DNA of 64,000 bases from a virus. Taxonomy: Duplodnaviria; Heunggongvirae; Uroviricota; Caudoviricetes. How positions within the stretch are numbered: position 1 is the first letter of the stretch; the number at the start of each line of letters is the position of its first letter. Shown in pieces: positions 1-64,000 of this stretch. The stretch spans positions 5,058 to 69,057 of the IMG/VR virus record IMGVR_UViG_3300019845_000023; one strand, given 5' to 3'. The translations under genes were made by a program, and so were the position numbers. Below the pieces are notes generated by a model. It was not told the DNA's origin, did no database searches, and saw only the letters and a list, made by a program, of their open reading frames with translations.

Positions 1-236
1 GTGATTGGTGAGTTCCCGACTTCAGGCGGCATTGCGTCACCCCAGCTAAGTGTCACCAACAGTTCTTTGGACTTACGTCTTCGCTTCATCTTTCAAAGTT
101 CGTCGACAGCCAACCCTCGCACAAGCCCAGATTAAAACCATCAAGGTTATCGGTTACAATTACTTCACATTTATATAGCGGAGAACTCAGAAACCGTACC
201 GAACCGTGTACCGCTTTTTATTTTCTTTTCTCAACC

Positions 237-283
237 TTTTCTATAAATATTATATCATATTTTATAAAAAAAGTCAAATTTTT
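237..283 (-). promoter_or_regulatory. consensus extended sigma-70 promoter block
   Basis: on - strand TTGACT-17nt-TGATATAAT. Confidence 0.6.
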
Positions 284-296
284 CTTTTGTTCTTTC

Positions 297-539
297 TTAG
301 TAGATAAGAGGCTGAATTTCAACCCACATTACATCTTCGACAGAGAAGGCGCCCTCATATTCTCTAAGAGAGTTCTCAAACTCAGCAACTATGAGGTCGA
401 ACTCTTCCTTAGTGAACTCATTGGCGATTTCCTGAAGGTAATTTCTACCTTTCTGTTCTGCCGCCTCAGGAGAAGCACAGACGTCAATCTCCCAAGCGTT
501 ATCATAGTGAACGATGTAAACTTCAGTTATCTTTTCCAT
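297..539 (-). CDS. hypothetical protein (~80 aa)
   Basis: ORF; internal ATG preceded by GGGAGG RBS; TAATG overlap with upstream gene. Confidence 0.5.
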   Translation of the reverse strand: MEKITEVYIVHYDNAWEIDVCASPEAAEQKGRNYLQEIANEFTKEEFDLIVAEFENSLREYEGAFSVEDVMWVEIQPLIY

Positions 540-819
540 TAAAGTGCCTCCCATTCTGCCTGAAGCTCTGCGAGCTCCTTGCTGTAATAGTCTCTGAGTA
601 ATGCCACTATCTTAGCCCCAACTTCTTCGGAGATTCCGCAGAATCTTTCAGGAAGTCTGGTGCCGCCCTCTTCATTAGTATAACCAGAGAGCTTAATGTG
701 GTCAACTTTTACTCCAGAAGGTCCAGCTCCCATTCTCGTATTGAGAGCATCTACTCTTAACTCAATATCAGTTATTCTCTCATCGAGTTCCTTTGCTCTT
801 TCAAAGCTTTCTCTTGTCA
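539..819 (-). CDS. hypothetical protein (93 aa)
   Basis: ORF trimmed to ATG preceded by GGAGGA RBS; TAA stop. Confidence 0.55.
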
Positions 820-831
820 TAGTATCCTCCT

Positions 832-986
832 TACGCCCACTCAGGGTCACAGTCAGGGTTTTCGTACTCTTCCTCTTCACAGGGAGGGAAATCATCAGGG
901 CATCTTGACACCCAATGGCAAGATGGTCTCTCTTCATAATCTTCCTTCCAGAAATATCCACAGTCAGTACACTTGAAATCTCTCAT
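832..986 (-). CDS. small Cys-rich zinc-ribbon-like protein (51 aa)
   Basis: ATG 20 nt below promoter block; C-x2-C...C-x5-C; not in ORF track (<60 aa). Confidence 0.45.
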
Positions 987-1008
987 TCTTTTTCATTTCC
1001 TTTCCTCA

Positions 1009-1054
1009 TTTTCTATATATATTATAACATAAAATATGAAAAAAGTCAAATTTC
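1009..1054 (-). promoter_or_regulatory. consensus promoter block
   Basis: TTGACT-17-TGTTATAAT. Confidence 0.6.
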
Positions 1055-1067
1055 TTTTTGTTTATCT

Positions 1068-1232
1068 CTTAGTAGGCGGCGACTATCTGAAGATACCAGC
1101 TAAAGCCAGTTGCATCAACATAGACGCCCCTATATCTCTCTATAAAGTTTCGAGCATCCTCATAGGAAACGCCGCCGAGGATAACTCTCTCGAATCTGTC
1201 ATATGAGCTGAATCCGATTACGTTACACATTA
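1068..1232 (-). CDS. hypothetical small protein (54 aa)
   Basis: hand translation; TAATG coupling to upstream gene. Confidence 0.4.
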
Positions 1233-1388
1233 GTCATTCACCTGCCAAGTTCTTATTCTGACTACCCACTCGTCCTGCTCCATAGCCTGAGCATACTTTA
1301 CAGCCGAGGGATAATTTTTGAAGACATTGAGTATGGTCCATGCACCAGTATCTCTGCCCTGTCCTTCAACTACATAAACCTTTTCCAT
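1229..1388 (-). CDS. hypothetical small protein (53 aa)
   Basis: hand translation; start overlaps TAA of upstream gene (TAATG). Confidence 0.4.
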
Positions 1389-1645
1389 TACTTAGCCTCC
1401 CCTGCAAATAAGTCGATACGCCAGCACCAAAGGAACTCGTCAATTGAGAAACCCTGTCCCCATACGGAAGCGTCTCTGTTAGCGACAGACATTACAAGCT
1501 CCTTGTACATCTCCATCTTAGTCTCAGAGTCGTTATTAGACTCCTCAATCTGCTCAATCGCATACTTGAGAGCATCTTCAAAATGAACGAAGACACGATA
1601 CTCACAGTCGCAATCTTCTACCAGAAATACCTTCATATCTTCCAT
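1388..1645 (-). CDS. hypothetical protein
   Basis: ORF track; tiling on - strand. Confidence 0.5.
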   Translation of the reverse strand: MEDMKVFLVEDCDCEYRVFVHFEDALKYAIEQIEESNNDSETKMEMYKELVMSVANRDASVWGQGFSIDEFLWCWRIDLFAGEAK

Positions 1646-1960
1646 TTACTTTTCCTCGCTTTCTCTTATAATGTAGTCGCCGAACTCAGCGCTGCCGTGC
1701 CAGTCAAGTTCGTCTTCGATTTCCTCACAGAAAAACTGAATGTAGTTTTCCTTGATACGCTCCCAGTCTGGTTCGCTTATCATCTTTCTCATAATCGAAC
1801 CACTACCGAACTCGCCGCTGTCAAGAGGAAGTTCAATAGTCCCGAAGTCTGCGTTGAGGACCTCCTCAATATAAGCATCATCAACGAGGTCATTAACGAA
1901 CTCTGTGATTGTCTCATACTCGACATCAGTGCCGAGAATAGGTTCAGTTACTATAATCAT
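1646..1960 (-). CDS. hypothetical acidic protein
   Basis: ORF track; TAA stop. Confidence 0.5.
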   Translation of the reverse strand: MIIVTEPILGTDVEYETITEFVNDLVDDAYIEEVLNADFGTIELPLDSGEFGSGSIMRKMISEPDWERIKENYIQFFCEEIEDELDWHGSAEFGDYIIRESEEK

Positions 1961-1975
1961 ATTGTGCCGCCCTCC

Positions 1976-2158
1976 TTAACTTAAAAGATGCCAAATCTCG
2001 TCGAGTAACTCCTGAGCATCTTCCTTTGTTGCAGTAACATTAGTTACTGAGTCGCCATTATTCATTCTTATGGTTACCATTTTTCCCTCAACATTAACCC
2101 AAGCTATCTGCTCCTTTTGGATAATGTAGTCATTTATCTTTATGAACTTATCTCTCAT
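1976..2158 (-). CDS. hypothetical protein
   Basis: ORF track. Confidence 0.45.
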   Translation of the reverse strand: MRDKFIKINDYIIQKEQIAWVNVEGKMVTIRMNNGDSVTNVTATKEDAQELLDEIWHLLS

Positions 2159-2168
2159 ATTAAACTCC

Positions 2169-2519
2169 TTAGTCGTAGAACTCTACTTCACGAACGTAAA
2201 AACCGAATACGTTGTCAAGGATGTTAGTACCGTACCAATCCTTGCTTCTGTCAATGAGGCATTCTTCAAATTCCTTTCTTGCTTCAAGGACCTCTTCGTC
2301 GTCTTCGCCCCACTTCTCAGCGTAGTAATCAATCTCTTGACTAACAGCTTCGATAGCATCTTTCCAAGTGGTATAAACCATTGGGTCAGTACACTTATCT
2401 TCCTGATATATGAAGATGGTTCTATGTCTTGACTTCTCTAATGCCTTCTCAAGTCTTTCCTGCTCAAGTAACATATTGTCAGTCTCGTCTCCAAATGAAC
2501 ATAACGACATACTCAACAC
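2169..2519 (-). CDS. hypothetical protein
   Basis: ORF track. Confidence 0.5.
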   Translation of the reverse strand: MLSMSLCSFGDETDNMLLEQERLEKALEKSRHRTIFIYQEDKCTDPMVYTTWKDAIEAVSQEIDYYAEKWGEDDEEVLEARKEFEECLIDRSKDWYGTNILDNVFGFYVREVEFYD

Positions 2520-2752
2520 TCCTCACTGTCTATAGTCTTTTCGATAGCAACGATATACTCATTCATAAAGTAATCCTTGTTTTCCCTGCAACATTCATTA
2601 TAGCTCTTAAAGATTTCGTGGAATCCCTCGTCATTAATGTTTCCAACACGGTCAAAGTAGTTACATATATAACTCCAAGCCTTTTCCTTAGAAGAACAAA
2701 CAACGGCTGTCTCCAGACCATCTTCGAGCCATTCTATAATCCATACTTTCAT
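2513..2752 (-). CDS. hypothetical protein
   Basis: ORF track; promoter block 2774-2820 upstream. Confidence 0.5.
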   Translation of the reverse strand: MKVWIIEWLEDGLETAVVCSSKEKAWSYICNYFDRVGNINDEGFHEIFKSYNECCRENKDYFMNEYIVAIEKTIDSEEC

Positions 2753-2773
2753 TTTTTCTTTTCCTTTCTCATC

Positions 2774-2820
2774 TTTTCTATATATATTATATCATAAAAT
2801 AGAAAAAATGTCAAATTTTT
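2774..2820 (-). promoter_or_regulatory. consensus promoter block
   Basis: TTGACA-17-TGATATAAT. Confidence 0.6.
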
Positions 2821-2830
2821 ATTTGTTTAT

Positions 2831-2861
2831 AGAAAGAAAAAGGGGCAGCCTAATGCTGCCC
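2831..2861 (-). terminator. rho-independent terminator closing tRNA array 1
   Basis: GGGCAGC-AUUAG-GCUGCCC then CUUUUUCUUUCU. Confidence 0.55.
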
Positions 2862-2881
2862 GAGGTACTATGACTGAAACT

Positions 2882-2957
2882 TTTGGCGCGCCGCCAAGGA
2901 CTCGAACCCTGACCGTTTGGGTTGGAACCAAGTATGCTACCATTACACCAACGACGC
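2882..2957 (-). tRNA. tRNA-Trp (CCA)
   Basis: GGTTCGAGTCC T-arm; 7-bp acceptor with G-U pairs; anticodon loop UUCCAAC. Confidence 0.65.
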
Positions 2958-3301
2958 ATATAAGGAATCAGTTGCCTTCCTGTCGTCAGAGCTTTTCAGG
3001 GCTTCTGATACTTTAGTACTTGGCTACCAACTCCCCATTCAATTGAAATGGAATGATTGTCCATTGCCCGTCGACTGACAACTTCACGCCTATCTCTGGC
3101 AACTCGTAGGTGAGTCAAACCTCAACTGCCATACTCCCAGTTGATTTGGAGGGTAGTTCTAATGCTTTATCCTGAAACACTACCAAAGTCAGTCGTGACG
3201 AGCACTGAATCACCTGCACCCGCACGTTTCTACAATATGGTGTAGAGGGTTGATAAATCCTTGCACCATAAGGGAACTGTTTTTATGAGCCGCCAAGCTC
3301 A

Positions 3302-3377
3302 TGGTGCCCCAGACTGGTGTCGAACCAGTTCCTGCGGATTTTCAGTCCGCCGCTTCTACCGAGTTAGCTTCCGAGGC
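3302..3377 (-). tRNA. tRNA-Phe (GAA)
   Basis: cloverleaf; anticodon stem GCGGA/UCCGC; loop CUGAAAA. Confidence 0.65.
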
Positions 3378-3475
3378 ATTTATCAAGATAGGTTATACTT
3401 TGTGGATTTGAACCACTTCAATTTTTCTCAAAATAAAAAATCTTTAACCATTTGGTTTGCTGTGCCTATCTTTAT

Positions 3476-3551
3476 TGGTGGACTCGAAGGGAGTCGAACC
3501 CTCGACCTCCTGCTTGCAAGGCAGGCGCTCTCCCAATTGAGCTACGAGCCC
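3476..3551 (-). tRNA. tRNA-Ala (TGC)
   Basis: G3-U70; close to E. coli Ala; loop CUUGCAA. Confidence 0.75.
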
Positions 3552-3781
3552 ATTAACAAGGTAGCCGTACGCACTACTTTCATATTCCAGAAGCTGCTTG
3601 TCAGCTCGGTCAATCACCGTCTCGTGGGATTCCGTTCACGCCGCTTAATAAGTAGCAGTACTTAAACGCAACTATTATGGCGTTCCGACAGATAATTTCT
3701 TTAACTTGAAGAAACTACCAAATACGGTGCTCAGTGTCCCTGTGCCGCAGGGGAAGTTTATTCACGACACTTCCAAACGAA

Positions 3782-3859
3782 TGGTGCCTGTGGCGGGCAT
3801 CGAACCCACGACCTTACGCTTATGAGGCGCACACTCTAAACCATCTGAGCTACACAGGC
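3782..3859 (-). tRNA. tRNA-Met (CAT)
   Basis: loop CUCAUAA. Confidence 0.55.
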
Positions 3860-3955
3860 ATTTCTAATCGGTTACTGTTTAATACTGGCGGCACCTAAGC
3901 GGCTGCTTTTACGACAGTTCCGCACTCGAAGGTAAGAACCGATATTAAGAAACCT

Positions 3956-4030
3956 TGGTACTCACAGCCAGACTTGAACTGACAACTTCTTCCACGTCAA
4001 GGAAGCACTCTACCATTGAGTTATGCGAGT
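3956..4030 (-). tRNA. tRNA-Val (GAC)
   Basis: stem CUUCC/GGAAG; loop UUGACGU. Confidence 0.55.
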
Positions 4031-4074
4031 ATTAATGGGGGTTAGTTTAAGGAGGGTTTTCCCCGACCCTCGAA

Positions 4075-4149
4075 TGGCACCCCCAGTAGGAATCGAACCT
4101 ACATCACACGCTTAGAAGGCGCGTGCACTCTCCGTTATGCTATAGGGGC
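4075..4149 (-). tRNA. tRNA-Arg (TCT)
   Basis: stem CGCGC/GCGUG with G-U; loop CUUCUAA. Confidence 0.55.
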
Positions 4150-4152
4150 ATT

Positions 4153-4229
4153 TGGTTGCGGGAGAAGGATTTGAACCAACGACCTCAAGATAATGAATCT
4201 TGCGAGCTACCAGACTGCTCCACCCCGCA
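4153..4229 (-). tRNA. tRNA-Met (CAT), initiator-like D-arm
   Basis: TGGAGCAG.CTGGTAGCTCG resembles fMet; loop UUCAUUA. Confidence 0.55.
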
Positions 4230-4531
4230 ATATGTGCCGTTGAAAGATTTGCAACTCTTTCGGAAGGCTATCCAAGTCAATTTTACGTCTGAGGCTCAGC
4301 GACGACATACTCCGTAATTGCCACGGCGTCTTTTTACCTAAAGACACGGTAGGGAATAGGTTACTCACTCCTAAACAAGTTATCTGGTCCTTCTACCAGC
4401 ACTATCTCTGCATCACGTCCAGAACACCCGAAGTCAGTTCTTAGCACACCGACTCAAAAACTACGACCGCTTAGAGGTGCCGCGCCCCATATGTTTCCCT
4501 TTATTTTACAGTTGAGACTGGTATTCAACTC

Positions 4532-4605
4532 TGGTTTCCCTTGCAGGAGTCGAACCTACATTATCTGTTTCAGAGACAGGCGTCCTACCATTAGACGAAA
4601 GGGAA
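4532..4605 (-). tRNA. tRNA-Gln (CTG)
   Basis: loop CUCUGAA. Confidence 0.6.
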
Positions 4606-4610
4606 ATATC

Positions 4611-4690
4611 TGGTGACGGCACGGGGGCTCGAACCCCGACTCTCCAGCTTGAGAGGCTGGCGTGTTGACCAGTTCCACTATGCCGCCATC
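4611..4690 (-). tRNA. tRNA-Glu (CTC)
   Basis: stem CCAGC/GCUGG; loop CUCUCAA. Confidence 0.55.
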
Positions 4691-4740
4691 CACACGGCGG
4701 AACTATTGCTCCGCCGCGAATGCTTCAGTTTGAAGGGTTA

Positions 4741-5157
4741 TCAGCCCTCTGCCTCAGCCTCAGCCTTAGCAGGAGCCTTAGAAACGAACTCTACACCTGT
4801 GAGAGTGTAAGTCTTAACCTTACCCTTACCTGTTGCAGACTTTGCCTCGCCCTCTGCAACAACACCGTCAGCCTTAAGTGCTCTCATAAGAGCAGATGCC
4901 TTCTGTGTAGAAACACCAAGCATCTCAGCGACAGCAGATGCAGCGTAAGCAGTCTCTGCGTTTGCCTCAGCAACGAACTTAGCCTTAAGAGCCTCGTTCT
5001 CAGCCTGTGCAGGAGTAAGAGAGTTACGTCTCTTCTCGTTCTTCTCGTCGAGCTTTGTAAGCTCAGCCTTAGCGTAAGTTGCGAGGTCCTCTGCAAGACC
5101 CTCAGTAGCAAGAACGCCGTTAAGGAATGTTCTCATAGTCATCTTCTCGTTAGCCAT
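4741..5157 (-). CDS. Ala/Lys/Glu-rich protein, possible winged-helix DNA-binding protein
   Basis: ORF inside tRNA array with its own promoter block 5225-5271; overlapping + ORFs are low-complexity. Confidence 0.45.
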   Translation of the reverse strand: MANEKMTMRTFLNGVLATEGLAEDLATYAKAELTKLDEKNEKRRNSLTPAQAENEALKAKFVAEANAETAYAASAVAEMLGVSTQKASALMRALKADGVVAEGEAKSATGKGKVKTYTLTGVEFVSKAPAKAEAEAEG

Positions 5158-5224
5158 AATAGCCTCACTTTCTGTGCCTTAGCACGTCGTAATTTGATTT
5201 TTTTTTGAATTGGTTTTCTTGACC

Positions 5225-5271
5225 TTTTCTATAAATATTATACCATATTTTTTAGAAAAAGTCAAATTTTT
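5225..5271 (-). promoter_or_regulatory. consensus promoter block
   Basis: TTGACT-17-TGGTATAAT. Confidence 0.6.
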
Positions 5272-5293
5272 CTTTTCTTTTTCCTTTCGGAAA

Positions 5294-5373
5294 TGGTGAC
5301 GGCAACGGGATTCGAACCCGTGACTCCAGCGTGAAAGGCTGGTGACTTAGACCACTTGTCGATGCCGCCATTA
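5294..5373 (-). tRNA. tRNA-Glu (TTC)
   Basis: paralog of 4611-4690; loop CUUUCAC. Confidence 0.55.
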
Positions 5374-5535
5374 GTTCGGTTTTACTTTGCCTTCTTATTT
5401 GGTAACGGAGCGTTTGCCACAAAGCCACATATCTGACGCTCATTGATAAATCGCTGATTGTCTGCCAGTGGTAGTTGAAACCGTAAATCCATGTTAACGC
5501 TTCGTAGGGTTTAAGGTAGCGGACCCTATGCACCT

Positions 5536-5614
5536 TGGTGGACCTTATGGGAATCGAACCCATCTGTTTTCCTGTTTGCAAAACAGGTGACCACCCCTTG
5601 CAGTCCCAAAGCCC
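5536..5614 (-). tRNA. tRNA-Ala (TGC), second copy
   Basis: G3-U70; loop UUUGCAA; 9-nt D-loop. Confidence 0.5.
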
Positions 5615-5730
5615 ATTTATTTGCAGAGAGGTAAAACTCATAAAACCCTTATCCGCTATCAAAGATACTGTCCGTTTTTCAGGAACGCCCAGAGTTGCTT
5701 CATATCTTTGAAGTTTTAATCTCTTTCTCA

Positions 5731-5775
5731 TTTTCTATAAATATTATACCATATTTTATAGAAAAAGTCAAATTC
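5731..5775 (-). promoter_or_regulatory. consensus promoter block
   Basis: TTGACT-17-TGGTATAAT. Confidence 0.55.
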
Positions 5776-5787
5776 TTTTCTGCTATT

Positions 5788-5873
5788 GGTCGGTAGGGAG
5801 GGACTCGAACCCCCAGCGTTTCAATGTCACTGTTTTACAGACAGCTTGCTTCACCCAGTTTGCATACCTACCG
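5788..5873 (-). tRNA. tRNA-Tyr (GTA), class II
   Basis: long variable arm; loop CUGUAAA. Confidence 0.6.
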
Positions 5874-5980
5874 ATTTGGTGGACATTCTACGCTCATCAG
5901 CGACAGTAGCCCTCACTGGGTTGCAATTTGGTTCTTTGTTAAAGGAGTTCCTCTCTTGCAACTGAAATCCCATCTCCTAT

Positions 5981-6057
5981 TGGTGCCGCCGAGAGGACTC
6001 GAACCTCCGACCTCTCGGTTATCAGCCGAGTGCTCTAACCAGCTGAGCTACGACGGC
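5981..6057 (-). tRNA. tRNA-Ile (GAT)
   Basis: loop CUGAUAA. Confidence 0.65.
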
Positions 6058-6146
6058 ATTTGGTGGCAATTAACGTCTTGCCGCACGACATATGGGTTAT
6101 TATTTTTGTACCTCTCGTAACCTCTTTTGTTCTTAATCGAGCCTAT

Positions 6147-6219
6147 GGTGTGGGATAAGGGAATTGAACCCTCGACACCAGTATGGCAAACTGGTATTTT
6201 ACCACTAAACTAATCCCAC
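6147..6219 (-). tRNA. tRNA-Gly (GCC)
   Basis: loop UUGCCAU. Confidence 0.6.
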
Positions 6220-6222
6220 ATT

Positions 6223-6299
6223 TGGCGAGCACGAAGGGACTTGAACCCTCAACCTCTCGGGAGACAACCGAGCGTTCTACTCATTTGAACTACGCACCC
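6223..6299 (-). tRNA. tRNA-Asp-like (GTC), atypical (U37, no GG in D-loop)
   Basis: loop UUGUCUC. Confidence 0.4.
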
Positions 6300-6392
6300 A
6301 TTTAATTTCTTACTTGCCGCAACGCACCTCACCAATCTTTCAATTGCAGGGAGTTGCACCCTATTCATTGCGACTTTCAGAGGGTTACCCCT

Positions 6393-6468
6393 TGGCGATT
6401 CCGACGGGACTCGAACCCGTAACTGTAGCGTGACAGGCTACTGACTTAACCAGTTAATCGACAGAACC
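6393..6468 (-). tRNA. tRNA-Asp (GTC)
   Basis: T-arm GCGGGTTCGAGTCCCGTC identical to E. coli Asp; loop CUGUCAC. Confidence 0.65.
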
Positions 6469-6511
6469 ATTTATCGGAAGCTTTTCCTCCAGAGGACGGT
6501 TTACCAACCGA

Positions 6512-6558
6512 TTTTCTATATATATTATATCATAATTTTTTCAGAAAGTCAAATTTTT
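6512..6558 (-). promoter_or_regulatory. consensus promoter block
   Basis: TTGACT-...-TGATATAAT. Confidence 0.6.
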
Positions 6559-6559
6559 A

Positions 6560-6856
6560 TTAGGTTATATCCTCGAAATCGCTTTCATCTACACCATACT
6601 CATCGAAGATTTCCTCTTCATTCTCGTCAGTGATTTCAACGATGTCGTAACCACAACCCTCAAGGAACTCATCAAACTCTTCGTCTGTGTAAGAGCCTTC
6701 CCAGCCGAACTCAAGGTGAGTCCAACCTTCTGCGTAATCATAGAGACCTTCTTCCATATAAGCCGCAGCCTGCTCTTCATTTTCTGCGATAAGGAAGCGT
6801 CTGTCATCTGTACCACTGTAACCACAGTAGTAAGTAGCCATATATTTATTTGCCAT
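6560..6856 (-). CDS. hypothetical acidic protein
   Basis: ORF track. Confidence 0.5.
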   Translation of the reverse strand: MANKYMATYYCGYSGTDDRRFLIAENEEQAAAYMEEGLYDYAEGWTHLEFGWEGSYTDEEFDEFLEGCGYDIVEITDENEEEIFDEYGVDESDFEDIT

Positions 6857-6858
6857 TT

Positions 6859-7044
6859 TTATTCTCCTTCGTAAATCTTTTTAAGGTCGAGGTAAAGCTG
6901 GTAAGCATCTACATAAGTAGAATTGTAACCGCCTTCGTTAATTGCAACGACCACATCTCTGTCAAGGAAACCATTTCTTATGAAAGTAACTTCATAGCCC
7001 TCGGTCATTTCTGCCGCTTCAAGAACTATTTTTTCATTTTCCAT
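6859..7044 (-). CDS. hypothetical protein
   Basis: ORF track; promoter 7065-7111. Confidence 0.45.
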   Translation of the reverse strand: MENEKIVLEAAEMTEGYEVTFIRNGFLDRDVVVAINEGGYNSTYVDAYQLYLDLKKIYEGE

Positions 7045-7064
7045 TTTTGTTCCTCTCTTTCATC

Positions 7065-7111
7065 TTTTCTATAAATATTATATCATATTTTATAGAAAAA
7101 GTCAAATTTTT
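7065..7111 (-). promoter_or_regulatory. consensus promoter block
   Basis: same motif. Confidence 0.6.
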
Positions 7112-7118
7112 ATTTGTA

Positions 7119-7207
7119 TGGTCGGCAGGGAAGGACTCGAACCTTCAAGACCCCTAAGGGCAACGGGGTTACAGCCCGCGACGCTACCAGTTACGTTCTA
7201 CCTACCG
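7119..7207 (-). tRNA. tRNA-Tyr (GTA), class II, second copy
   Basis: loop CUGUAAC; long variable arm. Confidence 0.55.
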
Positions 7208-7303
7208 ATTTGGTTGACGTTTAAGTCCGCCTCGCTGCTCATACCCGTTTTTGTTTCGACCGTGAGAACTACATTTGCTCCAAAACTCACTATAAACTTG
7301 TCG

Positions 7304-7381
7304 TTGGCGATACCGACGGGACTCGAACCCGCAACCTCTGGAGTGACAGTCCAGTGCTCTACTCTATTGAACTACGGCACC
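7304..7381 (-). tRNA. tRNA-Asp (GTC), second copy
   Basis: loop CUGUCAC. Confidence 0.55.
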
Positions 7382-7499
7382 ATTTAATTGGAGCGATTAA
7401 GCGAACAGAGGTGTCGCTCCAGTGCAGTCGCTGTGACGTTATCCACACCCTCTTGTAGCGTTTACCATATGACTATTAAGCTACCACAATTTTCGTTTT

Positions 7500-7585
7500 T
7501 GGCGGGACGGACAGGATTCGAACCTGCATAGGAAATAAATTCCGACGGTTAACAGCCGCCTGCCTAACCGTTAGGCTACCGACCC
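7500..7585 (-). tRNA. class-II-shaped tRNA with anticodon GTT (Asn-like)
   Basis: 16-nt variable arm; loop CUGUUAA; one U-U in acceptor. Confidence 0.4.
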
Positions 7586-7588
7586 ATT

Positions 7589-7665
7589 TGGCGGGAAGTA
7601 TAGGACTCGAACCTATGACACCGCGGTTAACAGCCGCGTGCTCTAACCAACTGAGCTAACAACCC
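7589..7665 (-). tRNA. tRNA-Asn (GTT)
   Basis: loop CUGUUAA; acceptor has two U-U mismatches. Confidence 0.5.
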
Positions 7666-7692
7666 ATTTAAAATTGTCTTTCTCTCTTGACC

Positions 7693-7739
7693 TTTTCTAT
7701 AAATATTATATCATATTTTCTAAAAAAAGTCAAATTTTT
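7693..7739 (-). promoter_or_regulatory. consensus promoter block
   Basis: same motif. Confidence 0.6.
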
Positions 7740-7757
7740 ATTTGTTATTGAAGATTA

Positions 7758-7835
7758 TTGGTCGGGCATCGGGGACTCGAACCCCGAACTTACTGATTAA
7801 GAGTCAGTTACGCTAAACCAATTGCGTCAATGCCC
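7758..7835 (-). tRNA. tRNA-Lys (CTT)
   Basis: perfect acceptor; loop CUCUUAA. Confidence 0.7.
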
Positions 7836-8093
7836 GATATCTTAGGGAGCAGTACCACTCCCTAACGAAGTAAGATTACTCCGAGTTGGTTCGTTAAGCT
7901 TGCCAACTACTCACCCCGTTACCCTACACCTGCAACGGTAGATGCCAACTCTTACTCTGCTGACGAGGGAGAGTCTATATCCGACCTACTCTCACTACGG
8001 GACAAGGATTTAACCATCTAACCCTCCTCAAGGTGTCCGTTTTATGCTTGGCGAGGACAAATCCAAGGTTACTACTCGGCTAACCACACCGTA

Positions 8094-8169
8094 TGGGGCT
8101 GGCGACAGGAATCGAACCTGCAACCTTCCGCTTACAAGGCGGACGCACTACCTATTGTGCTACGCCAGC
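8094..8169 (-). tRNA. tRNA-Thr (TGT)
   Basis: perfect acceptor GCUGGCG; loop CUUGUAA. Confidence 0.7.
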
Positions 8170-8188
8170 ATTTCTATCTTGTGCCCTT

Positions 8189-8263
8189 TGGAGATACTGG
8201 TGGGAGTCGAACCCACGACTCCAGTTTTGCAGACTGGTGTCTTAGCCTCTTGACGACAGTATC
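8189..8263 (-). tRNA. tRNA-Cys (GCA) with Glu-type D-arm
   Basis: loop CUGCAAA; D-arm UCGUCAAGAGGCUAAGACA. Confidence 0.55.
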
Positions 8264-8286
8264 TCCAAAAGGCACAAGAATTAAGG

Positions 8287-8667
8287 TTAATCGTCTTGTG
8301 ATATTATGTAATATGATATTTGAGTGTTTTCAATAAATTCGTCCACCCATTTGTTATAGTCTACGTCTTTATAAGCAAAGCCGAGTCTATTAAACAGATG
8401 ATTAGCGGTTTCATAGAGGTCTCCGCCATCTTCATAGAGAGATTCAACAACCCAGTCCATTAAGTCCTTTTCGTCACATCTTAAGCCACGAATGACTCCT
8501 GTATGGGTTACGTTATATTGCTCATTTGTCCAAGTGTACTCGACATCGTGGACGAGATTCTTTAGAGCTTCCTTTGCTTTCTCTATGTAATACTCAAGTT
8601 CACCGAGAACGCCTTCTATCTCTTCATAATTACCATCGGCGATTATATCTGATACGAAATCAAACAT
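8287..8667 (-). CDS. hypothetical protein
   Basis: ORF track; promoter 8685-8732. Confidence 0.5.
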   Translation of the reverse strand: MFDFVSDIIADGNYEEIEGVLGELEYYIEKAKEALKNLVHDVEYTWTNEQYNVTHTGVIRGLRCDEKDLMDWVVESLYEDGGDLYETANHLFNRLGFAYKDVDYNKWVDEFIENTQISYYIISQDD

Positions 8668-8684
8668 CTTTAAACCCCTTTCTA

Positions 8685-8732
8685 ATTTTCTATAAATATT
8701 ATATCATATTTTATAGAAAAAGTCAAATTTTT
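8685..8732 (-). promoter_or_regulatory. consensus promoter block
   Basis: same motif. Confidence 0.6.
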
Positions 8733-8763
8733 GATTTTTGTTTTTTGTTTTTCTTGGAGAAAT

Positions 8764-8838
8764 TGGCACCCTCGGTAGGAATTGAACCCACATCTCAACG
8801 TCCGTAGCGTCGCGTCCTATCCTTTGAACGACGAGGGC
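8764..8838 (-). tRNA. tRNA-Arg (ACG)
   Basis: loop CUACGGA. Confidence 0.6.
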
Positions 8839-8841
8839 ATA

Positions 8842-8918
8842 TGGTCGGAAGTGCGGGATTCGAACCCACAGCCTCGTGCGTCCAAGGCACGCCGTCTACC
8901 AAATTGACGTAACTCCCG
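8842..8918 (-). tRNA. tRNA-Pro (TGG)
   Basis: loop CUUGGAC. Confidence 0.6.
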
Positions 8919-8961
8919 ATAAATGGGGCTACCGACAGGAATCGAACCTGCAACCTATTGA

Positions 8962-9438
8962 TTAATCTAACAATGCTCAGTCTTTCACCTCAGTAAGAAG
9001 ATTAATTTGTTTCTCCAATTCATAATCTTTTGCGAAAGAAATTCCAGCAGTTTGACCATTTTTTGGAGGAGCAAACCTTAAAGTTTTTTCTGTTGAACAT
9101 TCTTTTATTGGGACAATATAACATTTACCTTCCCAATATGTTGCAAAGAAATCAACATCTGCATCAGAATACTTTGAGCGTTTTACTCCGCTACAGTTTA
9201 CTACTGTACTTCTACAGCTAAAACATATAGCATTGTCTGTTCCCTTCTTTAAGCAAGAAGTTTTGACTTGAATTTTATAAAGATGTTTATCAATTTCGAC
9301 AATGAAATCGTACTTTGAGCAGTCTCCATAAGGAATACTTACTGTATATCCCAATTCGACAAAAGCCGTTAAACACCTTAATTCTGTTAAATTACCTTTT
9401 TGTTTACTATCCATTGTTATTTGAGTTTGTTAGACTAA
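8962..9438 (-). mobile_element. 477-bp insertion in a tRNA anticodon loop carrying a PD-(D/E)xK ORF, bounded by 12-bp inverted arms
   Basis: arms at 8962-8973 and 9427-9438 are reverse complements (11 of 12). Confidence 0.5.
8977..9414 (-). CDS. PD-(D/E)xK (Hjc / I-Ssp6803I-like) nuclease encoded inside a tRNA anticodon loop
   Basis: motifs G..E..L..GY.V...YGD...DFIVEIDK..IQVKT; fills an insertion in a Thr-like tRNA gene. Confidence 0.5.
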   Translation of the reverse strand: MDSKQKGNLTELRCLTAFVELGYTVSIPYGDCSKYDFIVEIDKHLYKIQVKTSCLKKGTDNAICFSCRSTVVNCSGVKRSKYSDADVDFFATYWEGKCYIVPIKECSTEKTLRFAPPKNGQTAGISFAKDYELEKQINLLTEVKD

Positions 9439-9516
9439 TCAATTGCTCTACCTATTGAGCTACGGCAGCATCAACACGGGAGGTGTAAAGCCCTCCCGAA
9501 AACTTAAGGGAAGATT

Positions 9517-9681
9517 ATCTGATAGGTGGCTTCTCAGTAACCACCTGAAACTTGAAATAGCCGTCGATGTTTGCACCAGTTGCAGGACAACGCTGAACAA
9601 CGGCATCATTCTTTTCTGCGAAAGCCTTAGCGGACTTTCTGTCTGAAAAACGTGAGATGTAAGTCTTCTTATCAGCCATAG
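9517..9681 (-). CDS. hypothetical small protein (54 aa)
   Basis: hand translation; promoter 9710-9747. Confidence 0.4.
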
Positions 9682-9709
9682 TTTTTTCTTCCTTTCTGAT
9701 TTTCTATAA

Positions 9710-9747
9710 ATATTATATCATATTTTAGAAAAAATGTCAAATTTTTT
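9710..9747 (-). promoter_or_regulatory. consensus promoter block
   Basis: TTGACA variant. Confidence 0.6.
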
Positions 9748-9752
9748 ATTGC

Positions 9753-10016
9753 TTAATCGAGGAACAAACCTACAAGTCCCATAAGTCCAAAACCGCCGAT
9801 AAGTAAACCAAGCGGAATTAGAGTCGGTGCAACAACTATACCCCAGCCGATTGCACAGACGCTTGCCAGCTTCAGAATACATAAAACGATTGAGATTACA
9901 AAGCCAGCTTCGATACCGATTGCTCCCAGAAATGCAGTTAACATTCCCAGAAAAGCACTTACTAATGCCAAAAAGTCTTTCATAATATTTCTTTCCTTTC
10001 TGTACTTACGTTTCAT
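9753..10016 (-). CDS. small hydrophobic membrane protein (holin-like?)
   Basis: two or three predicted TM helices; true start probably an internal ATG. Confidence 0.45.
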   Translation of the reverse strand: MKRKYRKERNIMKDFLALVSAFLGMLTAFLGAIGIEAGFVISIVLCILKLASVCAIGWGIVVAPTLIPLGLLIGGFGLMGLVGLFLD

Positions 10017-10036
10017 AGGATTTTCTTCCTTTTTGA

Positions 10037-10083
10037 TTTTCTATAAATATTATACCATAAAATCTAAAAAATGTCAAATTTTT
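10037..10083 (-). promoter_or_regulatory. consensus promoter block
   Basis: same motif. Confidence 0.6.
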
Positions 10084-10447
10084 ATGTGAGTGGGATTTCT
10101 ATACCGTAGAGTTTCGCAGTCATAAACACACGATTTAAACGGATAGAACGGTCCTTATTGGAGAGCTGTTCCCAATCCTTATAAGTAGAATGTTGTAGTG
10201 CCGCGACCTGAGAAACTGGTGCACCCATTAATATCATTCGCTCAAAAAGAAGCGAAGCATTAAACGAGTGTAAAGCACCCACTGCCGCGTCGCAGTCAAA
10301 TTCTACATTAGTAACGTCTGGGAGCTGCGGCACCTCTTTCTTAACGAACTTACCCGTAGCGAAAGCCTCTCTGCCACACTGATTAACACAGCGGACTGCC
10401 AGTGCTTCAGTGTCATACTCCTTGCCACAAAGACAGCAATGATACAT
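10082..10447 (-). CDS. hypothetical protein with N-terminal Cys cluster
   Basis: ORF track. Confidence 0.5.
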   Translation of the reverse strand: MYHCCLCGKEYDTEALAVRCVNQCGREAFATGKFVKKEVPQLPDVTNVEFDCDAAVGALHSFNASLLFERMILMGAPVSQVAALQHSTYKDWEQLSNKDRSIRLNRVFMTAKLYGIEIPLT

Positions 10448-10644
10448 TATCTCTTACCTCCCTTGAAAAAGAGATAAAAACGATACCACCACTTCTTCTT
10501 TCGTCTCTCCTTAGCTTCACGCTGTCGGAGTCTTTCCTTAGCTTTAATAGACCTCGGAAGTCGAGGACCTGTACTTAAGCCTGTCTTGGGGTCTTTGACT
10601 GGACCTGCTGGCAATATGCCATTTGGTGTAAAAGGTGATAACAT
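10447..10644 (-). CDS. hypothetical basic protein
   Basis: ORF track. Confidence 0.4.
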   Translation of the reverse strand: MLSPFTPNGILPAGPVKDPKTGLSTGPRLPRSIKAKERLRQREAKERRKKKWWYRFYLFFKGGKR

Positions 10645-10659
10645 AAGCGTTCTCCTTTC

Positions 10660-10995
10660 TTACAGCTCATCATACATCGGTGCATACTTACGGATATGTC
10701 TGTGTACAACTACACCGAGTACCTTTTCATTACCGCCGACTTCCTTTATATAAATGAAGCCTTTATCAGTAGTTACAGCACCACGTCCCTTGGGGCAGGT
10801 GAACTTCTTAGCCTGAAGCTCTACTGCAGCAAGGTCGATAGTGTTCATTTCCATACGACCGTTGTTTGCAATGATAACAAAGACAGGCATACCATTCTTG
10901 AGGTCTGGCTTGCAATCAAGCAGACGACCTGTCCACTTAACATCATACTCTTCATACTGAGCTTTGACGATTAAATGTGTCTTTACGAGTGGCAT
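10660..10995 (-). CDS. hypothetical protein (start MPLVK)
   Basis: ORF trimmed so it does not overlap the promoter block. Confidence 0.5.
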   Translation of the reverse strand: MPLVKTHLIVKAQYEEYDVKWTGRLLDCKPDLKNGMPVFVIIANNGRMEMNTIDLAAVELQAKKFTCPKGRGAVTTDKGFIYIKEVGGNEKVLGVVVHRHIRKYAPMYDEL

Positions 10996-11017
10996 TTCTA
11001 TCATTCCTTTCCTCATC

Positions 11018-11064
11018 TTTTCTATATATATTATAACATATTTTATGAGAAAAGTCAAATTTTT
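11018..11064 (-). promoter_or_regulatory. consensus promoter block
   Basis: same motif. Confidence 0.6.
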
Positions 11065-11069
11065 ATTTG

Positions 11070-11357
11070 TTATTTTTTGTCTTTAAGAGTGTAATTTCCT
11101 TCCTGAAATGAAACCCTTGTGCCGTCCTTAAGAGTTATTGTGATGATGTCATTAGCGTGATATTCATATTCAGCAGAAACACTTACTATATCTTCAGTTT
11201 TATAGGTTTCTCCATTGACTACGAGATAATTATACTGTCTCATTTCGTCCTCAAAAGAGTTGCTTGTGGCACACTGTGAAAGAAAAACGAGTATAAAGCA
11301 AATTACCAAGCAGATAATTACAGTATAGAAGGTAGCTTCTCCGTCATAATCTCTCAT
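11070..11357 (-). CDS. membrane-anchored hypothetical protein
   Basis: ORF track; N-terminal TM helix. Confidence 0.5.
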   Translation of the reverse strand: MRDYDGEATFYTVIICLVICFILVFLSQCATSNSFEDEMRQYNYLVVNGETYKTEDIVSVSAEYEYHANDIITITLKDGTRVSFQEGNYTLKDKK

Positions 11358-11399
11358 TATAAACTCCTTTCAATCAATAGGGTGATAACTAAAAGTGGA

Positions 11400-11615
11400 T
11401 TACTTTGTGCCGCCCTCAAAGATTTTCATTCTGATGATAGGGATAGTGAGCATTTCTGCTCCCTCCCAGTATTCCTTGAAAGTCTTAAATGGACGATTTG
11501 CAGAAATCTTATACATATGATACTGCTCCATCATCCAAGCGTCTCTCTCTTTTTGGGTAAGAAATCCAATAGAGGAATCCTGTATAATTACCGTATAAAT
11601 CTTATCTATCTTCAT
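11400..11615 (-). CDS. hypothetical protein
   Basis: ORF track; - strand preferred over the overlapping + ORF. Confidence 0.4.
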   Translation of the reverse strand: MKIDKIYTVIIQDSSIGFLTQKERDAWMMEQYHMYKISANRPFKTFKEYWEGAEMLTIPIIRMKIFEGGTK

Positions 11616-11617
11616 TC

Positions 11618-11917
11618 CTACCTCCAGTAACGGTCAATAAGTCTCTGCATATTCTCCCTGCCCACAGGGTTCTGTGTGTGAAGCTCAACAGGGTAGAAAC
11701 GCTCTGTCTCTGCCATCCAGTCAAGCAACTTTATACCGTCGCCGCCGTCCTTAGCCCACTGACCGAGGTCGTGGTCCAGACTGAGCTGGATAGTTGTGTC
11801 CTCGATATTCTCTGCGGCACAAATAACTATCTTAGCCTGATTGACAGACTTAACTGCCCACCAAGTCTTATCAGGTGCAGGACGAACATCGTCCAGCCAT
11901 ATCTTAATAACTCTCAT
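11618..11917 (-). CDS. hypothetical protein
   Basis: ORF track. Confidence 0.5.
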   Translation of the reverse strand: MRVIKIWLDDVRPAPDKTWWAVKSVNQAKIVICAAENIEDTTIQLSLDHDLGQWAKDGGDGIKLLDWMAETERFYPVELHTQNPVGRENMQRLIDRYWR

Positions 11918-11933
11918 ATTCGTCCTCCATTTC

Positions 11934-12464
11934 TTAGAAATTGATATATGCGTTTATATCTCCGATTAGCTTGAACACAGTGTAATTAGGCTCTTCGTCT
12001 ACATCGCTCCACCAGTTGGTGACCTGCGTAATAGTCTCCCAGCCTTTCTCACCTGCGTTTGGAAACTCCATTCGTTCCCACTGTCCCCTTAATATCTCAA
12101 GAGGGATTTGTCTTTTACGAGAGAAGTTACCCTTTACGCAGCGCTCCCAAGGAGCTGTTACCCATATACAATGGCGTGTAAATGTAGGAAACCACTCTAC
12201 AAACTGCTGTCTCTGACTTGCTGTCAAAGAGTTAGTTGTAAGTATAACATCTTTTCCTGCAATCTCAAGGTCATGCAGGTCCTGATATAACGTATGCCAT
12301 ACTGTAAAGGTATTCTTACGAACCCTTTCGTCGCCGTTGATTTTAGCATAGTATTCATCAACGTCAAGAACCTCTGTGATACTTGGGTTTAAGTTATGGA
12401 TATAATGCGACAGAAATGTCTTGCCGCCGCCACTTATTCCGCATACAAGATAAAAATTTCCCAT
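11934..12464 (-). CDS. P-loop NTPase / kinase (GISGGGKT)
   Basis: Walker A motif near N-terminus. Confidence 0.45.
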   Translation of the reverse strand: MGNFYLVCGISGGGKTFLSHYIHNLNPSITEVLDVDEYYAKINGDERVRKNTFTVWHTLYQDLHDLEIAGKDVILTTNSLTASQRQQFVEWFPTFTRHCIWVTAPWERCVKGNFSRKRQIPLEILRGQWERMEFPNAGEKGWETITQVTNWWSDVDEEPNYTVFKLIGDINAYINF

Positions 12465-12481
12465 AATGTACTCCTCTCTGT

Positions 12482-12827
12482 TGGTGGAGGCGAGGAGAAT
12501 CGAACTCCTGTCCGAACCTCGTCATATCTATCGTCTACAAGCTTAGTCCATTTTTTTATACAAGTTTCACGCCTTAAAGGACAAACAGTCTGTTAACTCG
12601 TCTTGTCAAGATAGTCCATCAGGCACAGACAAGAACGTGCAAGTGAACCGTTTTTTATATAGACCATATCACAGTGTAGCTTTCACTGTTGAATGATATG
12701 GCAAAGTGTTAAAAGTGCTGCTCAGGCAGCGATTGCATAATCTGCGTTTATATTTAAAAGTGGCTATATGGGTGCCGCCCGCTTGCAGATAGGGAACTCA
12801 GAAATCCGTCGAAACCTTTACGCCCCC
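12482..12827 (-). ncRNA. ssrA: tmRNA (SsrA-like)
   Basis: 5' GGGGGCG...GGUUUCGACGG; 3' GGACAGGAGUUCGAUUCUCCUCGCCUCCACCA; G3-U70; internal tag frame ...ADYAIAA-UGA. Confidence 0.6.
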
Positions 12828-12833
12828 ATTTCA

Positions 12834-12880
12834 TTTTCTATAAATATTATAACATACTTTATAGAAAATGTCAAATTTTT
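12834..12880 (-). promoter_or_regulatory. consensus promoter block (immediately upstream of tmRNA)
   Basis: TTGACA-...-TGTTATAAT. Confidence 0.6.
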
Positions 12881-12922
12881 CTTTTGTTAAGAAACACAGA
12901 ATGTGCGATATTTACTATCGCA

Positions 12923-13636
12923 CTAAACTGCTCTCTTTTTTGCAAAGTAAATTGTCTCAGAGTTATATCCCTCTGGGTCAAATCCTGCTTCCATTGTAGG
13001 GAGATTCTCTACTTCGTAGTATCCCATCTTGTGTGAGAACTGGTCCTTAAGCTGGTCATACTTTACGAAGTGGAAGTCGTGGTCACTACCACGATATGCG
13101 ATGCCGTACTCGTCTGGATTGAGCTCTTCCCAACCATTAATCTCTCTCATATCAGAGAAAGCCTTGAGCATATTAAGTGCCGCGATACGTACTGCAACTG
13201 GTGTGTTGTAGTTGTGGTCATTATAGAGCTGGAGAGCCTCTTCTGTTGCGTCCTCAATAGAAATACCTTCAGGCAATTCAATCTCGGAAAGCAACTCAAG
13301 AATATTTGTCTCGCCATCGCTTACTTTTGTCTGAACATAGTCATCAAGCTCGTCCTGATTAGGAGTGTCCATTTCTTGGAAAGCCCAATAAGAGTCAAAG
13401 CCGTTAGACATAAGCCACTTCTCTTCTGCATTTTCTGCGATTGAGCTTTCATTCATAATAGGAAGAAACCAGTTGAAAGTTTCAAGAGCATAGCCGCCGC
13501 AGTTGAATGCGAACTGATTTACATTATCAGCGTTTCTTACACGAACAGAGTTGTAAGGGTCTTCCTGCTCAACTTCAGTGACAAGAGTACCATTGTAAGC
13601 ATAAGCATAAACCATCTTGCTGAACTTATCACTCAT
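12923..13636 (-). CDS. hypothetical protein (237 aa)
   Basis: ORF track; ends in TAG, then 11 more sense codons before TAA. Confidence 0.55.
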   Translation of the reverse strand: MSDKFSKMVYAYAYNGTLVTEVEQEDPYNSVRVRNADNVNQFAFNCGGYALETFNWFLPIMNESSIAENAEEKWLMSNGFDSYWAFQEMDTPNQDELDDYVQTKVSDGETNILELLSEIELPEGISIEDATEEALQLYNDHNYNTPVAVRIAALNMLKAFSDMREINGWEELNPDEYGIAYRGSDHDFHFVKYDQLKDQFSHKMGYYEVENLPTMEAGFDPEGYNSETIYFAKKRAV

Positions 13637-13639
13637 TAG

Positions 13640-13725
13640 TTATCCTCCTTCGCTGCGGCACACATTGCCATAGCAAATGCACCTACAATTCCTCCAAATA
13701 TTGCCCCAAGAATAAACTGTGCCAT
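13640..13725 (-). CDS. small hydrophobic peptide (28 aa)
   Basis: hand translation; GGAGG RBS. Confidence 0.3.
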
Positions 13726-13739
13726 TTCAATATCCTCCT

Positions 13740-14099
13740 TTACTGTACTTCTACAATACGATAATCGCCGTAGTCAAAGTATCCTTCGTCAGCAATAAAA
13801 TCGGCAACAAGGTCTTTTCCTGCATCAGCAAGTGACATAAGTAAATGCTGAACGTGATAAGGACGGACCTGCGGAGGAAGATTCGCATCAGCATAACGAG
13901 CCACCGCAAGCTCAACCTCGCCAGTTTCAAAGTAGCCACTTAATGGCAGGTCGATGTCGCCCTCGTCAAGATTTGCAAAGCTATAAAATTCGAGAAGCTC
14001 CTTATCGGGAGCATCTTCGAGTATGGTGAGCAACAGCTCGGCCATATCATCGAATACTCTGGGGTCCATATCAGTTGACTTAGAAGTTATTGCCCACAT
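13740..14099 (-). CDS. hypothetical acidic protein
   Basis: ORF track. Confidence 0.5.
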   Translation of the reverse strand: MWAITSKSTDMDPRVFDDMAELLLTILEDAPDKELLEFYSFANLDEGDIDLPLSGYFETGEVELAVARYADANLPPQVRPYHVQHLLMSLADAGKDLVADFIADEGYFDYGDYRIVEVQ

Positions 14100-14115
14100 A
14101 ATTCATTCTCCTTTC

Positions 14116-14499
14116 TTAGAAGCCCGCTATTCTTATATTGTATTCGCCGTCAGTCTCATCTGTTAAACCAAAAGCAAGACGACTCTCATAAGACCGAAGG
14201 TCTCTGTAACCCCACTCTTTCATCTGAGCTACGATTGCATCGAGAAAATCCTCTGCGCCGCCTGCTTCGCCACCCTCGCTATCCCACAGACCAGCATTTG
14301 AGAAGTCAATCATTATAATCGCTGAACCAGCCTGTGCCGCCATATCAACGAAATCGAGAACATTTTCAAGTATCTCGTCCTCAAAGATTACTGCACCCGC
14401 CATATAATAGTTTGTGTCATCATTGGTTATTCCCTGAAAATCCTGAATGGCGAACATATCTGTTCCCCAGTCCTCAAAACTTTTAAATGTTACCTGCAT
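14116..14499 (-). CDS. hypothetical protein
   Basis: ORF track. Confidence 0.5.
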   Translation of the reverse strand: MQVTFKSFEDWGTDMFAIQDFQGITNDDTNYYMAGAVIFEDEILENVLDFVDMAAQAGSAIIMIDFSNAGLWDSEGGEAGGAEDFLDAIVAQMKEWGYRDLRSYESRLAFGLTDETDGEYNIRIAGF

Positions 14500-14888
14500 T
14501 ATTCTTCCTCCTCATATTCATCTTCGTCTGTGCCGTCGCCGCCCTCTTCTTCAAATGAATCTATCCACATCTGTGTGATAAGAATACCATTGACAGAAAG
14601 AGTGTGGAGAGCGTCTGAATTTTCAACTTCCTTGATAGCATCTTCGCATCGCTTTATTTCACGAGTCATCATACAACTCCAGTGAAACATATCTTCTCTT
14701 GTGTCAGAGCAAGGGTCAAATTCAGCATTATTAAGTTCACGCTTCAATGCTTTCATTCTGTCTTCGAACAGCATTTTAGCCAGTGTCTTTGCCTTATCCA
14801 TTGTGGAGCAGACATCGACCACATCATATACAGAGTTATCAGTAGCCCCGCGTCTTTTATGATAGACTATGAATACTGTACCGTCCAT
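14499..14888 (-). CDS. hypothetical protein
   Basis: ORF track; promoter 14909-14956. Confidence 0.5.
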   Translation of the reverse strand: MDGTVFIVYHKRRGATDNSVYDVVDVCSTMDKAKTLAKMLFEDRMKALKRELNNAEFDPCSDTREDMFHWSCMMTREIKRCEDAIKEVENSDALHTLSVNGILITQMWIDSFEEEGGDGTDEDEYEEEE

Positions 14889-14908
14889 ATAATCATTCCT
14901 TTCTCATC

Positions 14909-14956
14909 TTTTCTATATATATTATATCATAAAATATGAAAAAAGTCAAATTTTTT
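14909..14956 (-). promoter_or_regulatory. consensus promoter block
   Basis: same motif. Confidence 0.6.
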
Positions 14957-14962
14957 ATAGCT

Positions 14963-14987
14963 AAAAGAAAAAGAGCCTCGCGGCTCT
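14963..14987 (-). terminator. rho-independent terminator
   Basis: AGAGCC-GCGA-GGCUCU then UUUUUCUUUU. Confidence 0.5.
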
Positions 14988-14993
14988 TTCTCA

Positions 14994-15386
14994 TCACTTA
15001 ATAAGTTCTTTGATTTGTCTTGTCATTTCCAGCTTAGAGTCCGAAAGATTTGCAAGGTCATAGTCGAGTTCGCCGATACGCATCTCGAAATTTGCCTTCA
15101 TTTCCTTCATCACATTGTAATAGAAACTATACATCTGACGCAATGCCTTCTTACGAGCTATCTTCTTAGCATTTTCAACGTTGTTGACATCGCCGTCCTT
15201 GAGCTTAGCTACGCCGACAAATGCCTGCGGGCGCTGCTTCTGGAACTGAGGGAAACGCTCCTGATTAATATTGTAATATACGGCAAGAGCCTTCATATAT
15301 CGGTCGTCTTCAACGGACGGGGTTATAGTAACCTTGACCGCCCCGTTGAAAACCTTATAGTCGGAAGTGTACTTAGTTTTAAACAT
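14994..15386 (-). CDS. hypothetical protein
   Basis: ORF track. Confidence 0.5.
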   Translation of the reverse strand: MFKTKYTSDYKVFNGAVKVTITPSVEDDRYMKALAVYYNINQERFPQFQKQRPQAFVGVAKLKDGDVNNVENAKKIARKKALRQMYSFYYNVMKEMKANFEMRIGELDYDLANLSDSKLEMTRQIKELIK

Positions 15387-15988
15387 CAGCCGAGTTCCTC
15401 CATAAGCTTCATAAGACCATTAACGATACCGAGACCAGCCTCCATAGCGCAGATAAGCTCCTTCTTCTCGTCGTCTGAAGTAGCCTTATTCCACTCGCTA
15501 CGAAGCTCAGCAATCTTTATCTTGCAGTCAGCCTTCTCCTTAGCAGTAGTAGCCATCTTCATACCTATTTCCTCAAAAGCCTTGAGCTTCTCTTCGAACT
15601 TAGCCTCAAGAGGATTTGTCTTGGCTGTAGGCTCGTCAATCTTAAGAGCTGCCTTAAGTGCAGACTCAAGGTCTGAACCTGTAGCATTACCGCTGAACTC
15701 GTCTACCACACCAAAATCGGCACGCTTACCCTTGTAAGCTGAGATACCCTTGCCGTTCTTGAACTTCTTGCCGATTGTGAAGGTGTACTCGTATTCAGTA
15801 GAAAGAGAGTTGTACTCTTCAACAGCCTGCTCGAAAGCCTCTCTTGCGAGCAACATTGTGCTCTCGGCATCCTTCAATGCCTTTGTCTTATCTTCCTTCT
15901 TAGCGCACTCTGCTACGCACTGAGCCATAGCAGTTGCTGAAGTATAGGTTTTACCACAAATAGGGCATACATATGTATTCATCATCAT
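15386..15988 (-). CDS. zinc-ribbon plus coiled-coil protein
   Basis: CPICG...CVAEC N-terminus; overlapping 240-aa + ORF is low-complexity. Confidence 0.5.
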   Translation of the reverse strand: MMMNTYVCPICGKTYTSATAMAQCVAECAKKEDKTKALKDAESTMLLAREAFEQAVEEYNSLSTEYEYTFTIGKKFKNGKGISAYKGKRADFGVVDEFSGNATGSDLESALKAALKIDEPTAKTNPLEAKFEEKLKAFEEIGMKMATTAKEKADCKIKIAELRSEWNKATSDDEKKELICAMEAGLGIVNGLMKLMEELG

Positions 15989-16000
15989 AGTCCTCCTTTA

Positions 16001-16318
16001 TTAGTCAAAAAGATAGTGCATATAGCTCTGGTACTGAGCATCTACCATATTGATGTTTCCACATCTTTCCTTTACGGTGTACTCGACCTTTGCACCAGTC
16101 TCGCCTATCTTAACCTTCTTCTTCTCTACCTCATTCTCACAGATAAGGATATTTGTGCCCTTGAGGTAGGTCATCTGTCCGCCACAGATGCGGCACTTGC
16201 CAAACTTGGCTTTCTGAGAAGCCTTCTTCTCTTCGTCGGTCTTGGGTTCATACTTGCCCTTAGCCTTTTTGAGATTGAGCTTTTCCCAGTCTCCCCACTG
16301 TACATATGTTCTTGGCAT
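16001..16318 (-). CDS. Lys-rich zinc-binding protein
   Basis: CRICGG...C motif. Confidence 0.5.
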   Translation of the reverse strand: MPRTYVQWGDWEKLNLKKAKGKYEPKTDEEKKASQKAKFGKCRICGGQMTYLKGTNILICENEVEKKKVKIGETGAKVEYTVKERCGNINMVDAQYQSYMHYLFD

Positions 16319-16376
16319 TATATAGCCCTCCTTAAAAATATAGATATATAGTTAATTCACTATGTGAAGTGAAATC

Positions 16377-16574
16377 TTAGTAATAGAAGTCTAAGTCGTC
16401 ATTATACGACTCTTCTCTGTCCTGCTGTCGCTTACGTCGATATTGATTGCCGTGCGGCATATATTCGCTTTGTGAATGTTCCTGTTTCTGACGTCTCTTG
16501 TCCTTTTTCTTGAACTGATTTACTTCTCGTCTGTTCTTACTCTGCTCTTTATAAGCAGCGTCTTTTCCTGCCAT
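16377..16574 (-). CDS. highly basic small protein
   Basis: ORF track. Confidence 0.4.
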   Translation of the reverse strand: MAGKDAAYKEQSKNRREVNQFKKKDKRRQKQEHSQSEYMPHGNQYRRKRQQDREESYNDDLDFYY

Positions 16575-16687
16575 TAGAACTCTGTTCCCTCCTCAACATC
16601 GAACATATCTTCGTCGGACCATCTGTCCTCGAAGACCTCTTCACACTGTACAAAATCGAAACCGTCCATAAGATTTCTCCTTTCTGA

Positions 16688-16734
16688 TTTTCTATATATA
16701 TTATAACATCTTTTATGAAAAAAGTCAAATTTTT
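16688..16734 (-). promoter_or_regulatory. consensus promoter block
   Basis: same motif. Confidence 0.6.
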
Positions 16735-17590
16735 AATTGGTTGTGAACAGACAATCGTAGTCGAAACCGCCGTAATCAAAGATTACAGGAGTTCCGTCCT
16801 TAAGGTATCCATAGTTACCCTCGTGCATATCCTCAAGATGAACAGCATTAATCATATGAGCAAAAGCCTCAAGTGCCGCCGCACCATAAGTTCTGAGGAT
16901 AGCAAGAACAAAGTTGTTATTGAAACGAATTTCAGTCTGGTCTCTGCTTGTGTAGACCTTCTCCTTCTCGTCGTCTTCTGCCTCTATAAAGCTGTGATAG
17001 TCACCTATCTCACTTTCAGAACCAGCTACCTGTCTCTGGATATAAACAGGAATACCATTGTATTCTCCTATCCACTCATTGGGAAGGAAGATTCCAGCTA
17101 TCTCGCCGCAGTCTTCAACAGACGCACAGATTTCGTTCTCTACGTTCATAAGGTCATAGCCAGTAGTCTGAGCATCACACTCAAACTTTCTCTCAACCTC
17201 GTCGTACTCCTCGTATTCATCGTAATGACGCTGATGAGCCCAGCAAGTTTCCTGCTCTACTTCACCCTTTTCATTGAGTCTCTCAAGATAAATACGCTCT
17301 CCATAGATAGCTGTAATAGGCATCTTGATAACATATGGCTTGCCGTAAGGAATAATAACGAAACGAGAAGCTCCGTACTTGATAGTTATATCATTGTTCT
17401 CCTCAATTTCGTCATTGAAGGCGAAAGGAGTGAGAGTCTCATCGTAGAGAAGATTAGAATAAGCTACATCATAGTCGCTATCTACAGGGATATAGATACC
17501 CGTTGCATCTCTACCAAGAGCCTCCTTAAGTATAGAATAAACTTCTTCACGAAGTGCATCAGTAACGCCGATTTCGTTCATTCTATTCAC
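16733..17590 (-). CDS. hypothetical protein (285 aa)
   Basis: - ORF with promoter 17603-17649; overlapping 335-aa + ORF rejected. Confidence 0.55.
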   Translation of the reverse strand: MNRMNEIGVTDALREEVYSILKEALGRDATGIYIPVDSDYDVAYSNLLYDETLTPFAFNDEIEENNDITIKYGASRFVIIPYGKPYVIKMPITAIYGERIYLERLNEKGEVEQETCWAHQRHYDEYEEYDEVERKFECDAQTTGYDLMNVENEICASVEDCGEIAGIFLPNEWIGEYNGIPVYIQRQVAGSESEIGDYHSFIEAEDDEKEKVYTSRDQTEIRFNNNFVLAILRTYGAAALEAFAHMINAVHLEDMHEGNYGYLKDGTPVIFDYGGFDYDCLFTTN

Positions 17591-17602
17591 TCCTTTCTCA
17601 AC

Positions 17603-17649
17603 CTTTTCTATATATATTATAACATATTATATAAAAAAAGTCAAATTTT
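17603..17649 (-). promoter_or_regulatory. consensus promoter block
   Basis: same motif. Confidence 0.6.
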
Positions 17650-17651
17650 TA

Positions 17652-18083
17652 TTAGTCAGGTTCTTCGGGAAGCTTTTCATCCCAGTGAATATAAAGATAG
17701 GCTCGTCCATAATAGTAAGTAAAACTTAACTTTGAGGAGCTATGGTTTCTCGAAGTATATATATTGTCAAACCAATATCCCTGCTTAGTGAGAGTATCCC
17801 ACATTTCTTCAGAAGGTATAACAAGATATTCATCTGCGGTGAGGCAAACATAAGAACAGCCTTTATTAGCCTCTCTTTTAATTCTTTTTGTCAATTCTTT
17901 CCAAAATTTCTTCTTCTTTTGGAGAAATGCTTTTTCTTCTTCCCTCTTTATTCTTGCGGCGTTCTTTTCTGCTTCTCGTCTTATTTTATTAGCGTTAAAC
18001 ATCTTTAAACCCCTCTCCGACAGGCGGCATCTCGCCGCAGCCCGTATAATATCGTTTTCCGCAGGTACAATAAGCACCCACAT
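17652..18083 (-). CDS. hypothetical protein
   Basis: ORF track. Confidence 0.5.
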   Translation of the reverse strand: MWVLIVPAENDIIRAAARCRLSERGLKMFNANKIRREAEKNAARIKREEEKAFLQKKKKFWKELTKRIKREANKGCSYVCLTADEYLVIPSEEMWDTLTKQGYWFDNIYTSRNHSSSKLSFTYYYGRAYLYIHWDEKLPEEPD

Positions 18084-18261
18084 CTATTTCTCCGAACTCT
18101 GAATTGTATTCTACGCAATAATGCATTACGCCGTGCCCCTGCACGATGAGGTCCATCCATTGACAGACCTCTGCGTGCTTCTGTGCCCATTCATTTATTT
18201 CTGCAAGCTCGTCATTGGAAATGCGAGCGTCAGCCTTATCCCAAAGTAATCCCCCTGCCAT
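17995..18261 (-). CDS. hypothetical Cys-rich protein
   Basis: ORF track. Confidence 0.45.
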   Translation of the reverse strand: MAGGLLWDKADARISNDELAEINEWAQKHAEVCQWMDLIVQGHGVMHYCVEYNSEFGEIDVGAYCTCGKRYYTGCGEMPPVGEGFKDV

Positions 18262-19391
18262 TATGCGTCCTCCTTTAACTCAATCTTGAAAAGCGAAATG
18301 AACTTCTTGGTATCCATAGTCTCTACGGCATTTACAAGACGACCGTCGTACTCCGCGAAGTACAATGCACCGTACTTGTTCTTACCGTAGTCCTGTGCGA
18401 ACCACTTACGTGCAGTACGGTCGCCCTCCTCGAATGGATGCTCATTCTTCCAAAGAGCTACGTCCTGACGAATCTTCTCCTCTATACCCTCAGCACGGTC
18501 AATCTGATGCTTAACGTCGTCAAACACAGACTGGTACTCAGGGAAGTAAGATAAGAACTCGTAGTGGTCATTTGCACGAATAAGGTCTACGATACGCTCA
18601 AGAGTTAAAACACCATTGTTCTTTGCCTTGTGCATCTCAAAGTAAAGAAGTGTCTTAATCTTTACACGCTCATTGTACTGGTCACGAACTACGATGCCCT
18701 CATGACCCTCTGGCATATCTGCAACAAGCTGACGGTAGTCATTCTCGTTATTTAAGATATAAGCCTTTGGTATCTCAACTCTAAGCATCTTAGAGTATGC
18801 ATGAAGTGCAGGGTTAGTTAACTCGCGTAAGGTTGTCATATAACGCATAGAGAGAAGGTATACCTTAGTCTCAGGATAGTCGATGACTACCTTATTGTAA
18901 GGAGATACAAGCTCGAAAGTCCAGCAGATATTCTCGTAACGATTGCCTACAAAAGTAGACAAAGGAAGAACAGACTCGAAAAGCTCACCGAAGTTCTTGT
19001 AAGGACCTACACCCGCAAGCTCAGCCTTGAAAGCATCAATAGTACCGTTGGTAGAAAGATGCCACTTGCCACGAGCATACCATACAGACATAATAGAGCC
19101 GTCAATCTTCTCGGTTGCAACGGCAGTATTCCAGTCGAGCTTAGCTGCGTAGAACTCGTCTACATTGAAGAACTTCTTGAACGCGTAGCGAACTACACGG
19201 AAGTTGTCCTGAGAATCAAGTATAAGACCACGAGCCTCCTTGCAAATTTCCTGAGAGAAGTCGGAAGCTATTTGGTTATACTTGAAAAGAACGAAGCCGT
19301 CGTCCTCAGAAATCTTTAAGTTGTAAGGCGCATCAGCCAAAAGCTCACGCCAGTTATCGTGTGCAAGGATAAACTCCTGTATCTTTAACAT
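18261..19391 (-). CDS. RNA ligase 1 (T4 RnlA family)
   Basis: nucleotidyltransferase motif I TEKIDGS, EGIVVR motif IV, KIK motif V; start trimmed to MLKIQ after GGGAGAG RBS. Confidence 0.7.
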   Translation of the reverse strand: MLKIQEFILAHDNWRELLADAPYNLKISEDDGFVLFKYNQIASDFSQEICKEARGLILDSQDNFRVVRYAFKKFFNVDEFYAAKLDWNTAVATEKIDGSIMSVWYARGKWHLSTNGTIDAFKAELAGVGPYKNFGELFESVLPLSTFVGNRYENICWTFELVSPYNKVVIDYPETKVYLLSMRYMTTLRELTNPALHAYSKMLRVEIPKAYILNNENDYRQLVADMPEGHEGIVVRDQYNERVKIKTLLYFEMHKAKNNGVLTLERIVDLIRANDHYEFLSYFPEYQSVFDDVKHQIDRAEGIEEKIRQDVALWKNEHPFEEGDRTARKWFAQDYGKNKYGALYFAEYDGRLVNAVETMDTKKFISLFKIELKEDA

Positions 19392-19393
19392 TT

Positions 19394-19606
19394 TTATCTC
19401 TCCCTTATGTATTGCCAAAGCTGATTACCAGCTTTTAACATCGCTTTTATTTCTTTACTATTTTCAATTTGTTCTCTCTCTTCTGGAGTATAAAGCGACA
19501 TAGACCAGCCGCAGAAAGCGGGACTATCGCCTTCATCGAAATCATAATTAAATCTATCAATTATTATTTCGATTTCTTCTTTCGTGAGGTCAAGAGTTAC
19601 TTTCAT
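19394..19606 (-). CDS. hypothetical protein
   Basis: ORF track. Confidence 0.45.
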   Translation of the reverse strand: MKVTLDLTKEEIEIIIDRFNYDFDEGDSPAFCGWSMSLYTPEEREQIENSKEIKAMLKAGNQLWQYIRER

Positions 19607-19833
19607 TTTACCTCTTCCTTCCAGTCTACATTATAGACTTTTTTTAAAGTCTTAATCATATGTTGTCTATAATCGGGAAACCTATTATCTTTCAGCCGAG
19701 CGATAATTTGTTCTTTTGAAGCTGGCTCGAAATTGTTCTCACCCATTGCTGTCAGACAATTCATATCGCCAAGAGCACAAATATCGCAATCAAAACAAGG
19801 GGGTACATCTTTCTCGTCCCAATGACCGAACAT
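19603..19833 (-). CDS. hypothetical Cys-containing protein
   Basis: ORF track. Confidence 0.45.
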   Translation of the reverse strand: MFGHWDEKDVPPCFDCDICALGDMNCLTAMGENNFEPASKEQIIARLKDNRFPDYRQHMIKTLKKVYNVDWKEEVK

Positions 19834-19835
19834 TC

Positions 19836-20189
19836 TTATTCCTCCTTTGTTAAGGGTTTGCCAATGAGTACAATCGCACTTTCATTTTCAATCCTCATTT
19901 TCTCACTCGGAAGTCCTTCCTCTAATGTCAAAATATCTCGCATCTGCATATCATATTCCTCAGTATCCTGTCTAAGAAATTCAAGATAATGAGGACAGTC
20001 GTCTACGTCCCACTCACTATTAGTAGGGTGCGGCTCCCAAGGCGGAGAACGGAAATAACATAAGCCATCACAGTCTGATGGTGCTTTTGGATACCGTTCT
20101 CTTAAGCCGCCAGTAGTTGTGTATTCAAAAAGCTCGCAGTCTTTACATTTTTCCATTATACTTTCCTCATCTTTATAAGGTCGATACAC
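19836..20189 (-). CDS. hypothetical protein
   Basis: ORF track. Confidence 0.5.
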   Translation of the reverse strand: MYRPYKDEESIMEKCKDCELFEYTTTGGLRERYPKAPSDCDGLCYFRSPPWEPHPTNSEWDVDDCPHYLEFLRQDTEEYDMQMRDILTLEEGLPSEKMRIENESAIVLIGKPLTKEE

Positions 20190-20653
20190 ATTTTACCGTC
20201 TATCTCTCTCTTTGAGCCAAAAGCTGGCATATACTCCTTATACCAAATTGCCATAAGGGTAGGAATGTCAATCTTTTCCAATGGAATTGTAACAGTCTCT
20301 TCCATTCTATATTCGCTCTCAAAGAGCATTGCGTTCTCTTCACTCATTCCCAAGTTGCTTTCGGGATACCATTTGATGAGTTCCGCATCGAAATATATGT
20401 CTTGTCCTGTCATTTGATTACGAGTGACATATCTTCCTTCGCCCACTTTGCGTATGAAGAAAGGGCAGGAGAATTCGAGTTTAACTTCATCATTTGATGG
20501 TCCTCTCATATTAAAGACTCTTGAGAAAAAGTTTATATCCTCTTCATTGTTAATGAGAAGAATATAACCTGACTCGCCGTTCTTGGTACAATTAAATTTT
20601 AACTGACCAGCTATGCGTACGTATGAAAGAAGTTCTAATTTAATTGTTTCCAT
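20156..20653 (-). CDS. hypothetical protein
   Basis: ORF track. Confidence 0.5.
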   Translation of the reverse strand: METIKLELLSYVRIAGQLKFNCTKNGESGYILLINNEEDINFFSRVFNMRGPSNDEVKLEFSCPFFIRKVGEGRYVTRNQMTGQDIYFDAELIKWYPESNLGMSEENAMLFESEYRMEETVTIPLEKIDIPTLMAIWYKEYMPAFGSKREIDGKMCIDLIKMRKV

Positions 20654-20657
20654 TTAA

Positions 20658-20861
20658 TTAAACCTCCCCAGATACTATCGGACCTTCAAATCTAAGTATG
20701 CGTGCCGCGCCCCAGACCTGATACTTACAAGGATGTATACGAATATCCTTTGCAGGACGCTCAAGAGCTGTGCTTATTGATTCATCAGTTACATTACATA
20801 CATAACCGCCCTCGAATATTTCTCCGCAGTTTTCACACTTATATATTATTTTCAGTTTCAT
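20658..20861 (-). CDS. zinc-ribbon small protein
   Basis: CENCG...C motifs. Confidence 0.45.
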   Translation of the reverse strand: MKLKIIYKCENCGEIFEGGYVCNVTDESISTALERPAKDIRIHPCKYQVWGAARILRFEGPIVSGEV

Positions 20862-20882
20862 TATTTTTACTTCCTTTCCTTA

Positions 20883-20931
20883 ACTTTCTATATATATTAT
20901 ATCATAAAATATAAAAAATGTCAAAAATTTT
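20883..20931 (-). promoter_or_regulatory. promoter block variant (TTGACA)
   Basis: same motif. Confidence 0.55.
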
Positions 20932-20958
20932 AAAGGGCGGCACATTACTATGCCGCCC
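20928..20958 (-). terminator. GC hairpin terminator before the next promoter
   Basis: GGGCGGCA-loop-UGCCGCCC then UUUAAAAUUUUU. Confidence 0.45.
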
Positions 20959-20963
20959 TAATT

Positions 20964-21227
20964 TTATCTCCACTCGTCAATATTTGAACCGCATCCGTCT
21001 TCGCATAAGGCAACGAAGGAGTCAACTTTGTTTTCTCCTATATAGAAGTCAAAATTTACAGAATTAAACCAGTCCTTGAAGCCCTTTAGATAAATTCTCG
21101 TATGCATGGAGTGTATCTCAATGTAGTCAATTTCATAAAATTCGTCTACTTCGAGTTCTTCTCTTGGGTGCTTTCCTCCGTCCCATCCTGCGGTAGGATG
21201 GGTAAATCTTGCACGATAAAGTTCCAT
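20964..21227 (-). CDS. hypothetical protein
   Basis: ORF track. Confidence 0.5.
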   Translation of the reverse strand: MELYRARFTHPTAGWDGGKHPREELEVDEFYEIDYIEIHSMHTRIYLKGFKDWFNSVNFDFYIGENKVDSFVALCEDGCGSNIDEWR

Positions 21228-21240
21228 CTTATCTTCCTCC

Positions 21241-21558
21241 TTAAATTAATACATCTGATATAGAACTGCGATACTTTGTCCAGTCTCGGTCAGCTATAAC
21301 TATACGAGCCTGCCGATTCCACTTATCGGCAGGATAAAAGACTGATGGATAGGGAAGTTTATTCAGTAAATCATAAACCGAGTCGGTTTTGATATAGAGG
21401 TGGTCCTTTCCATCTTTTTCTATGAGCTGCCCATACTTATTTAGTATTTTCTCATACTTGTAAAGCTTCTTCTTTTGATATTGTAGCGATGCGTCTGACT
21501 CGATGACAATATCAATTGTCGTCCTCATTCGCTTCAGCCTCCTTGTATGCGTCTGCAA
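21241..21558 (-). CDS. hypothetical protein
   Basis: ORF track. Confidence 0.5.
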   Translation of the reverse strand: MQTHTRRLKRMRTTIDIVIESDASLQYQKKKLYKYEKILNKYGQLIEKDGKDHLYIKTDSVYDLLNKLPYPSVFYPADKWNRQARIVIADRDWTKYRSSISDVLI

Positions 21559-21760
21559 GCTTATCGTAGAGTACCATTATCTGCTTATGAGTCTCGTCGA
21601 ACTCATCTACATTGAGCTGGTCTTCCTTCTTTTCTACCTTACCAGAAAGAGTATCAGCGAGTTTCTGTGCCGCCATCTGATGAAATGCTCCAACACCTGC
21701 CGCAACGACAAGGTATTCTGCCAAATCGAGTTCGAGTTTTATCTTCATATTCTCATTCAT
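21512..21760 (-). CDS. hypothetical acidic protein
   Basis: ORF track. Confidence 0.45.
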   Translation of the reverse strand: MNENMKIKLELDLAEYLVVAAGVGAFHQMAAQKLADTLSGKVEKKEDQLNVDEFDETHKQIMVLYDKLADAYKEAEANEDDN

Positions 21761-21761
21761 T

Positions 21762-22163
21762 TTAATTTATCTCCTTCCAAGAAATCGTTAAGTCGTATGA
21801 GCTAAACCAGTGACCATCGCTATATTTAACTTCTGTCTTATAGCCAAGTTCACCTAAAACGTCCTGTATTATCTTCAAGTAATTGGACATTTCTTGCCAT
21901 ATTTCTGTCAAATAGTCGTCTGATGTTATATACTTTGAACATTCAGCTCTTCCTTTTTCAATGGCACTTGTAATTCTTGTCTTAATCTGTCTGGTTAATT
22001 CGCCGATGTCTTCTTTTGTTTTTTCATAGAGATTACTGGCACCGCTAGGCCGCGCCGTCTCAGCTGTTGGCAGTCCGCTGAGATTAGCTATGACTATGTC
22101 ACGGACTTCCTTTGAAAGGTCCTCAGCTGGCGGAGCTATCTGCTTCTTCTTTTTTCCGAACAT
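21762..22163 (-). CDS. hypothetical protein
   Basis: ORF track. Confidence 0.5.
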   Translation of the reverse strand: MFGKKKKQIAPPAEDLSKEVRDIVIANLSGLPTAETARPSGASNLYEKTKEDIGELTRQIKTRITSAIEKGRAECSKYITSDDYLTEIWQEMSNYLKIIQDVLGELGYKTEVKYSDGHWFSSYDLTISWKEIN

Positions 22164-22381
22164 TATGCTTCTCCTCTCAAAATTCTTGGGTCAATCTTAT
22201 CAGTCTCAACATCTATTTGCTTAAAGATAAGCTCAATATTGAGAACATCTGACAAAGCACTTGCTGACGAATCGCCAATAGAAGCTCCCCATTTTAACAT
22301 AGAGTTGTAATAGCCAAGACCTTTGGTAAGAGTTCTTAGTTGTGGTAAGGTAAGGTCAAGCTGTACTTTTATTTCGTCCAT
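22163..22381 (-). CDS. hypothetical protein
   Basis: ORF track. Confidence 0.45.
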   Translation of the reverse strand: MDEIKVQLDLTLPQLRTLTKGLGYYNSMLKWGASIGDSSASALSDVLNIELIFKQIDVETDKIDPRILRGEA

Positions 22382-22893
22382 TATATATCCTCCTTATAAG
22401 CATCAGGCCAGTTCTCCTTTGGACAAAAGCTAACAGGTTTCTTGTATCTGTAAGCCTTTTTGAGTGTACTCCAAACGCCGCCCTTCTGATGTCCATCGAA
22501 AATAGCAAACATAAAGTCACAGTTCTTCGCCATATACTCGTCACGGTCATTGTCGCAACCCCTTACCCAAGCATCATGGATATTAATAACCTCGTCTGCT
22601 CTCTCCATAATCTGATTATATACAGGGTCTTTTCTGCCATAACCTGTACAAGGACAAATACAACTTACCTTAACAGGAAAGCCTGACTGTTTCATTAGTG
22701 TGGCAACATATCCCATTACGATATCTGCGCCACTTGCCATACCTGTGAATACAGTTATTTCGCCGTACTTGTCAATAAATTCTTTCAGGGTATTATGTAT
22801 CCAGTAACGAATGGGAGCCCATTCGTTACCTCTAACATCAAGGGGCAGACCAAGACGCTCTGGTCTGTGCCCCGTCATAGCTATTGTTTTCAT
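22381..22893 (-). CDS. SLOG-superfamily protein (DUF1273 / YpsA-like)
   Basis: IAMTGHRPERLG N-terminus and GxxSGADIV motif match YpsA. Confidence 0.6.
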   Translation of the reverse strand: MKTIAMTGHRPERLGLPLDVRGNEWAPIRYWIHNTLKEFIDKYGEITVFTGMASGADIVMGYVATLMKQSGFPVKVSCICPCTGYGRKDPVYNQIMERADEVINIHDAWVRGCDNDRDEYMAKNCDFMFAIFDGHQKGGVWSTLKKAYRYKKPVSFCPKENWPDAYKEDI

Positions 22894-23600
22894 TAGATTA
22901 CCTCCTTATAGATGAAAGTAATATCTGCTCCATACTTCTTCTTTCTCTTTACCTGTGAATTGCAGCAGTCCTTTAAGGAGCTCTTAATCTGTGGAGCGTC
23001 CTGTCCGCAGTATGCAGAAATGAACTGCGCCGCCTGACCTAATCTGAGGTTCTCAGCAGTATTACCGCCAGTTGTTACTGTAAAGAGAACGCCATTGTCC
23101 TCTATATCAACTGGAACAGAAGAGCTACCCTTCTTCTTGTTCTTCTTCTTCTTTGTTTTAACAGAACCGTCGGAGTTTAATCCGTGGCTCTTATAGACAT
23201 TCTTACGTCTGTTTGAAGAAAGGTCAGGTGTTCCTCTTAAACCATGAATGTACTCAAAAGCGCCAATCTCCTTAAGTCCCTCAATGAAGGTCTCAAGAGC
23301 CTCATCGTGCTCGTTTTCCTTCTTTGAAAGCCAACGGAGGTTCTTTAAAGAGTTGTCACGCTTGTTGTGGTTAATGTGGTCAACTGTAAGAGTCTCATCT
23401 GCTACTGGCATCCAAGTCTTTAATACCAGACGATGAGCAGGAATCCATATCGAACCGAAGCGGAAGATAAGGTATCCCTGACAAGGAGCAGGAAAGATTT
23501 CCTTCTTGTCCTTGTCTCTGAAGCGACCCTGATTGGATACGTATACATTATATTCTTTATTGAACTTCCAACGCTCTATTGAGAAATGAATATTGAACAT
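22893..23600 (-). CDS. HNH homing endonuclease-like protein
   Basis: AHRLV...DHINHNKRDN...NLRWLSKKEN HNH motif. Confidence 0.65.
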   Translation of the reverse strand: MFNIHFSIERWKFNKEYNVYVSNQGRFRDKDKKEIFPAPCQGYLIFRFGSIWIPAHRLVLKTWMPVADETLTVDHINHNKRDNSLKNLRWLSKKENEHDEALETFIEGLKEIGAFEYIHGLRGTPDLSSNRRKNVYKSHGLNSDGSVKTKKKKNKKKGSSSVPVDIEDNGVLFTVTTGGNTAENLRLGQAAQFISAYCGQDAPQIKSSLKDCCNSQVKRKKKYGADITFIYKEVI

Positions 23601-23620
23601 AATTTTTACTTCCTTTCTGA

Positions 23621-23670
23621 TTTTCTATATATATTATATCATAATATATAAAAAAAGTCAAAGAATTTTT
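23621..23670 (-). promoter_or_regulatory. promoter block; -35 lies inside a terminator hairpin
   Basis: same motif. Confidence 0.55.
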
Positions 23671-23681
23671 AGTTCTTTGAC
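23650..23681 (-). terminator. terminator hairpin overlapping promoter -35
   Basis: GUCAAAGAA-loop-UUCUUUGAC then U7. Confidence 0.5.
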
Positions 23682-23693
23682 TCTCAAAATCAG

Positions 23694-24329
23694 TTATGTG
23701 AACTCAATATCATAGATTTTCTTGGAGAATTTATGTCTCTTAAAGGTAATATGACCGCCGATTTCAAGTCTTTCCCAGTCTCCCTCTGATATTTTATAGG
23801 TCTGATATTCTCCTTCCTCATCTACTCCGATAACTTCGTACCATTTATCTGTGCCGCGGCGCCGCTTATCTCCGAGTTGAGGGTTGTCAACATCATATGG
23901 AAGGTCGCAAGGCTTTTCGCAAGGAGTAGACCCCTCTAATCCGCTATTATCTATTGAGCCATTGTTGCACCATTCATTAGTCTTGTAATGATAGCGGGTA
24001 GTATAGTAATACTCATAATGATACTTCTCAGAATGATAGTGTCCATCTGAGTCTGTGTATGCAGACTTGTCAACTACCTTCTTCTGATGTCGTATTTGTT
24101 CTGTCCAAATATCATATGCATCTGCTGGCGGCCACCATTCAGATGTATGTGAGCAAGCTTTATAGCGTTGTACAGGTATATCCCAGTTCCAACGCAGATG
24201 CTCGATTGTCATTGAACCTGTGACTGGTATGGAGAGAAATATGATAATACTCGCAAGTATAGTTATAGCTATTGCTCCGATACAGCCCTCTTCGTGGTCG
24301 TAATAAAACTCTTTAATACGCTCTATCAT
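23694..24329 (-). CDS. membrane-anchored hypothetical protein
   Basis: ORF track; N-terminal TM helix. Confidence 0.5.
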   Translation of the reverse strand: MIERIKEFYYDHEEGCIGAIAITILASIIIFLSIPVTGSMTIEHLRWNWDIPVQRYKACSHTSEWWPPADAYDIWTEQIRHQKKVVDKSAYTDSDGHYHSEKYHYEYYYTTRYHYKTNEWCNNGSIDNSGLEGSTPCEKPCDLPYDVDNPQLGDKRRRGTDKWYEVIGVDEEGEYQTYKISEGDWERLEIGGHITFKRHKFSKKIYDIEFT

Positions 24330-24637
24330 AGCTTATTGTATCCTTTCTCTTGATGCTCCGCCGCCAAGTCAAGAAGAGACTGCGGAGCGACTCGTCCCTC
24401 TTTCTCATAGTACCTGTTAATTTGTGCTGGTCTTGCGATAAGAGTTGTGACCAGCCTGTTTGTGATTGCATTATAGATGATAATGATGCCAGTATCGGTT
24501 ACGCAATGTATCTCAGGACCGTCTTTATGACCTCTATCCCAGTAGAACTTTTCAATAACATTGCCATAACCGATGACATCGTGGATGAACTTCTCGCGTG
24601 AGCTACGCTCATTTTTATAATGGCTTGTTCTCTCCAT
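24326..24637 (-). CDS. hypothetical protein
   Basis: ORF track. Confidence 0.5.
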   Translation of the reverse strand: MERTSHYKNERSSREKFIHDVIGYGNVIEKFYWDRGHKDGPEIHCVTDTGIIIIYNAITNRLVTTLIARPAQINRYYEKEGRVAPQSLLDLAAEHQEKGYNKL

Positions 24638-24938
24638 TTCTTATAAGCTCCTCTCTGTAAGGACATCCTTCGCAAGTATCTGTGTTACATTCGCCGCACC
24701 AAGCGTTTGCAGGAATAGGATTTTCAATGGGCATATTTTCATAAGGCTTTTTAAGTTCTCTTTCCATAAACTCTTCGTCCTCCTTCTGTACTCTCTTAAA
24801 CTCTGCGATTACTTTTTCGCTAAAACCTTGGAATGGTCTGTACTCATATTTGCACCCCTCACAAGTGCTGGCACCGCATTCGCCGCACCAAACACCAAGA
24901 GCGTTCCAACCTATTCCATCTTTGTGTAAGCCACTCAT
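24615..24938 (-). CDS. duplicated Cys-rich (CGECxxxTCEGC) protein
   Basis: two zinc-ribbon-like repeats. Confidence 0.5.
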   Translation of the reverse strand: MSGLHKDGIGWNALGVWCGECGASTCEGCKYEYRPFQGFSEKVIAEFKRVQKEDEEFMERELKKPYENMPIENPIPANAWCGECNTDTCEGCPYREELIRNGENKPL

Positions 24939-25279
24939 TCCATTTCCTCCATTTCCTTTTCAAGGAGCTTCTTGAACTCCATAACTCTCTGAATGTACCA
25001 AGGCTCCTCCATAGTCTTCTCGATAAGCTCCTTGTTATTCTCAATCCACTCAACGCACTGGCGGCGAGTCTTCTGGATAGTAATGCAAGTACCAGAGTAG
25101 AGGTCTGTTGCCGCCCACTTAGTCCAGCCTGCACGCTTAGTGCAAATCTTGTGGAAACCGATTGTGTAGTCGTCATTTGCCCAACCAGAGACAATCTTAA
25201 TGGGCTTTTCAGCCTTGTCTATAAGTCTGATTGGGAATGTGTGCATATGAAAACCCATTAAGATACCTCCTTTAATCAA
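24935..25279 (-). CDS. hypothetical protein
   Basis: ORF track. Confidence 0.5.
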   Translation of the reverse strand: MIKGGILMGFHMHTFPIRLIDKAEKPIKIVSGWANDDYTIGFHKICTKRAGWTKWAATDLYSGTCITIQKTRRQCVEWIENNKELIEKTMEEPWYIQRVMEFKKLLEKEMEEME

Positions 25280-26123
25280 TCCATTTAAGTAAAATCTGAC
25301 AATGCGTATTGTCTACGAGGTCTATGTCGAAGTCCTCCTTAACCTTTTCCTTTACGAAAGGAAGGATATACTGTCTTGCATAGACGATTTCATAGTTGCC
25401 GTTCTCGATTATTTTATTGAGTAAGTCCTCAAAGTAGATTGGGAAATAGTTTTCTCTTACTTCTCTCTCCCAGTTCTCGATATAACGATACTTCATAAGG
25501 AAGTGAAGAACGTCTTTATTTTCAACTTCACAGCTTCTTTCATCTGCATCATAGCCGTTATGAACAAGGAAATTCTGCCACTGTTTTGTATCAAACTCGT
25601 GTATTTTATCATAATACTTGTTCCAATATTCATTACGGAAATTATGAATACCGCTCTGTGTATGTTCTACTATTGGGTTAACAAGATTTACAGACCTGTC
25701 AACCATCATATCTCTGATAGCGATATACTTATAGTTATCATTAAGAACGTGATTCCAGAAGTCATCAATTTCCTCATCAGTGCAGTAAGAATAAACCTCG
25801 TGGATAACGCTACTAAGATTAAGGAGATAATTCTCTTTTACTTGAACTCCTCCAAGGTTTACTGCCGCCTTCATAAAAGGACAGTTTGTTAATGCCCTGT
25901 CGAGCATCTTCTCGTTATTATCGACTCCGATGAATTTAACGTTCTCATTATGCTGAAGATACAACTGCTGATAAGCTTTGTCGATAAGTGCTCCGTCAGC
26001 ACAACCGAAGTCAACAACTGCGTCTATCTTTTCATTTTCAAGAAGTGGTATCCAGAACAGTTTGTCGTCAAGCGACTTCTGCATACCTTCTATATATGTT
26101 GTATAATTATCAATAGCTGTCAT
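25272..26123 (-). CDS. class I SAM-dependent methyltransferase
   Basis: motif I VVDFGCADG. Confidence 0.55.
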   Translation of the reverse strand: MTAIDNYTTYIEGMQKSLDDKLFWIPLLENEKIDAVVDFGCADGALIDKAYQQLYLQHNENVKFIGVDNNEKMLDRALTNCPFMKAAVNLGGVQVKENYLLNLSSVIHEVYSYCTDEEIDDFWNHVLNDNYKYIAIRDMMVDRSVNLVNPIVEHTQSGIHNFRNEYWNKYYDKIHEFDTKQWQNFLVHNGYDADERSCEVENKDVLHFLMKYRYIENWEREVRENYFPIYFEDLLNKIIENGNYEIVYARQYILPFVKEKVKEDFDIDLVDNTHCQILLKWID

Positions 26124-26143
26124 TTAACATCTTTCCTTTCATC

Positions 26144-26190
26144 TTTTCTATATATATTATAACATAAAATATAAAAAATGTCAAATTTTT
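26144..26190 (-). promoter_or_regulatory. consensus promoter block
   Basis: same motif. Confidence 0.6.
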
Positions 26191-26192
26191 AT

Positions 26193-26220
26193 TAAAAAGA
26201 AAAGGAGCATTACTGCTCCT
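26193..26220 (-). terminator. rho-independent terminator
   Basis: AGGAGC-loop-GCUCCU then UUUUCUUUUU. Confidence 0.5.
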
Positions 26221-26229
26221 TTCTCTCTT

Positions 26230-26676
26230 TTATTCTCCCTTATTTCTTGCGTCTACTGGAATGTCATCGACAGAAGGTATGTCCTCAATAACATCAAAGT
26301 CATTGCAGGCATATTCATTCCACCAGTTTGTCCACTTATTATTAGCCCAATACTGAGCATCAGTTAAATCGCTATTATATTTCTCGACCTCATCCCAAAG
26401 GTTAGGGTCTTCAGCACCATTTTCCCAAAGCGTTATACGAGCTGACAGTCCTCTATAGCGACTATCCCACTCTTTATAAGAAGTTTCATAACCACTTTTT
26501 GACCTTTCTGTTGCCGCAGTACCTGCTAATGCTATCGTGCCGCCGCCTCCTATGAAGAGACAAAGTATTACCATCCAAGCTCCAGCATCTGGTATCCAAT
26601 CGGTTAATGAAGATGGAAGGAGAAGACCTAAAAGTCCGATAGCTAACATTGATATTAATATAATTCCGAGTATCAT
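26230..26676 (-). CDS. membrane protein, paralog A (W-rich C-terminus)
   Basis: TM helices; tandem paralog of 26678-27106. Confidence 0.5.
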   Translation of the reverse strand: MILGIILISMLAIGLLGLLLPSSLTDWIPDAGAWMVILCLFIGGGGTIALAGTAATERSKSGYETSYKEWDSRYRGLSARITLWENGAEDPNLWDEVEKYNSDLTDAQYWANNKWTNWWNEYACNDFDVIEDIPSVDDIPVDARNKGE

Positions 26677-26677
26677 A

Positions 26678-27106
26678 TTATTCCTCGCTTTCTATCATAT
26701 TCTTTGGTATTTCAATCTTATCAAAATGCTGACAAGCGCTGTCATTAAACCAGTTTGTCCAAAGATTAGAGCTCCAGTATTGCTCATCTACAAGCTCTAC
26801 GTTGAAATTTGTTATGTCGCTGAAAAGAGTATTGTCTGCATTGCCCTGTTCCCACAGGTCTATTCTTTCTTCCAGTGCCGCGCGTCTGGTATCCCACTTT
26901 TTATACGAGTTGTCATACTGACACTGTTCTATGGGAATTGCAAAAGCACAAATTGCACTTGCTCCAATGCCGCATATACAAAGCAGCTGAGCAAATAGAG
27001 CCACTCCAAAATGGTTGTCAAAATAGCAACGGTCCTTCTTTAAACCTATCACTCTTATAACATAGGCAATAATGATTGCGCTTATAAAGATTAACATAAG
27101 TATCAT
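26678..27106 (-). CDS. membrane protein, paralog B
   Basis: shares QYW..N.WTNW.N..AC..FD motif with the neighbour. Confidence 0.5.
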   Translation of the reverse strand: MILMLIFISAIIIAYVIRVIGLKKDRCYFDNHFGVALFAQLLCICGIGASAICAFAIPIEQCQYDNSYKKWDTRRAALEERIDLWEQGNADNTLFSDITNFNVELVDEQYWSSNLWTNWFNDSACQHFDKIEIPKNMIESEE

Positions 27107-27108
27107 AA

Positions 27109-27564
27109 TTAGTCCTCCTTAATAGATGTTCCTCTTATATCTGACATAAACATAACATACTGGTCAATAACTTCCTGCAAAAATTCATTTGCAGAAACTT
27201 CTTCCCATTCTTTTTCCCATTCCTTTACAGGGTCTTCTGCTTCACAAGCCTTTGAGAAAATAGTATCTATCTCAACTGTTGGTACAGATGGGCCGCCATT
27301 ATCATTGTCCATAGAAGTCTTGAGCACAGGAATCTGAAACTCATTAAATGAGACACCAAGTGCTCTATATACTTCAAATGGCACAGAATAAACGAATACT
27401 ACTCGATTGTCTTTACGATTACGATAAGCTTTACCAACTAAAGGCTTTAATCTTTCTTTCTGTATCTCGCGTCTCTGTTCTGAAAGATGAAAAAGCTCAC
27501 TGTTAATCCTTATTGACTCTTCATTGAGTTCGTGATATTTTTCTTTTATCTCTTTTAATGTCAT
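27109..27564 (-). CDS. hypothetical protein
   Basis: ORF track. Confidence 0.5.
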   Translation of the reverse strand: MTLKEIKEKYHELNEESIRINSELFHLSEQRREIQKERLKPLVGKAYRNRKDNRVVFVYSVPFEVYRALGVSFNEFQIPVLKTSMDNDNGGPSVPTVEIDTIFSKACEAEDPVKEWEKEWEEVSANEFLQEVIDQYVMFMSDIRGTSIKED

Positions 27565-27576
27565 ATTGTTTCCTCC

Positions 27577-28011
27577 TTACCACCAAACAAGGTTATAAAA
27601 TTCTTCTGGAAATGTGCCGTCAGCGAACTTTTTATCTGCTATCTCAGTTATCTTCTTAGCAAGATAATTTATTCTATCAGCATCTTTTTCGCCTTCTTCT
27701 GCATACTCTTCGCTGTCAAAATAAAAGGTATCACTATCGCATCTTTCAAAAGACTCATTACCATACATCTGAGCATAATTTCTCCATACGATGTCACCGA
27801 TAATCTCAATGTCTCTTGCCTGAGCTTCAGTAAGCTGTACGTGCTCATACCAAATCTGTCTATGATTTGGCAGCCCCATTTCCTCACAGAATATATCTGT
27901 CAAATCGCGGCAATCTATTACTGGTATATTTTTAAATGACTCATGCATTAGCTTCTCTCTCCTTCTCATCAATAATATAATGAATAACATTGTAAGCTTC
28001 GGGCCAGCCAT
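27577..28011 (-). CDS. hypothetical protein
   Basis: ORF track. Confidence 0.5.
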   Translation of the reverse strand: MAGPKLTMLFIILLMRRREKLMHESFKNIPVIDCRDLTDIFCEEMGLPNHRQIWYEHVQLTEAQARDIEIIGDIVWRNYAQMYGNESFERCDSDTFYFDSEEYAEEGEKDADRINYLAKKITEIADKKFADGTFPEEFYNLVWW

Positions 28012-28519
28012 ATACGTGACCTACGCGTTCATCATCTTCATTCCAAGGATAACCCATACAAAGTGGAGTATATGAAATATCTCCCACAAGATTATCCATA
28101 CAATCGTCAAGTAATATGTCAAGTTTGAGAAGTTGCTTCTGACGAATGTTTATAGTGTGACTTTCAACATATCCTTCAGGGAAGAAGCTAAGATTACGAG
28201 ATAAGTGCTTAATCTTTTTGCGTAAATTCTCAGGCAAAGAACTGGTTACAAAGTAAATTTCGTGTCCCTCTTGGTAAAGTTTCTTAATATACTTCTTTGC
28301 ATACTTGATAAGTTTAACCTTTTTCCACATATACTTAGACTCAAAGGCTTCCTTAACAAGACGAGAATAGCCGACTGGCAAATTTTTCTCCAGCCAATAC
28401 TCCTTTACATCATCAATTTTTAAATTGAGATTTGGTATTCTCTCGTTTAAATACTCGATAACTGCTTCAGTAGTATTAACAACTACATTATCGAGGTCTA
28501 TACCGATTTTTAATGTCAT
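27941..28519 (-). CDS. HAD-family 5'(3')-deoxyribonucleotidase-like protein
   Basis: N-terminal IGIDLDNVV (DxDx[TV]) motif. Confidence 0.5.
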   Translation of the reverse strand: MTLKIGIDLDNVVVNTTEAVIEYLNERIPNLNLKIDDVKEYWLEKNLPVGYSRLVKEAFESKYMWKKVKLIKYAKKYIKKLYQEGHEIYFVTSSLPENLRKKIKHLSRNLSFFPEGYVESHTINIRQKQLLKLDILLDDCMDNLVGDISYTPLCMGYPWNEDDERVGHVYGWPEAYNVIHYIIDEKEREANA

Positions 28520-28905
28520 TCATTATCCTCCTCTACAGGGACCCACATTGTCTTAGTTACTTCCTTATATTCGCACTTTTCCGCCACTTGAGCATCATAC
28601 TCAGGAATACCATAGCTATCATGATAAGCAAAGGTCATCATATAGTTTTCATTATCTTCAATTTCAAAGATATAATCTCGCCAGATATATCCGTGGTCGA
28701 AGTATTCACCATCTTGACTCTCATAAGGAAAGACCTCGTAGTTAAAGAGTACAGCAATTTCATCAGAAGTAATCGTTATTCCTGACCTGAACTTCTCCTT
28801 TAATCTTGAAGCTATATACTCCATTTCCTTATTGGCTTCTTCCTCATTATTATTGACCCTATAATTATTGTAATTTTCAATTAACTCCGCATAATCGTAT
28901 CCCAT
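28516..28905 (-). CDS. hypothetical protein
   Basis: ORF track. Confidence 0.5.
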   Translation of the reverse strand: MGYDYAELIENYNNYRVNNNEEEANKEMEYIASRLKEKFRSGITITSDEIAVLFNYEVFPYESQDGEYFDHGYIWRDYIFEIEDNENYMMTFAYHDSYGIPEYDAQVAEKCEYKEVTKTMWVPVEEDNE

Positions 28906-28906
28906 T

Positions 28907-29641
28907 TTAATCCTCCTTATTTAACCTATTCTTTAAACAGAACTTATCATAAAGCAAATCTATCTTCGCAATATCTCGCTGTGTTAATATTGAAAATGTA
29001 TGTGCTTTATAATGAAGATTAGCTATCTTTTGTGCCCCTGTCATCGCCTTTATATCAACAGGACGATGGCGTTTATCATATATAAATATTAAGTCCTCTT
29101 TGATAATTTCAAAGACAATGGTATCACATATCTTACGGTTCTGCGGCGCGCCATTCTTTCTGAGAGTTCCGACCTCGACGCCGCCGTAGCGATTTATAAT
29201 GTTACGATAAAGCTTGACTGCTTCTTCATTATCTGCATAACAACGCCACTCGGCACTTTCGATGCCATACTTCAAGAACATATCCTTGAACATCTGAATA
29301 GCATCTTTCATAAAGGTTCTGTTGTGCTTTCTGAAAGCCATCAGTCCGAAGTTCATTGCACGCTTTGAGGGTTCATATACCCAGTATGAGAAGAAACCGA
29401 CTACTTCTCCCTGTTCATTGACAGAAACAAACTGATACTGATTATCGGGTTTGTCTGCTATATCAGGTATGCCAGGGGTAGTATCATAATAATACATATA
29501 ATCTGGGTCATACCAAGTCTCAGCAATCTTTTCCTTTAGCTGAGCTTCATATAATATTGCAGGTTTAATCATTTTATTCTCCTTCCTTATTTCAAAAAGA
29601 ATTGTACGAAATCGAAGTTTATCTTTAAACACTCCTTGCAT
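28907..29641 (-). CDS. hypothetical protein (possible GNAT-like)
   Basis: ORF track; weak acetyltransferase-like C-terminus. Confidence 0.4.
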   Translation of the reverse strand: MQGVFKDKLRFRTILFEIRKENKMIKPAILYEAQLKEKIAETWYDPDYMYYYDTTPGIPDIADKPDNQYQFVSVNEQGEVVGFFSYWVYEPSKRAMNFGLMAFRKHNRTFMKDAIQMFKDMFLKYGIESAEWRCYADNEEAVKLYRNIINRYGGVEVGTLRKNGAPQNRKICDTIVFEIIKEDLIFIYDKRHRPVDIKAMTGAQKIANLHYKAHTFSILTQRDIAKIDLLYDKFCLKNRLNKED

Positions 29642-29898
29642 AGATGCACTTCTTTATGTTCTACCAAAAACAGACCTCTCTTTGGGTAGAGAACTATTCT
29701 ATTATCAGTATGTTCACTATATGAGATTTTCTTTTTACATCTATCGCAATAATATTCTATAGTTTCCTTTTTCATTAGCCGCCCTCGTTTTTCTTTCTTA
29801 AATAAAACTCGAAGCCGCAGTTGCAAACAAATCCTTTGTATAAGATTCCTGCTCGCGGCGGCGCAAATATAACGAACTTCATCCAGTGCTTTGGACAT
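29587..29898 (-). CDS. zinc-ribbon protein
   Basis: CDRCKKK...CKEC. Confidence 0.45.
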   Translation of the reverse strand: MSKALDEVRYICAAASRNLIQRICLQLRLRVLFKKEKRGRLMKKETIEYYCDRCKKKISYSEHTDNRIVLYPKRGLFLVEHKEVHLCKECLKINFDFVQFFLK

Positions 29899-30008
29899 TT
29901 ATACCGTCCGCTATTGCCATCATCATTGGCATTTGCAACGTGTACTCTAAAGAAAGAACCAAGTTCGTCAAGCTCTTCCTTTGTAAAACTATATGTCTTG
30001 TCAACCAT
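29775..30008 (-). CDS. hypothetical protein
   Basis: ORF track; overlaps its neighbour. Confidence 0.35.
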   Translation of the reverse strand: MVDKTYSFTKEELDELGSFFRVHVANANDDGNSGRYKCPKHWMKFVIFAPPRAGILYKGFVCNCGFEFYLRKKNEGG

Positions 30009-30434
30009 TTACTTCACCTCTGGCTTCTCCTTAAAGAACTTACGAATATTGAACCATTTGTTCTTAGTGATGTGCCCGATGTCAGTAATAATGCCGTCAG
30101 TGATTTTTATTCTGAGATACTTATTAGGTAAATCTTCCCACTTGTTTACACCGATTACCTTTAGAACTTCTCTTATCAGTTCATCGGTATAAGGATAGCT
30201 TATATATTCTGTTGGTCCAAGTGATGGAGTAGTGAAATGACCGAACTGAGTTGTGAAATCAGAGCAATAGTCTGGTGTTGAAAGAGAAGGGTGCGCGTCA
30301 TCATAGAATATAGTTCTTATGTAAAAGAACAATGGCCCTGTGCCGTCGTAGAGACCAAGACAAGTGGACTCTATCTGTGCATTATAAATTCCGTCAACCA
30401 TTACTTGTCCTCCTCGTTGAGGTACTTGATGCAC
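30009..30434 (-). CDS. hypothetical protein
   Basis: ORF track. Confidence 0.5.
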   Translation of the reverse strand: MHQVPQRGGQVMVDGIYNAQIESTCLGLYDGTGPLFFYIRTIFYDDAHPSLSTPDYCSDFTTQFGHFTTPSLGPTEYISYPYTDELIREVLKVIGVNKWEDLPNKYLRIKITDGIITDIGHITKNKWFNIRKFFKEKPEVK

Positions 30435-30970
30435 TCATCAACCTTTGCATTGAAATCCTCAATAACCTGCTCAATAGAAACAGGTGTGCAGTTATGTGCA
30501 TCTGCCGCCACGTTGTACATATAAGGTCTGTCCTCGAAGAACTTATCCTTGCTATGAGTGTGACCGAAGATGTTGATTACTGCTCTATGAGGGTCCTGCT
30601 CAAGACCTGCTGTGAGTGTAGGATAATGGCAGAGGAAGAATGTTCTCTTCTTGTACTTAAGACGGAGTGCGTCAGCAATCTCGACAATATTATCCCAGTT
30701 GTCATACTCATCAATCTTAGCAGGCGTATCGTGATTTCCTACAATAAGATGAATCCTGCCCTTCAGAGTGTAGAGAACGTCCTTAATGAACTCCCAATCT
30801 GTGCCGAGGAAGAAGTCTCCAACAACATAGATGTCGTCCTCATCTGTAACAGTCTTATTCCAATTTTCAATGAGAGCCTTATGCATCTCATTAATGTTGC
30901 TGAACCCTCTCGGTCCAAATACGAACTCTCGGTCATGACCAAAATGGCAATCGCTAATAAAATAAATCAT
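30401..30970 (-). CDS. metallophosphoesterase (calcineurin-like)
   Basis: DCHFGHD...GDFF...GNHD motifs; start trimmed to MIYFISD after AAGGAGG. Confidence 0.65.
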   Translation of the reverse strand: MIYFISDCHFGHDREFVFGPRGFSNINEMHKALIENWNKTVTDEDDIYVVGDFFLGTDWEFIKDVLYTLKGRIHLIVGNHDTPAKIDEYDNWDNIVEIADALRLKYKKRTFFLCHYPTLTAGLEQDPHRAVINIFGHTHSKDKFFEDRPYMYNVAADAHNCTPVSIEQVIEDFNAKVDECIKYLNEEDK

Positions 30971-31130
30971 TTTAATCCTCCTTTTCAACAGATGCCGCCT
31001 CAGCCTTGAACAGAAAAACCTGCTCACGCATTTCCTTATTAGCATCTTCTAACTTTTCAAAAGCCTTTATTCTTATCCACTTGTGATTAAATTTTGCATA
31101 TACTACAAACATTATCTCACTTCTTTCTCA

Positions 31131-31179
31131 TTTTCTATATATATTATATCATAATATAAAAAAAAAGTCAAAGGTTTTT
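31131..31179 (-). promoter_or_regulatory. promoter block; -35 lies inside a terminator hairpin
   Basis: same motif. Confidence 0.55.
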
Positions 31180-31190
31180 ACGCCTTTGAC
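31158..31190 (-). terminator. terminator hairpin overlapping promoter -35
   Basis: GUCAAAGG-CGUAAAAA-CCUUUGAC then U9. Confidence 0.55.
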
Positions 31191-31199
31191 TTTCATAAA

Positions 31200-32777
31200 T
31201 TAGTCTTCCTTCTTCTCGATTAACTTACTGCCGAGAACGCCACCGAGGATTGACTGAATGTCAATACCTGTTGAGCCCTTCAAGCCATCATTAACCTGAT
31301 TGAGGGTTGTCATTATATCGCCTGTGAGCTTAGCTGTGTTACCTTCACCGTACATAGTGATTTTGTCAATCTGTGCCATAGGTGATGCGATTGCTCCAGC
31401 GATTGCAGGAAGCTGCTCGAAGTAAACCTTGAGTGCTTCAATCTGCATATCCATCTTAGCAGCGTCGCCGTACTGCTTCATAGCTTCAGCCTTCTTGAGG
31501 ATACCCTCGGCTTCAGCCTCTGCCTTAGCAAGGAGAGCTGCCGCTTCAGCTTCACCCTTTGCCTTAATACCTGCTGCTTCAGCTTCCATAGCTGCCTGCT
31601 GTGCGAGAGCGGCTGCCTTACGTGCCTCTGCCTTCTGCTGCTCTTCGTAAAGAGCTGCTTCTGCAGCGACCTTCTTAGCTTCTGCTTCACGCTCTGCCTG
31701 AACCTTCTGAGCCTCTGCCTGACGCTCAATTTCGTTCTTCTTAGCTTCTGCTGACTTCTGACGCTCGAACAAGTCTGCTTCTGCCGCCTTCTGTGTTTCG
31801 ATGAGACGAGCTTCAGCTTCCTGCTGTCTTGCGTACTTGTCTGCTTCTGCCTTCTTCTTGATTTCTGCTTCAAGAGCCTTCTCGGTGATGGCTACATTAC
31901 GCTCCTTCAACTCGATTTCCTTTTCGAGCTTAGCAAGGTTTGCATCAGCGGTTGTAGTCTCAACAGTCTTACGCTGTTCCTGCTCCTGAATCTGGTATGC
32001 AGCGTCGGCTTCTGCCTTCTTGATGTCTGCCTGCTTCTTGAGTTCTGCCTTCTGAATAGCAAGCTCATTCTTCTTCTTAGCGATTTCTGTGTCTGCCGCA
32101 ACCTGTGCATCGTTGGCATCCTTCTGTGCCTTAGCCTGAGCGATTGCGATTTCCTTTTCAGCATCTGCCTTAGCGATTGCCGCCTTCTTCTGAATCTTTA
32201 CGGTATTGTCGATACCGAGGTTCTCGATAAGTCCCTGCTCATCAGAGAAATTCTGAACATTGAATGAAACAATTTCGAGACCCATAGCCCTGAAGTCAGG
32301 ACCTGCATTTTCCGCAACCATTTCTGCGAACTTCTTTCGGTCATTTACCATCTCTTCCAAGGTCATCTGACCGATGATTTCACGCATATTACCTTCAAGC
32401 ACTTCTCGTGCTACCTTCGCGATGTCTGTGACGTCCTTATTAAGGAAGTTCTCTGCCGCGATTGATAAAAGTTCTGGATTGCTGGATACCTTTACGTTTA
32501 CATTACCATCAGCAATTACATTGATGTAGTCTGCCGTTGGAACTGAGTTGGAAGTCTTTACGTCTATCTGAATTAACTGGAGAGTTAACTTATCCAATCT
32601 TTCGAGGAATGGAATCTTGATAGATGACTTACCGATGACGGTCTTTTTACGAAGACCTGAGATGATGAATGCGGTGTCTGGCGGAGCCTTTACATAACCC
32701 GTCGCTATAATTACGATGAGTAAGATGATGGCGAGACCGCCGAGAATGAGTCCAAGATTAGCTAAAATTACTGACAT
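31200..32777 (-). CDS. flotillin-like SPFH/band-7 protein
   Basis: N-terminal TM helix, SPFH core, long Ala/Glu/Lys coiled coil; overlapping ORFs are antisense low-complexity. Confidence 0.6.
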   Translation of the reverse strand: MSVILANLGLILGGLAIILLIVIIATGYVKAPPDTAFIISGLRKKTVIGKSSIKIPFLERLDKLTLQLIQIDVKTSNSVPTADYINVIADGNVNVKVSSNPELLSIAAENFLNKDVTDIAKVAREVLEGNMREIIGQMTLEEMVNDRKKFAEMVAENAGPDFRAMGLEIVSFNVQNFSDEQGLIENLGIDNTVKIQKKAAIAKADAEKEIAIAQAKAQKDANDAQVAADTEIAKKKNELAIQKAELKKQADIKKAEADAAYQIQEQEQRKTVETTTADANLAKLEKEIELKERNVAITEKALEAEIKKKAEADKYARQQEAEARLIETQKAAEADLFERQKSAEAKKNEIERQAEAQKVQAEREAEAKKVAAEAALYEEQQKAEARKAAALAQQAAMEAEAAGIKAKGEAEAAALLAKAEAEAEGILKKAEAMKQYGDAAKMDMQIEALKVYFEQLPAIAGAIASPMAQIDKITMYGEGNTAKLTGDIMTTLNQVNDGLKGSTGIDIQSILGGVLGSKLIEKKED

Positions 32778-32806
32778 ATTTTTGTCCTCCTTAATATTTT
32801 AACATC

Positions 32807-32983
32807 AGCCATCGCAGTGGTCTGGTGTTATTGTCAAGTTGCCTACGGCGAAGTTTCTCGCCACTCTGAGTGCCCGCTCTGTCTCTTCGAGCCGCTTTTC
32901 AAGTTCCCTTATATACGCGACTGTTTGAGGCGGGCTGGTTTCAATCATTGTCTTGAGTTCCCAATCTGTTAACTTCTTATACA
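32807..32983 (-). CDS. hypothetical small protein (59 aa)
   Basis: hand translation. Confidence 0.35.
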
Positions 32984-33162
32984 TAGATTACATACACTCC
33001 ATTCCTATGTTTTATTAGGTTTACTCTGCGTTGAGCATATTCAACCCATTGAGATTTATTTCCAACGGCGATGCCCTCAAAAAGAACATCGTCGTGAAAA
33101 GTCAAGCGGATACTTACTTCAGCGAAAGCTTCAAGAGCCGCTATTAGATTCTCCAGTGTCAT
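32977..33162 (-). CDS. hypothetical protein
   Basis: ORF track. Confidence 0.4.
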   Translation of the reverse strand: MTLENLIAALEAFAEVSIRLTFHDDVLFEGIAVGNKSQWVEYAQRRVNLIKHRNGVYVIYV

Positions 33163-33361
33163 TGTCGTACTCCTTTACGATTGTGACCATATCCTTATTA
33201 ACGCCAGTCTTCATCACAAAGTCAGTAAGGATACCTTCGATAGTATTATCGAGTTCCTTTTCTGATTTAGCTGTAAGATATGTCCATGACTTATGCTCTG
33301 TATTGCCGCTGAGTCCTTCAGCGGAAGGAGCTGTGAATGTTACCTTTACATTAATATCCAT
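33131..33361 (-). CDS. hypothetical protein
   Basis: ORF track. Confidence 0.45.
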   Translation of the reverse strand: MDINVKVTFTAPSAEGLSGNTEHKSWTYLTAKSEKELDNTIEGILTDFVMKTGVNKDMVTIVKEYDNDTGESNSGS

Positions 33362-33372
33362 ATGAGTCCTCC

Positions 33373-34305
33373 TTATCTGCTCTTAAGCATATCTCTTACG
33401 TATGTCATTGTAAGGCTACCGCAAATCTTACCAAAGTTCTCGCAAGCTGCGACTACCTCTGGCTCCTCCTTACGGCAATCCTCATACATCATCTTAGGAA
33501 GTACCTTTGCGATTGCTCCCATATCGTGCTCGTCCCAATCAGGTCTAAGCTGACCCTCATCGACAAGCTTCTGAAGACACTTCTCAGTTCTACGAGCAGT
33601 TGCAACACTTGCTATGTACTGTCTCTCAGCCTCTCTCTTCTTGAGCTCCTCTGGGTCTACAGGCTTGTGATGGTCCTGATGAACCTCGGAAAACTTCTCT
33701 GCGACAATCTTAAGGTATGAAGGAGTTCTGCTGTTCTTGTTGTCAAGTCTGTCCTGAGACTTAATAACGACGCCCTCACCACAAGGCTCTGCGCCGAGCA
33801 TAGACTGACCTACAAGCTGGTAAACAGTATCCCAACCTCTGAACTCACCTGTGTAGAAGATAGGAACAAAGTAGATTACCTGCTGAGTAAGCTGTACTGC
33901 GTTCTCAAGTCCCTTGAAGATTGCGTATGTGTCCTCGTGAGGGAGGTACTCCTCTGTCTGAGTATCCCATACGTCGAACATATAGAAGTTCTTGTATCTG
34001 TTCTCAGGGTACTTGATTGTATGCTTTGTAAGCCACTCGCCGAAGATTACATATCTGCCGTGCTGTGTAAGCATATCAATCTGAGAAACGTTGAGCTGCT
34101 GTGCCCAGTTCCAGAAACCGTTGAGTGTGTTAGCCTCATTAAGCTGGTTCTTACGAGAAAACGCAAGAACAGTATTTGTTGTGGGGTCATATGTGAATGA
34201 TGCATTTGAGCCGTCAACCTTCTCGGTAATCGTTACCTGCTCACCGAGTGAAAAGACGGTATCATACTTCTCCTTGAAACGCTCGATATCTACATACTTT
34301 TTCAT
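33373..34305 (-). CDS. RNA ligase 2-family (Rnl2-like) nick-sealing ligase
   Basis: motif I TEKVDGSN, FGEW (III), EGVVIK (IV), K.K (V). Confidence 0.7.
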   Translation of the reverse strand: MKKYVDIERFKEKYDTVFSLGEQVTITEKVDGSNASFTYDPTTNTVLAFSRKNQLNEANTLNGFWNWAQQLNVSQIDMLTQHGRYVIFGEWLTKHTIKYPENRYKNFYMFDVWDTQTEEYLPHEDTYAIFKGLENAVQLTQQVIYFVPIFYTGEFRGWDTVYQLVGQSMLGAEPCGEGVVIKSQDRLDNKNSRTPSYLKIVAEKFSEVHQDHHKPVDPEELKKREAERQYIASVATARRTEKCLQKLVDEGQLRPDWDEHDMGAIAKVLPKMMYEDCRKEEPEVVAACENFGKICGSLTMTYVRDMLKSR

Positions 34306-34325
34306 TTCTTTTTACCTCTTTCTCA

Positions 34326-34372
34326 TTTTCTATATATATTATATCATAAAATATAAAAAATGTCAAATTTTT
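34326..34372 (-). promoter_or_regulatory. consensus promoter block
   Basis: same motif. Confidence 0.6.
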
Positions 34373-34739
34373 ATATGAATTTTCCGCCGTTAATTATTCT
34401 TAGGTCCTTGTATTCAGGGAGTTCGAGAAGTTCATCATCATTTATTGCTCGATAATAACCATTATTTGTAGGGAAACAAACAGCAGTTTTGTCACATACA
34501 AGTTTACCACAGATACGGCATATTCTACCAACGCAGAGTCCGTACCAGTCGTCATAGTTAATGAGAACTTTCTCATAGTCATGCTTATGGTTAGCTTTCT
34601 TAACCTTTTCTTTTACCTTCTTCTTACCTGTTGAAGGTTTATTTTGCGCCGCCTCACCATAAAAATTATTAAGAGAAGAGCGACTGCCGCCCTCTCCATC
34701 CCAACATTCATTTACCTTTCTGTAATCTCCCTTGCCCAT
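34371..34739 (-). CDS. Cys-rich hypothetical protein
   Basis: ORF track. Confidence 0.5.
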   Translation of the reverse strand: MGKGDYRKVNECWDGEGGSRSSLNNFYGEAAQNKPSTGKKKVKEKVKKANHKHDYEKVLINYDDWYGLCVGRICRICGKLVCDKTAVCFPTNNGYYRAINDDELLELPEYKDLRIINGGKFI

Positions 34740-34962
34740 TAGCTACCTCCATATCTTTTCTTGTTTTCCGTGCCCACTTATTCCATTTTTCGATAGCTTC
34801 TTTGCTTGATTTTACATTGATAACTTCATACATTTTAACTGACATTGGACAGTTATGTGTCCTGCATTTTATAATCCAGTAAAAGTATGAAGCCATTCCG
34901 ATTATCTCTTCCTGCTTTTTAGAGATTGTCATTTCATTATCACAATAAGGACATCTTTCCAT
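34708..34962 (-). CDS. zinc-finger small protein
   Basis: CPYCDN...CRTHNC. Confidence 0.45.
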   Translation of the reverse strand: MERCPYCDNEMTISKKQEEIIGMASYFYWIIKCRTHNCPMSVKMYEVINVKSSKEAIEKWNKWARKTRKDMEVANGQGRLQKGK

Positions 34963-35252
34963 TACTTCGTCTCCTCAAAATCTTTTACACCGATGCCGAT
35001 TAAATCTCCTATACCATAAAAGAGGTCATCGCCGTTAGAATGTAACGGAACGCCAAGGCATCTCTTATGCTTACCAACATTCGGCGGTCCCATATCTCTG
35101 ACCTGTGACTCGAAACTTACTTTGTCAATAGTAAATTTTTCAGTAAAGACAAGTCCACAGCTTCGACATTTATAATAACGTGTACCGTCATAATACTTTT
35201 CTCTTCCCATTATGTCCTCCTTAATATACCAGACCAGAGTGACACATTCCAA
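34962..35252 (-). CDS. hypothetical protein
   Basis: ORF track. Confidence 0.45.
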   Translation of the reverse strand: MECVTLVWYIKEDIMGREKYYDGTRYYKCRSCGLVFTEKFTIDKVSFESQVRDMGPPNVGKHKRCLGVPLHSNGDDLFYGIGDLIGIGVKDFEETK

Positions 35253-35625
35253 AGACCAATGTCTCTGGCGTATGGATTATCTCTCTGAACATATTAACTT
35301 CTGTAAGATAATCTCTGAAAGTTTTTGCAATGCGCCGCCCTTCCTTACAGAGAATGATATTCTTCGGCGGCTCATAGTAACCATACACACTCCAGTCCTC
35401 AGCTTCTTTGATAAAAAGATGGTCTACATCAAGAATAACAAGAGCTATTCTGGTCATACCAATGAGCTTAGTCATATCGTGTATCTGTGTATTTGTATCT
35501 GCCGCTGTAGGCTTAATGTAAATTGCGGAGTTTACTTCTGTATCAATAGGAAGTATAAACTCCTTCTTATACTTTTCAAGAATAGTAAAAGGAATATCCT
35601 TTAATTTCATTATTGTAAACTCCAT
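35221..35625 (-). CDS. hypothetical protein
   Basis: ORF track; promoter 35647-35694. Confidence 0.5.
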   Translation of the reverse strand: MEFTIMKLKDIPFTILEKYKKEFILPIDTEVNSAIYIKPTAADTNTQIHDMTKLIGMTRIALVILDVDHLFIKEAEDWSVYGYYEPPKNIILCKEGRRIAKTFRDYLTEVNMFREIIHTPETLVFGMCHSGLVY

Positions 35626-35646
35626 TTATTTTTCTCCTTTAACTGA

Positions 35647-35694
35647 TTTTCTATATATATTATAACATAAAATAAGCGGAAAGTCAAATTTTTT
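35647..35694 (-). promoter_or_regulatory. consensus promoter block
   Basis: same motif. Confidence 0.6.
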
Positions 35695-35741
35695 ATTGAC
35701 TCTCCGCTTTTATAGTTAAATATTACGTTTCAGTTGTCGCG

Positions 35742-37148
35742 TCAATTTTCGCTGGGCTTTGCGCTTGAGTCCTTCTGGACGCCGAAGCCTTTCGCCATAA
35801 GCATTGCCATCAAAAAATCCTTATTGTCGCCGCCAGACTTATCGCTGAGCATAAGGAAAGGAAGCATTGCATTCATGTCCATTGTGCCGCCGTTAGCATT
35901 GTTCATCATAGAGAACATAAGCATAGAGCTCATATCTGTATTACCGTCGCTGAACATAAGGAAAGGAAGTATGTTGCCGAATGGATTCTCAGCATTTGCA
36001 TTTGTGCCGCCGAACATATCCATAGGTGTCATAATCTTAGTGTAGAAATCGAAACCGAAGATAGACTTCTTAGGTGCGAAAGTCTTGATTTCATTGCTCT
36101 TAGGCTCAACAGCAACGATAGCTGTCTTTGCGTTCTCCTTTACGACAAGAGGAGTTCTGTCAGCAGGGTGAAGGATTACATCACCAACTGCAAGCTGTGA
36201 CTTAGACACAGGCATTGCAAAGATAGGAATGTCCATTACCATATCAGATACATTGGTAAGTGAACCGTCCTCATTATATACGTTATATGTTACGCCGTCT
36301 TCTGCCTTAAAAGCGATACCGTTGAAAGAATACTTGATGGTATTTGTATCTACCTTACCGAACATAAAGTCGCCCATTAACTTTTTCATATTCATTGATT
36401 TTTCCTCCTTAATAACTTCTATACTTTTGCCATTTTTAAACACTATTTTAGGCTCTGAATTTACATCACTCAAAGAGAATGAATGTATTGCATCGCCTAT
36501 TGTTACTACGTCATCTTTCTTCACATAGAGTGAAGAAGGTTCGTATTTAACATATACTGGCTCACACTTTTTAATGTCGTAATCTATAATTTTAGACCAT
36601 GCGCCAAGTGCGCTAAGAGCCTCGAGTTTAGCAGGCATACACTTGTAATTAACGTCTCGAAATACTTCTAAGACCTGCATCCAGCTATCGCCATAAGGGT
36701 CTTTCTTAATTGTTCCCATAGACACGGAATCAACATCTGACAAATGCTGAGTTACACGAGCATTGGTCAATACCTTGATTTTGTCACCAACGGCTAAGCC
36801 ATTAAGTGTAGCAACTTCGTAGTAATAGACCTTTGCGTCAGGACTATAATTACCGTCTCTATTAGGGAAGATAGCTGCAATAAAATCGCCTTTAGCCATT
36901 TCTTCCTCCTTCTTTCCTGTTAATACTTCAAGATTAAAAGCTGGTGTGCTAAATGATACTGATATACTTTTATTGGTCTACCACGGCATTTCAAGCATAC
37001 CGCTGCAGGAACAAACTGAATCGTAAGAAGTCTCAACTTTTAGGTCTGAAACTTCCCCGAAGTCAATCTGAATTTTCTCGCCTTTTGAATTTGTGCCCCA
37101 ACCTATAAGTTTATAGGTCTATGGCATAGTAGGGTACTCACTGTACAT
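35742..37148 (-). CDS. hypothetical protein with Met-rich C-terminal repeats; N-terminal extension read through two in-frame TAG codons
   Basis: frame open from ATG 37148 (GGAGGA RBS) through TAG 37119-37121 and TAG 36978-36980 into the annotated MAKGD ORF. Confidence 0.45.
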
Positions 37149-37980
37149 TCTCATTCCTCCAGATTTCGTCGCTTAACGCACGCTTAATGATGAGGAATTT
37201 CTGCTCGTCCATACTGTCAAGAACAGACTGGTCAAAGTTTAGACCCTCTTCTCTGTACTTAGCGAGCCAAGCATCTGCCTCTTCAACGATACGCTTACCA
37301 AGGTCCTTAGCCTGAGCCGCAGAGTAGTTGATTTGTCTATCCTTAACACCAAGGATTTCACCCCAGTATCTCTGCATATTCAAGTCTGAACCCTTAAATG
37401 GGTTAAGAATGTACGCGTAGTCTTCCTGCTTAAATTTTGAAAGCATAGCAAGCAATCTCATTTCGTGAGAGAGCTGCTTTGAAGCATAACCGTACTTCTC
37501 GACTTCCTCGACCTGAACTGGATAAGGGTGGTCAAGAGCATTAAACTTTTCCTTAATCTGACCGACAATAGCCTTTAATGCAGACTCTTCATTTGCGTGT
37601 GCAATAGCGTCCCTATTAAGAATAAACCAGAACATAGGGCTGTAATCTGGATTTACCCAGAACCAGTCTGAGTAAAGAAGCTCAACAAAGTTTGAAGAAC
37701 CCTTCTTCCACTGGTCAACGATAAGACGAATGTCCTTAACATCGACCTGACCGTTGAAAGGCATTTCTTCAACATGGCTTACAGGCTTTGAGTTGAATAC
37801 AATATCCCTCAGTGAAGGAACGACAACTGCCTTGTAATCGTAGTCACTCTTAGGTCGTCTCAGATTGTAGTTCTGAGCACCGTATAGAGCGATAAAGATT
37901 ACATTAAAACCTCTTTTCTGAAGCTCCCTGACTGCAACGTGCATAAGCTCCTCTTCTGGCATTATCACTTTCTCGTCCAT
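37138..37980 (-). CDS. Pol-beta superfamily nucleotidyltransferase
   Basis: YGAQNYNLRRPKSDYDY = hG[GSA]x10SDhDh signature. Confidence 0.5.
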   Translation of the reverse strand: MDEKVIMPEEELMHVAVRELQKRGFNVIFIALYGAQNYNLRRPKSDYDYKAVVVPSLRDIVFNSKPVSHVEEMPFNGQVDVKDIRLIVDQWKKGSSNFVELLYSDWFWVNPDYSPMFWFILNRDAIAHANEESALKAIVGQIKEKFNALDHPYPVQVEEVEKYGYASKQLSHEMRLLAMLSKFKQEDYAYILNPFKGSDLNMQRYWGEILGVKDRQINYSAAQAKDLGKRIVEEADAWLAKYREEGLNFDQSVLDSMDEQKFLIIKRALSDEIWRNENVQ

Positions 37981-38000
37981 TTTCTTCTCTCCTTTCCTTT

Positions 38001-38045
38001 ATTATAATAATATTATATCATAGATTATTTATAAAGTCAAATTTT
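38001..38045 (-). promoter_or_regulatory. promoter block variant
   Basis: TTGACT...TATAAT, upstream half diverged. Confidence 0.45.
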
Positions 38046-38527
38046 TAACTGTATCTGTAAGCTACAAAGATAACGTTATTCTCCTTCTCGACTTCTTCCA
38101 GTGTTTTCTTCATCACTGACCAGTCGCCGCCACCAAGACCGCAACCAAAAAGATAAGGAATAGCTATCGGCATCTGAGCGTAATCAGCAGGAATACATTC
38201 AAGTTCTCTGTAGCCGAGTATCATATCAGTAAAACCGTCCTTTACTGCCTGATAATCTGTATAGCATTTATCTCTGCCATAGTCATCTTGACCAAAGATA
38301 TTCCATATTTCGTGTCCATCTGCGGTCCAAGCACAACCTGTACCTAATGGAGACTTGTGATTGATAGCCCAGTATTCATCAATGAACTCCTTATAGACAT
38401 CAAAGACTTCGGGATAGCGGTCTTTAATTGTCCTTGCTAAGCCGCCGCCCATAACTCCTCGACAGTTTACCTGATGAGCTATAATGTGTACGTCTGTATT
38501 TAAAACATCACCGTGGGTAATTATCAT
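38045..38527 (-). CDS. macro-domain protein (ADP-ribose binding/hydrolase)
   Basis: IIAHQVNCRGVMGGGLA motif. Confidence 0.65.
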   Translation of the reverse strand: MIITHGDVLNTDVHIIAHQVNCRGVMGGGLARTIKDRYPEVFDVYKEFIDEYWAINHKSPLGTGCAWTADGHEIWNIFGQDDYGRDKCYTDYQAVKDGFTDMILGYRELECIPADYAQMPIAIPYLFGCGLGGGDWSVMKKTLEEVEKENNVIFVAYRYS

Positions 38528-38823
38528 TCGTCTTCCTCCTTTATTCCATAATCGTCCCATTCCGCATCATCGGGAATCCAGGTCCAGCTATCTTCAAGGG
38601 CAGTTCGATAAGATGTAACAACTACTCTGTGCTGCTTATATGCAACCGCATTTATATCAAAAGGATGGTCTAATATCCACTTGTCGATATAATCACCGAA
38701 GTCTTCTTCCTCAGATAGCTCATAAAGATTTATAGGGCTTATAGGAGTATCCCTATCTTCAGGCTTTGCAAAGAACCATACCATTAATGTTCTCAATCGG
38801 TCAACCTCCAATTTATGTATCAT
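38524..38823 (-). CDS. hypothetical acidic protein
   Basis: ORF track. Confidence 0.5.
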   Translation of the reverse strand: MIHKLEVDRLRTLMVWFFAKPEDRDTPISPINLYELSEEEDFGDYIDKWILDHPFDINAVAYKQHRVVVTSYRTALEDSWTWIPDDAEWDDYGIKEEDE

Positions 38824-39014
38824 TAGTCCTCCTTAAGTGTCTGCTTGACATCATCAACTGTAAACTTTATACCCATGCCAGTGCTTTTGAGGAAATCTGT
38901 TGCCTTCTTTGTATCCTCTTCAGACTCAATATCTTCATCAAAATAAATGATAAGATACCAGAGCATAAAGATTACAAGTGCCGCCGTAAATAAAATTGCT
39001 ATCATAATCTTCAC
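38823..39014 (-). CDS. small membrane protein
   Basis: TM helix. Confidence 0.45.
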   Translation of the reverse strand: MKIMIAILFTAALVIFMLWYLIIYFDEDIESEEDTKKATDFLKSTGMGIKFTVDDVKQTLKED

Positions 39015-39023
39015 TCCTTTTCA

Positions 39024-39071
39024 CTTTCTATAAATATTATATCATATATAATAAAAAAAGTCAAAGCTTTT
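39024..39071 (-). promoter_or_regulatory. promoter block; -35 lies inside a terminator hairpin
   Basis: same motif. Confidence 0.55.
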
Positions 39072-39082
39072 ATAGCTTTGAC
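39053..39082 (-). terminator. terminator hairpin overlapping promoter -35
   Basis: GUCAAAGC-loop-GCUUUGAC then U-run. Confidence 0.5.
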
Positions 39083-39084
39083 TC

Positions 39085-39351
39085 TTAGAAAATTTTGTAC
39101 GGCGGCACTATAAGGTCGCATCTACCCTCTCCGGACCAGTAAAATCTAATCCACGGTTTGGGTTTACGCCATTCGCCGCCCCAGCCTTCGCTGATTTTTA
39201 TTTGCCTTAGTTTAAGTTCGTCCTTAATTTCAGAAGATAATGGTGGGATATATGCGTTAAAATATATTGTTACGCCACTATACCCATTACAACTTGCCTT
39301 ATCAATCCAATATGCAAGATACTGGTATTGAATATGGTTAATGAGCCCCAT
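39085..39351 (-). CDS. hypothetical protein
   Basis: ORF track. Confidence 0.45.
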   Translation of the reverse strand: MGLINHIQYQYLAYWIDKASCNGYSGVTIYFNAYIPPLSSEIKDELKLRQIKISEGWGGEWRKPKPWIRFYWSGEGRCDLIVPPYKIF

Positions 39352-39937
39352 TACAATTCCTCCATATAAAAAAAATAGAGCAGACTAACGTCTACTCTTT
39401 TAAAACGGTAGTTTTTAAGAACACGATTGCCAGTCAATAGCCTTGACTGTTGGCTTAAACTGTAAAGTATAGCGCAATGCTTCCTTAACTGTTTTACTAT
39501 CATTTGATTGTTCAAAAATAGTTGCTGATGCAATCGTAATATAAGAACTCGACTTCCTGCTGGGTCCACCAGACTTTTCCTTCCATTACCCTGAAGGGGG
39601 ATAGGTTCTTATACCTATAAGCAAGTCGTCATGGTGACTAACCAGTGCCATACCATTTCAGATATGGGAATTTTACTATGACGTTTCCGACGCATCGGAT
39701 TCGCCGTCACCCTGTCCGAAGACCATAGGTGACTTCCTGTTATCTAAATTCATATCAAATCTATTATAGAAGATTGCTGATAGAAGTCGAAACCATTTTT
39801 TATTTTAACGAGGGCGCGGCACCACGTCCTCATCTTGCTCAGTGAGCTTTCTTTATTTATAGGACGTTGCTCTACGTCCATTCTCTCGTAAGTCAATACG
39901 AAGACTATTGCCCTCGTACTGTTGTATTTATAAGTGG

Positions 39938-39962
39938 GATTTTACTCCCACCCATACAACAT
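39938..39962 (-). terminator. hairpin after the vWA gene
   Basis: GUGGGA-GUAAAAU-CCCAC then UUAUAAAU. Confidence 0.3.
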
Positions 39963-39967
39963 TTTCA

Positions 39968-41431
39968 TTACTTCCAAGAATATACATCCTTAGAAAGTAT
40001 CTTGACCATAGCCTCATAAGCATTGCACTCGATGAGTTCTCTAAGGTCATTGAATGGACCTACACCAGAACCGCTGCAGTAACTGATGTTATCGTAGATA
40101 GTACCGATGTAGTTGTCCTGACGTGCCTCAACATTCCAGCTTACGACCTTAGTCTCAGGGAGACCAGCCTCGCGAAGCTTCTTGTTCCACTTACCGACAA
40201 TGGAGTCAGCAGTGTCTGGACGTACGTCGTAGTCGAACTGACCGTCTGATATAACTACAAGAGCCTTTGGAACCTCGCGGGTTCTTACAGCAGTCTTATA
40301 GATAAGCTCGAAAGCCTTATCAAGGTTAGTGTTGTAACCCATGTCAGTTGACATTACCTTTCTAAGACACTCCTCAAGTCCCCAGCTATCCTCGAGGGAT
40401 ATGAAGTGAGGATTGTTAGTGAATGTCATATAAAGGTTGTGGTATGCACCCTTATTACGCTGAGCGAAGTAAGTTGCAAGACCAACAGAAGTTGCCATAG
40501 GCTGACCTAACATGGAGCCAGATACATCTGCCATTACGACAACATCGTACTCTCCGCTAACGTAGTTAGGAAGAGCCTTCCACTGAGCTTCGTCTACAGG
40601 GTCAAGATGGTAACGAGAGCTACCATACATATACTTGTACACGATGTCGTATGGGTAAAGAGTAGAAGCATTTACCTTAGCCTCGCCCTTTTCAAGGGAA
40701 GCCTTGTAAGCTGCAAATCTCTCCTGACAACGCTTGTTGTAAGTCTTGATATATCTGCTCATTGCAACAGATGGAACAGACTGGAAGTCTATCTCATCCC
40801 ACTTACCAGCAGACATCTTTGTCTCGACGACGCCGATGTGTGCACGAAGCTTTGCAAGAGTCTTACGATATGTACGCTCGGTAAGACCGAGGTAACGACA
40901 AGCTCTACGACCAAGCTTACGAGTCTCCTGAGAAGAAGTATTGATAGATGGCATCCACTTAGCAAGGATGGAGATAGGCTGGTTCTTAGCCATACCCTCT
41001 GCATCAGCACGAAGCTGCTTGGAGATAAACTCCCATACCTTTGCCTCAATTACTGGATACTTTCCGTTAAGGAAGATGAAAAGGTCATCCCATCTACCTG
41101 TATCAACAATGGTCTGAAGATTGCGGACAATCTTCTGAGGGTCGATACGACCGAGTTCTGCAAGCAGAATACGACCGATACGTCTCTCACCAAGACCACA
41201 GTCTCTGATGTTACGAGCGTAAAGGATAAGGTTATCTGCAAGAGTAGGGTTCTCCTGTCTTGCTGCCTTCCAATCGCTGATTATAGCGGAAGCATCTCTC
41301 TTTCTCATACCACCTATCTTTGCATAGATGTCAAGAAGAGCGCCGCCGTTTGTTGAACTATATGCGAGTCCACCGTTTTCGGTAAGTGTCTGATTAGCCA
41401 TTGCCTTAGCTGCGTTTACGAAATTACTCAT
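39968..41431 (-). CDS. vWA-domain protein with large N-terminal domain (possible TROVE/Ro60-like)
   Basis: MIDAS motif DVSGSM; vWA fold at C-terminus; N-terminal helical domain; start at MSNF after GGAGAG RBS. Confidence 0.6.
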   Translation of the reverse strand: MSNFVNAAKAMANQTLTENGGLAYSSTNGGALLDIYAKIGGMRKRDASAIISDWKAARQENPTLADNLILYARNIRDCGLGERRIGRILLAELGRIDPQKIVRNLQTIVDTGRWDDLFIFLNGKYPVIEAKVWEFISKQLRADAEGMAKNQPISILAKWMPSINTSSQETRKLGRRACRYLGLTERTYRKTLAKLRAHIGVVETKMSAGKWDEIDFQSVPSVAMSRYIKTYNKRCQERFAAYKASLEKGEAKVNASTLYPYDIVYKYMYGSSRYHLDPVDEAQWKALPNYVSGEYDVVVMADVSGSMLGQPMATSVGLATYFAQRNKGAYHNLYMTFTNNPHFISLEDSWGLEECLRKVMSTDMGYNTNLDKAFELIYKTAVRTREVPKALVVISDGQFDYDVRPDTADSIVGKWNKKLREAGLPETKVVSWNVEARQDNYIGTIYDNISYCSGSGVGPFNDLRELIECNAYEAMVKILSKDVYSWK

Positions 41432-41470
41432 TACACATCTCTCCTTCAAGATAATTATTTTTGTTTGCTG

Positions 41471-41523
41471 TTTTTATCTTACTTATATATTATACTATAA
41501 AATATAATTTTTGTCAAATATTT
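41471..41523 (-). promoter_or_regulatory. promoter block variant (TTGACA...TATAAT)
   Basis: diverged block. Confidence 0.45.
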
Positions 41524-42076
41524 AATTGCACCTGTCTTCGTAAAAGGTTGCTACCCTACGAAAAATAGAGTCTGGCGCCGCCACAAATTCCTTCTGCCAC
41601 TCTCTTTTGAAAGTTTTGAAGTATTCATCGACTTCCATATCGCCGAAAACATAAACTCTTATATTATTTCGTCTTGAGAAAACTTGTCTATGATAGACTA
41701 TCTCCTTAAAGACTTCTAAGTCTCGCTTATCCTTAATCGAAATCGTAAGTCCATCAATGCCCCAGAGGTTCTTTTCTCTTTTATAAAGATACTCATATAA
41801 CTCATAAGCATTGGTATAAACATACACCTTTTTGATATTAGGATAAGTTCCTTTTAAAAAGGAAGCTGTCATACAAGGGTCTGCATATGCAAATGGTTCG
41901 CCGCCCGTCAAGAAAATGTTTTCAGCTTCTTCAAGCTCTTCATTCGTAACGACGGGAATTTCATTTACATTATACTGCTTATTGCAACAAAGCGGGCAAT
42001 TTCTATCACAACGATTTGTAATCATTATGTGAATATTACGCTTCGTTATATCTGTCTTTTCATTTAATTGAGCCAT
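41522..42076 (-). CDS. small radical-SAM enzyme (NrdG/QueE-like)
   Basis: CDRNCPLC = CxxxCxxC cluster; GGEP motif. Confidence 0.6.
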   Translation of the reverse strand: MAQLNEKTDITKRNIHIMITNRCDRNCPLCCNKQYNVNEIPVVTNEELEEAENIFLTGGEPFAYADPCMTASFLKGTYPNIKKVYVYTNAYELYEYLYKREKNLWGIDGLTISIKDKRDLEVFKEIVYHRQVFSRRNNIRVYVFGDMEVDEYFKTFKREWQKEFVAAPDSIFRRVATFYEDRCN

Positions 42077-42099
42077 TTAAACTCGTCCTTTCCATTTGA

Positions 42100-42146
42100 T
42101 TTTCTATAAATATTATACTATATTTTATAAAAAAAGTCAAATTTTT
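42100..42146 (-). promoter_or_regulatory. consensus promoter block
   Basis: same motif. Confidence 0.6.
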
Positions 42147-42150
42147 GAGG

Positions 42151-42181
42151 GAAAAATAAGGGCAACGTCGCAACGCTACCC
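42151..42181 (-). terminator. terminator after tRNA-Ser and the tRNA-like RNA
   Basis: GGGUAGCGUUGC..GUUGCCC then UUAUUUUU. Confidence 0.4.
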
Positions 42182-42224
42182 TTACTCAGCTTTCGCTGAT
42201 GGTATCAATTTAAACACGATAGGT

Positions 42225-42316
42225 TTGTGGCGGACCGCCGCCTGTATAAACGGGGGAGTCGAACCCCACGTAACCAATTTCTGAGGGTTTACATTTGGTT
42301 TGCTGAACTATCGTTA
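42225..42316 (-). ncRNA. tRNA-like RNA (T-arm plus acceptor minihelix) between tRNA-Ser and a terminator
   Basis: GGGGUUCGACUCCCC T-arm; acceptor UGUAAAC/GUUUAUA; no D or anticodon arms. Confidence 0.3.
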
Positions 42317-42408
42317 TGGCGACGAAGTGAGGTGTCGAGCCCCATACCGCTCATCACGGTACCAACTGCTTTCAAGGCAGTGCTCAAGGCCGCTTGAGAT
42401 ACTCCGCC
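42317..42408 (-). tRNA. tRNA-Ser (TGA), class II
   Basis: stem ACUGC/GCAGU; loop CUUGAAA; long variable arm; CCA encoded. Confidence 0.55.
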
Positions 42409-42431
42409 ATTATCAAGATACGTTTTTTTCT

Positions 42432-42462
42432 CGTGCCTCTGCCAATTGGGCTACTCCCCGAT
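42432..42462 (-). other. orphan tRNA 5' half (acceptor plus D-arm) fused to leader module AAAAAAACGUAUCUUGAUAAU
   Basis: CGGGGAGUAGCCCAAUUGGCAGAGGC, same D-arm as tRNA 43542-43618. Confidence 0.4.
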
Positions 42463-42620
42463 ATGCTGCCCGAGACAGGAATCGAACCGTTACCCTCCGC
42501 CTTCTTCAGGCGGCGTGCACACCTATGCACTACAAGGGCAGTCTGGTCGGGGAGGATGGGATTCGAACCCACACTCATCGTGCTCCTAACGCATTAATTG
42601 AGTAGCTGACGTATCTTTAT
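42463..42620 (-). other. two degenerate tRNA-like segments (G33 loop, broken T-stem; 3' half without partner)
   Basis: partial cloverleaf elements only. Confidence 0.3.
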
Positions 42621-42696
42621 TGGTGCCGAGGGGGAGAGTCGAACTCCCTACGCCAAGCTCTTCAGGCTTGCGCTCTACCAGTTGAGCTACCTCGGC
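42621..42696 (-). tRNA. tRNA-Phe (GAA), second copy
   Basis: perfect acceptor; loop CUGAAGA. Confidence 0.6.
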
Positions 42697-42720
42697 ATTA
42701 TCAAGACAGTTATACTTATA

Positions 42721-42828
42721 AACTCTACCCGTTGAGCTACGCGACGCGAACGCCACGGTGGGATTCGAACCCACATCCCCCTTTGTGCAAAAAAGAAAAA
42801 GTTTTAAGTGTTTTGCTGAACTGCCTTA
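42721..42828 (-). other. orphan tRNA 5' half next to orphan T-arm/acceptor fragment
   Basis: GCGUCGCGUAGCUCAACGGGUAGAGU then UUAUAAG...UGUCUUGAUAAU. Confidence 0.3.
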
Positions 42829-42829
42829 T

Positions 42830-42906
42830 TGGTCGGGGCGGTGGGATTCGAACCCACAGAATCGTGATTTTGAGTCACGCACGTTTACCAGTTACGTCAC
42901 GCCCCG
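42830..42906 (-). tRNA. class-I-shaped tRNA with Leu anticodon CAA
   Basis: 5-nt variable loop; loop CUCAAAA; A73. Confidence 0.5.
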
Positions 42907-43033
42907 ATATAAAATGCAAAATATGAAGAGGATACCACACCCTGCAGAGGCCCATATTTATTTATATCCCGCACCATAAGCTTCTTCGCGCTTCAATCCG
43001 TCGACTGTCCTCATGGCCATCCGTGCGGTTTTC

Positions 43034-43109
43034 TGGGTGGAAAGATGAGATTCGAACTCACACCTTCATGGGCCACAACCATGCGCTCTACCATTAAGCT
43101 ACTCACCAC
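43034..43109 (-). tRNA. tRNA-His (GTG) with encoded G-1
   Basis: loop UUGUGGC; C73; extra 5' G. Confidence 0.6.
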
Positions 43110-43143
43110 ATCAATTCCGACTTTAACCCAAGTCGGCAGGGTT

Positions 43144-43176
43144 AAATAAAACCAAATCTGCCTCCACACAGTGGAG
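43144..43176 (-). terminator. rho-independent terminator inside tRNA array 2
   Basis: CUCCAC-UGU-GUGGAG then GCAGAUUUGGUUUUAUUU. Confidence 0.45.
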
Positions 43177-43216
43177 TTAGCTGTAGACAATAGCACTGAA
43201 CATAACTATTCCTACT

Positions 43217-43292
43217 TGGTCTCGGTTATAGGACTCGAACCTATGACTTTCTCCTTGTAAGGGAGACACTCTCGCCGCTGAGTTAAACCGAG
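43217..43292 (-). tRNA. tRNA-Val (TAC)
   Basis: loop CUUACAA. Confidence 0.65.
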
Positions 43293-43321
43293 ATTATCAA
43301 GACTCTCTATACCTTGCGGTT

Positions 43322-43394
43322 CCGGAAGGGGGATTCGAACCCCCATATGTACGATTTTAGGTCGTATGACTTAGCCACTTTGTCTATTCTGGAA
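43322..43394 (-). tRNA. class-I-shaped tRNA with anticodon TAA and C33
   Basis: loop CCUAAAA; no encoded CCA. Confidence 0.4.
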
Positions 43395-43541
43395 AGGAAT
43401 ATTGCTGAAGAGTCTTTATTTGGTTCGGGTATGCTTATCGGAGTCAAGTACTCGCAGTTCCTCTTTCGAGGTATTTTCTTCGGAGTAAAGACCTTAAGGT
43501 TCGCGTAACCTCTCGTGCCCTAACCCATATCCGAAACCCGA

Positions 43542-43618
43542 TGGTGCCGTTAGAGGGACTCGAACCCACACTAACCAGTTCCTAAGACTGGCGCCTCTGC
43601 CAATTGGGCTATAACGGC
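43542..43618 (-). tRNA. class-I-shaped tRNA with Leu anticodon TAG
   Basis: perfect acceptor; loop CUUAGGA. Confidence 0.5.
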
Positions 43619-43682
43619 ATTGTTAAACAGTTCGAGTTACGGTCAAACTGAAGGTAAGCACCGATTAAGCAGCCAGATACTC

Positions 43683-43913
43683 CTATTCAGAATAATCAAG
43701 CTTTTCAATTCTTTTCATATCGGAATATGTAACCTGCTTCCAACCACTCTTAGGGTGGTTAAAGGCACACATCCAGCAGGAACAATGAATTTTACCTTTG
43801 GCTAACTTTCCGTCGCAATCACAAAACCAATGATGAGTTTCATCAATGATATGTCTTTTGCGAGCTATGTGTTGTCTTCTCTGATAACGATAGTATGCTC
43901 TATCTCTTTCCAT
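43683..43913 (-). CDS. Cys/His-rich small protein
   Basis: ORF track; embedded in tRNA array. Confidence 0.4.
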   Translation of the reverse strand: MERDRAYYRYQRRQHIARKRHIIDETHHWFCDCDGKLAKGKIHCSCWMCAFNHPKSGWKQVTYSDMKRIEKLDYSE

Positions 43914-44053
43914 TGTGCCGCCCTCCGAAAAATTATAATAACGAATATAGGCAACCCACTACTTACTTTCCTTACCAGCGTAAATTAAGCACCTTCGCTA
44001 CGTATTGCTACTACCTCAGTATTTAATTTACTATGCCCTTCCCTCGATATTCG

Positions 44054-44575
44054 TTACTTAGTAATTCTGTTTGCGATACCAGAAGCAGCGTAGCTGTCTG
44101 GCTTGATAGCAACCTCGAAGCCGCAAGTCTTAATCCAAGAGGTAATCTCAGTAATAAGCTGATTTGTCTTACCTGCGTGACCAATGTCAGCGTGGACAGC
44201 GAAAGTAAATCTTCCGTCATTAGACATTTGCTCAAGGTCAATATCATAGTCGATAAGAGCATAAGCAAGAGCATCTACGAAACCTGTTGCGTTCTCAATA
44301 GAACGAGAAGTCTCTTCCTGTATCTTAGTCTTAAGAACTCTTATCTTTGGTATATCTTGCTTGCGATAGAAGAAAATGCCGCCATCACCGATACGGTGAA
44401 CAGCAATTACTTCCACCATTCTTGTGCACTTGTGGTTCTGGCTATCTGTACCCACAGTTATTTCGTATGAGGCGTTAGGTGCCTTTGCGATGTAGTCGGC
44501 TACAATAGAGCCTATCTGTGAATAACGAACCTTCTCACCATTACCACGAGTAAATATCTTCTCGGTAATCACGGT
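44054..44575 (-). CDS. hypothetical protein (possible RNase H-like fold)
   Basis: ORF; probable GTG start after AAGGAG. Confidence 0.4.
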   Translation of the reverse strand, partial: TVITEKIFTRGNGEKVRYSQIGSIVADYIAKAPNASYEITVGTDSQNHKCTRMVEVIAVHRIGDGGIFFYRKQDIPKIRVLKTKIQEETSRSIENATGFVDALAYALIDYDIDLEQMSNDGRFTFAVHADIGHAGKTNQLITEITSWIKTCGFEVAIKPDSYAASGIANRITK

Positions 44576-44728
44576 TAATCTCTCCTTTATATTCAAATAT
44601 TCAAGACAGTTATGTTAGCTACCTTTTGATTAAAATTCAAATGCTTTTAAAGAATTGCTGGACTGTCTTAGTGGTGATAATACGTGCCGCGGCACCACAG
44701 ACCGCTATATGTGGTCGCACGTATTCTC

Positions 44729-44815
44729 TGGTCGGCTCGGTGGGACTCGAACCCACACGCCCTTGCGGGCACCAGCTCCTTAGGCTGGCGCGTCTGCCAA
44801 TTCCGCCACGAGCCG
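44729..44815 (-). tRNA. tRNA-Leu (AAG), class II
   Basis: long variable arm GCCC-UUGC-GGGC; loop CUAAGGA. Confidence 0.55.
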
Positions 44816-44883
44816 ATTTATCAAGACTCATCTTGTGTTTTTATATGCCCAAAAAACTTTCAGAGTTGCTGCTGAGTCTTATC

Positions 44884-44960
44884 TGGTCGGAGATGCGGGA
44901 CTCGAACCCACGGCCTCTCGCTCCCAAGGCGAGCGCTCTACCAAACTGAGCTAATCCCCG
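44884..44960 (-). tRNA. tRNA-Pro (TGG), second copy
   Basis: loop CUUGGGA. Confidence 0.6.
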
Positions 44961-45030
44961 ATTAATTGGCGGCTTCAGGGACGCTACAAGATAACCAACC
45001 GCCAGAGTTATCACGCACTTAATGTCCCAA

Positions 45031-45107
45031 TGGTCGGCGAGATGGGATTCGAACCCACACTGAATGGATTTTAAGTCCATTGCCTCTGCCTGTTGCGCTA
45101 CTCGCCG
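45031..45107 (-). tRNA. class-I-shaped tRNA with Leu anticodon TAA
   Basis: perfect acceptor; loop CUUAAAA. Confidence 0.5.
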
Positions 45108-45174
45108 ATAAGCCTATTAAATAGGCTACAAGATATAACCCCTTTTACCGCGGGGCAGTCTCCCCAATATAATT

Positions 45175-45227
45175 GGTTGGGGAGATAGGAATTGAACCTA
45201 CAAAAGTGAGTTGCTGATATATCTTAG
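45175..45227 (-). other. orphan tRNA 3' fragment (T-arm plus acceptor CUCCCCA-A-CCA)
   Basis: GUAGGUUCAAUUCCUAU T-arm without a 5' partner. Confidence 0.3.
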
Positions 45228-45303
45228 TGGTCACGCCAGCGAGGCTCGAACTCGCATTTTAGCCTTGAAAGAGCTACTTCCTACACCTGTTAGAAGATGG
45301 CGC
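45228..45303 (-). tRNA. tRNA-Glu (TTC)
   Basis: loop CUUUCAA; Glu-like D region. Confidence 0.5.
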
Positions 45304-45324
45304 GATTCATCAAGATGTGCTTTT

Positions 45325-45400
45325 ACCTCTCATGAGGATTTGAACCTTACCGTCCCCTTTTTGGGGCTGTGCTACCAGATTACACCATAACGCCGAGAGG
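45325..45400 (-). tRNA. tRNA-like gene with atypical anticodon arm (CCCC-AAAAA-GGGG)
   Basis: good acceptor and T-arm; anticodon not assignable. Confidence 0.35.
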
Positions 45401-45456
45401 ATTTAAAATGGCGGCGTTAAAAACTTTAAAGAAAAAGTTGCTGACACATCTTTATT

Positions 45457-45530
45457 TGGTTGCGCAGACAGGACTCGAACCTATATCAACGGATAATGAC
45501 TCCGTTATGCTACCTTTGCACTACCGCGCG
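45457..45530 (-). tRNA. tRNA-Met-like (CAT) with C1-A72 mismatch (initiator-like?)
   Basis: stem ACGGA/UCCGU; loop GUCAUUA. Confidence 0.45.
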
Positions 45531-45539
45531 TTCTCTTTA

Positions 45540-45587
45540 TTTTCTATAATTATTATAGCATAAATTATAAAAAATGTCAAATTTTTG
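45540..45587 (-). promoter_or_regulatory. promoter block TTGACA-17-TATAAT within tRNA array
   Basis: AAATTTGACATTTTTTATAATTTATGCTATAAT. Confidence 0.6.
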
Positions 45588-46381
45588 ATTTCTAAGTCAT
45601 TTCGTAAGCACTCTCACCGCGTGAAGGTAGACTTAATTGAGAGTATTTCTTCAACAATCTTGGGTGCCGCCACATCTCCTGCACACAGGAGACAGGGTAC
45701 TCGAACCCCTCCATCGCCAGTTGCTGAAAGGAATTTCAACCTAATCTCATTAGTTATAAAGCCACTGAGCTGTAGCTATGCGAATAATTTGCCGCAATCA
45801 ACGGGCGACTATTCTAATCGCCGTCATAACCAACACAAGTTATGAACCATTGTAATGTCGTCAGGTTCCCACACTTACGCAGTAAACGCGCCGCTTAACC
45901 ACTTGGTTTAGGTATGTTCATAACCAAGAAATTTTCCCTTTTACATCGTCAGCAGTAGATGTCGTAATTTTATCGGTACTTCCCCGAATGGACATTGCGT
46001 GCCTATCGTACTCACGGTAATGTACGTAACCGCTGCCGTGCCAGCCAATACACGGATTTATACTGCCATCACACAGTCGGGCAGGTCTGTGATGGGTCTC
46101 TGCCCAATTTGGTTTTTGTGGTTTTAAACAGTCCAATGAGTAAACCTCAACTCAACTGTAGAGAATATTTGGTGGTTCGCTCTCTCTCAGCGAAGGTGTA
46201 AAGGGAGTTTAAACCACTTCCTCGTGGGGTTTTAACGTCTTTTCCTTGACAAGTCTCGCCGCAACCAGTACCATTTAAGGTACGCCAATCACTACGGGTT
46301 GCACATCCTTACTTTACCTGCCCAACAGGTCGGCGGTTGGACCCGCCAGTGTCCCTTTTATTCTCTTTAAGTAATTGGCAA

Positions 46382-46456
46382 TGGTGTGGGATAGGAGAAT
46401 CGAACTCCCACCGCCTGTTTGGAAGACAGGAATACTGACCGTTATACGAATCCCAC
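46382..46456 (-). tRNA. tRNA-Gly (TCC)
   Basis: perfect acceptor; loop CUUCCAA. Confidence 0.7.
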
Positions 46457-46469
46457 ATTAGTTCTTATT

Positions 46470-46518
46470 TTTAAGTATAATTTATTATAACATATTCTAA
46501 GAAAAAAGTCAAATTTTT
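46470..46518 (-). promoter_or_regulatory. promoter block variant within tRNA array
   Basis: TTGACT-17-TATAAT. Confidence 0.55.
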
Positions 46519-46528
46519 AATAGTGATT

Positions 46529-46654
46529 GTCTTTGTAGGGGTCTGTCTTCTTCTTATCATGGGTTGCGGCGATGATGTCTGGCATAACCTCTATGAGCTT
46601 CCAAAGAAGTACGGTTACGCAAACAACTATTAGGTACTGCATCAGACAGACCTC
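46529..46654 (-). CDS. small membrane peptide (41 aa)
   Basis: hand translation; AAGGAGG RBS. Confidence 0.35.
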
Positions 46655-46666
46655 CTTTCAAGACAT

Positions 46667-46743
46667 TGGTTTCTCCGCTTGGATTCGAACCAAGGAATGG
46701 CAGTTTTAGAGACTGCTGTCTTAAGCCTCTTGACGACGGAGAA
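46667..46743 (-). tRNA. amber suppressor tRNA (anticodon CTA), Glu/Gln-type body
   Basis: perfect acceptor UUCUCCG/CGGAGAA; stem GCAGU/ACUGC; loop CUCUAAA; D-arm UCGUCAAGAGGCUUAAGACA. Confidence 0.65.
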
Positions 46744-46747
46744 TTAT

Positions 46748-46822
46748 GGTTGCCGCTCTGGGAATCGAACCCAGTAAGACGGAGTTAGAGTCCGTTGTCC
46801 TCGCCAACTAAACGAAGCGGCA
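46748..46822 (-). tRNA. amber suppressor tRNA (anticodon CTA), Glu-type body
   Basis: perfect acceptor UGCCGCU/AGCGGCA; stem ACGGA/UCCGU; loop CUCUAAC. Confidence 0.65.
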
Positions 46823-46907
46823 AAATTCTCCAAGACGCCTTTACATTTACCTTTTAAACATTTTAAGTGTTCTATTGTAAGAAATGATTGCAGGATGCGT
46901 CTTTCAT

Positions 46908-46955
46908 TCTTATAAAATAATTATAACATATTTTATAAAAATTGTCAAATTTTTG
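46908..46955 (-). promoter_or_regulatory. promoter block variant
   Basis: TTGACA...TATAAT. Confidence 0.5.
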
Positions 46956-46963
46956 AGTGCTTA

Positions 46964-47227
46964 TTAGTCTACAGCAGTTGTAGTAGTTGTCTCTGTTGTA
47001 GTCTCTTCTGCCTCAGTTTCTGTGGTAGTAGTTGTTTCTTCGGTAGCCTCAGTTGTCTCCTCTGCTACTGTTGTAGCTTCAGTTGTTTCAGCTTCTGTTG
47101 TTTCAACTTCTGTTGTAACTACTGTTGTGGTTTCACTGTTGCTTCCGCTATCCTTTGATGTATCGCAAGAAACAAAAGTTACAGCCATAGCGCCTGCCAT
47201 AAGACAAGCTAAAATAGCCTTCTTCAT
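46964..47227 (-). CDS. Thr/Glu-rich lipoprotein
   Basis: signal peptide with lipobox-like Cys. Confidence 0.5.
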   Translation of the reverse strand: MKKAILACLMAGAMAVTFVSCDTSKDSGSNSETTTVVTTEVETTEAETTEATTVAEETTEATEETTTTTETEAEETTTETTTTTAVD

Positions 47228-47580
47228 TGTGTTTCACCTCTTTGCTTTTTAAATAAGAACCCTTGCTTGTATATCGAAACCTCGTATTATATCCACAGTC
47301 ACATCGTGATTTACTCCCACACAAGAGGGCTACCATGGAGAAGGGGCACGCCCCGAGATGGGCGGCAATAATCATAGAACGCTATACGAAAAGCATAACG
47401 TACTAAGGAACTCTTTCCACACGTGGTGGATGAGCTATCGTATTTCTACGACCCCGCACAGCGGGTAGAAGTCATAATGACCTCTTAACAGTAATTTTGA
47501 TTGAGCCGCGTTTCCTCTTTTAAGTCTGACTAACTGCGGTAAAAAATCCAGACTTCAAAATTACTTTTAAGAAATCATTA

Positions 47581-47675
47581 TGGCGCGGTCGGGGAGACTC
47601 GAACTCCCACACCGATTGCTCGATTACTCATAGTTTAGCAAACTACTGCCTTACCAAATTAGGCTTACGACCGCA
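47581..47675 (-). tRNA. tRNA-Ser (GCT), class II
   Basis: perfect acceptor; loop UUGCUAA; long variable arm. Confidence 0.55.
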
Positions 47676-47807
47676 TTATCAAGATACGTTTTTTCGATAT
47701 ACGTTGTTCTACCAGTTGAACTACTCCGCCATATTGGCGACGGAGGCAGGACTTGAACCTACACCTACGGCGTGATAGGCAATCTATTGCTTGCTGACGT
47801 ATCTTAG
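47676..47807 (-). other. orphan tRNA 5' half with leader module plus orphan 3' fragment
   Basis: GGCGGAGUAGUUCAACUGGUAGAAC...AAAAAACGUAUCUUGAUAAU; T-arm GUAGGUUCAAGUCCUGC. Confidence 0.35.
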
Positions 47808-47809
47808 TT

Positions 47810-47887
47810 TGGTGTGCCTGATGGGACTCGAACCCATGACCCCCTGATTAAAAGTCAGGTGTTCTATGCCAACTGAACTACAGGCAC
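47810..47887 (-). tRNA. tRNA-Lys (TTT)
   Basis: perfect acceptor; loop CUUUUAA. Confidence 0.7.
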
Positions 47888-47986
47888 ATTAACATCCGCT
47901 GAGCATCTTATTGGAACGCTTTCACCATGCGAGACCTCTATTGTTTATTTGCTGGCAGAATTTGAACCATTAACCATAGCGAATAT

Positions 47987-48062
47987 TTGGTGGGACGCCT
48001 GAGATTCGAACTCAGATAAGCTCGGTTATGAGCCGAGTGCACTAACCATTGTACTAACGTCC
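47987..48062 (-). tRNA. tRNA-Ile2/Met (CAT), Ile-derived body
   Basis: anticodon arm CUCGG-CUCAUAA-CCGAG parallels tRNA-Ile(GAT) at 5981. Confidence 0.55.
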
Positions 48063-48119
48063 CATTAAAGAAAGGAAAGGGGCATACTTTCAAGATGGCT
48101 ATGCCAGACCACTAAGTTA

Positions 48120-48193
48120 TTGGCTTCGGCAAAGGGAGTCGAACCCCTATCAACAGAGCCAAAATCTGTTGTCCTACCATTAGACGATACCGA
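48120..48193 (-). tRNA. tRNA-Gln (TTG)
   Basis: loop UUUUGGC; D region shared with Gln(CTG) at 4532. Confidence 0.6.
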
Positions 48194-48222
48194 AATCTAT
48201 GGAGTCATAAAGACTCCAAATA

Positions 48223-48582
48223 TTACTTTTTGTTAGTTTTGTCTTTGCCTTTATCTTTATCTTTATCTTTATCCTTGTCTTTTCCTTCGGTATCTTCTTT
48301 GGTTTCTTCTTTTGCCATTGTAGAAGTCCAGCCAACCATCTGTTCAGCTAACCAGCCTGGGAGTCCAAAATATACTTCTCCCAAAACTTCATTTATTTCT
48401 GTGAGGTAAACCCAGCCTTCGCCAGGGATGTTGGCTCTACATTTTGCTTTACCCTTACCTTTGTCAACATATTCTGACTTCAGATATTCGATAAGCTCAT
48501 CTACTGTCATACCATAAGTAGCTTCTTTTCTTACGTCTTTTTCAGACTTTTTAGTTACTTTGGTTATCTTTTCGACTTTCAT
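48223..48582 (-). CDS. hypothetical protein with C-terminal (KD)n repeat
   Basis: ORF; tandem hexamer repeat 48250-48285. Confidence 0.5.
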   Translation of the reverse strand: MKVEKITKVTKKSEKDVRKEATYGMTVDELIEYLKSEYVDKGKGKAKCRANIPGEGWVYLTEINEVLGEVYFGLPGWLAEQMVGWTSTMAKEETKEDTEGKDKDKDKDKDKGKDKTNKK

Positions 48583-48637
48583 TTTCTCACCTCACTATAA
48601 ATATTATATCATATTTTATTTAAAAAGTCAAATTTTT
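48583..48637 (-). promoter_or_regulatory. promoter block variant
   Basis: TTGACT...TGATATAAT. Confidence 0.55.
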
Positions 48638-49092
48638 GAAAACTCTTGAATATCATAATCGTGGTTTCTAAACCACTTATGTATCATAAGTCTCTCAGAA
48701 CAAAGCTGTTCAGGTTTCTCATAAACTATGAGAGCGGCAACAGGTTCTTCTTCAAAATGTAAGAAGTCTTGAACCCGATGTCCAATGCTTTCAAACCTCT
48801 CCATTATATTATCATAATTGAGGTATTTGAGCTGTAAATAATAATCGTGCAGAAAGTTACAAGTGTTTGGATTCTGCTTACATGACTTGCCGCCACACTC
48901 AGCGATGTTCTGAAAATCTGGTACAAATGGCTCTGCTCGGCACCCAATAAGGACACCATTCTTATCAACATAAGTTGACTTCATATCGCCGTTAATATGA
49001 TACCAAGCAGGGTCAGATATTGCTGTACTTAATGGAATGATATTAGGAGTAAAGAATCTTATTTGGTAAAAATAAGATGTTACTATTTTCAT
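48628..49092 (-). CDS. hypothetical protein
   Basis: ORF track. Confidence 0.5.
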   Translation of the reverse strand: MKIVTSYFYQIRFFTPNIIPLSTAISDPAWYHINGDMKSTYVDKNGVLIGCRAEPFVPDFQNIAECGGKSCKQNPNTCNFLHDYYLQLKYLNYDNIMERFESIGHRVQDFLHFEEEPVAALIVYEKPEQLCSERLMIHKWFRNHDYDIQEFSKI

Positions 49093-49223
49093 TCCTCGCC
49101 GCGACCTTCACCTTCAAGGGATACTATCTTCTCCCAACACTCAGGGCAAAGTGTAGCCTCTTCATCAACTGATTCAAAAGGCTTGCCGCACTCTTCACAG
49201 ATTACTTCATATGTATCAGCCAT
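49089..49223 (-). CDS. zinc-ribbon peptide (44 aa)
   Basis: hand translation; CEECG...CPEC. Confidence 0.4.
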   Translation of the reverse strand: MADTYEVICEECGKPFESVDEEATLCPECWEKIVSLEGEGRGEE

Positions 49224-49239
49224 TTAAAATCGCTCCTTT

Positions 49240-49290
49240 TTAATAATGTAATAATATTATATTATATTTTATTTAAAAAGTCAAATTTTT
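49240..49290 (-). promoter_or_regulatory. promoter block variant
   Basis: TTGACT...TATAAT. Confidence 0.5.
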
Positions 49291-49591
49291 AATTGGTCTT
49301 TTCAGCGAAAGTCCAAGCCTTTCTTCCGTCAGCAAGAATATAAATTCCATTTATCTGGAACTTCTCAGGCTTCTCATAAACAATCTCAACCTTGTGCTTA
49401 ACGCCGTCAAGTCTGTCCTGCTCAAGGCTTGTTCTGAACTCCTTACCGCTCATCTTAAAAATTTGATTGTCGGTAACTTTAAGTGATGTTACCCCATTCT
49501 CATCTTCAACTTTTTCGAGCATTGTTACATTCATAAGAACCTTAGACTTTACTATATCCCAAGGCTGGAATCCTCTCTGTTTTAAATCCAT
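49289..49591 (-). CDS. hypothetical protein
   Basis: ORF track. Confidence 0.5.
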   Translation of the reverse strand: MDLKQRGFQPWDIVKSKVLMNVTMLEKVEDENGVTSLKVTDNQIFKMSGKEFRTSLEQDRLDGVKHKVEIVYEKPEKFQINGIYILADGRKAWTFAEKTN

Positions 49592-50028
49592 TACTTTTCC
49601 TCCTTAAAATCGTTCCTTAGTTTCATCAAGGTGTAACCAAGCTGATTACGACCTACGCCGCGGCAACTGGGACAAGTGCATATACCCCAGTATCTATCGT
49701 GCCAAGTTGTAGCTTCAACAAGAGTCTCATCACCAGTTTCAAGGAGAGCTTCCTTTAACTCTGGGTTTTGAGTAAACTTCTCATAAAGAACATCGTACAT
49801 AACTTGGTCTTTAACCTGTTCCCAGTCAGGACGAAGGTTTGCACTTCTACCCATAGACTTAGCAAAAGAAGGTGGTCTGTCCGCATACTTCTCTGCATTT
49901 TCAGGCTCTTTCTGTGATTGAAATGCCGCCTCGGAGTTAGTAAAATGAATACCCTTATAAGTAAAAGAGGACGCATAAAAGTTACTTAAGAAACCATATT
50001 TGCCTATATTACCTGTAAAATGTATCAT
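49591..50028 (-). CDS. NADAR (YbiA-like) domain protein
   Basis: collinear match to E. coli YbiA: YGFLSNF, SEAAFQSQK, WEQVKDQVM, NQLGYTLMKLR. Confidence 0.8.
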   Translation of the reverse strand: MIHFTGNIGKYGFLSNFYASSFTYKGIHFTNSEAAFQSQKEPENAEKYADRPPSFAKSMGRSANLRPDWEQVKDQVMYDVLYEKFTQNPELKEALLETGDETLVEATTWHDRYWGICTCPSCRGVGRNQLGYTLMKLRNDFKEEK

Positions 50029-50046
50029 ATATTTCCTCCCGTTTGA

Positions 50047-50093
50047 TTTTCTATAAATATTATATAATAATATTTTTAAAAAGTCAAATTTTT
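50047..50093 (-). promoter_or_regulatory. consensus promoter block
   Basis: same motif. Confidence 0.55.
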
Positions 50094-50121
50094 AATCATA
50101 ATATTCCGTTGCAAATTTATC

Positions 50122-50685
50122 CTATTCATTTTCCAGCCACTCTTTTGTCTGTGCTTTATGGATATAATCCAGCACTTCATTACAAATACGAGTGTATCCT
50201 TCTTCAGTACCGTCCATTATCCAGTAGTAAATATCGTGGCTTTCAAGGAATTTCTTTATTCTGACATCAATCTCTTTCGCTTCTTCCTCTGTCTGATTCC
50301 TGCCAACAGGATTGTAAGGCTTTTTTCGATTGATAAAAAAGTTAATGTTATCATAAGTATTAAACACATCCATTACTAAATGTTCGTAGTGCGGGCCCAA
50401 GACTGGGTTCTGATTATAAAATACGCCGAGCGGCAATGGGCTATCTGTGATGATAACATCCACCTGGTCGCGGCACCTGTCCATTTTATAGGACTGTTTA
50501 CCGAAAACATATTCCTGACATCTTAATGCTGAATAGTTCTTCTCCCAAGTTTTATCCTTAGCAAACTCAGTTATCAACTCGCAATTAACACCTTTCATCT
50601 TTAATTGACTAAAAATAAAAGCTGCCGCCGTAGACTTTCCTGCACCGGGGCCTGCAAATAAGTTTATGACTATTGGCTTCTTCAT
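50122..50685 (-). CDS. P-loop kinase (dNMP/nucleoside kinase-like)
   Basis: GPGAGKST Walker A. Confidence 0.5.
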   Translation of the reverse strand: MKKPIVINLFAGPGAGKSTAAAFIFSQLKMKGVNCELITEFAKDKTWEKNYSALRCQEYVFGKQSYKMDRCRDQVDVIITDSPLPLGVFYNQNPVLGPHYEHLVMDVFNTYDNINFFINRKKPYNPVGRNQTEEEAKEIDVRIKKFLESHDIYYWIMDGTEEGYTRICNEVLDYIHKAQTKEWLENE

Positions 50686-50702
50686 TGGCTTTCCCTCCTT
50701 TC

Positions 50703-50745
50703 TGATTATATAAATATTATATCACAGAAAAAATAAAAAGTCAAG
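50703..50745 (-). promoter_or_regulatory. weak promoter variant
   Basis: CTTGACT...TGATATAAT with altered spacer. Confidence 0.35.
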
Positions 50746-50783
50746 AAAAAGAAAGAGGGATTCTTCCGAACCCCTCAAAGCTA

Positions 50784-51278
50784 TTAACCAGTAATAGCTT
50801 CCTCTATACCACCTGGTGTAGTCTCAACTTCGTCATCAAGCTCATCAGCAAGCTCTTTAATCTGAGCCTGAATGAGTCCACGCTGATGTTCAAGTATTGT
50901 CTTGACTGTTGCAGCATAGCTGCCGTCTGCCCAGTCCTTAATCTCCGCGTCAATATTACCAAAGTTAAAGCTTGTATCGCCAACCTTAATAATGACATCC
51001 TTCTTCTTTGTTTCAAGGTTCTCAAGCATACGATTAATCATCGCAGCCTTCTTAGAGAGCTTGCAAATCTGTGCTTCCTTACTGTTCTTTCCTGGCTCTG
51101 GCTCAGGTTCTGGCTGAGGAGGGAAAGGAGGGAAAGGAGGAGGAGGACATGGAGGAACTGGAGGGAATGGATAATCTGGTGGCATTGGAGGGAATGGAGG
51201 GCAAGCTGGTCCTAAGTACATACCAACGTCGCCGCACTTACAGCCGTTCTTTTTAGAATAATCTGGATACTGATACAT
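50784..51278 (-). CDS. Pro-rich hypothetical protein
   Basis: ORF; PPxP repeats. Confidence 0.5.
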   Translation of the reverse strand: MYQYPDYSKKNGCKCGDVGMYLGPACPPFPPMPPDYPFPPVPPCPPPPFPPFPPQPEPEPEPGKNSKEAQICKLSKKAAMINRMLENLETKKKDVIIKVGDTSFNFGNIDAEIKDWADGSYAATVKTILEHQRGLIQAQIKELADELDDEVETTPGGIEEAITG

Positions 51279-51396
51279 ATCAGAGTTCTAAGGCTTATCA
51301 ATATTTGGCATTAAAATTCCCCCTATAAATAAATTAGGGTATCCGAAGATACCCTTCTTATATAAGGTAAAAATTGCCTTTGGGAATTATAATCTT

Positions 51397-52320
51397 TTAG
51401 TGCGCCGCCTTATCAGCTTCGTGAAGACGCTCAAGGTCACGCATAAAGTCTGCACTATAACGAGCTGCCATCTTCTCCATATACTTCTCGCCCTTGTAGT
51501 GGTCCATATGGTGGTTGATTAAAAGAACGATATAGTGATTACGGTCAGAGCAACCAGTATGAGATAAGTAGAAGTATGCTCCTACATTCTCATGGTTATA
51601 GAAGTGTGCCTCTTCTGTAGGGTTGTTGCGAGCGTCGTGATAAACCTTGCAGTAAGGCTTACCAATATCGTGGAAGAGTGCCGCAGTTCTTACTAAGTCA
51701 GAACGAGTTGAGTCTCTTACTGTCTTATTCATCTCGTCAACGATATACTTCTCTGCCGCTCTCATATGTGCGCCGATAGTTAAAGAGTGGTGATGATTAT
51801 CGTGAGGGATATTATCAGCTTCGAAAAGCATTTCTCCTATTACATCGAAGTTATTATCATTACCGAAAGTCATTATCTTATCCCAACCCTCAGAGTAGTC
51901 AGGTACCTCGAAGCTTCTAAGCATACGGTCGAGAACGAACTCAGGAACGACACGCTCACGGGAAGCATTACGCTCCTTTACAACCTCGAAAGGAGGTACG
52001 CAAAGAACGCATATCTTTACAAGGTCAGGTATCTTAGATAACTCCTTTAAGAAGCCTATACGACGCTTAGCATTGACGTTTGTTGCGTCATAGTAAACAT
52101 CGACATTAGCCTTTAAAAGGTCGCGAGTACGAGTTAACATTAAGTTGAATACTTCTGCGTTATGAGTCTGGTCATTAACGTCTCCAAATACGTCCTGCCG
52201 TATCTGGTCAGAAGATACATAAGCTGCTTCAGAGAAGTAAGCCTTATATAAAGTAGACTTACCAGAGCCAGGGAGTCCTACAGTGAAAAATAATCTTGGC
52301 ATATTTAGTCTCCTTTCCAT
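51397..52320 (-). CDS. polynucleotide kinase fused to an HD phosphohydrolase
   Basis: N-terminus LFFTVGLPGSGKST...SSDQIRQDVFG matches T4 Pnk kinase; C-terminal H..HD motifs. Confidence 0.65.
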   Translation of the reverse strand: MERRLNMPRLFFTVGLPGSGKSTLYKAYFSEAAYVSSDQIRQDVFGDVNDQTHNAEVFNLMLTRTRDLLKANVDVYYDATNVNAKRRIGFLKELSKIPDLVKICVLCVPPFEVVKERNASRERVVPEFVLDRMLRSFEVPDYSEGWDKIMTFGNDNNFDVIGEMLFEADNIPHDNHHHSLTIGAHMRAAEKYIVDEMNKTVRDSTRSDLVRTAALFHDIGKPYCKVYHDARNNPTEEAHFYNHENVGAYFYLSHTGCSDRNHYIVLLINHHMDHYKGEKYMEKMAARYSADFMRDLERLHEADKAAH

Positions 52321-52529
52321 TTTACAAATCCGCCAATGTTAATAATGAAATATGCTATATACATTAAAACCATTGGCAAATTAAATACTCCTACAATATT
52401 GACCGCTATCCATAGGAAGTTTCCTATTATCCAAGCTATCCAACCAATACGCTTTTTTAACATAATGAGGATATTTCCGCCGAGACTAAAGATAGCTCCA
52501 AGAATAGAAAGTATCAATATCAAATTCAT
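52305..52529 (-). CDS. small membrane protein
   Basis: TM helices. Confidence 0.45.
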   Translation of the reverse strand: MNLILILSILGAIFSLGGNILIMLKKRIGWIAWIIGNFLWIAVNIVGVFNLPMVLMYIAYFIINIGGFVKWKGD

Positions 52530-52539
52530 TTTATCACCT

Positions 52540-52587
52540 TTGATATAAATATTATACTATAAATCAGAAAAAAAGTCAAAGGTTTTT
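52540..52587 (-). promoter_or_regulatory. promoter block; -35 lies inside a terminator hairpin
   Basis: same motif. Confidence 0.5.
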
Positions 52588-52598
52588 AAGCCTTTGAC
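52567..52598 (-). terminator. terminator hairpin overlapping promoter -35
   Basis: GUCAAAGG-loop-CCUUUGAC then U7. Confidence 0.5.
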
Positions 52599-52617
52599 TT
52601 ATAAAAGTTAGATTAGT

Positions 52618-52761
52618 CCTTATTAGGTTCCTCATCTTTATCTTCTTCTTCTTCCTTGTTTGCTGCGGCAAGAGCTGCTGCTTCGATTTCTTTCAAAGTA
52701 CCAGCATCAATGAACTCTCTTCTTGTGCCGCCACCGATAATCATATCCATGTTCATTATTC
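52618..52761 (-). CDS. acidic small protein (47 aa)
   Basis: hand translation. Confidence 0.35.
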
Positions 52762-53400
52762 TGCCTCCTTTACCTTATAGTATGTTCCAGTACCCCAATC
52801 ATTAGGCTGTGAACTAAGAAGTACGTATTTTGTTCCTTCTAATTCGTAGTATGTATTCTCTGCGAACGCTGGTGAGTATGTAGTAGTTGAAGTAAATTCT
52901 ACTGGAGTAAATACATAAGAGCCTTCTGCTCCACTTCTTGTATAGAATGTTCCAGTTCCCCAACCTGCTGGCTGTTCAGTTAATGCTACTGCACTCTGTT
53001 CATTTGAATCATAGTAGATGCCAGATTCAAAAGCTGGTGAGTATGTAGTAGTTGAACTAAATGTCACAGCCTCATACTCTGGAGTTGGCTCTGGAGCATT
53101 AGTATCCTCTGCCCAAGTCTCAAAAGCCTGTGCGTAAGCAACTACACCTGCACCCATAAGTTCCTGCTTTGTTCCTGGCTGAGGGTAAATAGTTTTCTCG
53201 AAGCCTTCAATAGTAGGCTTAGTCTTACTATCACCAACTGCCAATGACTGAGCAGGCTGTGGCTTTGTACTCTGCTGATATTCAGCTTCACGATATGCCG
53301 CAGGACCATAGAAGGACTCCTTAATTCCATGCATTGGTCTTGAATTATAAGTCATTGTTTTCCCTCCTTTATTAAGAATAAGCAGAAACCTCTGCTTCAA
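52756..53400 (-). CDS. repeat-containing protein (TSTTTYSPAF...GWGTGTYY units)
   Basis: two near-identical repeats of about 45 aa. Confidence 0.5.
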   Translation of the reverse strand: MKQRFLLILNKGGKTMTYNSRPMHGIKESFYGPAAYREAEYQQSTKPQPAQSLAVGDSKTKPTIEGFEKTIYPQPGTKQELMGAGVVAYAQAFETWAEDTNAPEPTPEYEAVTFSSTTTYSPAFESGIYYDSNEQSAVALTEQPAGWGTGTFYTRSGAEGSYVFTPVEFTSTTTYSPAFAENTYYELEGTKYVLLSSQPNDWGTGTYYKVKEAE

Positions 53401-53412
53401 AATAAAGTAGAT

Positions 53413-53601
53413 TTATATAACATTTCCTCTAACTATTATCTCTCTCTGTACATAATAATAGTCACATCCGCCGCCTTGCTTTAATCTTTCGCCCATTTCT
53501 TCTGCTTGATACTGCTCTTCAAAAACTTGATAAAGTTTTGCACTTATAGAGTTATAACTTCCGATGTATAAAAGATAACAAAACATAATCAGCACCTCCA
53601 T
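53413..53601 (-). CDS. hypothetical protein
   Basis: ORF track. Confidence 0.35.
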   Translation of the reverse strand: MEVLIMFCYLLYIGSYNSISAKLYQVFEEQYQAEEMGERLKQGGGCDYYYVQREIIVRGNVI

Positions 53602-53648
53602 ATACAGGTTGCGCCGCGACCCTCAAAATTAAAGACCGCGGCTTAGTT

Positions 53649-53960
53649 TTAACGATACTGGTGATAGAAGGATTGAACGAATCTATCCCATTCCTTATTG
53701 ATAAGATTGCATATTTTCTCTGCATCCTTCTTATTCTTGAACACACAGTGAGGGAAACCTGTGCGACCCTTTATCGTGCCGCCATTGACAGCACAGTAGC
53801 GAAGATACTCAGGGTAAGTAAAACCGAGGAGTCTTGCGGCGAGGACGCCATATGAACCACGGAGAATTAAGTTTGGATTTTTGTCGTGAAAGTCTTCTGT
53901 AAGACCAATCGTATAATTGACAAGTTCACAGTCTTCACGAACTGTAAAAGCCTTTTCCAT
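53649..53960 (-). CDS. hypothetical protein
   Basis: ORF track. Confidence 0.45.
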   Translation of the reverse strand: MEKAFTVREDCELVNYTIGLTEDFHDKNPNLILRGSYGVLAARLLGFTYPEYLRYCAVNGGTIKGRTGFPHCVFKNKKDAEKICNLINKEWDRFVQSFYHQYR

Positions 53961-54499
53961 TAAAATACTCCTTCCGCATAATATTTTGTATTACAATATT
54001 CACAACTCATTGTACTTAAACTAATTGTGCCGCCGCAGCGTTCACAAGTAGGTACAGGTTTAAGTCCTTGTAACATAGGTATTTTCTTCTCCTCATCTTC
54101 TGGCTTTTTAATTCTCTTAACCCAGTCTTTACATAAGTCAACAAGAAGAGTTTCTCCCCCAAAACAACTGTCATTACACATCTCAAGGAAAGGAGCTCGT
54201 CCAACAGAGAAAGTATTTCTCCAAGGTATCTTATAGGAATAGAATTTCTTTTCCCAGTAGATGAGAATGAAAAGCTTCTCGTCGAAAAGATTAAGCTGTT
54301 GAAAAAGTTTTATTTTTCTGTCATATTCTCTTAATACAAATTCCTCTACCCTATCCATTTGCTGATGATGGCTAAGACCACAGACCATAGTTGCAGGATA
54401 ATCTTCTCTATATGGCCATTGTCCCATTTGAACTACTGGATAGCCATTAAATGTAACTATCTCATGAATAGCCTCATCATTAGTTTTAACACATCTCAT
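53960..54499 (-). CDS. hypothetical protein with C-terminal zinc ribbon
   Basis: CERCGG...CEYCN. Confidence 0.5.
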   Translation of the reverse strand: MRCVKTNDEAIHEIVTFNGYPVVQMGQWPYREDYPATMVCGLSHHQQMDRVEEFVLREYDRKIKLFQQLNLFDEKLFILIYWEKKFYSYKIPWRNTFSVGRAPFLEMCNDSCFGGETLLVDLCKDWVKRIKKPEDEEKKIPMLQGLKPVPTCERCGGTISLSTMSCEYCNTKYYAEGVF

Positions 54500-54819
54500 C
54501 AGAATATCTCCCTTCTCAGAGCTTCAAGTTCAGCCCTTTCAGTTGCATCTATAGAGCAAGTCTTAAGAAGTGCTTCAGGAACGCCGCAACTTTGTGCAAT
54601 TAAATCATTAATCTTCATAATGAAGCCGCCACAATCATTCGCTTCCTTATCAAAAGTTATCTGAATACGCTGTGACTTAGGAACGTAGTCAGGAATTATA
54701 TACTTGCTTACTGTGCTAACTGAACGTCCTACAGCTTCAGCAACCCTTGCCTTTACTTTAAATTCACAATAAAGCTCGTTAATAAGCTCTATCTCTTCCT
54801 GTGTAACTTTATTAGCCAC
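54499..54819 (-). CDS. HTH DNA-binding protein (sigma region-4 / LuxR-like helix)
   Basis: ARVAEAVGRSVSTVSKYI. Confidence 0.45.
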   Translation of the reverse strand: MANKVTQEEIELINELYCEFKVKARVAEAVGRSVSTVSKYIIPDYVPKSQRIQITFDKEANDCGGFIMKINDLIAQSCGVPEALLKTCSIDATERAELEALRREIF

Positions 54820-55033
54820 AATACCTCTCTCCTTTCGACTTCACAAATTCACGAAATTCCTGTTTATTTTTTAAGTTCATTTCTTCTCTTGGATTCTTAT
54901 TATCAGACATAATGAATATAGGTTCTTCATCAAGATTCAAGCCTGTCACTCTATTCGCAAGGATTTCAATGTTTTTAGCTAAGAGTGAGGCGATATGTCC
55001 GCTATCGTTAGCAGAAACAATAGCTACTCTCAT
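54812..55033 (-). CDS. hypothetical protein
   Basis: ORF track. Confidence 0.45.
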   Translation of the reverse strand: MRVAIVSANDSGHIASLLAKNIEILANRVTGLNLDEEPIFIMSDNKNPREEMNLKNKQEFREFVKSKGERYCG

Positions 55034-55034
55034 A

Positions 55035-55292
55035 TTATTCCTCCCTTTCCTTTAACCAAGCTGACTTACCAGTCTTGGAAATGTAAAGCCAGTTCTCCAT
55101 CATTTCTCCTTCAGGATAGCCCTCGACTAACTTTACCTTTAAATCGAGATTAGCTGTCTGAGAGAGAAACTCTTTTTTCTTCATTTTAATTGAATGTTCT
55201 TTTTCTTCGCCGTAGGAATTGACTGTTGTAATCATAAGATTAAAACGTGAAGCCAAAGCCTGCTCAGCGAGGACTCTATTTGTTCCCGTCAT
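55035..55292 (-). CDS. hypothetical protein
   Basis: ORF track; promoter 55308-55360. Confidence 0.5.
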   Translation of the reverse strand: MTGTNRVLAEQALASRFNLMITTVNSYGEEKEHSIKMKKKEFLSQTANLDLKVKLVEGYPEGEMMENWLYISKTGKSAWLKEREE

Positions 55293-55307
55293 TCTAATCT
55301 CTCCTTT

Positions 55308-55360
55308 ACTTTTATAATAATATTATACTATAAAATATAAAAAAAGTCAAAGCTTTTTTA
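55308..55360 (-). promoter_or_regulatory. promoter block; -35 lies inside a terminator hairpin
   Basis: same motif. Confidence 0.5.
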
Positions 55361-55369
55361 GCTTTGACT
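55340..55369 (-). terminator. terminator hairpin overlapping promoter -35
   Basis: GUCAAAGC-UAAAAAA-GCUUUGAC then U7. Confidence 0.5.
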
Positions 55370-55395
55370 TTCTTAAATCAGTTTTCATTTGCTTC

Positions 55396-55710
55396 CTAAT
55401 TAGAAGTATCTTCGGCAGGCGTTGCTTCTGAGAAATTAAGGAAGAGACTGTCGTCAATACAATTGACTATTTTTGTAACTCTACCTCCCTCATCTACATC
55501 AAACTGAACAACCTGTCCATTGAGGTTTTCCCAGTTTGGTGTGTCTGCCGCCTGAAGGATACCTGCGATTCCATTTAAGTCTTGTATTATAATTGGACCT
55601 ACGGGATAATGCTGCTCTTTAGTTGCAACTACAAGCTATACTCCCATTACCCATTCGTCACCGTTCTTTGCAAGTCCAAGATATGTACCAGTAATCTTAC
55701 CATTCATCAT
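55396..55710 (-). CDS. hypothetical protein read through an in-frame TAG at codon 25
   Basis: ATG 55710 with AAGGAGG RBS; TAG 55636-55638; 80 further sense codons with no internal start; terminal TAG 55396. Confidence 0.45.
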
Positions 55711-55725
55711 TAGAAAATCTCCTCC

Positions 55726-56436
55726 TTAGAAAATTGTTTCTTTACTATCATCTGCAATCATACGCACATCATCGTAAAGGATTATTCCGTCTGGAGTTAC
55801 CTTATCAACGTGGTAATGACCACAATAATGTTGTTTATAAATAGTTTCATTTAAAACCTTATCAAGCATAAGGTCAGATACAGTAGATTTGAAACCAAGA
55901 AAGTTACAAATCTTTGAGCCGCCAGTGTGAGAAAAGACATAATCTACTGTGCCGCGATAGCAAGAAAGATTAGCCTTTGCTATCTCAACTTCTTCCTCTG
56001 TTATTTGCTCCTGCTCCCACCAAGAGGTATGTGGATGACGATAACGCTTACCGTCAATAAATATATCGTGTGAGTCTGCCCCATTCATAACAAGACAATC
56101 CTGACCACACAGATGATATATTTTACCAGTCATAGCGTAGTAGATAGAATCAGAAACTTGATAGCACTCTTCGCCGCCGAATGTAGTGGTAGGAAGCTGT
56201 TCAATTCTGTCGTAGTTCTCGTGATTACCAAGGACACAGAAAGTTGTCCAAGGCTTATCGTTCAAAAACTTTTGCCAAAATCTCTCCTGAGAACTATCAG
56301 CCCAAATGAAACCTGCGTCTCCCATTATGACAAGAATATCTTCTTTAGTCAAATCATTACATTTAAAATGGCGGCTATTTAATTTTGACATATCGAGACC
56401 ACCGTGGGTGTCTCCTGTGACAAATAATCTTGCCAT
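55726..56436 (-). CDS. metallophosphoesterase
   Basis: GDTHG...MGDAGF...GNHE motifs. Confidence 0.6.
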   Translation of the reverse strand: MARLFVTGDTHGGLDMSKLNSRHFKCNDLTKEDILVIMGDAGFIWADSSQERFWQKFLNDKPWTTFCVLGNHENYDRIEQLPTTTFGGEECYQVSDSIYYAMTGKIYHLCGQDCLVMNGADSHDIFIDGKRYRHPHTSWWEQEQITEEEVEIAKANLSCYRGTVDYVFSHTGGSKICNFLGFKSTVSDLMLDKVLNETIYKQHYCGHYHVDKVTPDGIILYDDVRMIADDSKETIF

Positions 56437-56448
56437 AAAAATCTCTCC

Positions 56449-56712
56449 TTATTCGTGAATATAGTTGCCGTCGCCGCCCTCGATATTTATCCAAGGTTCA
56501 ACAACAGAATAAAGGTCATTATCACTCTCGAACCAGATGTCATCGCCCCACTCAGCGTGAGCCATTAAAACACCAAGAAAACTTCTTGCGTCGACTCTGT
56601 AACGACCATTGCTATGGACAAGCTCCATACGACTTTCATCATTTAAAAAGTTTAACTTTCTACTGAAAGCTTCAACGTCCTTATAACCATCGAGATAAAT
56701 TCTTACTCTCAT
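56449..56712 (-). CDS. hypothetical protein
   Basis: ORF track. Confidence 0.5.
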   Translation of the reverse strand: MRVRIYLDGYKDVEAFSRKLNFLNDESRMELVHSNGRYRVDARSFLGVLMAHAEWGDDIWFESDNDLYSVVEPWINIEGGDGNYIHE

Positions 56713-56825
56713 TCTCTTTCCTCCTTACTTAGAGTTGCCGAAGAAACCATCAAGGACAGCTTTAGTAAGGACATATACAATTATGCCAAATAATATCAAT
56801 CCCATTTGAATTTCTCCTTTCATCT

Positions 56826-56872
56826 TTTGATATAAAAATTATATCATAAAAGAAAGGGAAAGTCAAATAATT
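56826..56872 (-). promoter_or_regulatory. weak promoter variant
   Basis: TTGACT...TATAAT-like. Confidence 0.35.
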
Positions 56873-56874
56873 GA

Positions 56875-57906
56875 TTATCCCTTTCTGATGTTATATCCAT
56901 ACTGGTCGGAGTGATAAAATTCTATCCAGTATTTTTCTTTTTCGGTCTGTTCTTCTTTTGGGCAAACCTCTACGATTTCCCAAGTGAAGTTCTCCAAACC
57001 TTCTTTGAACATAGCGTCATAGATTTGACCAGCTATTCGTTCAATATTACAGCCGCGCTTAGCATGGGTACGCCAACGGTCTATAAACTTTGTTGTTTTA
57101 CCAATATAAACTTTTTCATCATTTATATTAGTAATCTTATAAATGCCGCCCTTATCTTTCTTGTCACCAAGAACTCGTTTAAAGAGCTCCTCTATTTGAG
57201 TTTTATAGTAAGTCTCATATAGGAGTTTATAAAAGATTTCTGGACGGGAGAAGCCAGGTGCCATAGACTTTAACTTAGCTATATCTGAAAGAGTTAAAGT
57301 ATCGAGAGTAATGTGATAGAAGTCGCGTTGCTTACGAACTTCCTCATCTTTCTTAAACTAAGCTACGATTGCCGCCTGTCTTTGTTCAAAGGCTTTAATT
57401 TCTTCAGTCAACGCCGCCTTTTTCAAATTTATTTCGTCGCTGAACGTCTAAAAATTTACAGCCAACTGCTCCTTATCTTTCTCATATTGAGCCTGAACAC
57501 CAGCTATCTTCTTTTCTCGTTCTGCTGTCGCCGCGGCAACGATTTCAGCATTTTCTTTTTGACGCTCAAGTTCAGCTTCCCTATCCATTTTAGCATACTC
57601 TTCACGAGTTGCTATATATTGTGCGTCAAGTCTTTGTACATCGGTATTATATTGAGCTTTCTTCTCTTCGAGCATACAGGTGTATTCTCTTAATGATGCC
57701 TGTTTTCCTGCAATCTCCTTTTGGATTTCATCCGTCATTTCCTTGACGGCGGCATCTTTCTTCTCAATAAGTCCTTTCTTAACTTTCTCCTATTCGGAAG
57801 AAAACTTTAGCTTACCTTTAAGAGACTTAACCGATAGAATATCGCAGACGGCATATGTAATGCCGCCACACACGATACCAAGTAATATGACCAATATCCA
57901 TATCAT
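56875..57906 (-). CDS. TM helix, coiled coil and GIY-YIG nuclease fusion read through three in-frame TAG codons
   Basis: ATGA overlap at 57906; TAGs at 57790-57792, 57448-57450, 57358-57360; no TAA/TGA over 344 codons; GIYKITN..YIGKT motif in C-terminal part. Confidence 0.5.
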
Positions 57907-58232
57907 TCAGTATTCACCCCTGAAGCTAAATCAATTCCCACTATAAATGGATATTGAGCAGATAGATTATAACCATGTCCATCTTTACATTGGGAGTTAA
58001 ATTTCTTGATATAAAAACTACGCCACTCATTTAATTTTTCGTTTGGAAATTCTCCTATTATATAAAATAGAAAATTCTCTTTCCCATACTTTTCCATTTC
58101 GTTGAGAAGTAAAGGATTTTCTTTTATTTCTTCTTTAATATAATGGCGATATATGATTTTAGGACTTTCAATTGTTTTACCCACATATATCTTTCCATTA
58201 ATTAAATTTTTAAGATAGTATAAGTATCCCAT
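57903..58232 (-). CDS. GIY-YIG homing-endonuclease-like protein
   Basis: YLYYLKNLINGKIYVGKT. Confidence 0.6.
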   Translation of the reverse strand: MGYLYYLKNLINGKIYVGKTIESPKIIYRHYIKEEIKENPLLLNEMEKYGKENFLFYIIGEFPNEKLNEWRSFYIKKFNSQCKDGHGYNLSAQYPFIVGIDLASGVNTE

Positions 58233-59053
58233 TACTCCATTTCAGCTCCACAGTCTGGGCAGTACTTAGTTTTCTCCTGAAATGCTCCTTCACATTCTGA
58301 ACACCAGTAATATGTACACATACCACTTGGAGTACTATCGTGCATTTTAGCCCATTCATATACATCTATCCAGCGACCCTTTGGACGCCAAGTAAATTCC
58401 TTAATAGGCTTATGTCTACCGCAGCAATCCTTTGCGCTTTCTGGACAAGCCTTAATCTGTCCTGCTTCACACTTAGGCACAAGAACAGTAGAAAGTATTG
58501 CCTTTTCTTCATCAGAAATCTGTCGTGCCGCCAAGACCTCTCTTGTCATACCATTGGCAACCTCATGGATTTCCTTTGAAGCTCTGCTACACATACGCTC
58601 ATTACAGAAGTGCATAAACGCTCTTAAATTAAAAGTAATATAGATTACTGTTGGAGTAGCATTAGGAAGAACGTCACGAGCATCTTCGGTTCTTACTCCT
58701 TTACCAATCATTAGTTTATACTCAGCAAGAGCATTGTCGCAGTAATAACTGAGTTCTTCTTTAAGTTCTGCTGGTACTCCATCTAATGCCCAGTCTAAAT
58801 CATCGTAAGTTACATAGCGCTGAGACTGTTGTGAATATGAAGCGATTCTATGTCTTACAATCTGATGAGAACAAACTCTTGAAATTCCTTCTACCCTAAA
58901 AGTAAATGAGCAATGTTCAAGAACAGAATGATGCCCCGAACGAATACAACCCTTTATAACATTAAGGTCAGGTTCACTATCATAACAAGCTGCTGCCGCC
59001 TCAGCACAAACATATAACGGATTAGGTGTATATCCTACAAGTGTTACTTTCAT
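58232..59053 (-). CDS. thyX: FAD-dependent thymidylate synthase ThyX with Cys-rich C-terminal extension
   Basis: RHRIASYSQQSQRY = ThyX RHRx7S motif. Confidence 0.7.
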   Translation of the reverse strand: MKVTLVGYTPNPLYVCAEAAAACYDSEPDLNVIKGCIRSGHHSVLEHCSFTFRVEGISRVCSHQIVRHRIASYSQQSQRYVTYDDLDWALDGVPAELKEELSYYCDNALAEYKLMIGKGVRTEDARDVLPNATPTVIYITFNLRAFMHFCNERMCSRASKEIHEVANGMTREVLAARQISDEEKAILSTVLVPKCEAGQIKACPESAKDCCGRHKPIKEFTWRPKGRWIDVYEWAKMHDSTPSGMCTYYWCSECEGAFQEKTKYCPDCGAEME

Positions 59054-59069
59054 TCTTTATCTTCCTCCA

Positions 59070-59627
59070 TTACTTCTCGCTTAGGTTTATTTCTTCATTG
59101 TTCATAGACTCAAATAAGATTGCATCATCAATCATACGCGAAACATCAGTATAAAGTATTGGAGTGTAATTCCAATGTTCCATACTGAGGTTCAAGATAT
59201 TGTTTTTGAATCTTTCCTTTTTCTTACTTAAAGACTGCGCCGCCGCATAGTATTTTACTTCATGACTTCCGAAGTTTCGTGGTTCTACGGCGATAATAGC
59301 TGGCTGTTCCTCGCCACATATCTCGCCAATTGTGTATCCACCGACACAGATGGTTCGTGAAATTCCAAAATTTAGCCATTTTTCTTTTGAAAAAAATCCT
59401 GATGGAAGGTCTTCCCCATAGTCGATTATCTCCAATGTGCCCGTGAGCTGCGATATGACTTCTTTTATTTTATCTTCACCAGCTTCTTTATTAACAAAGT
59501 TTCCGATAATAAGAGCAATATCATCTGGTTTTATAACCGAACGCCAGTTCTTAATTACTCTCTGTGTGATTTTCTCATCTGTCAATAGATTTGCGTCAGC
59601 ACAGATATAAACTTTTCCCATAGCCAT
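59070..59627 (-). CDS. hypothetical protein
   Basis: ORF track. Confidence 0.5.
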   Translation of the reverse strand: MAMGKVYICADANLLTDEKITQRVIKNWRSVIKPDDIALIIGNFVNKEAGEDKIKEVISQLTGTLEIIDYGEDLPSGFFSKEKWLNFGISRTICVGGYTIGEICGEEQPAIIAVEPRNFGSHEVKYYAAAQSLSKKKERFKNNILNLSMEHWNYTPILYTDVSRMIDDAILFESMNNEEINLSEK

Positions 59628-59644
59628 TTCCTCCTTTTCATTCT

Positions 59645-59687
59645 TTTATTAAATTATAACACAAATATTTTAAAAAGTCAAATAATT
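59645..59687 (-). promoter_or_regulatory. weak promoter variant
   Basis: TTGACT...TAATTT. Confidence 0.3.
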
Positions 59688-59821
59688 AAAAAAAAGAGTA
59701 GTCAATGACTACTCCTTTCGTTTGCGTGTTCCCATTTCGATATTTTCTGTTTTTGCCTTTTTACTTTTCTCGCTTACGCAATTGAGTTGCCAAGTCAATC
59801 ACATATCTTTTCTAATGGGTA

Positions 59822-60322
59822 TTAGATAGTGCGGAAGTGGTTATATTTTCCATCTCCCCACCATTGGTTGCAAGTCCAGCCTGCAAATGTGTCGGGGTTG
59901 TTAAAGTAATAATCTACAGCGTCTGCCATCGCTGAGTAATGGATTGAGCCGCCGCAGAAATAATCTGAATATTTATTAAATCCCCAAGGAGCACAAGTCT
60001 GGTCGAGTACTGCTTCAACCGAACCAGGCCAACGAGAATCATTTACCATATTCATTACTGAAGCTACGATTTTTGCTCTTTCGTAGACATCAGGCATTCC
60101 ACCGTATTCACTTGCGACAATCTTGCAAAGCAATGTGTAATCATAATCGCTAACTACAGGAGCGGTTGCATTGCTTACATACGGATTTACTATTTCTAAA
60201 TTTGGATTACATTCGCTACATTTTCTACACTCAATATCGTTTGTATCTGTGATTTCATAACAAGTTGAATCAACCCAGTGACAAGTTGACTTATGTATAT
60301 AGTGTGTACTTGGTTTGTACAC
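59822..60322 (-). CDS. SleB-like cell-wall hydrolase (candidate lysin)
   Basis: Cys-rich N-terminus; RWPGSVEAVL..QF..W motif. Confidence 0.4.
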   Translation of the reverse strand: MYKPSTHYIHKSTCHWVDSTCYEITDTNDIECRKCSECNPNLEIVNPYVSNATAPVVSDYDYTLLCKIVASEYGGMPDVYERAKIVASVMNMVNDSRWPGSVEAVLDQTCAPWGFNKYSDYFCGGSIHYSAMADAVDYYFNNPDTFAGWTCNQWWGDGKYNHFRTI

Positions 60323-60346
60323 TGTGTACTCTCTTGGTGTCTCTGC

Positions 60347-60757
60347 CTATGTTGGTGCCGCTTCAGTAACTTCGGCAGTTGTTACTGGTGCCGCCGGCTC
60401 AGTTTCTTCAACTGAGGAAGTGGATGTGCTTGTGAGTGTTGTAGTTGTGGATGTGCTTGTGAGCGAAGTTGTGGATGTGCTTGTGGTTGTAGTTGAGGTA
60501 ACAGTGGTAGCTGTTGTGACTGGAGTTGTTGTAACTACTGTTGTAGTTGTTGACTCAGTTATTTCAGTAACCATTGCCGCCTTTACTGGCAGGTTTGTGC
60601 CGTGAGCTTTGTCAGTTCTTACCACGGTAGGTGTCGCTAAACAAAGCACGACAGCAGCTGCAAGAACTGCTGTCGCAACCTGAATTGTTCTTTTTACAGT
60701 TATTTTCATTATAAATTCCTCCTTTTCGTCCTTGCGGACTATGAGGGGAACACGCAT
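60347..60757 (-). CDS. Thr-rich secreted (mucin-like) protein
   Basis: signal peptide; (T/S/V) repeats. Confidence 0.45.
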   Translation of the reverse strand: MRVPLIVRKDEKEEFIMKITVKRTIQVATAVLAAAVVLCLATPTVVRTDKAHGTNLPVKAAMVTEITESTTTTVVTTTPVTTATTVTSTTTTSTSTTSLTSTSTTTTLTSTSTSSVEETEPAAPVTTAEVTEAAPT

Positions 60758-60824
60758 TTATACCGCCCGTTTAGCGGACGGCGATATATTTAAGTAGAAA
60801 ATTATATAACCCCTTATATAAAAT

Positions 60825-61325
60825 TCATACTGAAATATCATTTTCAATTAAATCATCGAAGCCCCAAAAGACAATTCTTAATTTTTCTTCGGTAATATGA
60901 GCACAGTATCCTCGAACCCCTCTTACTGGAGTATGAAAAATAGCTGTGTAAACTACACCTTTTATTATTTCTTGTTCAGAATAAAGTTCTTTTAGTTCTT
61001 CAAGAATTTCAAGGTAATCATCTGGATTACTTAAATCATCATATGTGGATAAGTAATTTAATGCTACTGCAAACACGTCAAATGGCTCAGCCAAACCAAT
61101 AAAGGTACGTGGCTCTATTATAGGAACTTGTGCAAAGTATTCAGTAGGAATATCTACCTTAAACCCCGCTTCTCTTAGTTGCTTTTTAACTAAAGCAAGT
61201 AGAATAACTTTTTCTCCTTCTGATAAATTAAACATCGGAGTTTTACATTCTACCAAAGCCATATGTGCCGCGAGAGCAATTTCTATTACATAGTCCTCAT
61301 TATCACATAATACTTTCGTTTTCAA
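60825..61325 (-). CDS. hypothetical protein
   Basis: ORF track. Confidence 0.5.
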   Translation of the reverse strand: MKTKVLCDNEDYVIEIALAAHMALVECKTPMFNLSEGEKVILLALVKKQLREAGFKVDIPTEYFAQVPIIEPRTFIGLAEPFDVFAVALNYLSTYDDLSNPDDYLEILEELKELYSEQEIIKGVVYTAIFHTPVRGVRGYCAHITEEKLRIVFWGFDDLIENDISV

Positions 61326-62440
61326 AACTCAATCATCTCCGTGGTGGACTTATCAAAGATTCTGCCCGCCTCGGCTGATTTCGGAAGTGCTCTGTGACCT
61401 TTCTTAGTTCTTGGAGCAATAGCATTACACCAATATAATGCGTTCTCTGCTCTTGTTGCTGCGACGTATGAGATTTTACGTTCCTCTTCATTATAGAGAC
61501 GTGCGCCTGTAACAATTACATTTTTATTTTCAAGACCTTTAGCTGAATGAATAGTGAGAACCTTAACACGATTACTTGTTAAAAGTGCTGCGAGTTCATC
61601 CAAATCAAGGTCTCCCTTTTTAAAGGTGACGTTTGGAATTTTTCTACTGTTTAAAATATCCTGTGCCGCCGCAAGCTCATTATTGGTTCTGGTTAATATA
61701 AACCAAGAACCCCAGTTCTGTGAAAGCTCCAGTTCTTCAAGAGCTTCAATAAACGGCATACGCTCTTCTTTTCCTTCAAGAATACCTACCCTCGTTTTAA
61801 CTGGCATTGAACTTGGACTTAGCTTTGTGTAAGAGTCCAAGAAACTTTCTGCAAAGCGAACAATGTTTGGTGCATTGCGGTAGTTTTCAGTTAAGTAATA
61901 TTTTTTGAAATCGGTATCTTTCCACATAGAAATTAGGTATTCATCTGTACAACCTCGGAAGCCGTAGATAGCTTGTCTGTTATCTCCTACGAAAAAGATA
62001 TTTTCGGTTGGAATTTTCATTAAAAATTGATATTCCAGAGGGCTTAAATCCTGACACTCATCAATAAGTAAATGCTTGATTTTAGGAAACTTTGAAGAAG
62101 GTATCTTTACTGCCCTTAGAAGAATAGCATCAAAGTCATAATCGTCAAGATACTTTTGAGTATCAATGCCGTTAATAGTACAAATCTTATTACCATAAGA
62201 ATGGATAGTACCGATAAAAGCTCCTGATGCCGCCCCGCCTATACGACGTTTCATTTCATCAGCCGCCATATTAGTAAATGATATTGCAACTATATCTTGT
62301 GGAAAAACATTTTTTTCTTCTATTAGAACTCGAACCCTTTCAGTTAAAACTCTTGTCTTTCCGCAGGCTGCGGTTGCGAGGCATAGTATTTTAGGCTCTT
62401 CAGCATAAATAACTTTCTTTTGTCTTTCATTAAAATTCAT
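61322..62440 (-). CDS. UvrD/PcrA-like SF1 helicase (short form)
   Basis: Walker A AACGKT, LLIDECQD, IYGFRG, TIHSAKGLE. Confidence 0.65.
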   Translation of the reverse strand: MNFNERQKKVIYAEEPKILCLATAACGKTRVLTERVRVLIEEKNVFPQDIVAISFTNMAADEMKRRIGGAASGAFIGTIHSYGNKICTINGIDTQKYLDDYDFDAILLRAVKIPSSKFPKIKHLLIDECQDLSPLEYQFLMKIPTENIFFVGDNRQAIYGFRGCTDEYLISMWKDTDFKKYYLTENYRNAPNIVRFAESFLDSYTKLSPSSMPVKTRVGILEGKEERMPFIEALEELELSQNWGSWFILTRTNNELAAAQDILNSRKIPNVTFKKGDLDLDELAALLTSNRVKVLTIHSAKGLENKNVIVTGARLYNEEERKISYVAATRAENALYWCNAIAPRTKKGHRALPKSAEAGRIFDKSTTEMIEF

Positions 62441-62469
62441 TCATACCTCTCCTCCAATTTGATTACTGT

Positions 62470-62508
62470 AAACATTATACCACAAGAAAAAGAAAAAGTC
62501 AATCATTT
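62470..62508 (-). promoter_or_regulatory. weak promoter variant; -35 lies inside a terminator hairpin
   Basis: TTGACT...TATAAT-like. Confidence 0.3.
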
Positions 62509-62517
62509 AAGATTGAC
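62487..62517 (-). terminator. terminator hairpin overlapping weak promoter
   Basis: GUCAAUC-UUAAAUGAUUGAC then UUUUUCUUUUU. Confidence 0.45.
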
Positions 62518-63079
62518 TTTCTTCTTCATCAAGTATTGCATCTTCCAAATTGGCAGCTCGTCTTTCCAAAACACCAATCTTATATATTAATTCATTCATA
62601 TTAGGTTCTGCTGGACGCTCTTGCCATTCAGGAAGTGCAGGATAACGTCTTTTAAGAACATTATAAGTAATTCTATCGTAGTTAATGCCAGACTCATCGT
62701 GATAACCTTGATAAATAAAGTAAATGAAGTCGGGTCCTATAAGCCCCTCTGCAACTAACTCTTGATATTCTTCCCAAGTTTCATTGTAGTGATAAGGAAG
62801 GTATTCCCATTTATAGGTTACATCATTTGAATCTGTATCCTTGATATTGCCGCGAGCAAATTCTCGTGCAACTAATTCATCAATCTTAGCTTCTGTTAAT
62901 GAAGCAATAAAACGATAGACAGTTTGTTTATCTTCATCACCATTAACATTAGAAAAGTCAAAATTCATTTCTGCTTTTCTTTCTCCGTCATTAGGCTCAA
63001 AAGTATATGTTTTCGGGGTGGCCTTTTCACCAGGCTCAGCCCCGATATCATATTTAAACTTCTTTGTAAAATCAGACAT
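62507..63079 (-). CDS. hypothetical protein
   Basis: ORF track. Confidence 0.5.
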   Translation of the reverse strand: MSDFTKKFKYDIGAEPGEKATPKTYTFEPNDGERKAEMNFDFSNVNGDEDKQTVYRFIASLTEAKIDELVAREFARGNIKDTDSNDVTYKWEYLPYHYNETWEEYQELVAEGLIGPDFIYFIYQGYHDESGINYDRITYNVLKRRYPALPEWQERPAEPNMNELIYKIGVLERRAANLEDAILDEEESQS

Positions 63080-63962
63080 TATTCATCGCTCCATAGAATT
63101 GCTGGAGATAATCTTCTGCTTTCTTATCAATTATGTAGAAATCAGCGCCATGCTTCTTTGGCAAGAATGTTGGCCAATCCCACCAAAAAACTCCAGCGAA
63201 GTATGGGTCGTCTTTGAATACTTCCATACAAGACATATAGAAATTCAACTGTTCATCTTCATCATATGAGAGGCTTTCTGTAAAGTCCCAAGGATGAGCA
63301 GAAGCATTCATTACTGAGCGGCATCCTACTTCCATAAAAATAAATTGTTTGCCGCGGTCCTTCGCAATAGCATCAAGACGATAACGAATTTCCCACCATC
63401 TTTTTACAAGAGAGTCGTAGCTATTATCTACTGGTCCATCGAGGTACTCTGCACCGACTGGATAATAAGCAGAAGTGCCAAGATAATCACAAAGCTCAAA
63501 CCATTGCTGGTCATCTTCATGGTCATGATTAGTGTTGTAAACAATTTTACCTTTATAAACACGACGGACTTCTTTAATTATATATTCCCAGTCATACTTA
63601 CGGTGTTCAGTGCCAAGCATTTCACAGCCGATACATAGCATTTCTGCTCCACACTCTTGTGCTATTTCTGCGTAGTTGAGGATAAAGTTTTTATAGCTTT
63701 CAAACCAAGGGCCCCAATAAGCATTTAGGTCGTCCATATTGAGGTCTGGGAAGCCGATATGGGCTCTCCAAACATTATCTCTTGAATGTACCATAGGTTT
63801 TAAACAAACTTTAACCCCACGTTTATGCGCCGCCCTGACAAATTCTTTAATATCGCCTTCCGTTGGCGTTGCCAAGTGGTCTGCATAAATTCGAGTTGAA
63901 TGATATGTGTCTTGATAGTTTACTATTGTTAAGCAAACCCAATTATTATTAAGCTTATACAT
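63072..63962 (-). CDS. TIM-barrel glycoside hydrolase-like protein
   Basis: NTNHD and FMEVGC catalytic-type motifs. Confidence 0.4.
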   Translation of the reverse strand: MYKLNNNWVCLTIVNYQDTYHSTRIYADHLATPTEGDIKEFVRAAHKRGVKVCLKPMVHSRDNVWRAHIGFPDLNMDDLNAYWGPWFESYKNFILNYAEIAQECGAEMLCIGCEMLGTEHRKYDWEYIIKEVRRVYKGKIVYNTNHDHEDDQQWFELCDYLGTSAYYPVGAEYLDGPVDNSYDSLVKRWWEIRYRLDAIAKDRGKQFIFMEVGCRSVMNASAHPWDFTESLSYDEDEQLNFYMSCMEVFKDDPYFAGVFWWDWPTFLPKKHGADFYIIDKKAEDYLQQFYGAMNNV

Positions 63963-64000
63963 ACGCTCCTGAGATTCTATTCCCTCAGCAGATTTAATTT

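Follow-up and report, generated by a model that had tools for sequence, protein, structure and literature searches.

Reassignment of the amber codon TAG from stop to glutamine, with suppressor tRNAs supplied by the phage itself, is known in gut phages (bioRxiv 10.1101/2021.08.26.457843, PMC9523058, PMC10607447). Described users of this genetic code 15 include crAss-like, Lak, Jade, Sapphire and Garnet phages as well as phAss-1 (Borges et al. bioRxiv 10.1101/2021.08.26.457843; Peters et al. PMC9523058; PMC10607447). Lysis genes and a group I intron endonuclease are preferentially recoded (bioRxiv 10.1101/2021.08.26.457843, PMC9523058, PMC10607447), and metaproteomics has been used for Gln at TAG positions (PMC9523058). 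A second relevant system is SNIPE, or PD-lambda-1. This bacterial defence nuclease of the GIY-YIG type resides in the inner membrane, cuts phage DNA during injection and is kept off the resident chromosome by its membrane tether (Nature 2026, PMC13190303). The window analysed here, meaning the whole 64-kb stretch of phage DNA, contains a 344-codon reading frame that is interrupted by three in-frame TAG codons and ends in a GIY-YIG domain. With a probability of roughly 0.9, this frame forms a single working gene, and the phage, a large one that infects gut or rumen bacteria, has TAG reassigned, most probably to Gln (code 15).

The frame opens with an ATG at 57906-57904 and closes with a TAA at 56877-56875, with no in-frame TAA or TGA ahead of that final stop (Table 1). 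A check against the sequence bore out the sequence-only reading in its frame coordinates, its three TAG positions and the ATGA shared with the 109-aa GIY-YIG ORF upstream. That reading had also judged a chance open frame of this kind very unlikely, and so it is: at a per-codon TAA/TGA probability of 0.054, taken from the region's own composition, 342 codons free of both stops are expected with P = 6.6e-9. None of 20,000 shuffles gave a stretch of that length lacking TAA and TGA, and these two codons number between 6 and 38 in each of the five alternative frames. The appeal to AT-richness was sound in direction and overstated in degree, the DNA being moderately AT-rich with a local G+C of about 38-39%. 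The same TAGs are present in independent assemblies from different samples and are therefore not sequencing errors.

Table 1. Coordinates of the nuclease gene, its parts, its surroundings and other TAG-related features of the window.
Feature	Position	Strand	Remarks
Predicted membrane-anchored coiled-coil GIY-YIG nuclease gene with three in-frame TAG	56875..57906	minus	343 codons + TAA
TAG1	57790..57792	minus	codon 39, boundary of TM helix and long helix
TAG2	57448..57450	minus	codon 153
TAG3	57358..57360	minus	codon 183
Predicted N-terminal transmembrane (TM) helix, about aa 2-24	57835..57903	minus	hydropathy; AlphaFold2 helix 2-30
Predicted long alpha-helix/coiled-coil stalk, aa 37-192	57331..57798	minus	AlphaFold2, pLDDT about 90
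Conserved two-helix module, aa 203-249	57160..57300	minus	directly ahead of nuclease domain
I-TevI-type GIY-YIG catalytic domain, aa 252-339	56890..57153	minus	Pfam, TIGR01453, Foldseek
Upstream 109-aa GIY-YIG ORF, homing-endonuclease remnant	57903..58232	minus	stop makes ATGA overlap
Promoter-like site TTGACT-17-TATAAT	59653..59681	minus	head of four-gene unit ending with the nuclease gene
110-aa neighbouring gene, two in-frame TAGs (codons 25, 105)	55378..55710	minus	read as sense
Cell-wall-hydrolase-like gene, one TAG (codon 137), Thr/Ser-rich linker	59822..60757	minus	continuous in six orthologues
AAA_28 ATPase gene, TAG at codon 188/197	50092..50685	minus	read through, by orthologue alignment
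tRNA(CUA) SupB, putative amber suppressor from tRNA-Gln(CUG)	46747..46822	minus	Rfam tRNA, 53 bits
tRNA(CUA) SupA, putative second amber suppressor, Gln-like acceptor stem and D arm	46667..46743	minus	55 bits

The protein belongs to a large family. At least 300 homologue matches were found, mostly full-length, and most of those listed span 330-368 aa; the common layout is a protein of ~340-350 aa with an N-terminal TM helix, a long helix and an I-TevI-type GIY-YIG domain. Among the 61 members examined at the DNA level, 22 have no TAG at all, and TAG-bearing relatives carry up to 18 within an otherwise open frame. A nucleotide search of 50,697 deposited phage records returned no close relative, just short irrelevant matches, and the best protein match in those records, to phAss-1, reaches 40% identity over the C-terminal 40% only. 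In all eight close relatives the gene sits at the same position, between thyX and a metallophosphatase gene, and one of these syntenic orthologues (L088, 68% identity) has zero TAG, such that the standard code translates it whole.

Two tests named in the sequence-only reading, selection on both sides of each TAG and sense codons at the TAG positions of homologues, support its view that the three TAGs are passed to give one fused protein. By a Nei-Gojobori calculation for each inter-TAG segment in seven pairwise orthologue comparisons, dN/dS was 0.0-0.34 in nearly all comparisons, the one exception lying in the TM segment, and dS was frequently >1. The most constrained part is the nuclease domain beyond all the TAGs (dN/dS 0.01-0.06). 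These ratios indicate that all four segments are under purifying selection, with frame and protein kept across every TAG, and that 56875..57906 is a single gene. Codon-usage scoring supports the two long segments and is uninformative for the segments of 38 and 29 codons. It is highly improbable that a once-intact nuclease gene was hit by three nonsense mutations and is now decaying. Such a pseudogene would account for three premature stops if the standard code applies, and the adjacent 109-aa ORF really is a degraded remnant; however, frameshifts, TAA and TGA are all absent, selection persists on either side of each TAG, and TAG1 and TAG2 are retained in orthologues that have reached saturation at synonymous sites. 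Suppressor tRNAs are present, other genes show the same pattern and relatives tolerate far heavier TAG loads. The adjacent remnant carries, fused to it, the final ~16-17 codons of a thyX allele that was displaced; its tail YPFIVGIDLASGVNTE matches the C-terminus of the other allele (in L081: QYPFIVGVDLAPEVNTE). A full 263-aa endonuclease stands at this position in L087, and the ORF between thyX and the nuclease gene is sporadic among close relatives.

Equally hard to credit is a split into several small genes that each stop at a TAG, the products being a membrane peptide of 38 aa, a protein with a coiled coil and a GIY-YIG nuclease standing alone. Gene calling under code 11 does give ORFs at 57448-57738 and 56875-57264, both of positive coding score. 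Their starts would nevertheless leave conserved residues untranslated: the first in-frame ATG comes 18 codons past TAG1 and 32 codons past TAG3, and the 29 conserved codons following TAG2 include no Met. The conserved block EKVKKGLIEKKDA, with its invariant K49, sits after TAG1 and ahead of any in-frame ATG, and the invariant or near-invariant L46, K49, K50, F152-I180 and F184-K213 are translatable by read-through only. TAG-free homologues are one continuous protein of equal length, the positions of the TAGs vary between close relatives, and in no homologue do separate genes end at these TAGs.

If the frame is one gene, the codons that replace TAG in relatives are a guide to its meaning, and sense codons were found at each of the three positions. 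Among the eight close orthologues, TAG1 is TAG in six, CAG (Gln) in L088 and TCA (Ser) in L089; TAG2 is TAG in seven and TTG (Leu) in L088; TAG3 is TAG in five, CAA in L090, CAG in L088 and CGT (Arg) in L084. In more distant homologues the TAG2 column holds Q, L, F, D or E, and the TAG3 column mostly R or Q. Overall, TAG positions differ among the eight and exchange mostly with CAG and CAA. In their codon alignment 13 columns contain a TAG, with Gln in 28 of the 74 non-TAG cells and Glu second commonest (19/74). In two of these columns every one of the seven remaining sequences has Gln, as within SDQYGYN. In the wider family, the sole fully conserved Gln column holds four TAGs, the top density of any residue class. 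Enrichment opposite TAG in the distant set is 2.05 for Gln vs 1.85 for Glu, a weak signal because the 61-sequence alignment (826 columns) is poor within the coiled coil; the codon alignment of close orthologues was preferred for this question. On alignment grounds TAG is most probably read as Gln, with Glu a close second.

The likely decoders lie about 10 kb downstream of the nuclease gene, where SupA and SupB stand in tandem. The 17-nt anticodon arm of SupB, with G36 in place of A36, is identical to that of 66 IMG/VR tRNAs, all called tRNA-Gln(CUG), and SupB has the U1:A72 pair and the UCGU motif at positions 8-11 found in the window's own tRNA-Gln genes. SupA shares U1:A72 with those genes, and its anticodon loop CUCUAAA is one base apart from the CUCUGAA of the window's tRNA-Gln(CUG). 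U1:A72 marks tRNA-Gln rather than tRNA-Glu, as is known from GatCAB and GlnRS. Orthologues of SupA with 91-92% identity occur in L110 and L112, the former on the same 186-kb contig as a family member (L004) that has six TAGs. Gln charging of both tRNAs is suggested by these features, the probable Gln identity of SupA resting on shared features and not on an isotype model.

A sense meaning other than Gln, be it Glu, two amino acids from two tRNAs, or pyrrolysine, is quite improbable. ARAGORN labels both tRNAs 'Pyl', Glu enrichment opposite TAG comes near that of Gln, one TAG in the AAA_28 ATPase gene aligns with Tyr, and SupA and SupB are just 66% identical. The 'Pyl' label, however, reflects the CUA anticodon alone, and the general tRNA model fits both genes at 53-55 bits. 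The match of the SupB anticodon arm to tRNA-Gln(CUG), U1:A72 in both tRNAs and the top rate of TAG in columns fully conserved as Gln argue for Gln, and exchange between Q and E is common in coiled coils anyway. The Glu option would need charging by a non-discriminating GluRS together with failed amidation. Pyrrolysine decoding was rejected, the tRNAs being ordinary class I molecules with Gln-type features and TAG aligning with Gln or Glu; no pyl genes were noticed in the window by a domain scan that was not exhaustive.

The recoding appears to extend across the genome. When genes are called with TAG as sense, the window contains 104 minus-strand genes, of which 80 end in TAA and 24 in TGA. Three TAG-bearing genes besides the nuclease gene could be compared with orthologues, and all three show conserved sequence beyond the TAG. 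In the 110-aa neighbouring gene, TAG is kept in four to six orthologues and replaced by Q, S, A or K elsewhere, while the tail past TAG105 is conserved and found also in orthologues that have no TAG there. Orthologues of the cell-wall-hydrolase-like gene give Hydrolase_2 and dockerin matches. In the AAA_28 ATPase gene the Tyr stands opposite TAG in L081 and L083, the following tail DKFATEYYD is conserved, and orthologues have TAG at sites where the window has Gln. Four TAGs fall within 11 codons of a TAA or TGA, one of which is shown by orthologues to be sense; those 1-11 codons before the stop in 11612-11917, 12887-13636 and 43665-43913 might act as stops.

By sequence, the window phage thus has the traits of code 15 phages: TAG within conserved genes and best aligned with Gln, and phage-encoded tRNA(CUA). 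Two tRNA-Sup(CUA) genes lie side by side in phAss-1, as SupA and SupB do here. A minority of genes is recoded, the pattern varies between close relatives, and the host seems to be a Firmicute using the standard code, again as in code 15 phages; binning and dockerin domains point to Ruminococcus or Oscillospiraceae as candidate hosts. The preferential recoding of a nuclease recalls Agate phages, where it is the group I intron endonuclease. In contrast to the described cases, the recoded genes of the 64-kb window are neither structural nor lysis genes, of which the window has none, and stand behind putative host-type promoters, in a region that looks early and has many tRNAs and genes of nucleotide metabolism. 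The sequence-only reading was right about read-through and missed its apparent cause, the phage suppressor tRNAs, as well as the known TAG-to-Gln recoding.

A different account would keep TAG mainly as a stop, with programmed partial read-through and the 38-aa TM peptide and the stalks of 152 and 182 aa as the main functional outputs. Any inefficiency would be multiplied over three serial TAGs, TAG1 falls exactly where the TM helix ends and is kept in six of eight orthologues, and TAGs in the family are biased toward the 5' end of the gene. No RF-like ORF turned up in a scan of the window for the GGQ motif of release factors, and with no phage release factor seen there, host RF1 would compete for TAG. 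This account is nonetheless unlikely. The nuclease domain beyond the TAGs is the most constrained part of the protein and must therefore be produced in useful quantity, relatives without TAG make the full-length form only, and calling genes with TAG as sense leaves no gene in the window ending at TAG, the near-stop TAGs having been shown to be sense in one of four cases. The 5' bias could simply mirror faster turnover in the variable coiled coil.

The product expected if the TAGs are read as Gln would have 343 residues, comprising a membrane anchor, a helical stalk of ~155 residues, a small helical module and a GIY-YIG nuclease facing the cytoplasm. The order of TM helix, coiled coil and C-terminal GIY-YIG domain put forward in the sequence-only reading is borne out by hydropathy, AlphaFold2 and Pfam. 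Residues 1-19/24 are strongly hydrophobic (Kyte-Doolittle 19-residue mean 2.46), with no K or R in residues 1-24 and seven in residues 25-45; by the positive-inside rule, the N-terminus is predicted to lie outside and the remainder in the cytoplasm. All three TAGs fall within the long helix, whose profile matches are weak and are to long helices of the apolipoprotein and ATP-synthase-b type. The two-helix module has invariant D208, L212, K227 and Y234 and matches no Pfam family, DUF4041 included. Over the first 250 residues, searches of Pfam, NCBIfam, PHROGs and PADLOC gave just coiled-coil noise and, in PADLOC, weak UzuA matches (1.3e-4 and 3e-3); a literature search for UzuA and Uzume found no description of UzuA domains. 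Structure searches of the PDB and BFVD recovered the GIY-YIG domain alone, plus two full-length viral look-alikes.

The nuclease domain itself is closest to that of I-TevI and GIY-YIG homing endonucleases (TIGR01453, PF01541), which it resembles in sequence, fold and catalytic residues. Pfam PF01541 matches residues 252-333 (E 9e-10, 39 bits vs a cut-off of 22.6), TIGR01453 scores 70.8 bits vs a cut-off of 56.05, and Foldseek aligns the domain with I-TevI (1mk0/1ln0) at a TM-score of 0.79. Y256, Y267, R277, H281, E324 and N339 align with Y6, Y17, R27, H31, E75 and N90 of I-TevI, are invariant in the family and make up a complete catalytic set. Profile scores and catalytic residues together identify the protein, at the sequence level, as a member of the GIY-YIG nuclease superfamily. 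The nuclease domain is at the C-terminus here and at the N-terminus in I-TevI, and the TM helix, the 155-residue helix and the two-helix module replace an I-TevI-type linker and DNA-binding domain. Mobile endonucleases are sporadic, whereas this gene is fixed in synteny in all close relatives. A mobile homing endonuclease was rejected, the protein having no NUMOD, zinc-finger or HTH module and its gene a constant position in 8/8 relatives.

In predicted layout, the protein resembles SNIPE: a TM helix that crosses the membrane once at the N-terminal end, which lies outside, then a helical middle region in the cytoplasm and a C-terminal GIY-YIG domain. SNIPE has a DUF4041 domain (PF13250) placed between anchor and nuclease; no match to DUF4041 or T5orf172 was found in 62 family members at E<=1, and the PADLOC PD-Lambda-1 model did not match the protein. 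Membership in SNIPE was rejected upon the failed DUF4041 test. The carriers differ too, with SNIPE on bacterial chromosomes and this family in large phages.

TAG is over-used in the nuclease family, which employs it about 2.5 times more than its neighbours do. Pooled TAG/(TAG+CAG+CAA) is 0.25 in the nuclease gene vs 0.10 in the 10-kb flanks, on crude gene calls, and of 40 loci, which are not phylogenetically independent, 30 show higher use in the gene than around it (Wilcoxon p 1.5e-6, sign test p 0.001). Several loci have 7-10 TAGs in the nuclease gene vs 0-2 in the flanks.

How might such a gene be expressed? In the proposed scheme the two phage tRNA(CUA), each resembling a tRNA-Gln with one anticodon base changed, would supply the decoding; once made, SupA and SupB would be charged by the host Gln pathway and ribosomes would pass the three TAGs. 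Before suppressor tRNA is available, translation would stop at codon 39 and yield just a 38-residue membrane peptide, and the TAGs would therefore be a translational lock which delays or limits a potentially toxic nuclease. We infer this timing function, and it is weakened by the promoters. TTGACT-17-TATAAT, to which we attribute a putative promoter function, has 28 exact copies, every one of them minus-strand, vs 0.03 expected by chance. This host-type motif appears to drive both the nuclease operon and the tRNA block that contains the suppressors, making expression in the same phase possible.

TAG-to-Gln recoding in phages is already established as a general phenomenon; the points added here are the over-use of TAG by this family and its SNIPE-like layout. 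Annotation with the standard code would fragment three or more neighbouring genes along with the conserved nuclease gene. The locus is a further, well-documented example of probable TAG-to-Gln recoding, here in a large phage of Firmicute-like hosts that is rich in tRNAs and has two distinct suppressors among them, and it identifies a widespread, unnamed phage protein family with a predicted membrane anchor, a long stalk and an I-TevI-type nuclease. By analogy, although this is a doubtful proposition, the family may be a phage-borne counterpart of SNIPE that cuts the entering DNA of competing phages, its presumed target, spares its own genome and is locked behind its own suppressor tRNAs. If so, the nuclease would be held on a long stalk at the inner face of the membrane and serve superinfection exclusion, and a toxic enzyme would exist only in code-switched cells and never be expressed from a standard-code genome. 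As the family is among the most amber-loaded genes of recoded relatives, it would be a good test case for the gating of dangerous proteins by a change of genetic code.

The frame encoding the membrane-anchored GIY-YIG nuclease (the target gene) reads as one gene, neither a wreck nor several genes, in which three in-frame TAG codons would be translated. Followed codon by codon, it contains no TAA or TGA besides its terminal TAA, as the sequence-only reading had reported, and its ATG indeed overlaps the TGA of the 109-aa GIY-YIG ORF upstream (ATGA). Such openness is unlikely by chance: at the regional base composition the probability that 342 codons would lack both TAA and TGA is 6.6e-9, 0 of 20,000 shuffles matched it, and each of the other five frames of the same stretch has 6-38 such stops. 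The accompanying description of the DNA as particularly AT-rich does not stand, as G+C here is only about 38-39%, which is not extreme.

Coordinates of the target gene and of other features in the window
Feature	Position	Strand	Remark
Target gene	57906..56875	minus	344 codons; terminal TAA 56877-56875
TAG1	57792-57790	minus	codon 39
TAG2	57450-57448	minus	codon 153
TAG3	57360-57358	minus	codon 183
109-aa ORF	57903-58232	minus	
thyX	58232-59053	minus	
SupA, tRNA(CUA)	46667-46743	minus	reads TAG
SupB, tRNA(CUA)	46747-46822	minus	adjacent to SupA
TTGACT-17-TATAAT ahead of target unit	59681-59653	minus	
TTGACT-17-TATAAT after target stop codon	56838-56866	minus	
Further example promoter-like sites	249-277, 5237-5265, 46484-46512, 48603-48631, 62474-62502	minus	
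110-aa TAG gene	55378-55710		
Hydrolase-like TAG gene	59822-60757		
AAA_28 TAG gene	50092-50685		
Genes with TAG near the end	11612-11917, 12887-13636, 43665-43913	minus	
tRNA arrays	2884-8918, 42465-48194		44 tRNA genes
tmRNA	12482-12827	minus	tag peptide ADYAIAA
RNA-repair set	39968-41431, 33373-34305, 18261-19391, 51397-52320, 37138-37980	minus	RtcB-like (phrog_850), two RNA ligases, polynucleotide kinase/HD phosphatase, nucleotidyltransferase
335-codon open frame	16715-17722	plus	
282-codon ORF	16733-17581	minus	
525-aa ORF	31200-32777	minus	

A search of a 5.8-billion-protein collection returned at least 300 matches to the target, most among the matches listed being 330-368 aa long and spanning the whole query, and conserved blocks in the protein alignment cross the three TAG positions without a break. 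Since the database proteins are called with a TAG-to-Gln table, orthologue DNA was examined directly. Orthologues from independent samples, at 97, 87, 78, 70, 70 and 63% identity, also have in-frame TAGs and share the neighborhood thyX, gene, metallophosphatase, while the TAG-free syntenic orthologue L088 (68% identity) is translatable under the standard code. Of 61 family members compared as DNA, 22 lack TAG and others have as many as 18 TAGs in a frame that is open apart from these. A segment-wise Nei-Gojobori comparison of the window gene with seven orthologues, of the kind proposed earlier, gives dN/dS of 0.0-0.34 for every stretch that the TAGs delimit (dS often >1); the single exception, 0.80, is the 38-codon TM segment in the comparison with the most distant of the seven. 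Translational restart after a TAG cannot account for this conservation, because the next in-frame ATG lies 18 codons past TAG1 and 32 codons past TAG3, and none of the 29 codons that follow TAG2 encodes Met, while invariant or near-invariant residues (L46, K49, K50; F152-I180; F184-K213) lie in these stretches. The interpretation of read-through into one fused TM/coiled-coil/GIY-YIG protein holds.

Codon alignment and tRNA features together make Gln the best-supported reading of TAG. Among eight aligned orthologues, 13 columns hold a TAG, at positions that vary between relatives; CAG/CAA is the commonest non-TAG content of these columns (28 of 74 cells), and GAA/GAG ranks second (19). In two columns, one of them the Q of the conserved nuclease-domain motif SDQYGYN, each of the seven remaining sequences has Gln. 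Opposite the window's own TAGs, close relatives carry sense codons, as the sequence-only reading had suggested checking: CAG (L088) and TCA (L089) at TAG1, TTG (L088) at TAG2, and CAA (L090), CAG (L088) and CGT (L084) at TAG3. In the wider family, the sole fully conserved Gln column holds four TAGs, the top rate of any residue class; enrichment opposite TAG is only slightly greater for Gln (2.05) than for Glu (1.85), a small gap because the coiled coil aligns poorly. TAG read as Glu, or as a mixture, is less probable. Both suppressor candidates start with U1 and end with A72, and a U1:A72 pair, as known from GatCAB and GlnRS, distinguishes tRNA-Gln from tRNA-Glu. Positions 8-11 read UCGU in both, as in the two tRNA-Gln genes of the window. 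The anticodon loop is CUCUAAA in SupA versus CUCUGAA in tRNA-Gln(CUG), and the 17-nt anticodon arm of SupB, if G36 replaces A36, equals that of 66 IMG/VR tRNAs, all called tRNA-Gln(CUG). SupA has orthologues, 91-92% identical, on two IMG/VR contigs, and a recoded copy of the target family shares one of these contigs. The "Pyl" tag that ARAGORN gave both tRNAs was set aside, as the anticodon alone is behind it. The best deposited-phage match to the target, phAss-1 (OQ749652.1; 40% identity over the C-terminal part), likewise has two adjoining tRNA-Sup(CUA) genes (4812-4977 of that genome); the length of one, 88 nt, implies an extended variable arm like that of Leu/Ser/Tyr tRNAs, so a Gln origin need not hold for every phage amber suppressor.

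Recoding is not limited to the target gene. Calling TAG as sense gives 104 minus-strand genes, ending in TAA (80) or TGA (24), with 14 in-frame TAGs. Three other TAG genes are comparable with orthologues (110-aa, hydrolase-like and AAA_28); in all three the conserved protein continues beyond the TAG and relatives show TAG at window Gln positions. Three more genes have a TAG 1-11 codons ahead of their TAA or TGA, which could be an old terminator with a back-up stop, or sense. No release-factor-like ORF was seen in the window. Within crude gene calls and non-independent loci, TAG is used to excess in the target family: in a pool of 40 loci that use TAG, TAG/(TAG+CAG+CAA) is 25% in the gene versus 10% in its 10-kb flanks. 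At 30 of these loci the share is higher in the gene than in the flanks (sign test p 0.001; Wilcoxon p 1.5e-6), and some have 7-10 TAGs in the gene versus 0-2 in the flanks. The window's own gene has 3 TAG to 16 CAG/CAA versus 11 to 433 in its other genes (p 0.016). The 5' part of the gene holds a disproportionate share of family TAGs (p 4e-6), a bias which, like the over-use, is also subject to faster turnover of the variable stalk. The Gln codons of the target favor CAA (10, to 6 CAG), whereas the window's long genes have 150 CAG to 24 CAA, which hints that the target differs from them in expression class or evolutionary history.

The target is the last gene of a four-gene unit, behind a 185-aa ORF, thyX and an endonuclease remnant, and a hairpin resembling a terminator and a TTGACT-17-TATAAT site lie ahead of the unit. 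This motif occurs in 28 exact copies in the window, all on the minus (coding) strand, against 0.03 expected; with its extended consensus TTGACTTTTTTTATAAAATATGATATAAT and TG-extended -10, the set looks like a dense array of strong host-type promoters. Copies near the target are intergenic, and others lie within and ahead of the tRNA arrays, including one ahead of the suppressor-bearing block. As long as charged suppressor tRNA is lacking, ribosomes on the target mRNA would halt at codon 39, and three serial TAGs would make full-length yield steeply dependent on suppressor level; we infer that the TAGs may lock the gene. The shared promoter type suggests that any delay would be set by tRNA accumulation rather than by a separate transcriptional phase.

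The proposed layout of TM helix, coiled coil and C-terminal GIY-YIG domain is borne out by hydropathy, AlphaFold2 and Pfam PF01541. Residues 2-24 form a strongly hydrophobic stretch devoid of Lys and Arg, and residues 25-45 contain seven Lys/Arg, a charge pattern that by the positive-inside rule predicts an outside N-terminus and a cytoplasmic remainder. The AlphaFold2 model (mean pLDDT 86) comprises a helix (2-30), a long helix (37-192), two helices (203-249) and an alpha/beta domain (254-336), which by predicted fold and profile matches is an I-TevI catalytic domain: TIGR01453 scores 70.8 bits (cut-off 56), a PDB profile gives E 3e-9, and Foldseek aligns it to I-TevI 1mk0/1ln0 with a TM-score of 0.79 and 33% identity. 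The invariant Y256, Y267, R277, H281, E324 and N339 align with I-TevI Y6, Y17, R27, H31, E75 and N90. Unlike I-TevI, the target protein has no DNA-binding module of that type, and a mobile homing endonuclease was rejected, the gene keeping a fixed position in all close relatives. The adjacent locus looks like endonuclease-driven allele replacement. Close relatives (L081, L083, L084, L087-L090) and the window carry two strongly divergent thyX alleles at the same position, and the 109-aa ORF is an in-frame fusion of a homing-endonuclease catalytic domain with ~16-17 codons from the 3' end of the other allele (YPFIVGIDLASGVNTE); at its position a complete 263-aa endonuclease is present in L087, and none in L081 or L084.

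The window is phage-like, with nearly every gene on the minus strand, and a UvrD-type helicase and a metallophosphatase join thyX near the target. The tRNA genes cover most amino acids, with several isoacceptors duplicated; a tmRNA is phage-encoded, and the RNA-repair set among the arrays suggests a phage guarding its own tRNAs from host anticodon nucleases. On the otherwise near-empty plus strand, the 335-codon frame is antisense to the 282-codon ORF, and either may be the real gene. The 525-aa ORF combines a membrane segment at its N-terminus with a helical region that is very long and rich in Ala, Glu and Lys; it looks flotillin/SPFH-like by eye and has no PHROG match. In a species-genome collection, all full-length relatives lie on MAG contigs of 140-185 kb that were placed in bins with Ruminococcus, Oscillospiraceae and similar taxa, and orthologues of neighboring genes contain dockerin domains, which points to large phages that infect Firmicutes of the gut or rumen.

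TAG-to-Gln recoding with phage-borne suppressor tRNAs is already well described, and code 15 has been confirmed by metaproteomics (Peters et al.). Recoded stops occur in only 26-71% of genes, concentrate in late genes and differ between close relatives, and one clade preferentially recodes a group I intron endonuclease, proposed to delay its production (Borges et al.). The present case belongs to this known recoding, and its novelty is modest. The bacterial SNIPE, a GIY-YIG nuclease that sits in the membrane and cleaves phage DNA as it is injected, has the layout of the target protein, and a functional analogy may be hypothesized. Membership is unsupported: SNIPE has DUF4041, whereas this domain was detectable in 0 of 62 family members, and PADLOC returned only homing-endonuclease and weak UzuA matches. 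What remains of most interest is the family itself, a widespread, unnamed and amber-loaded group of nucleases of large phages, predicted to be membrane-tethered.
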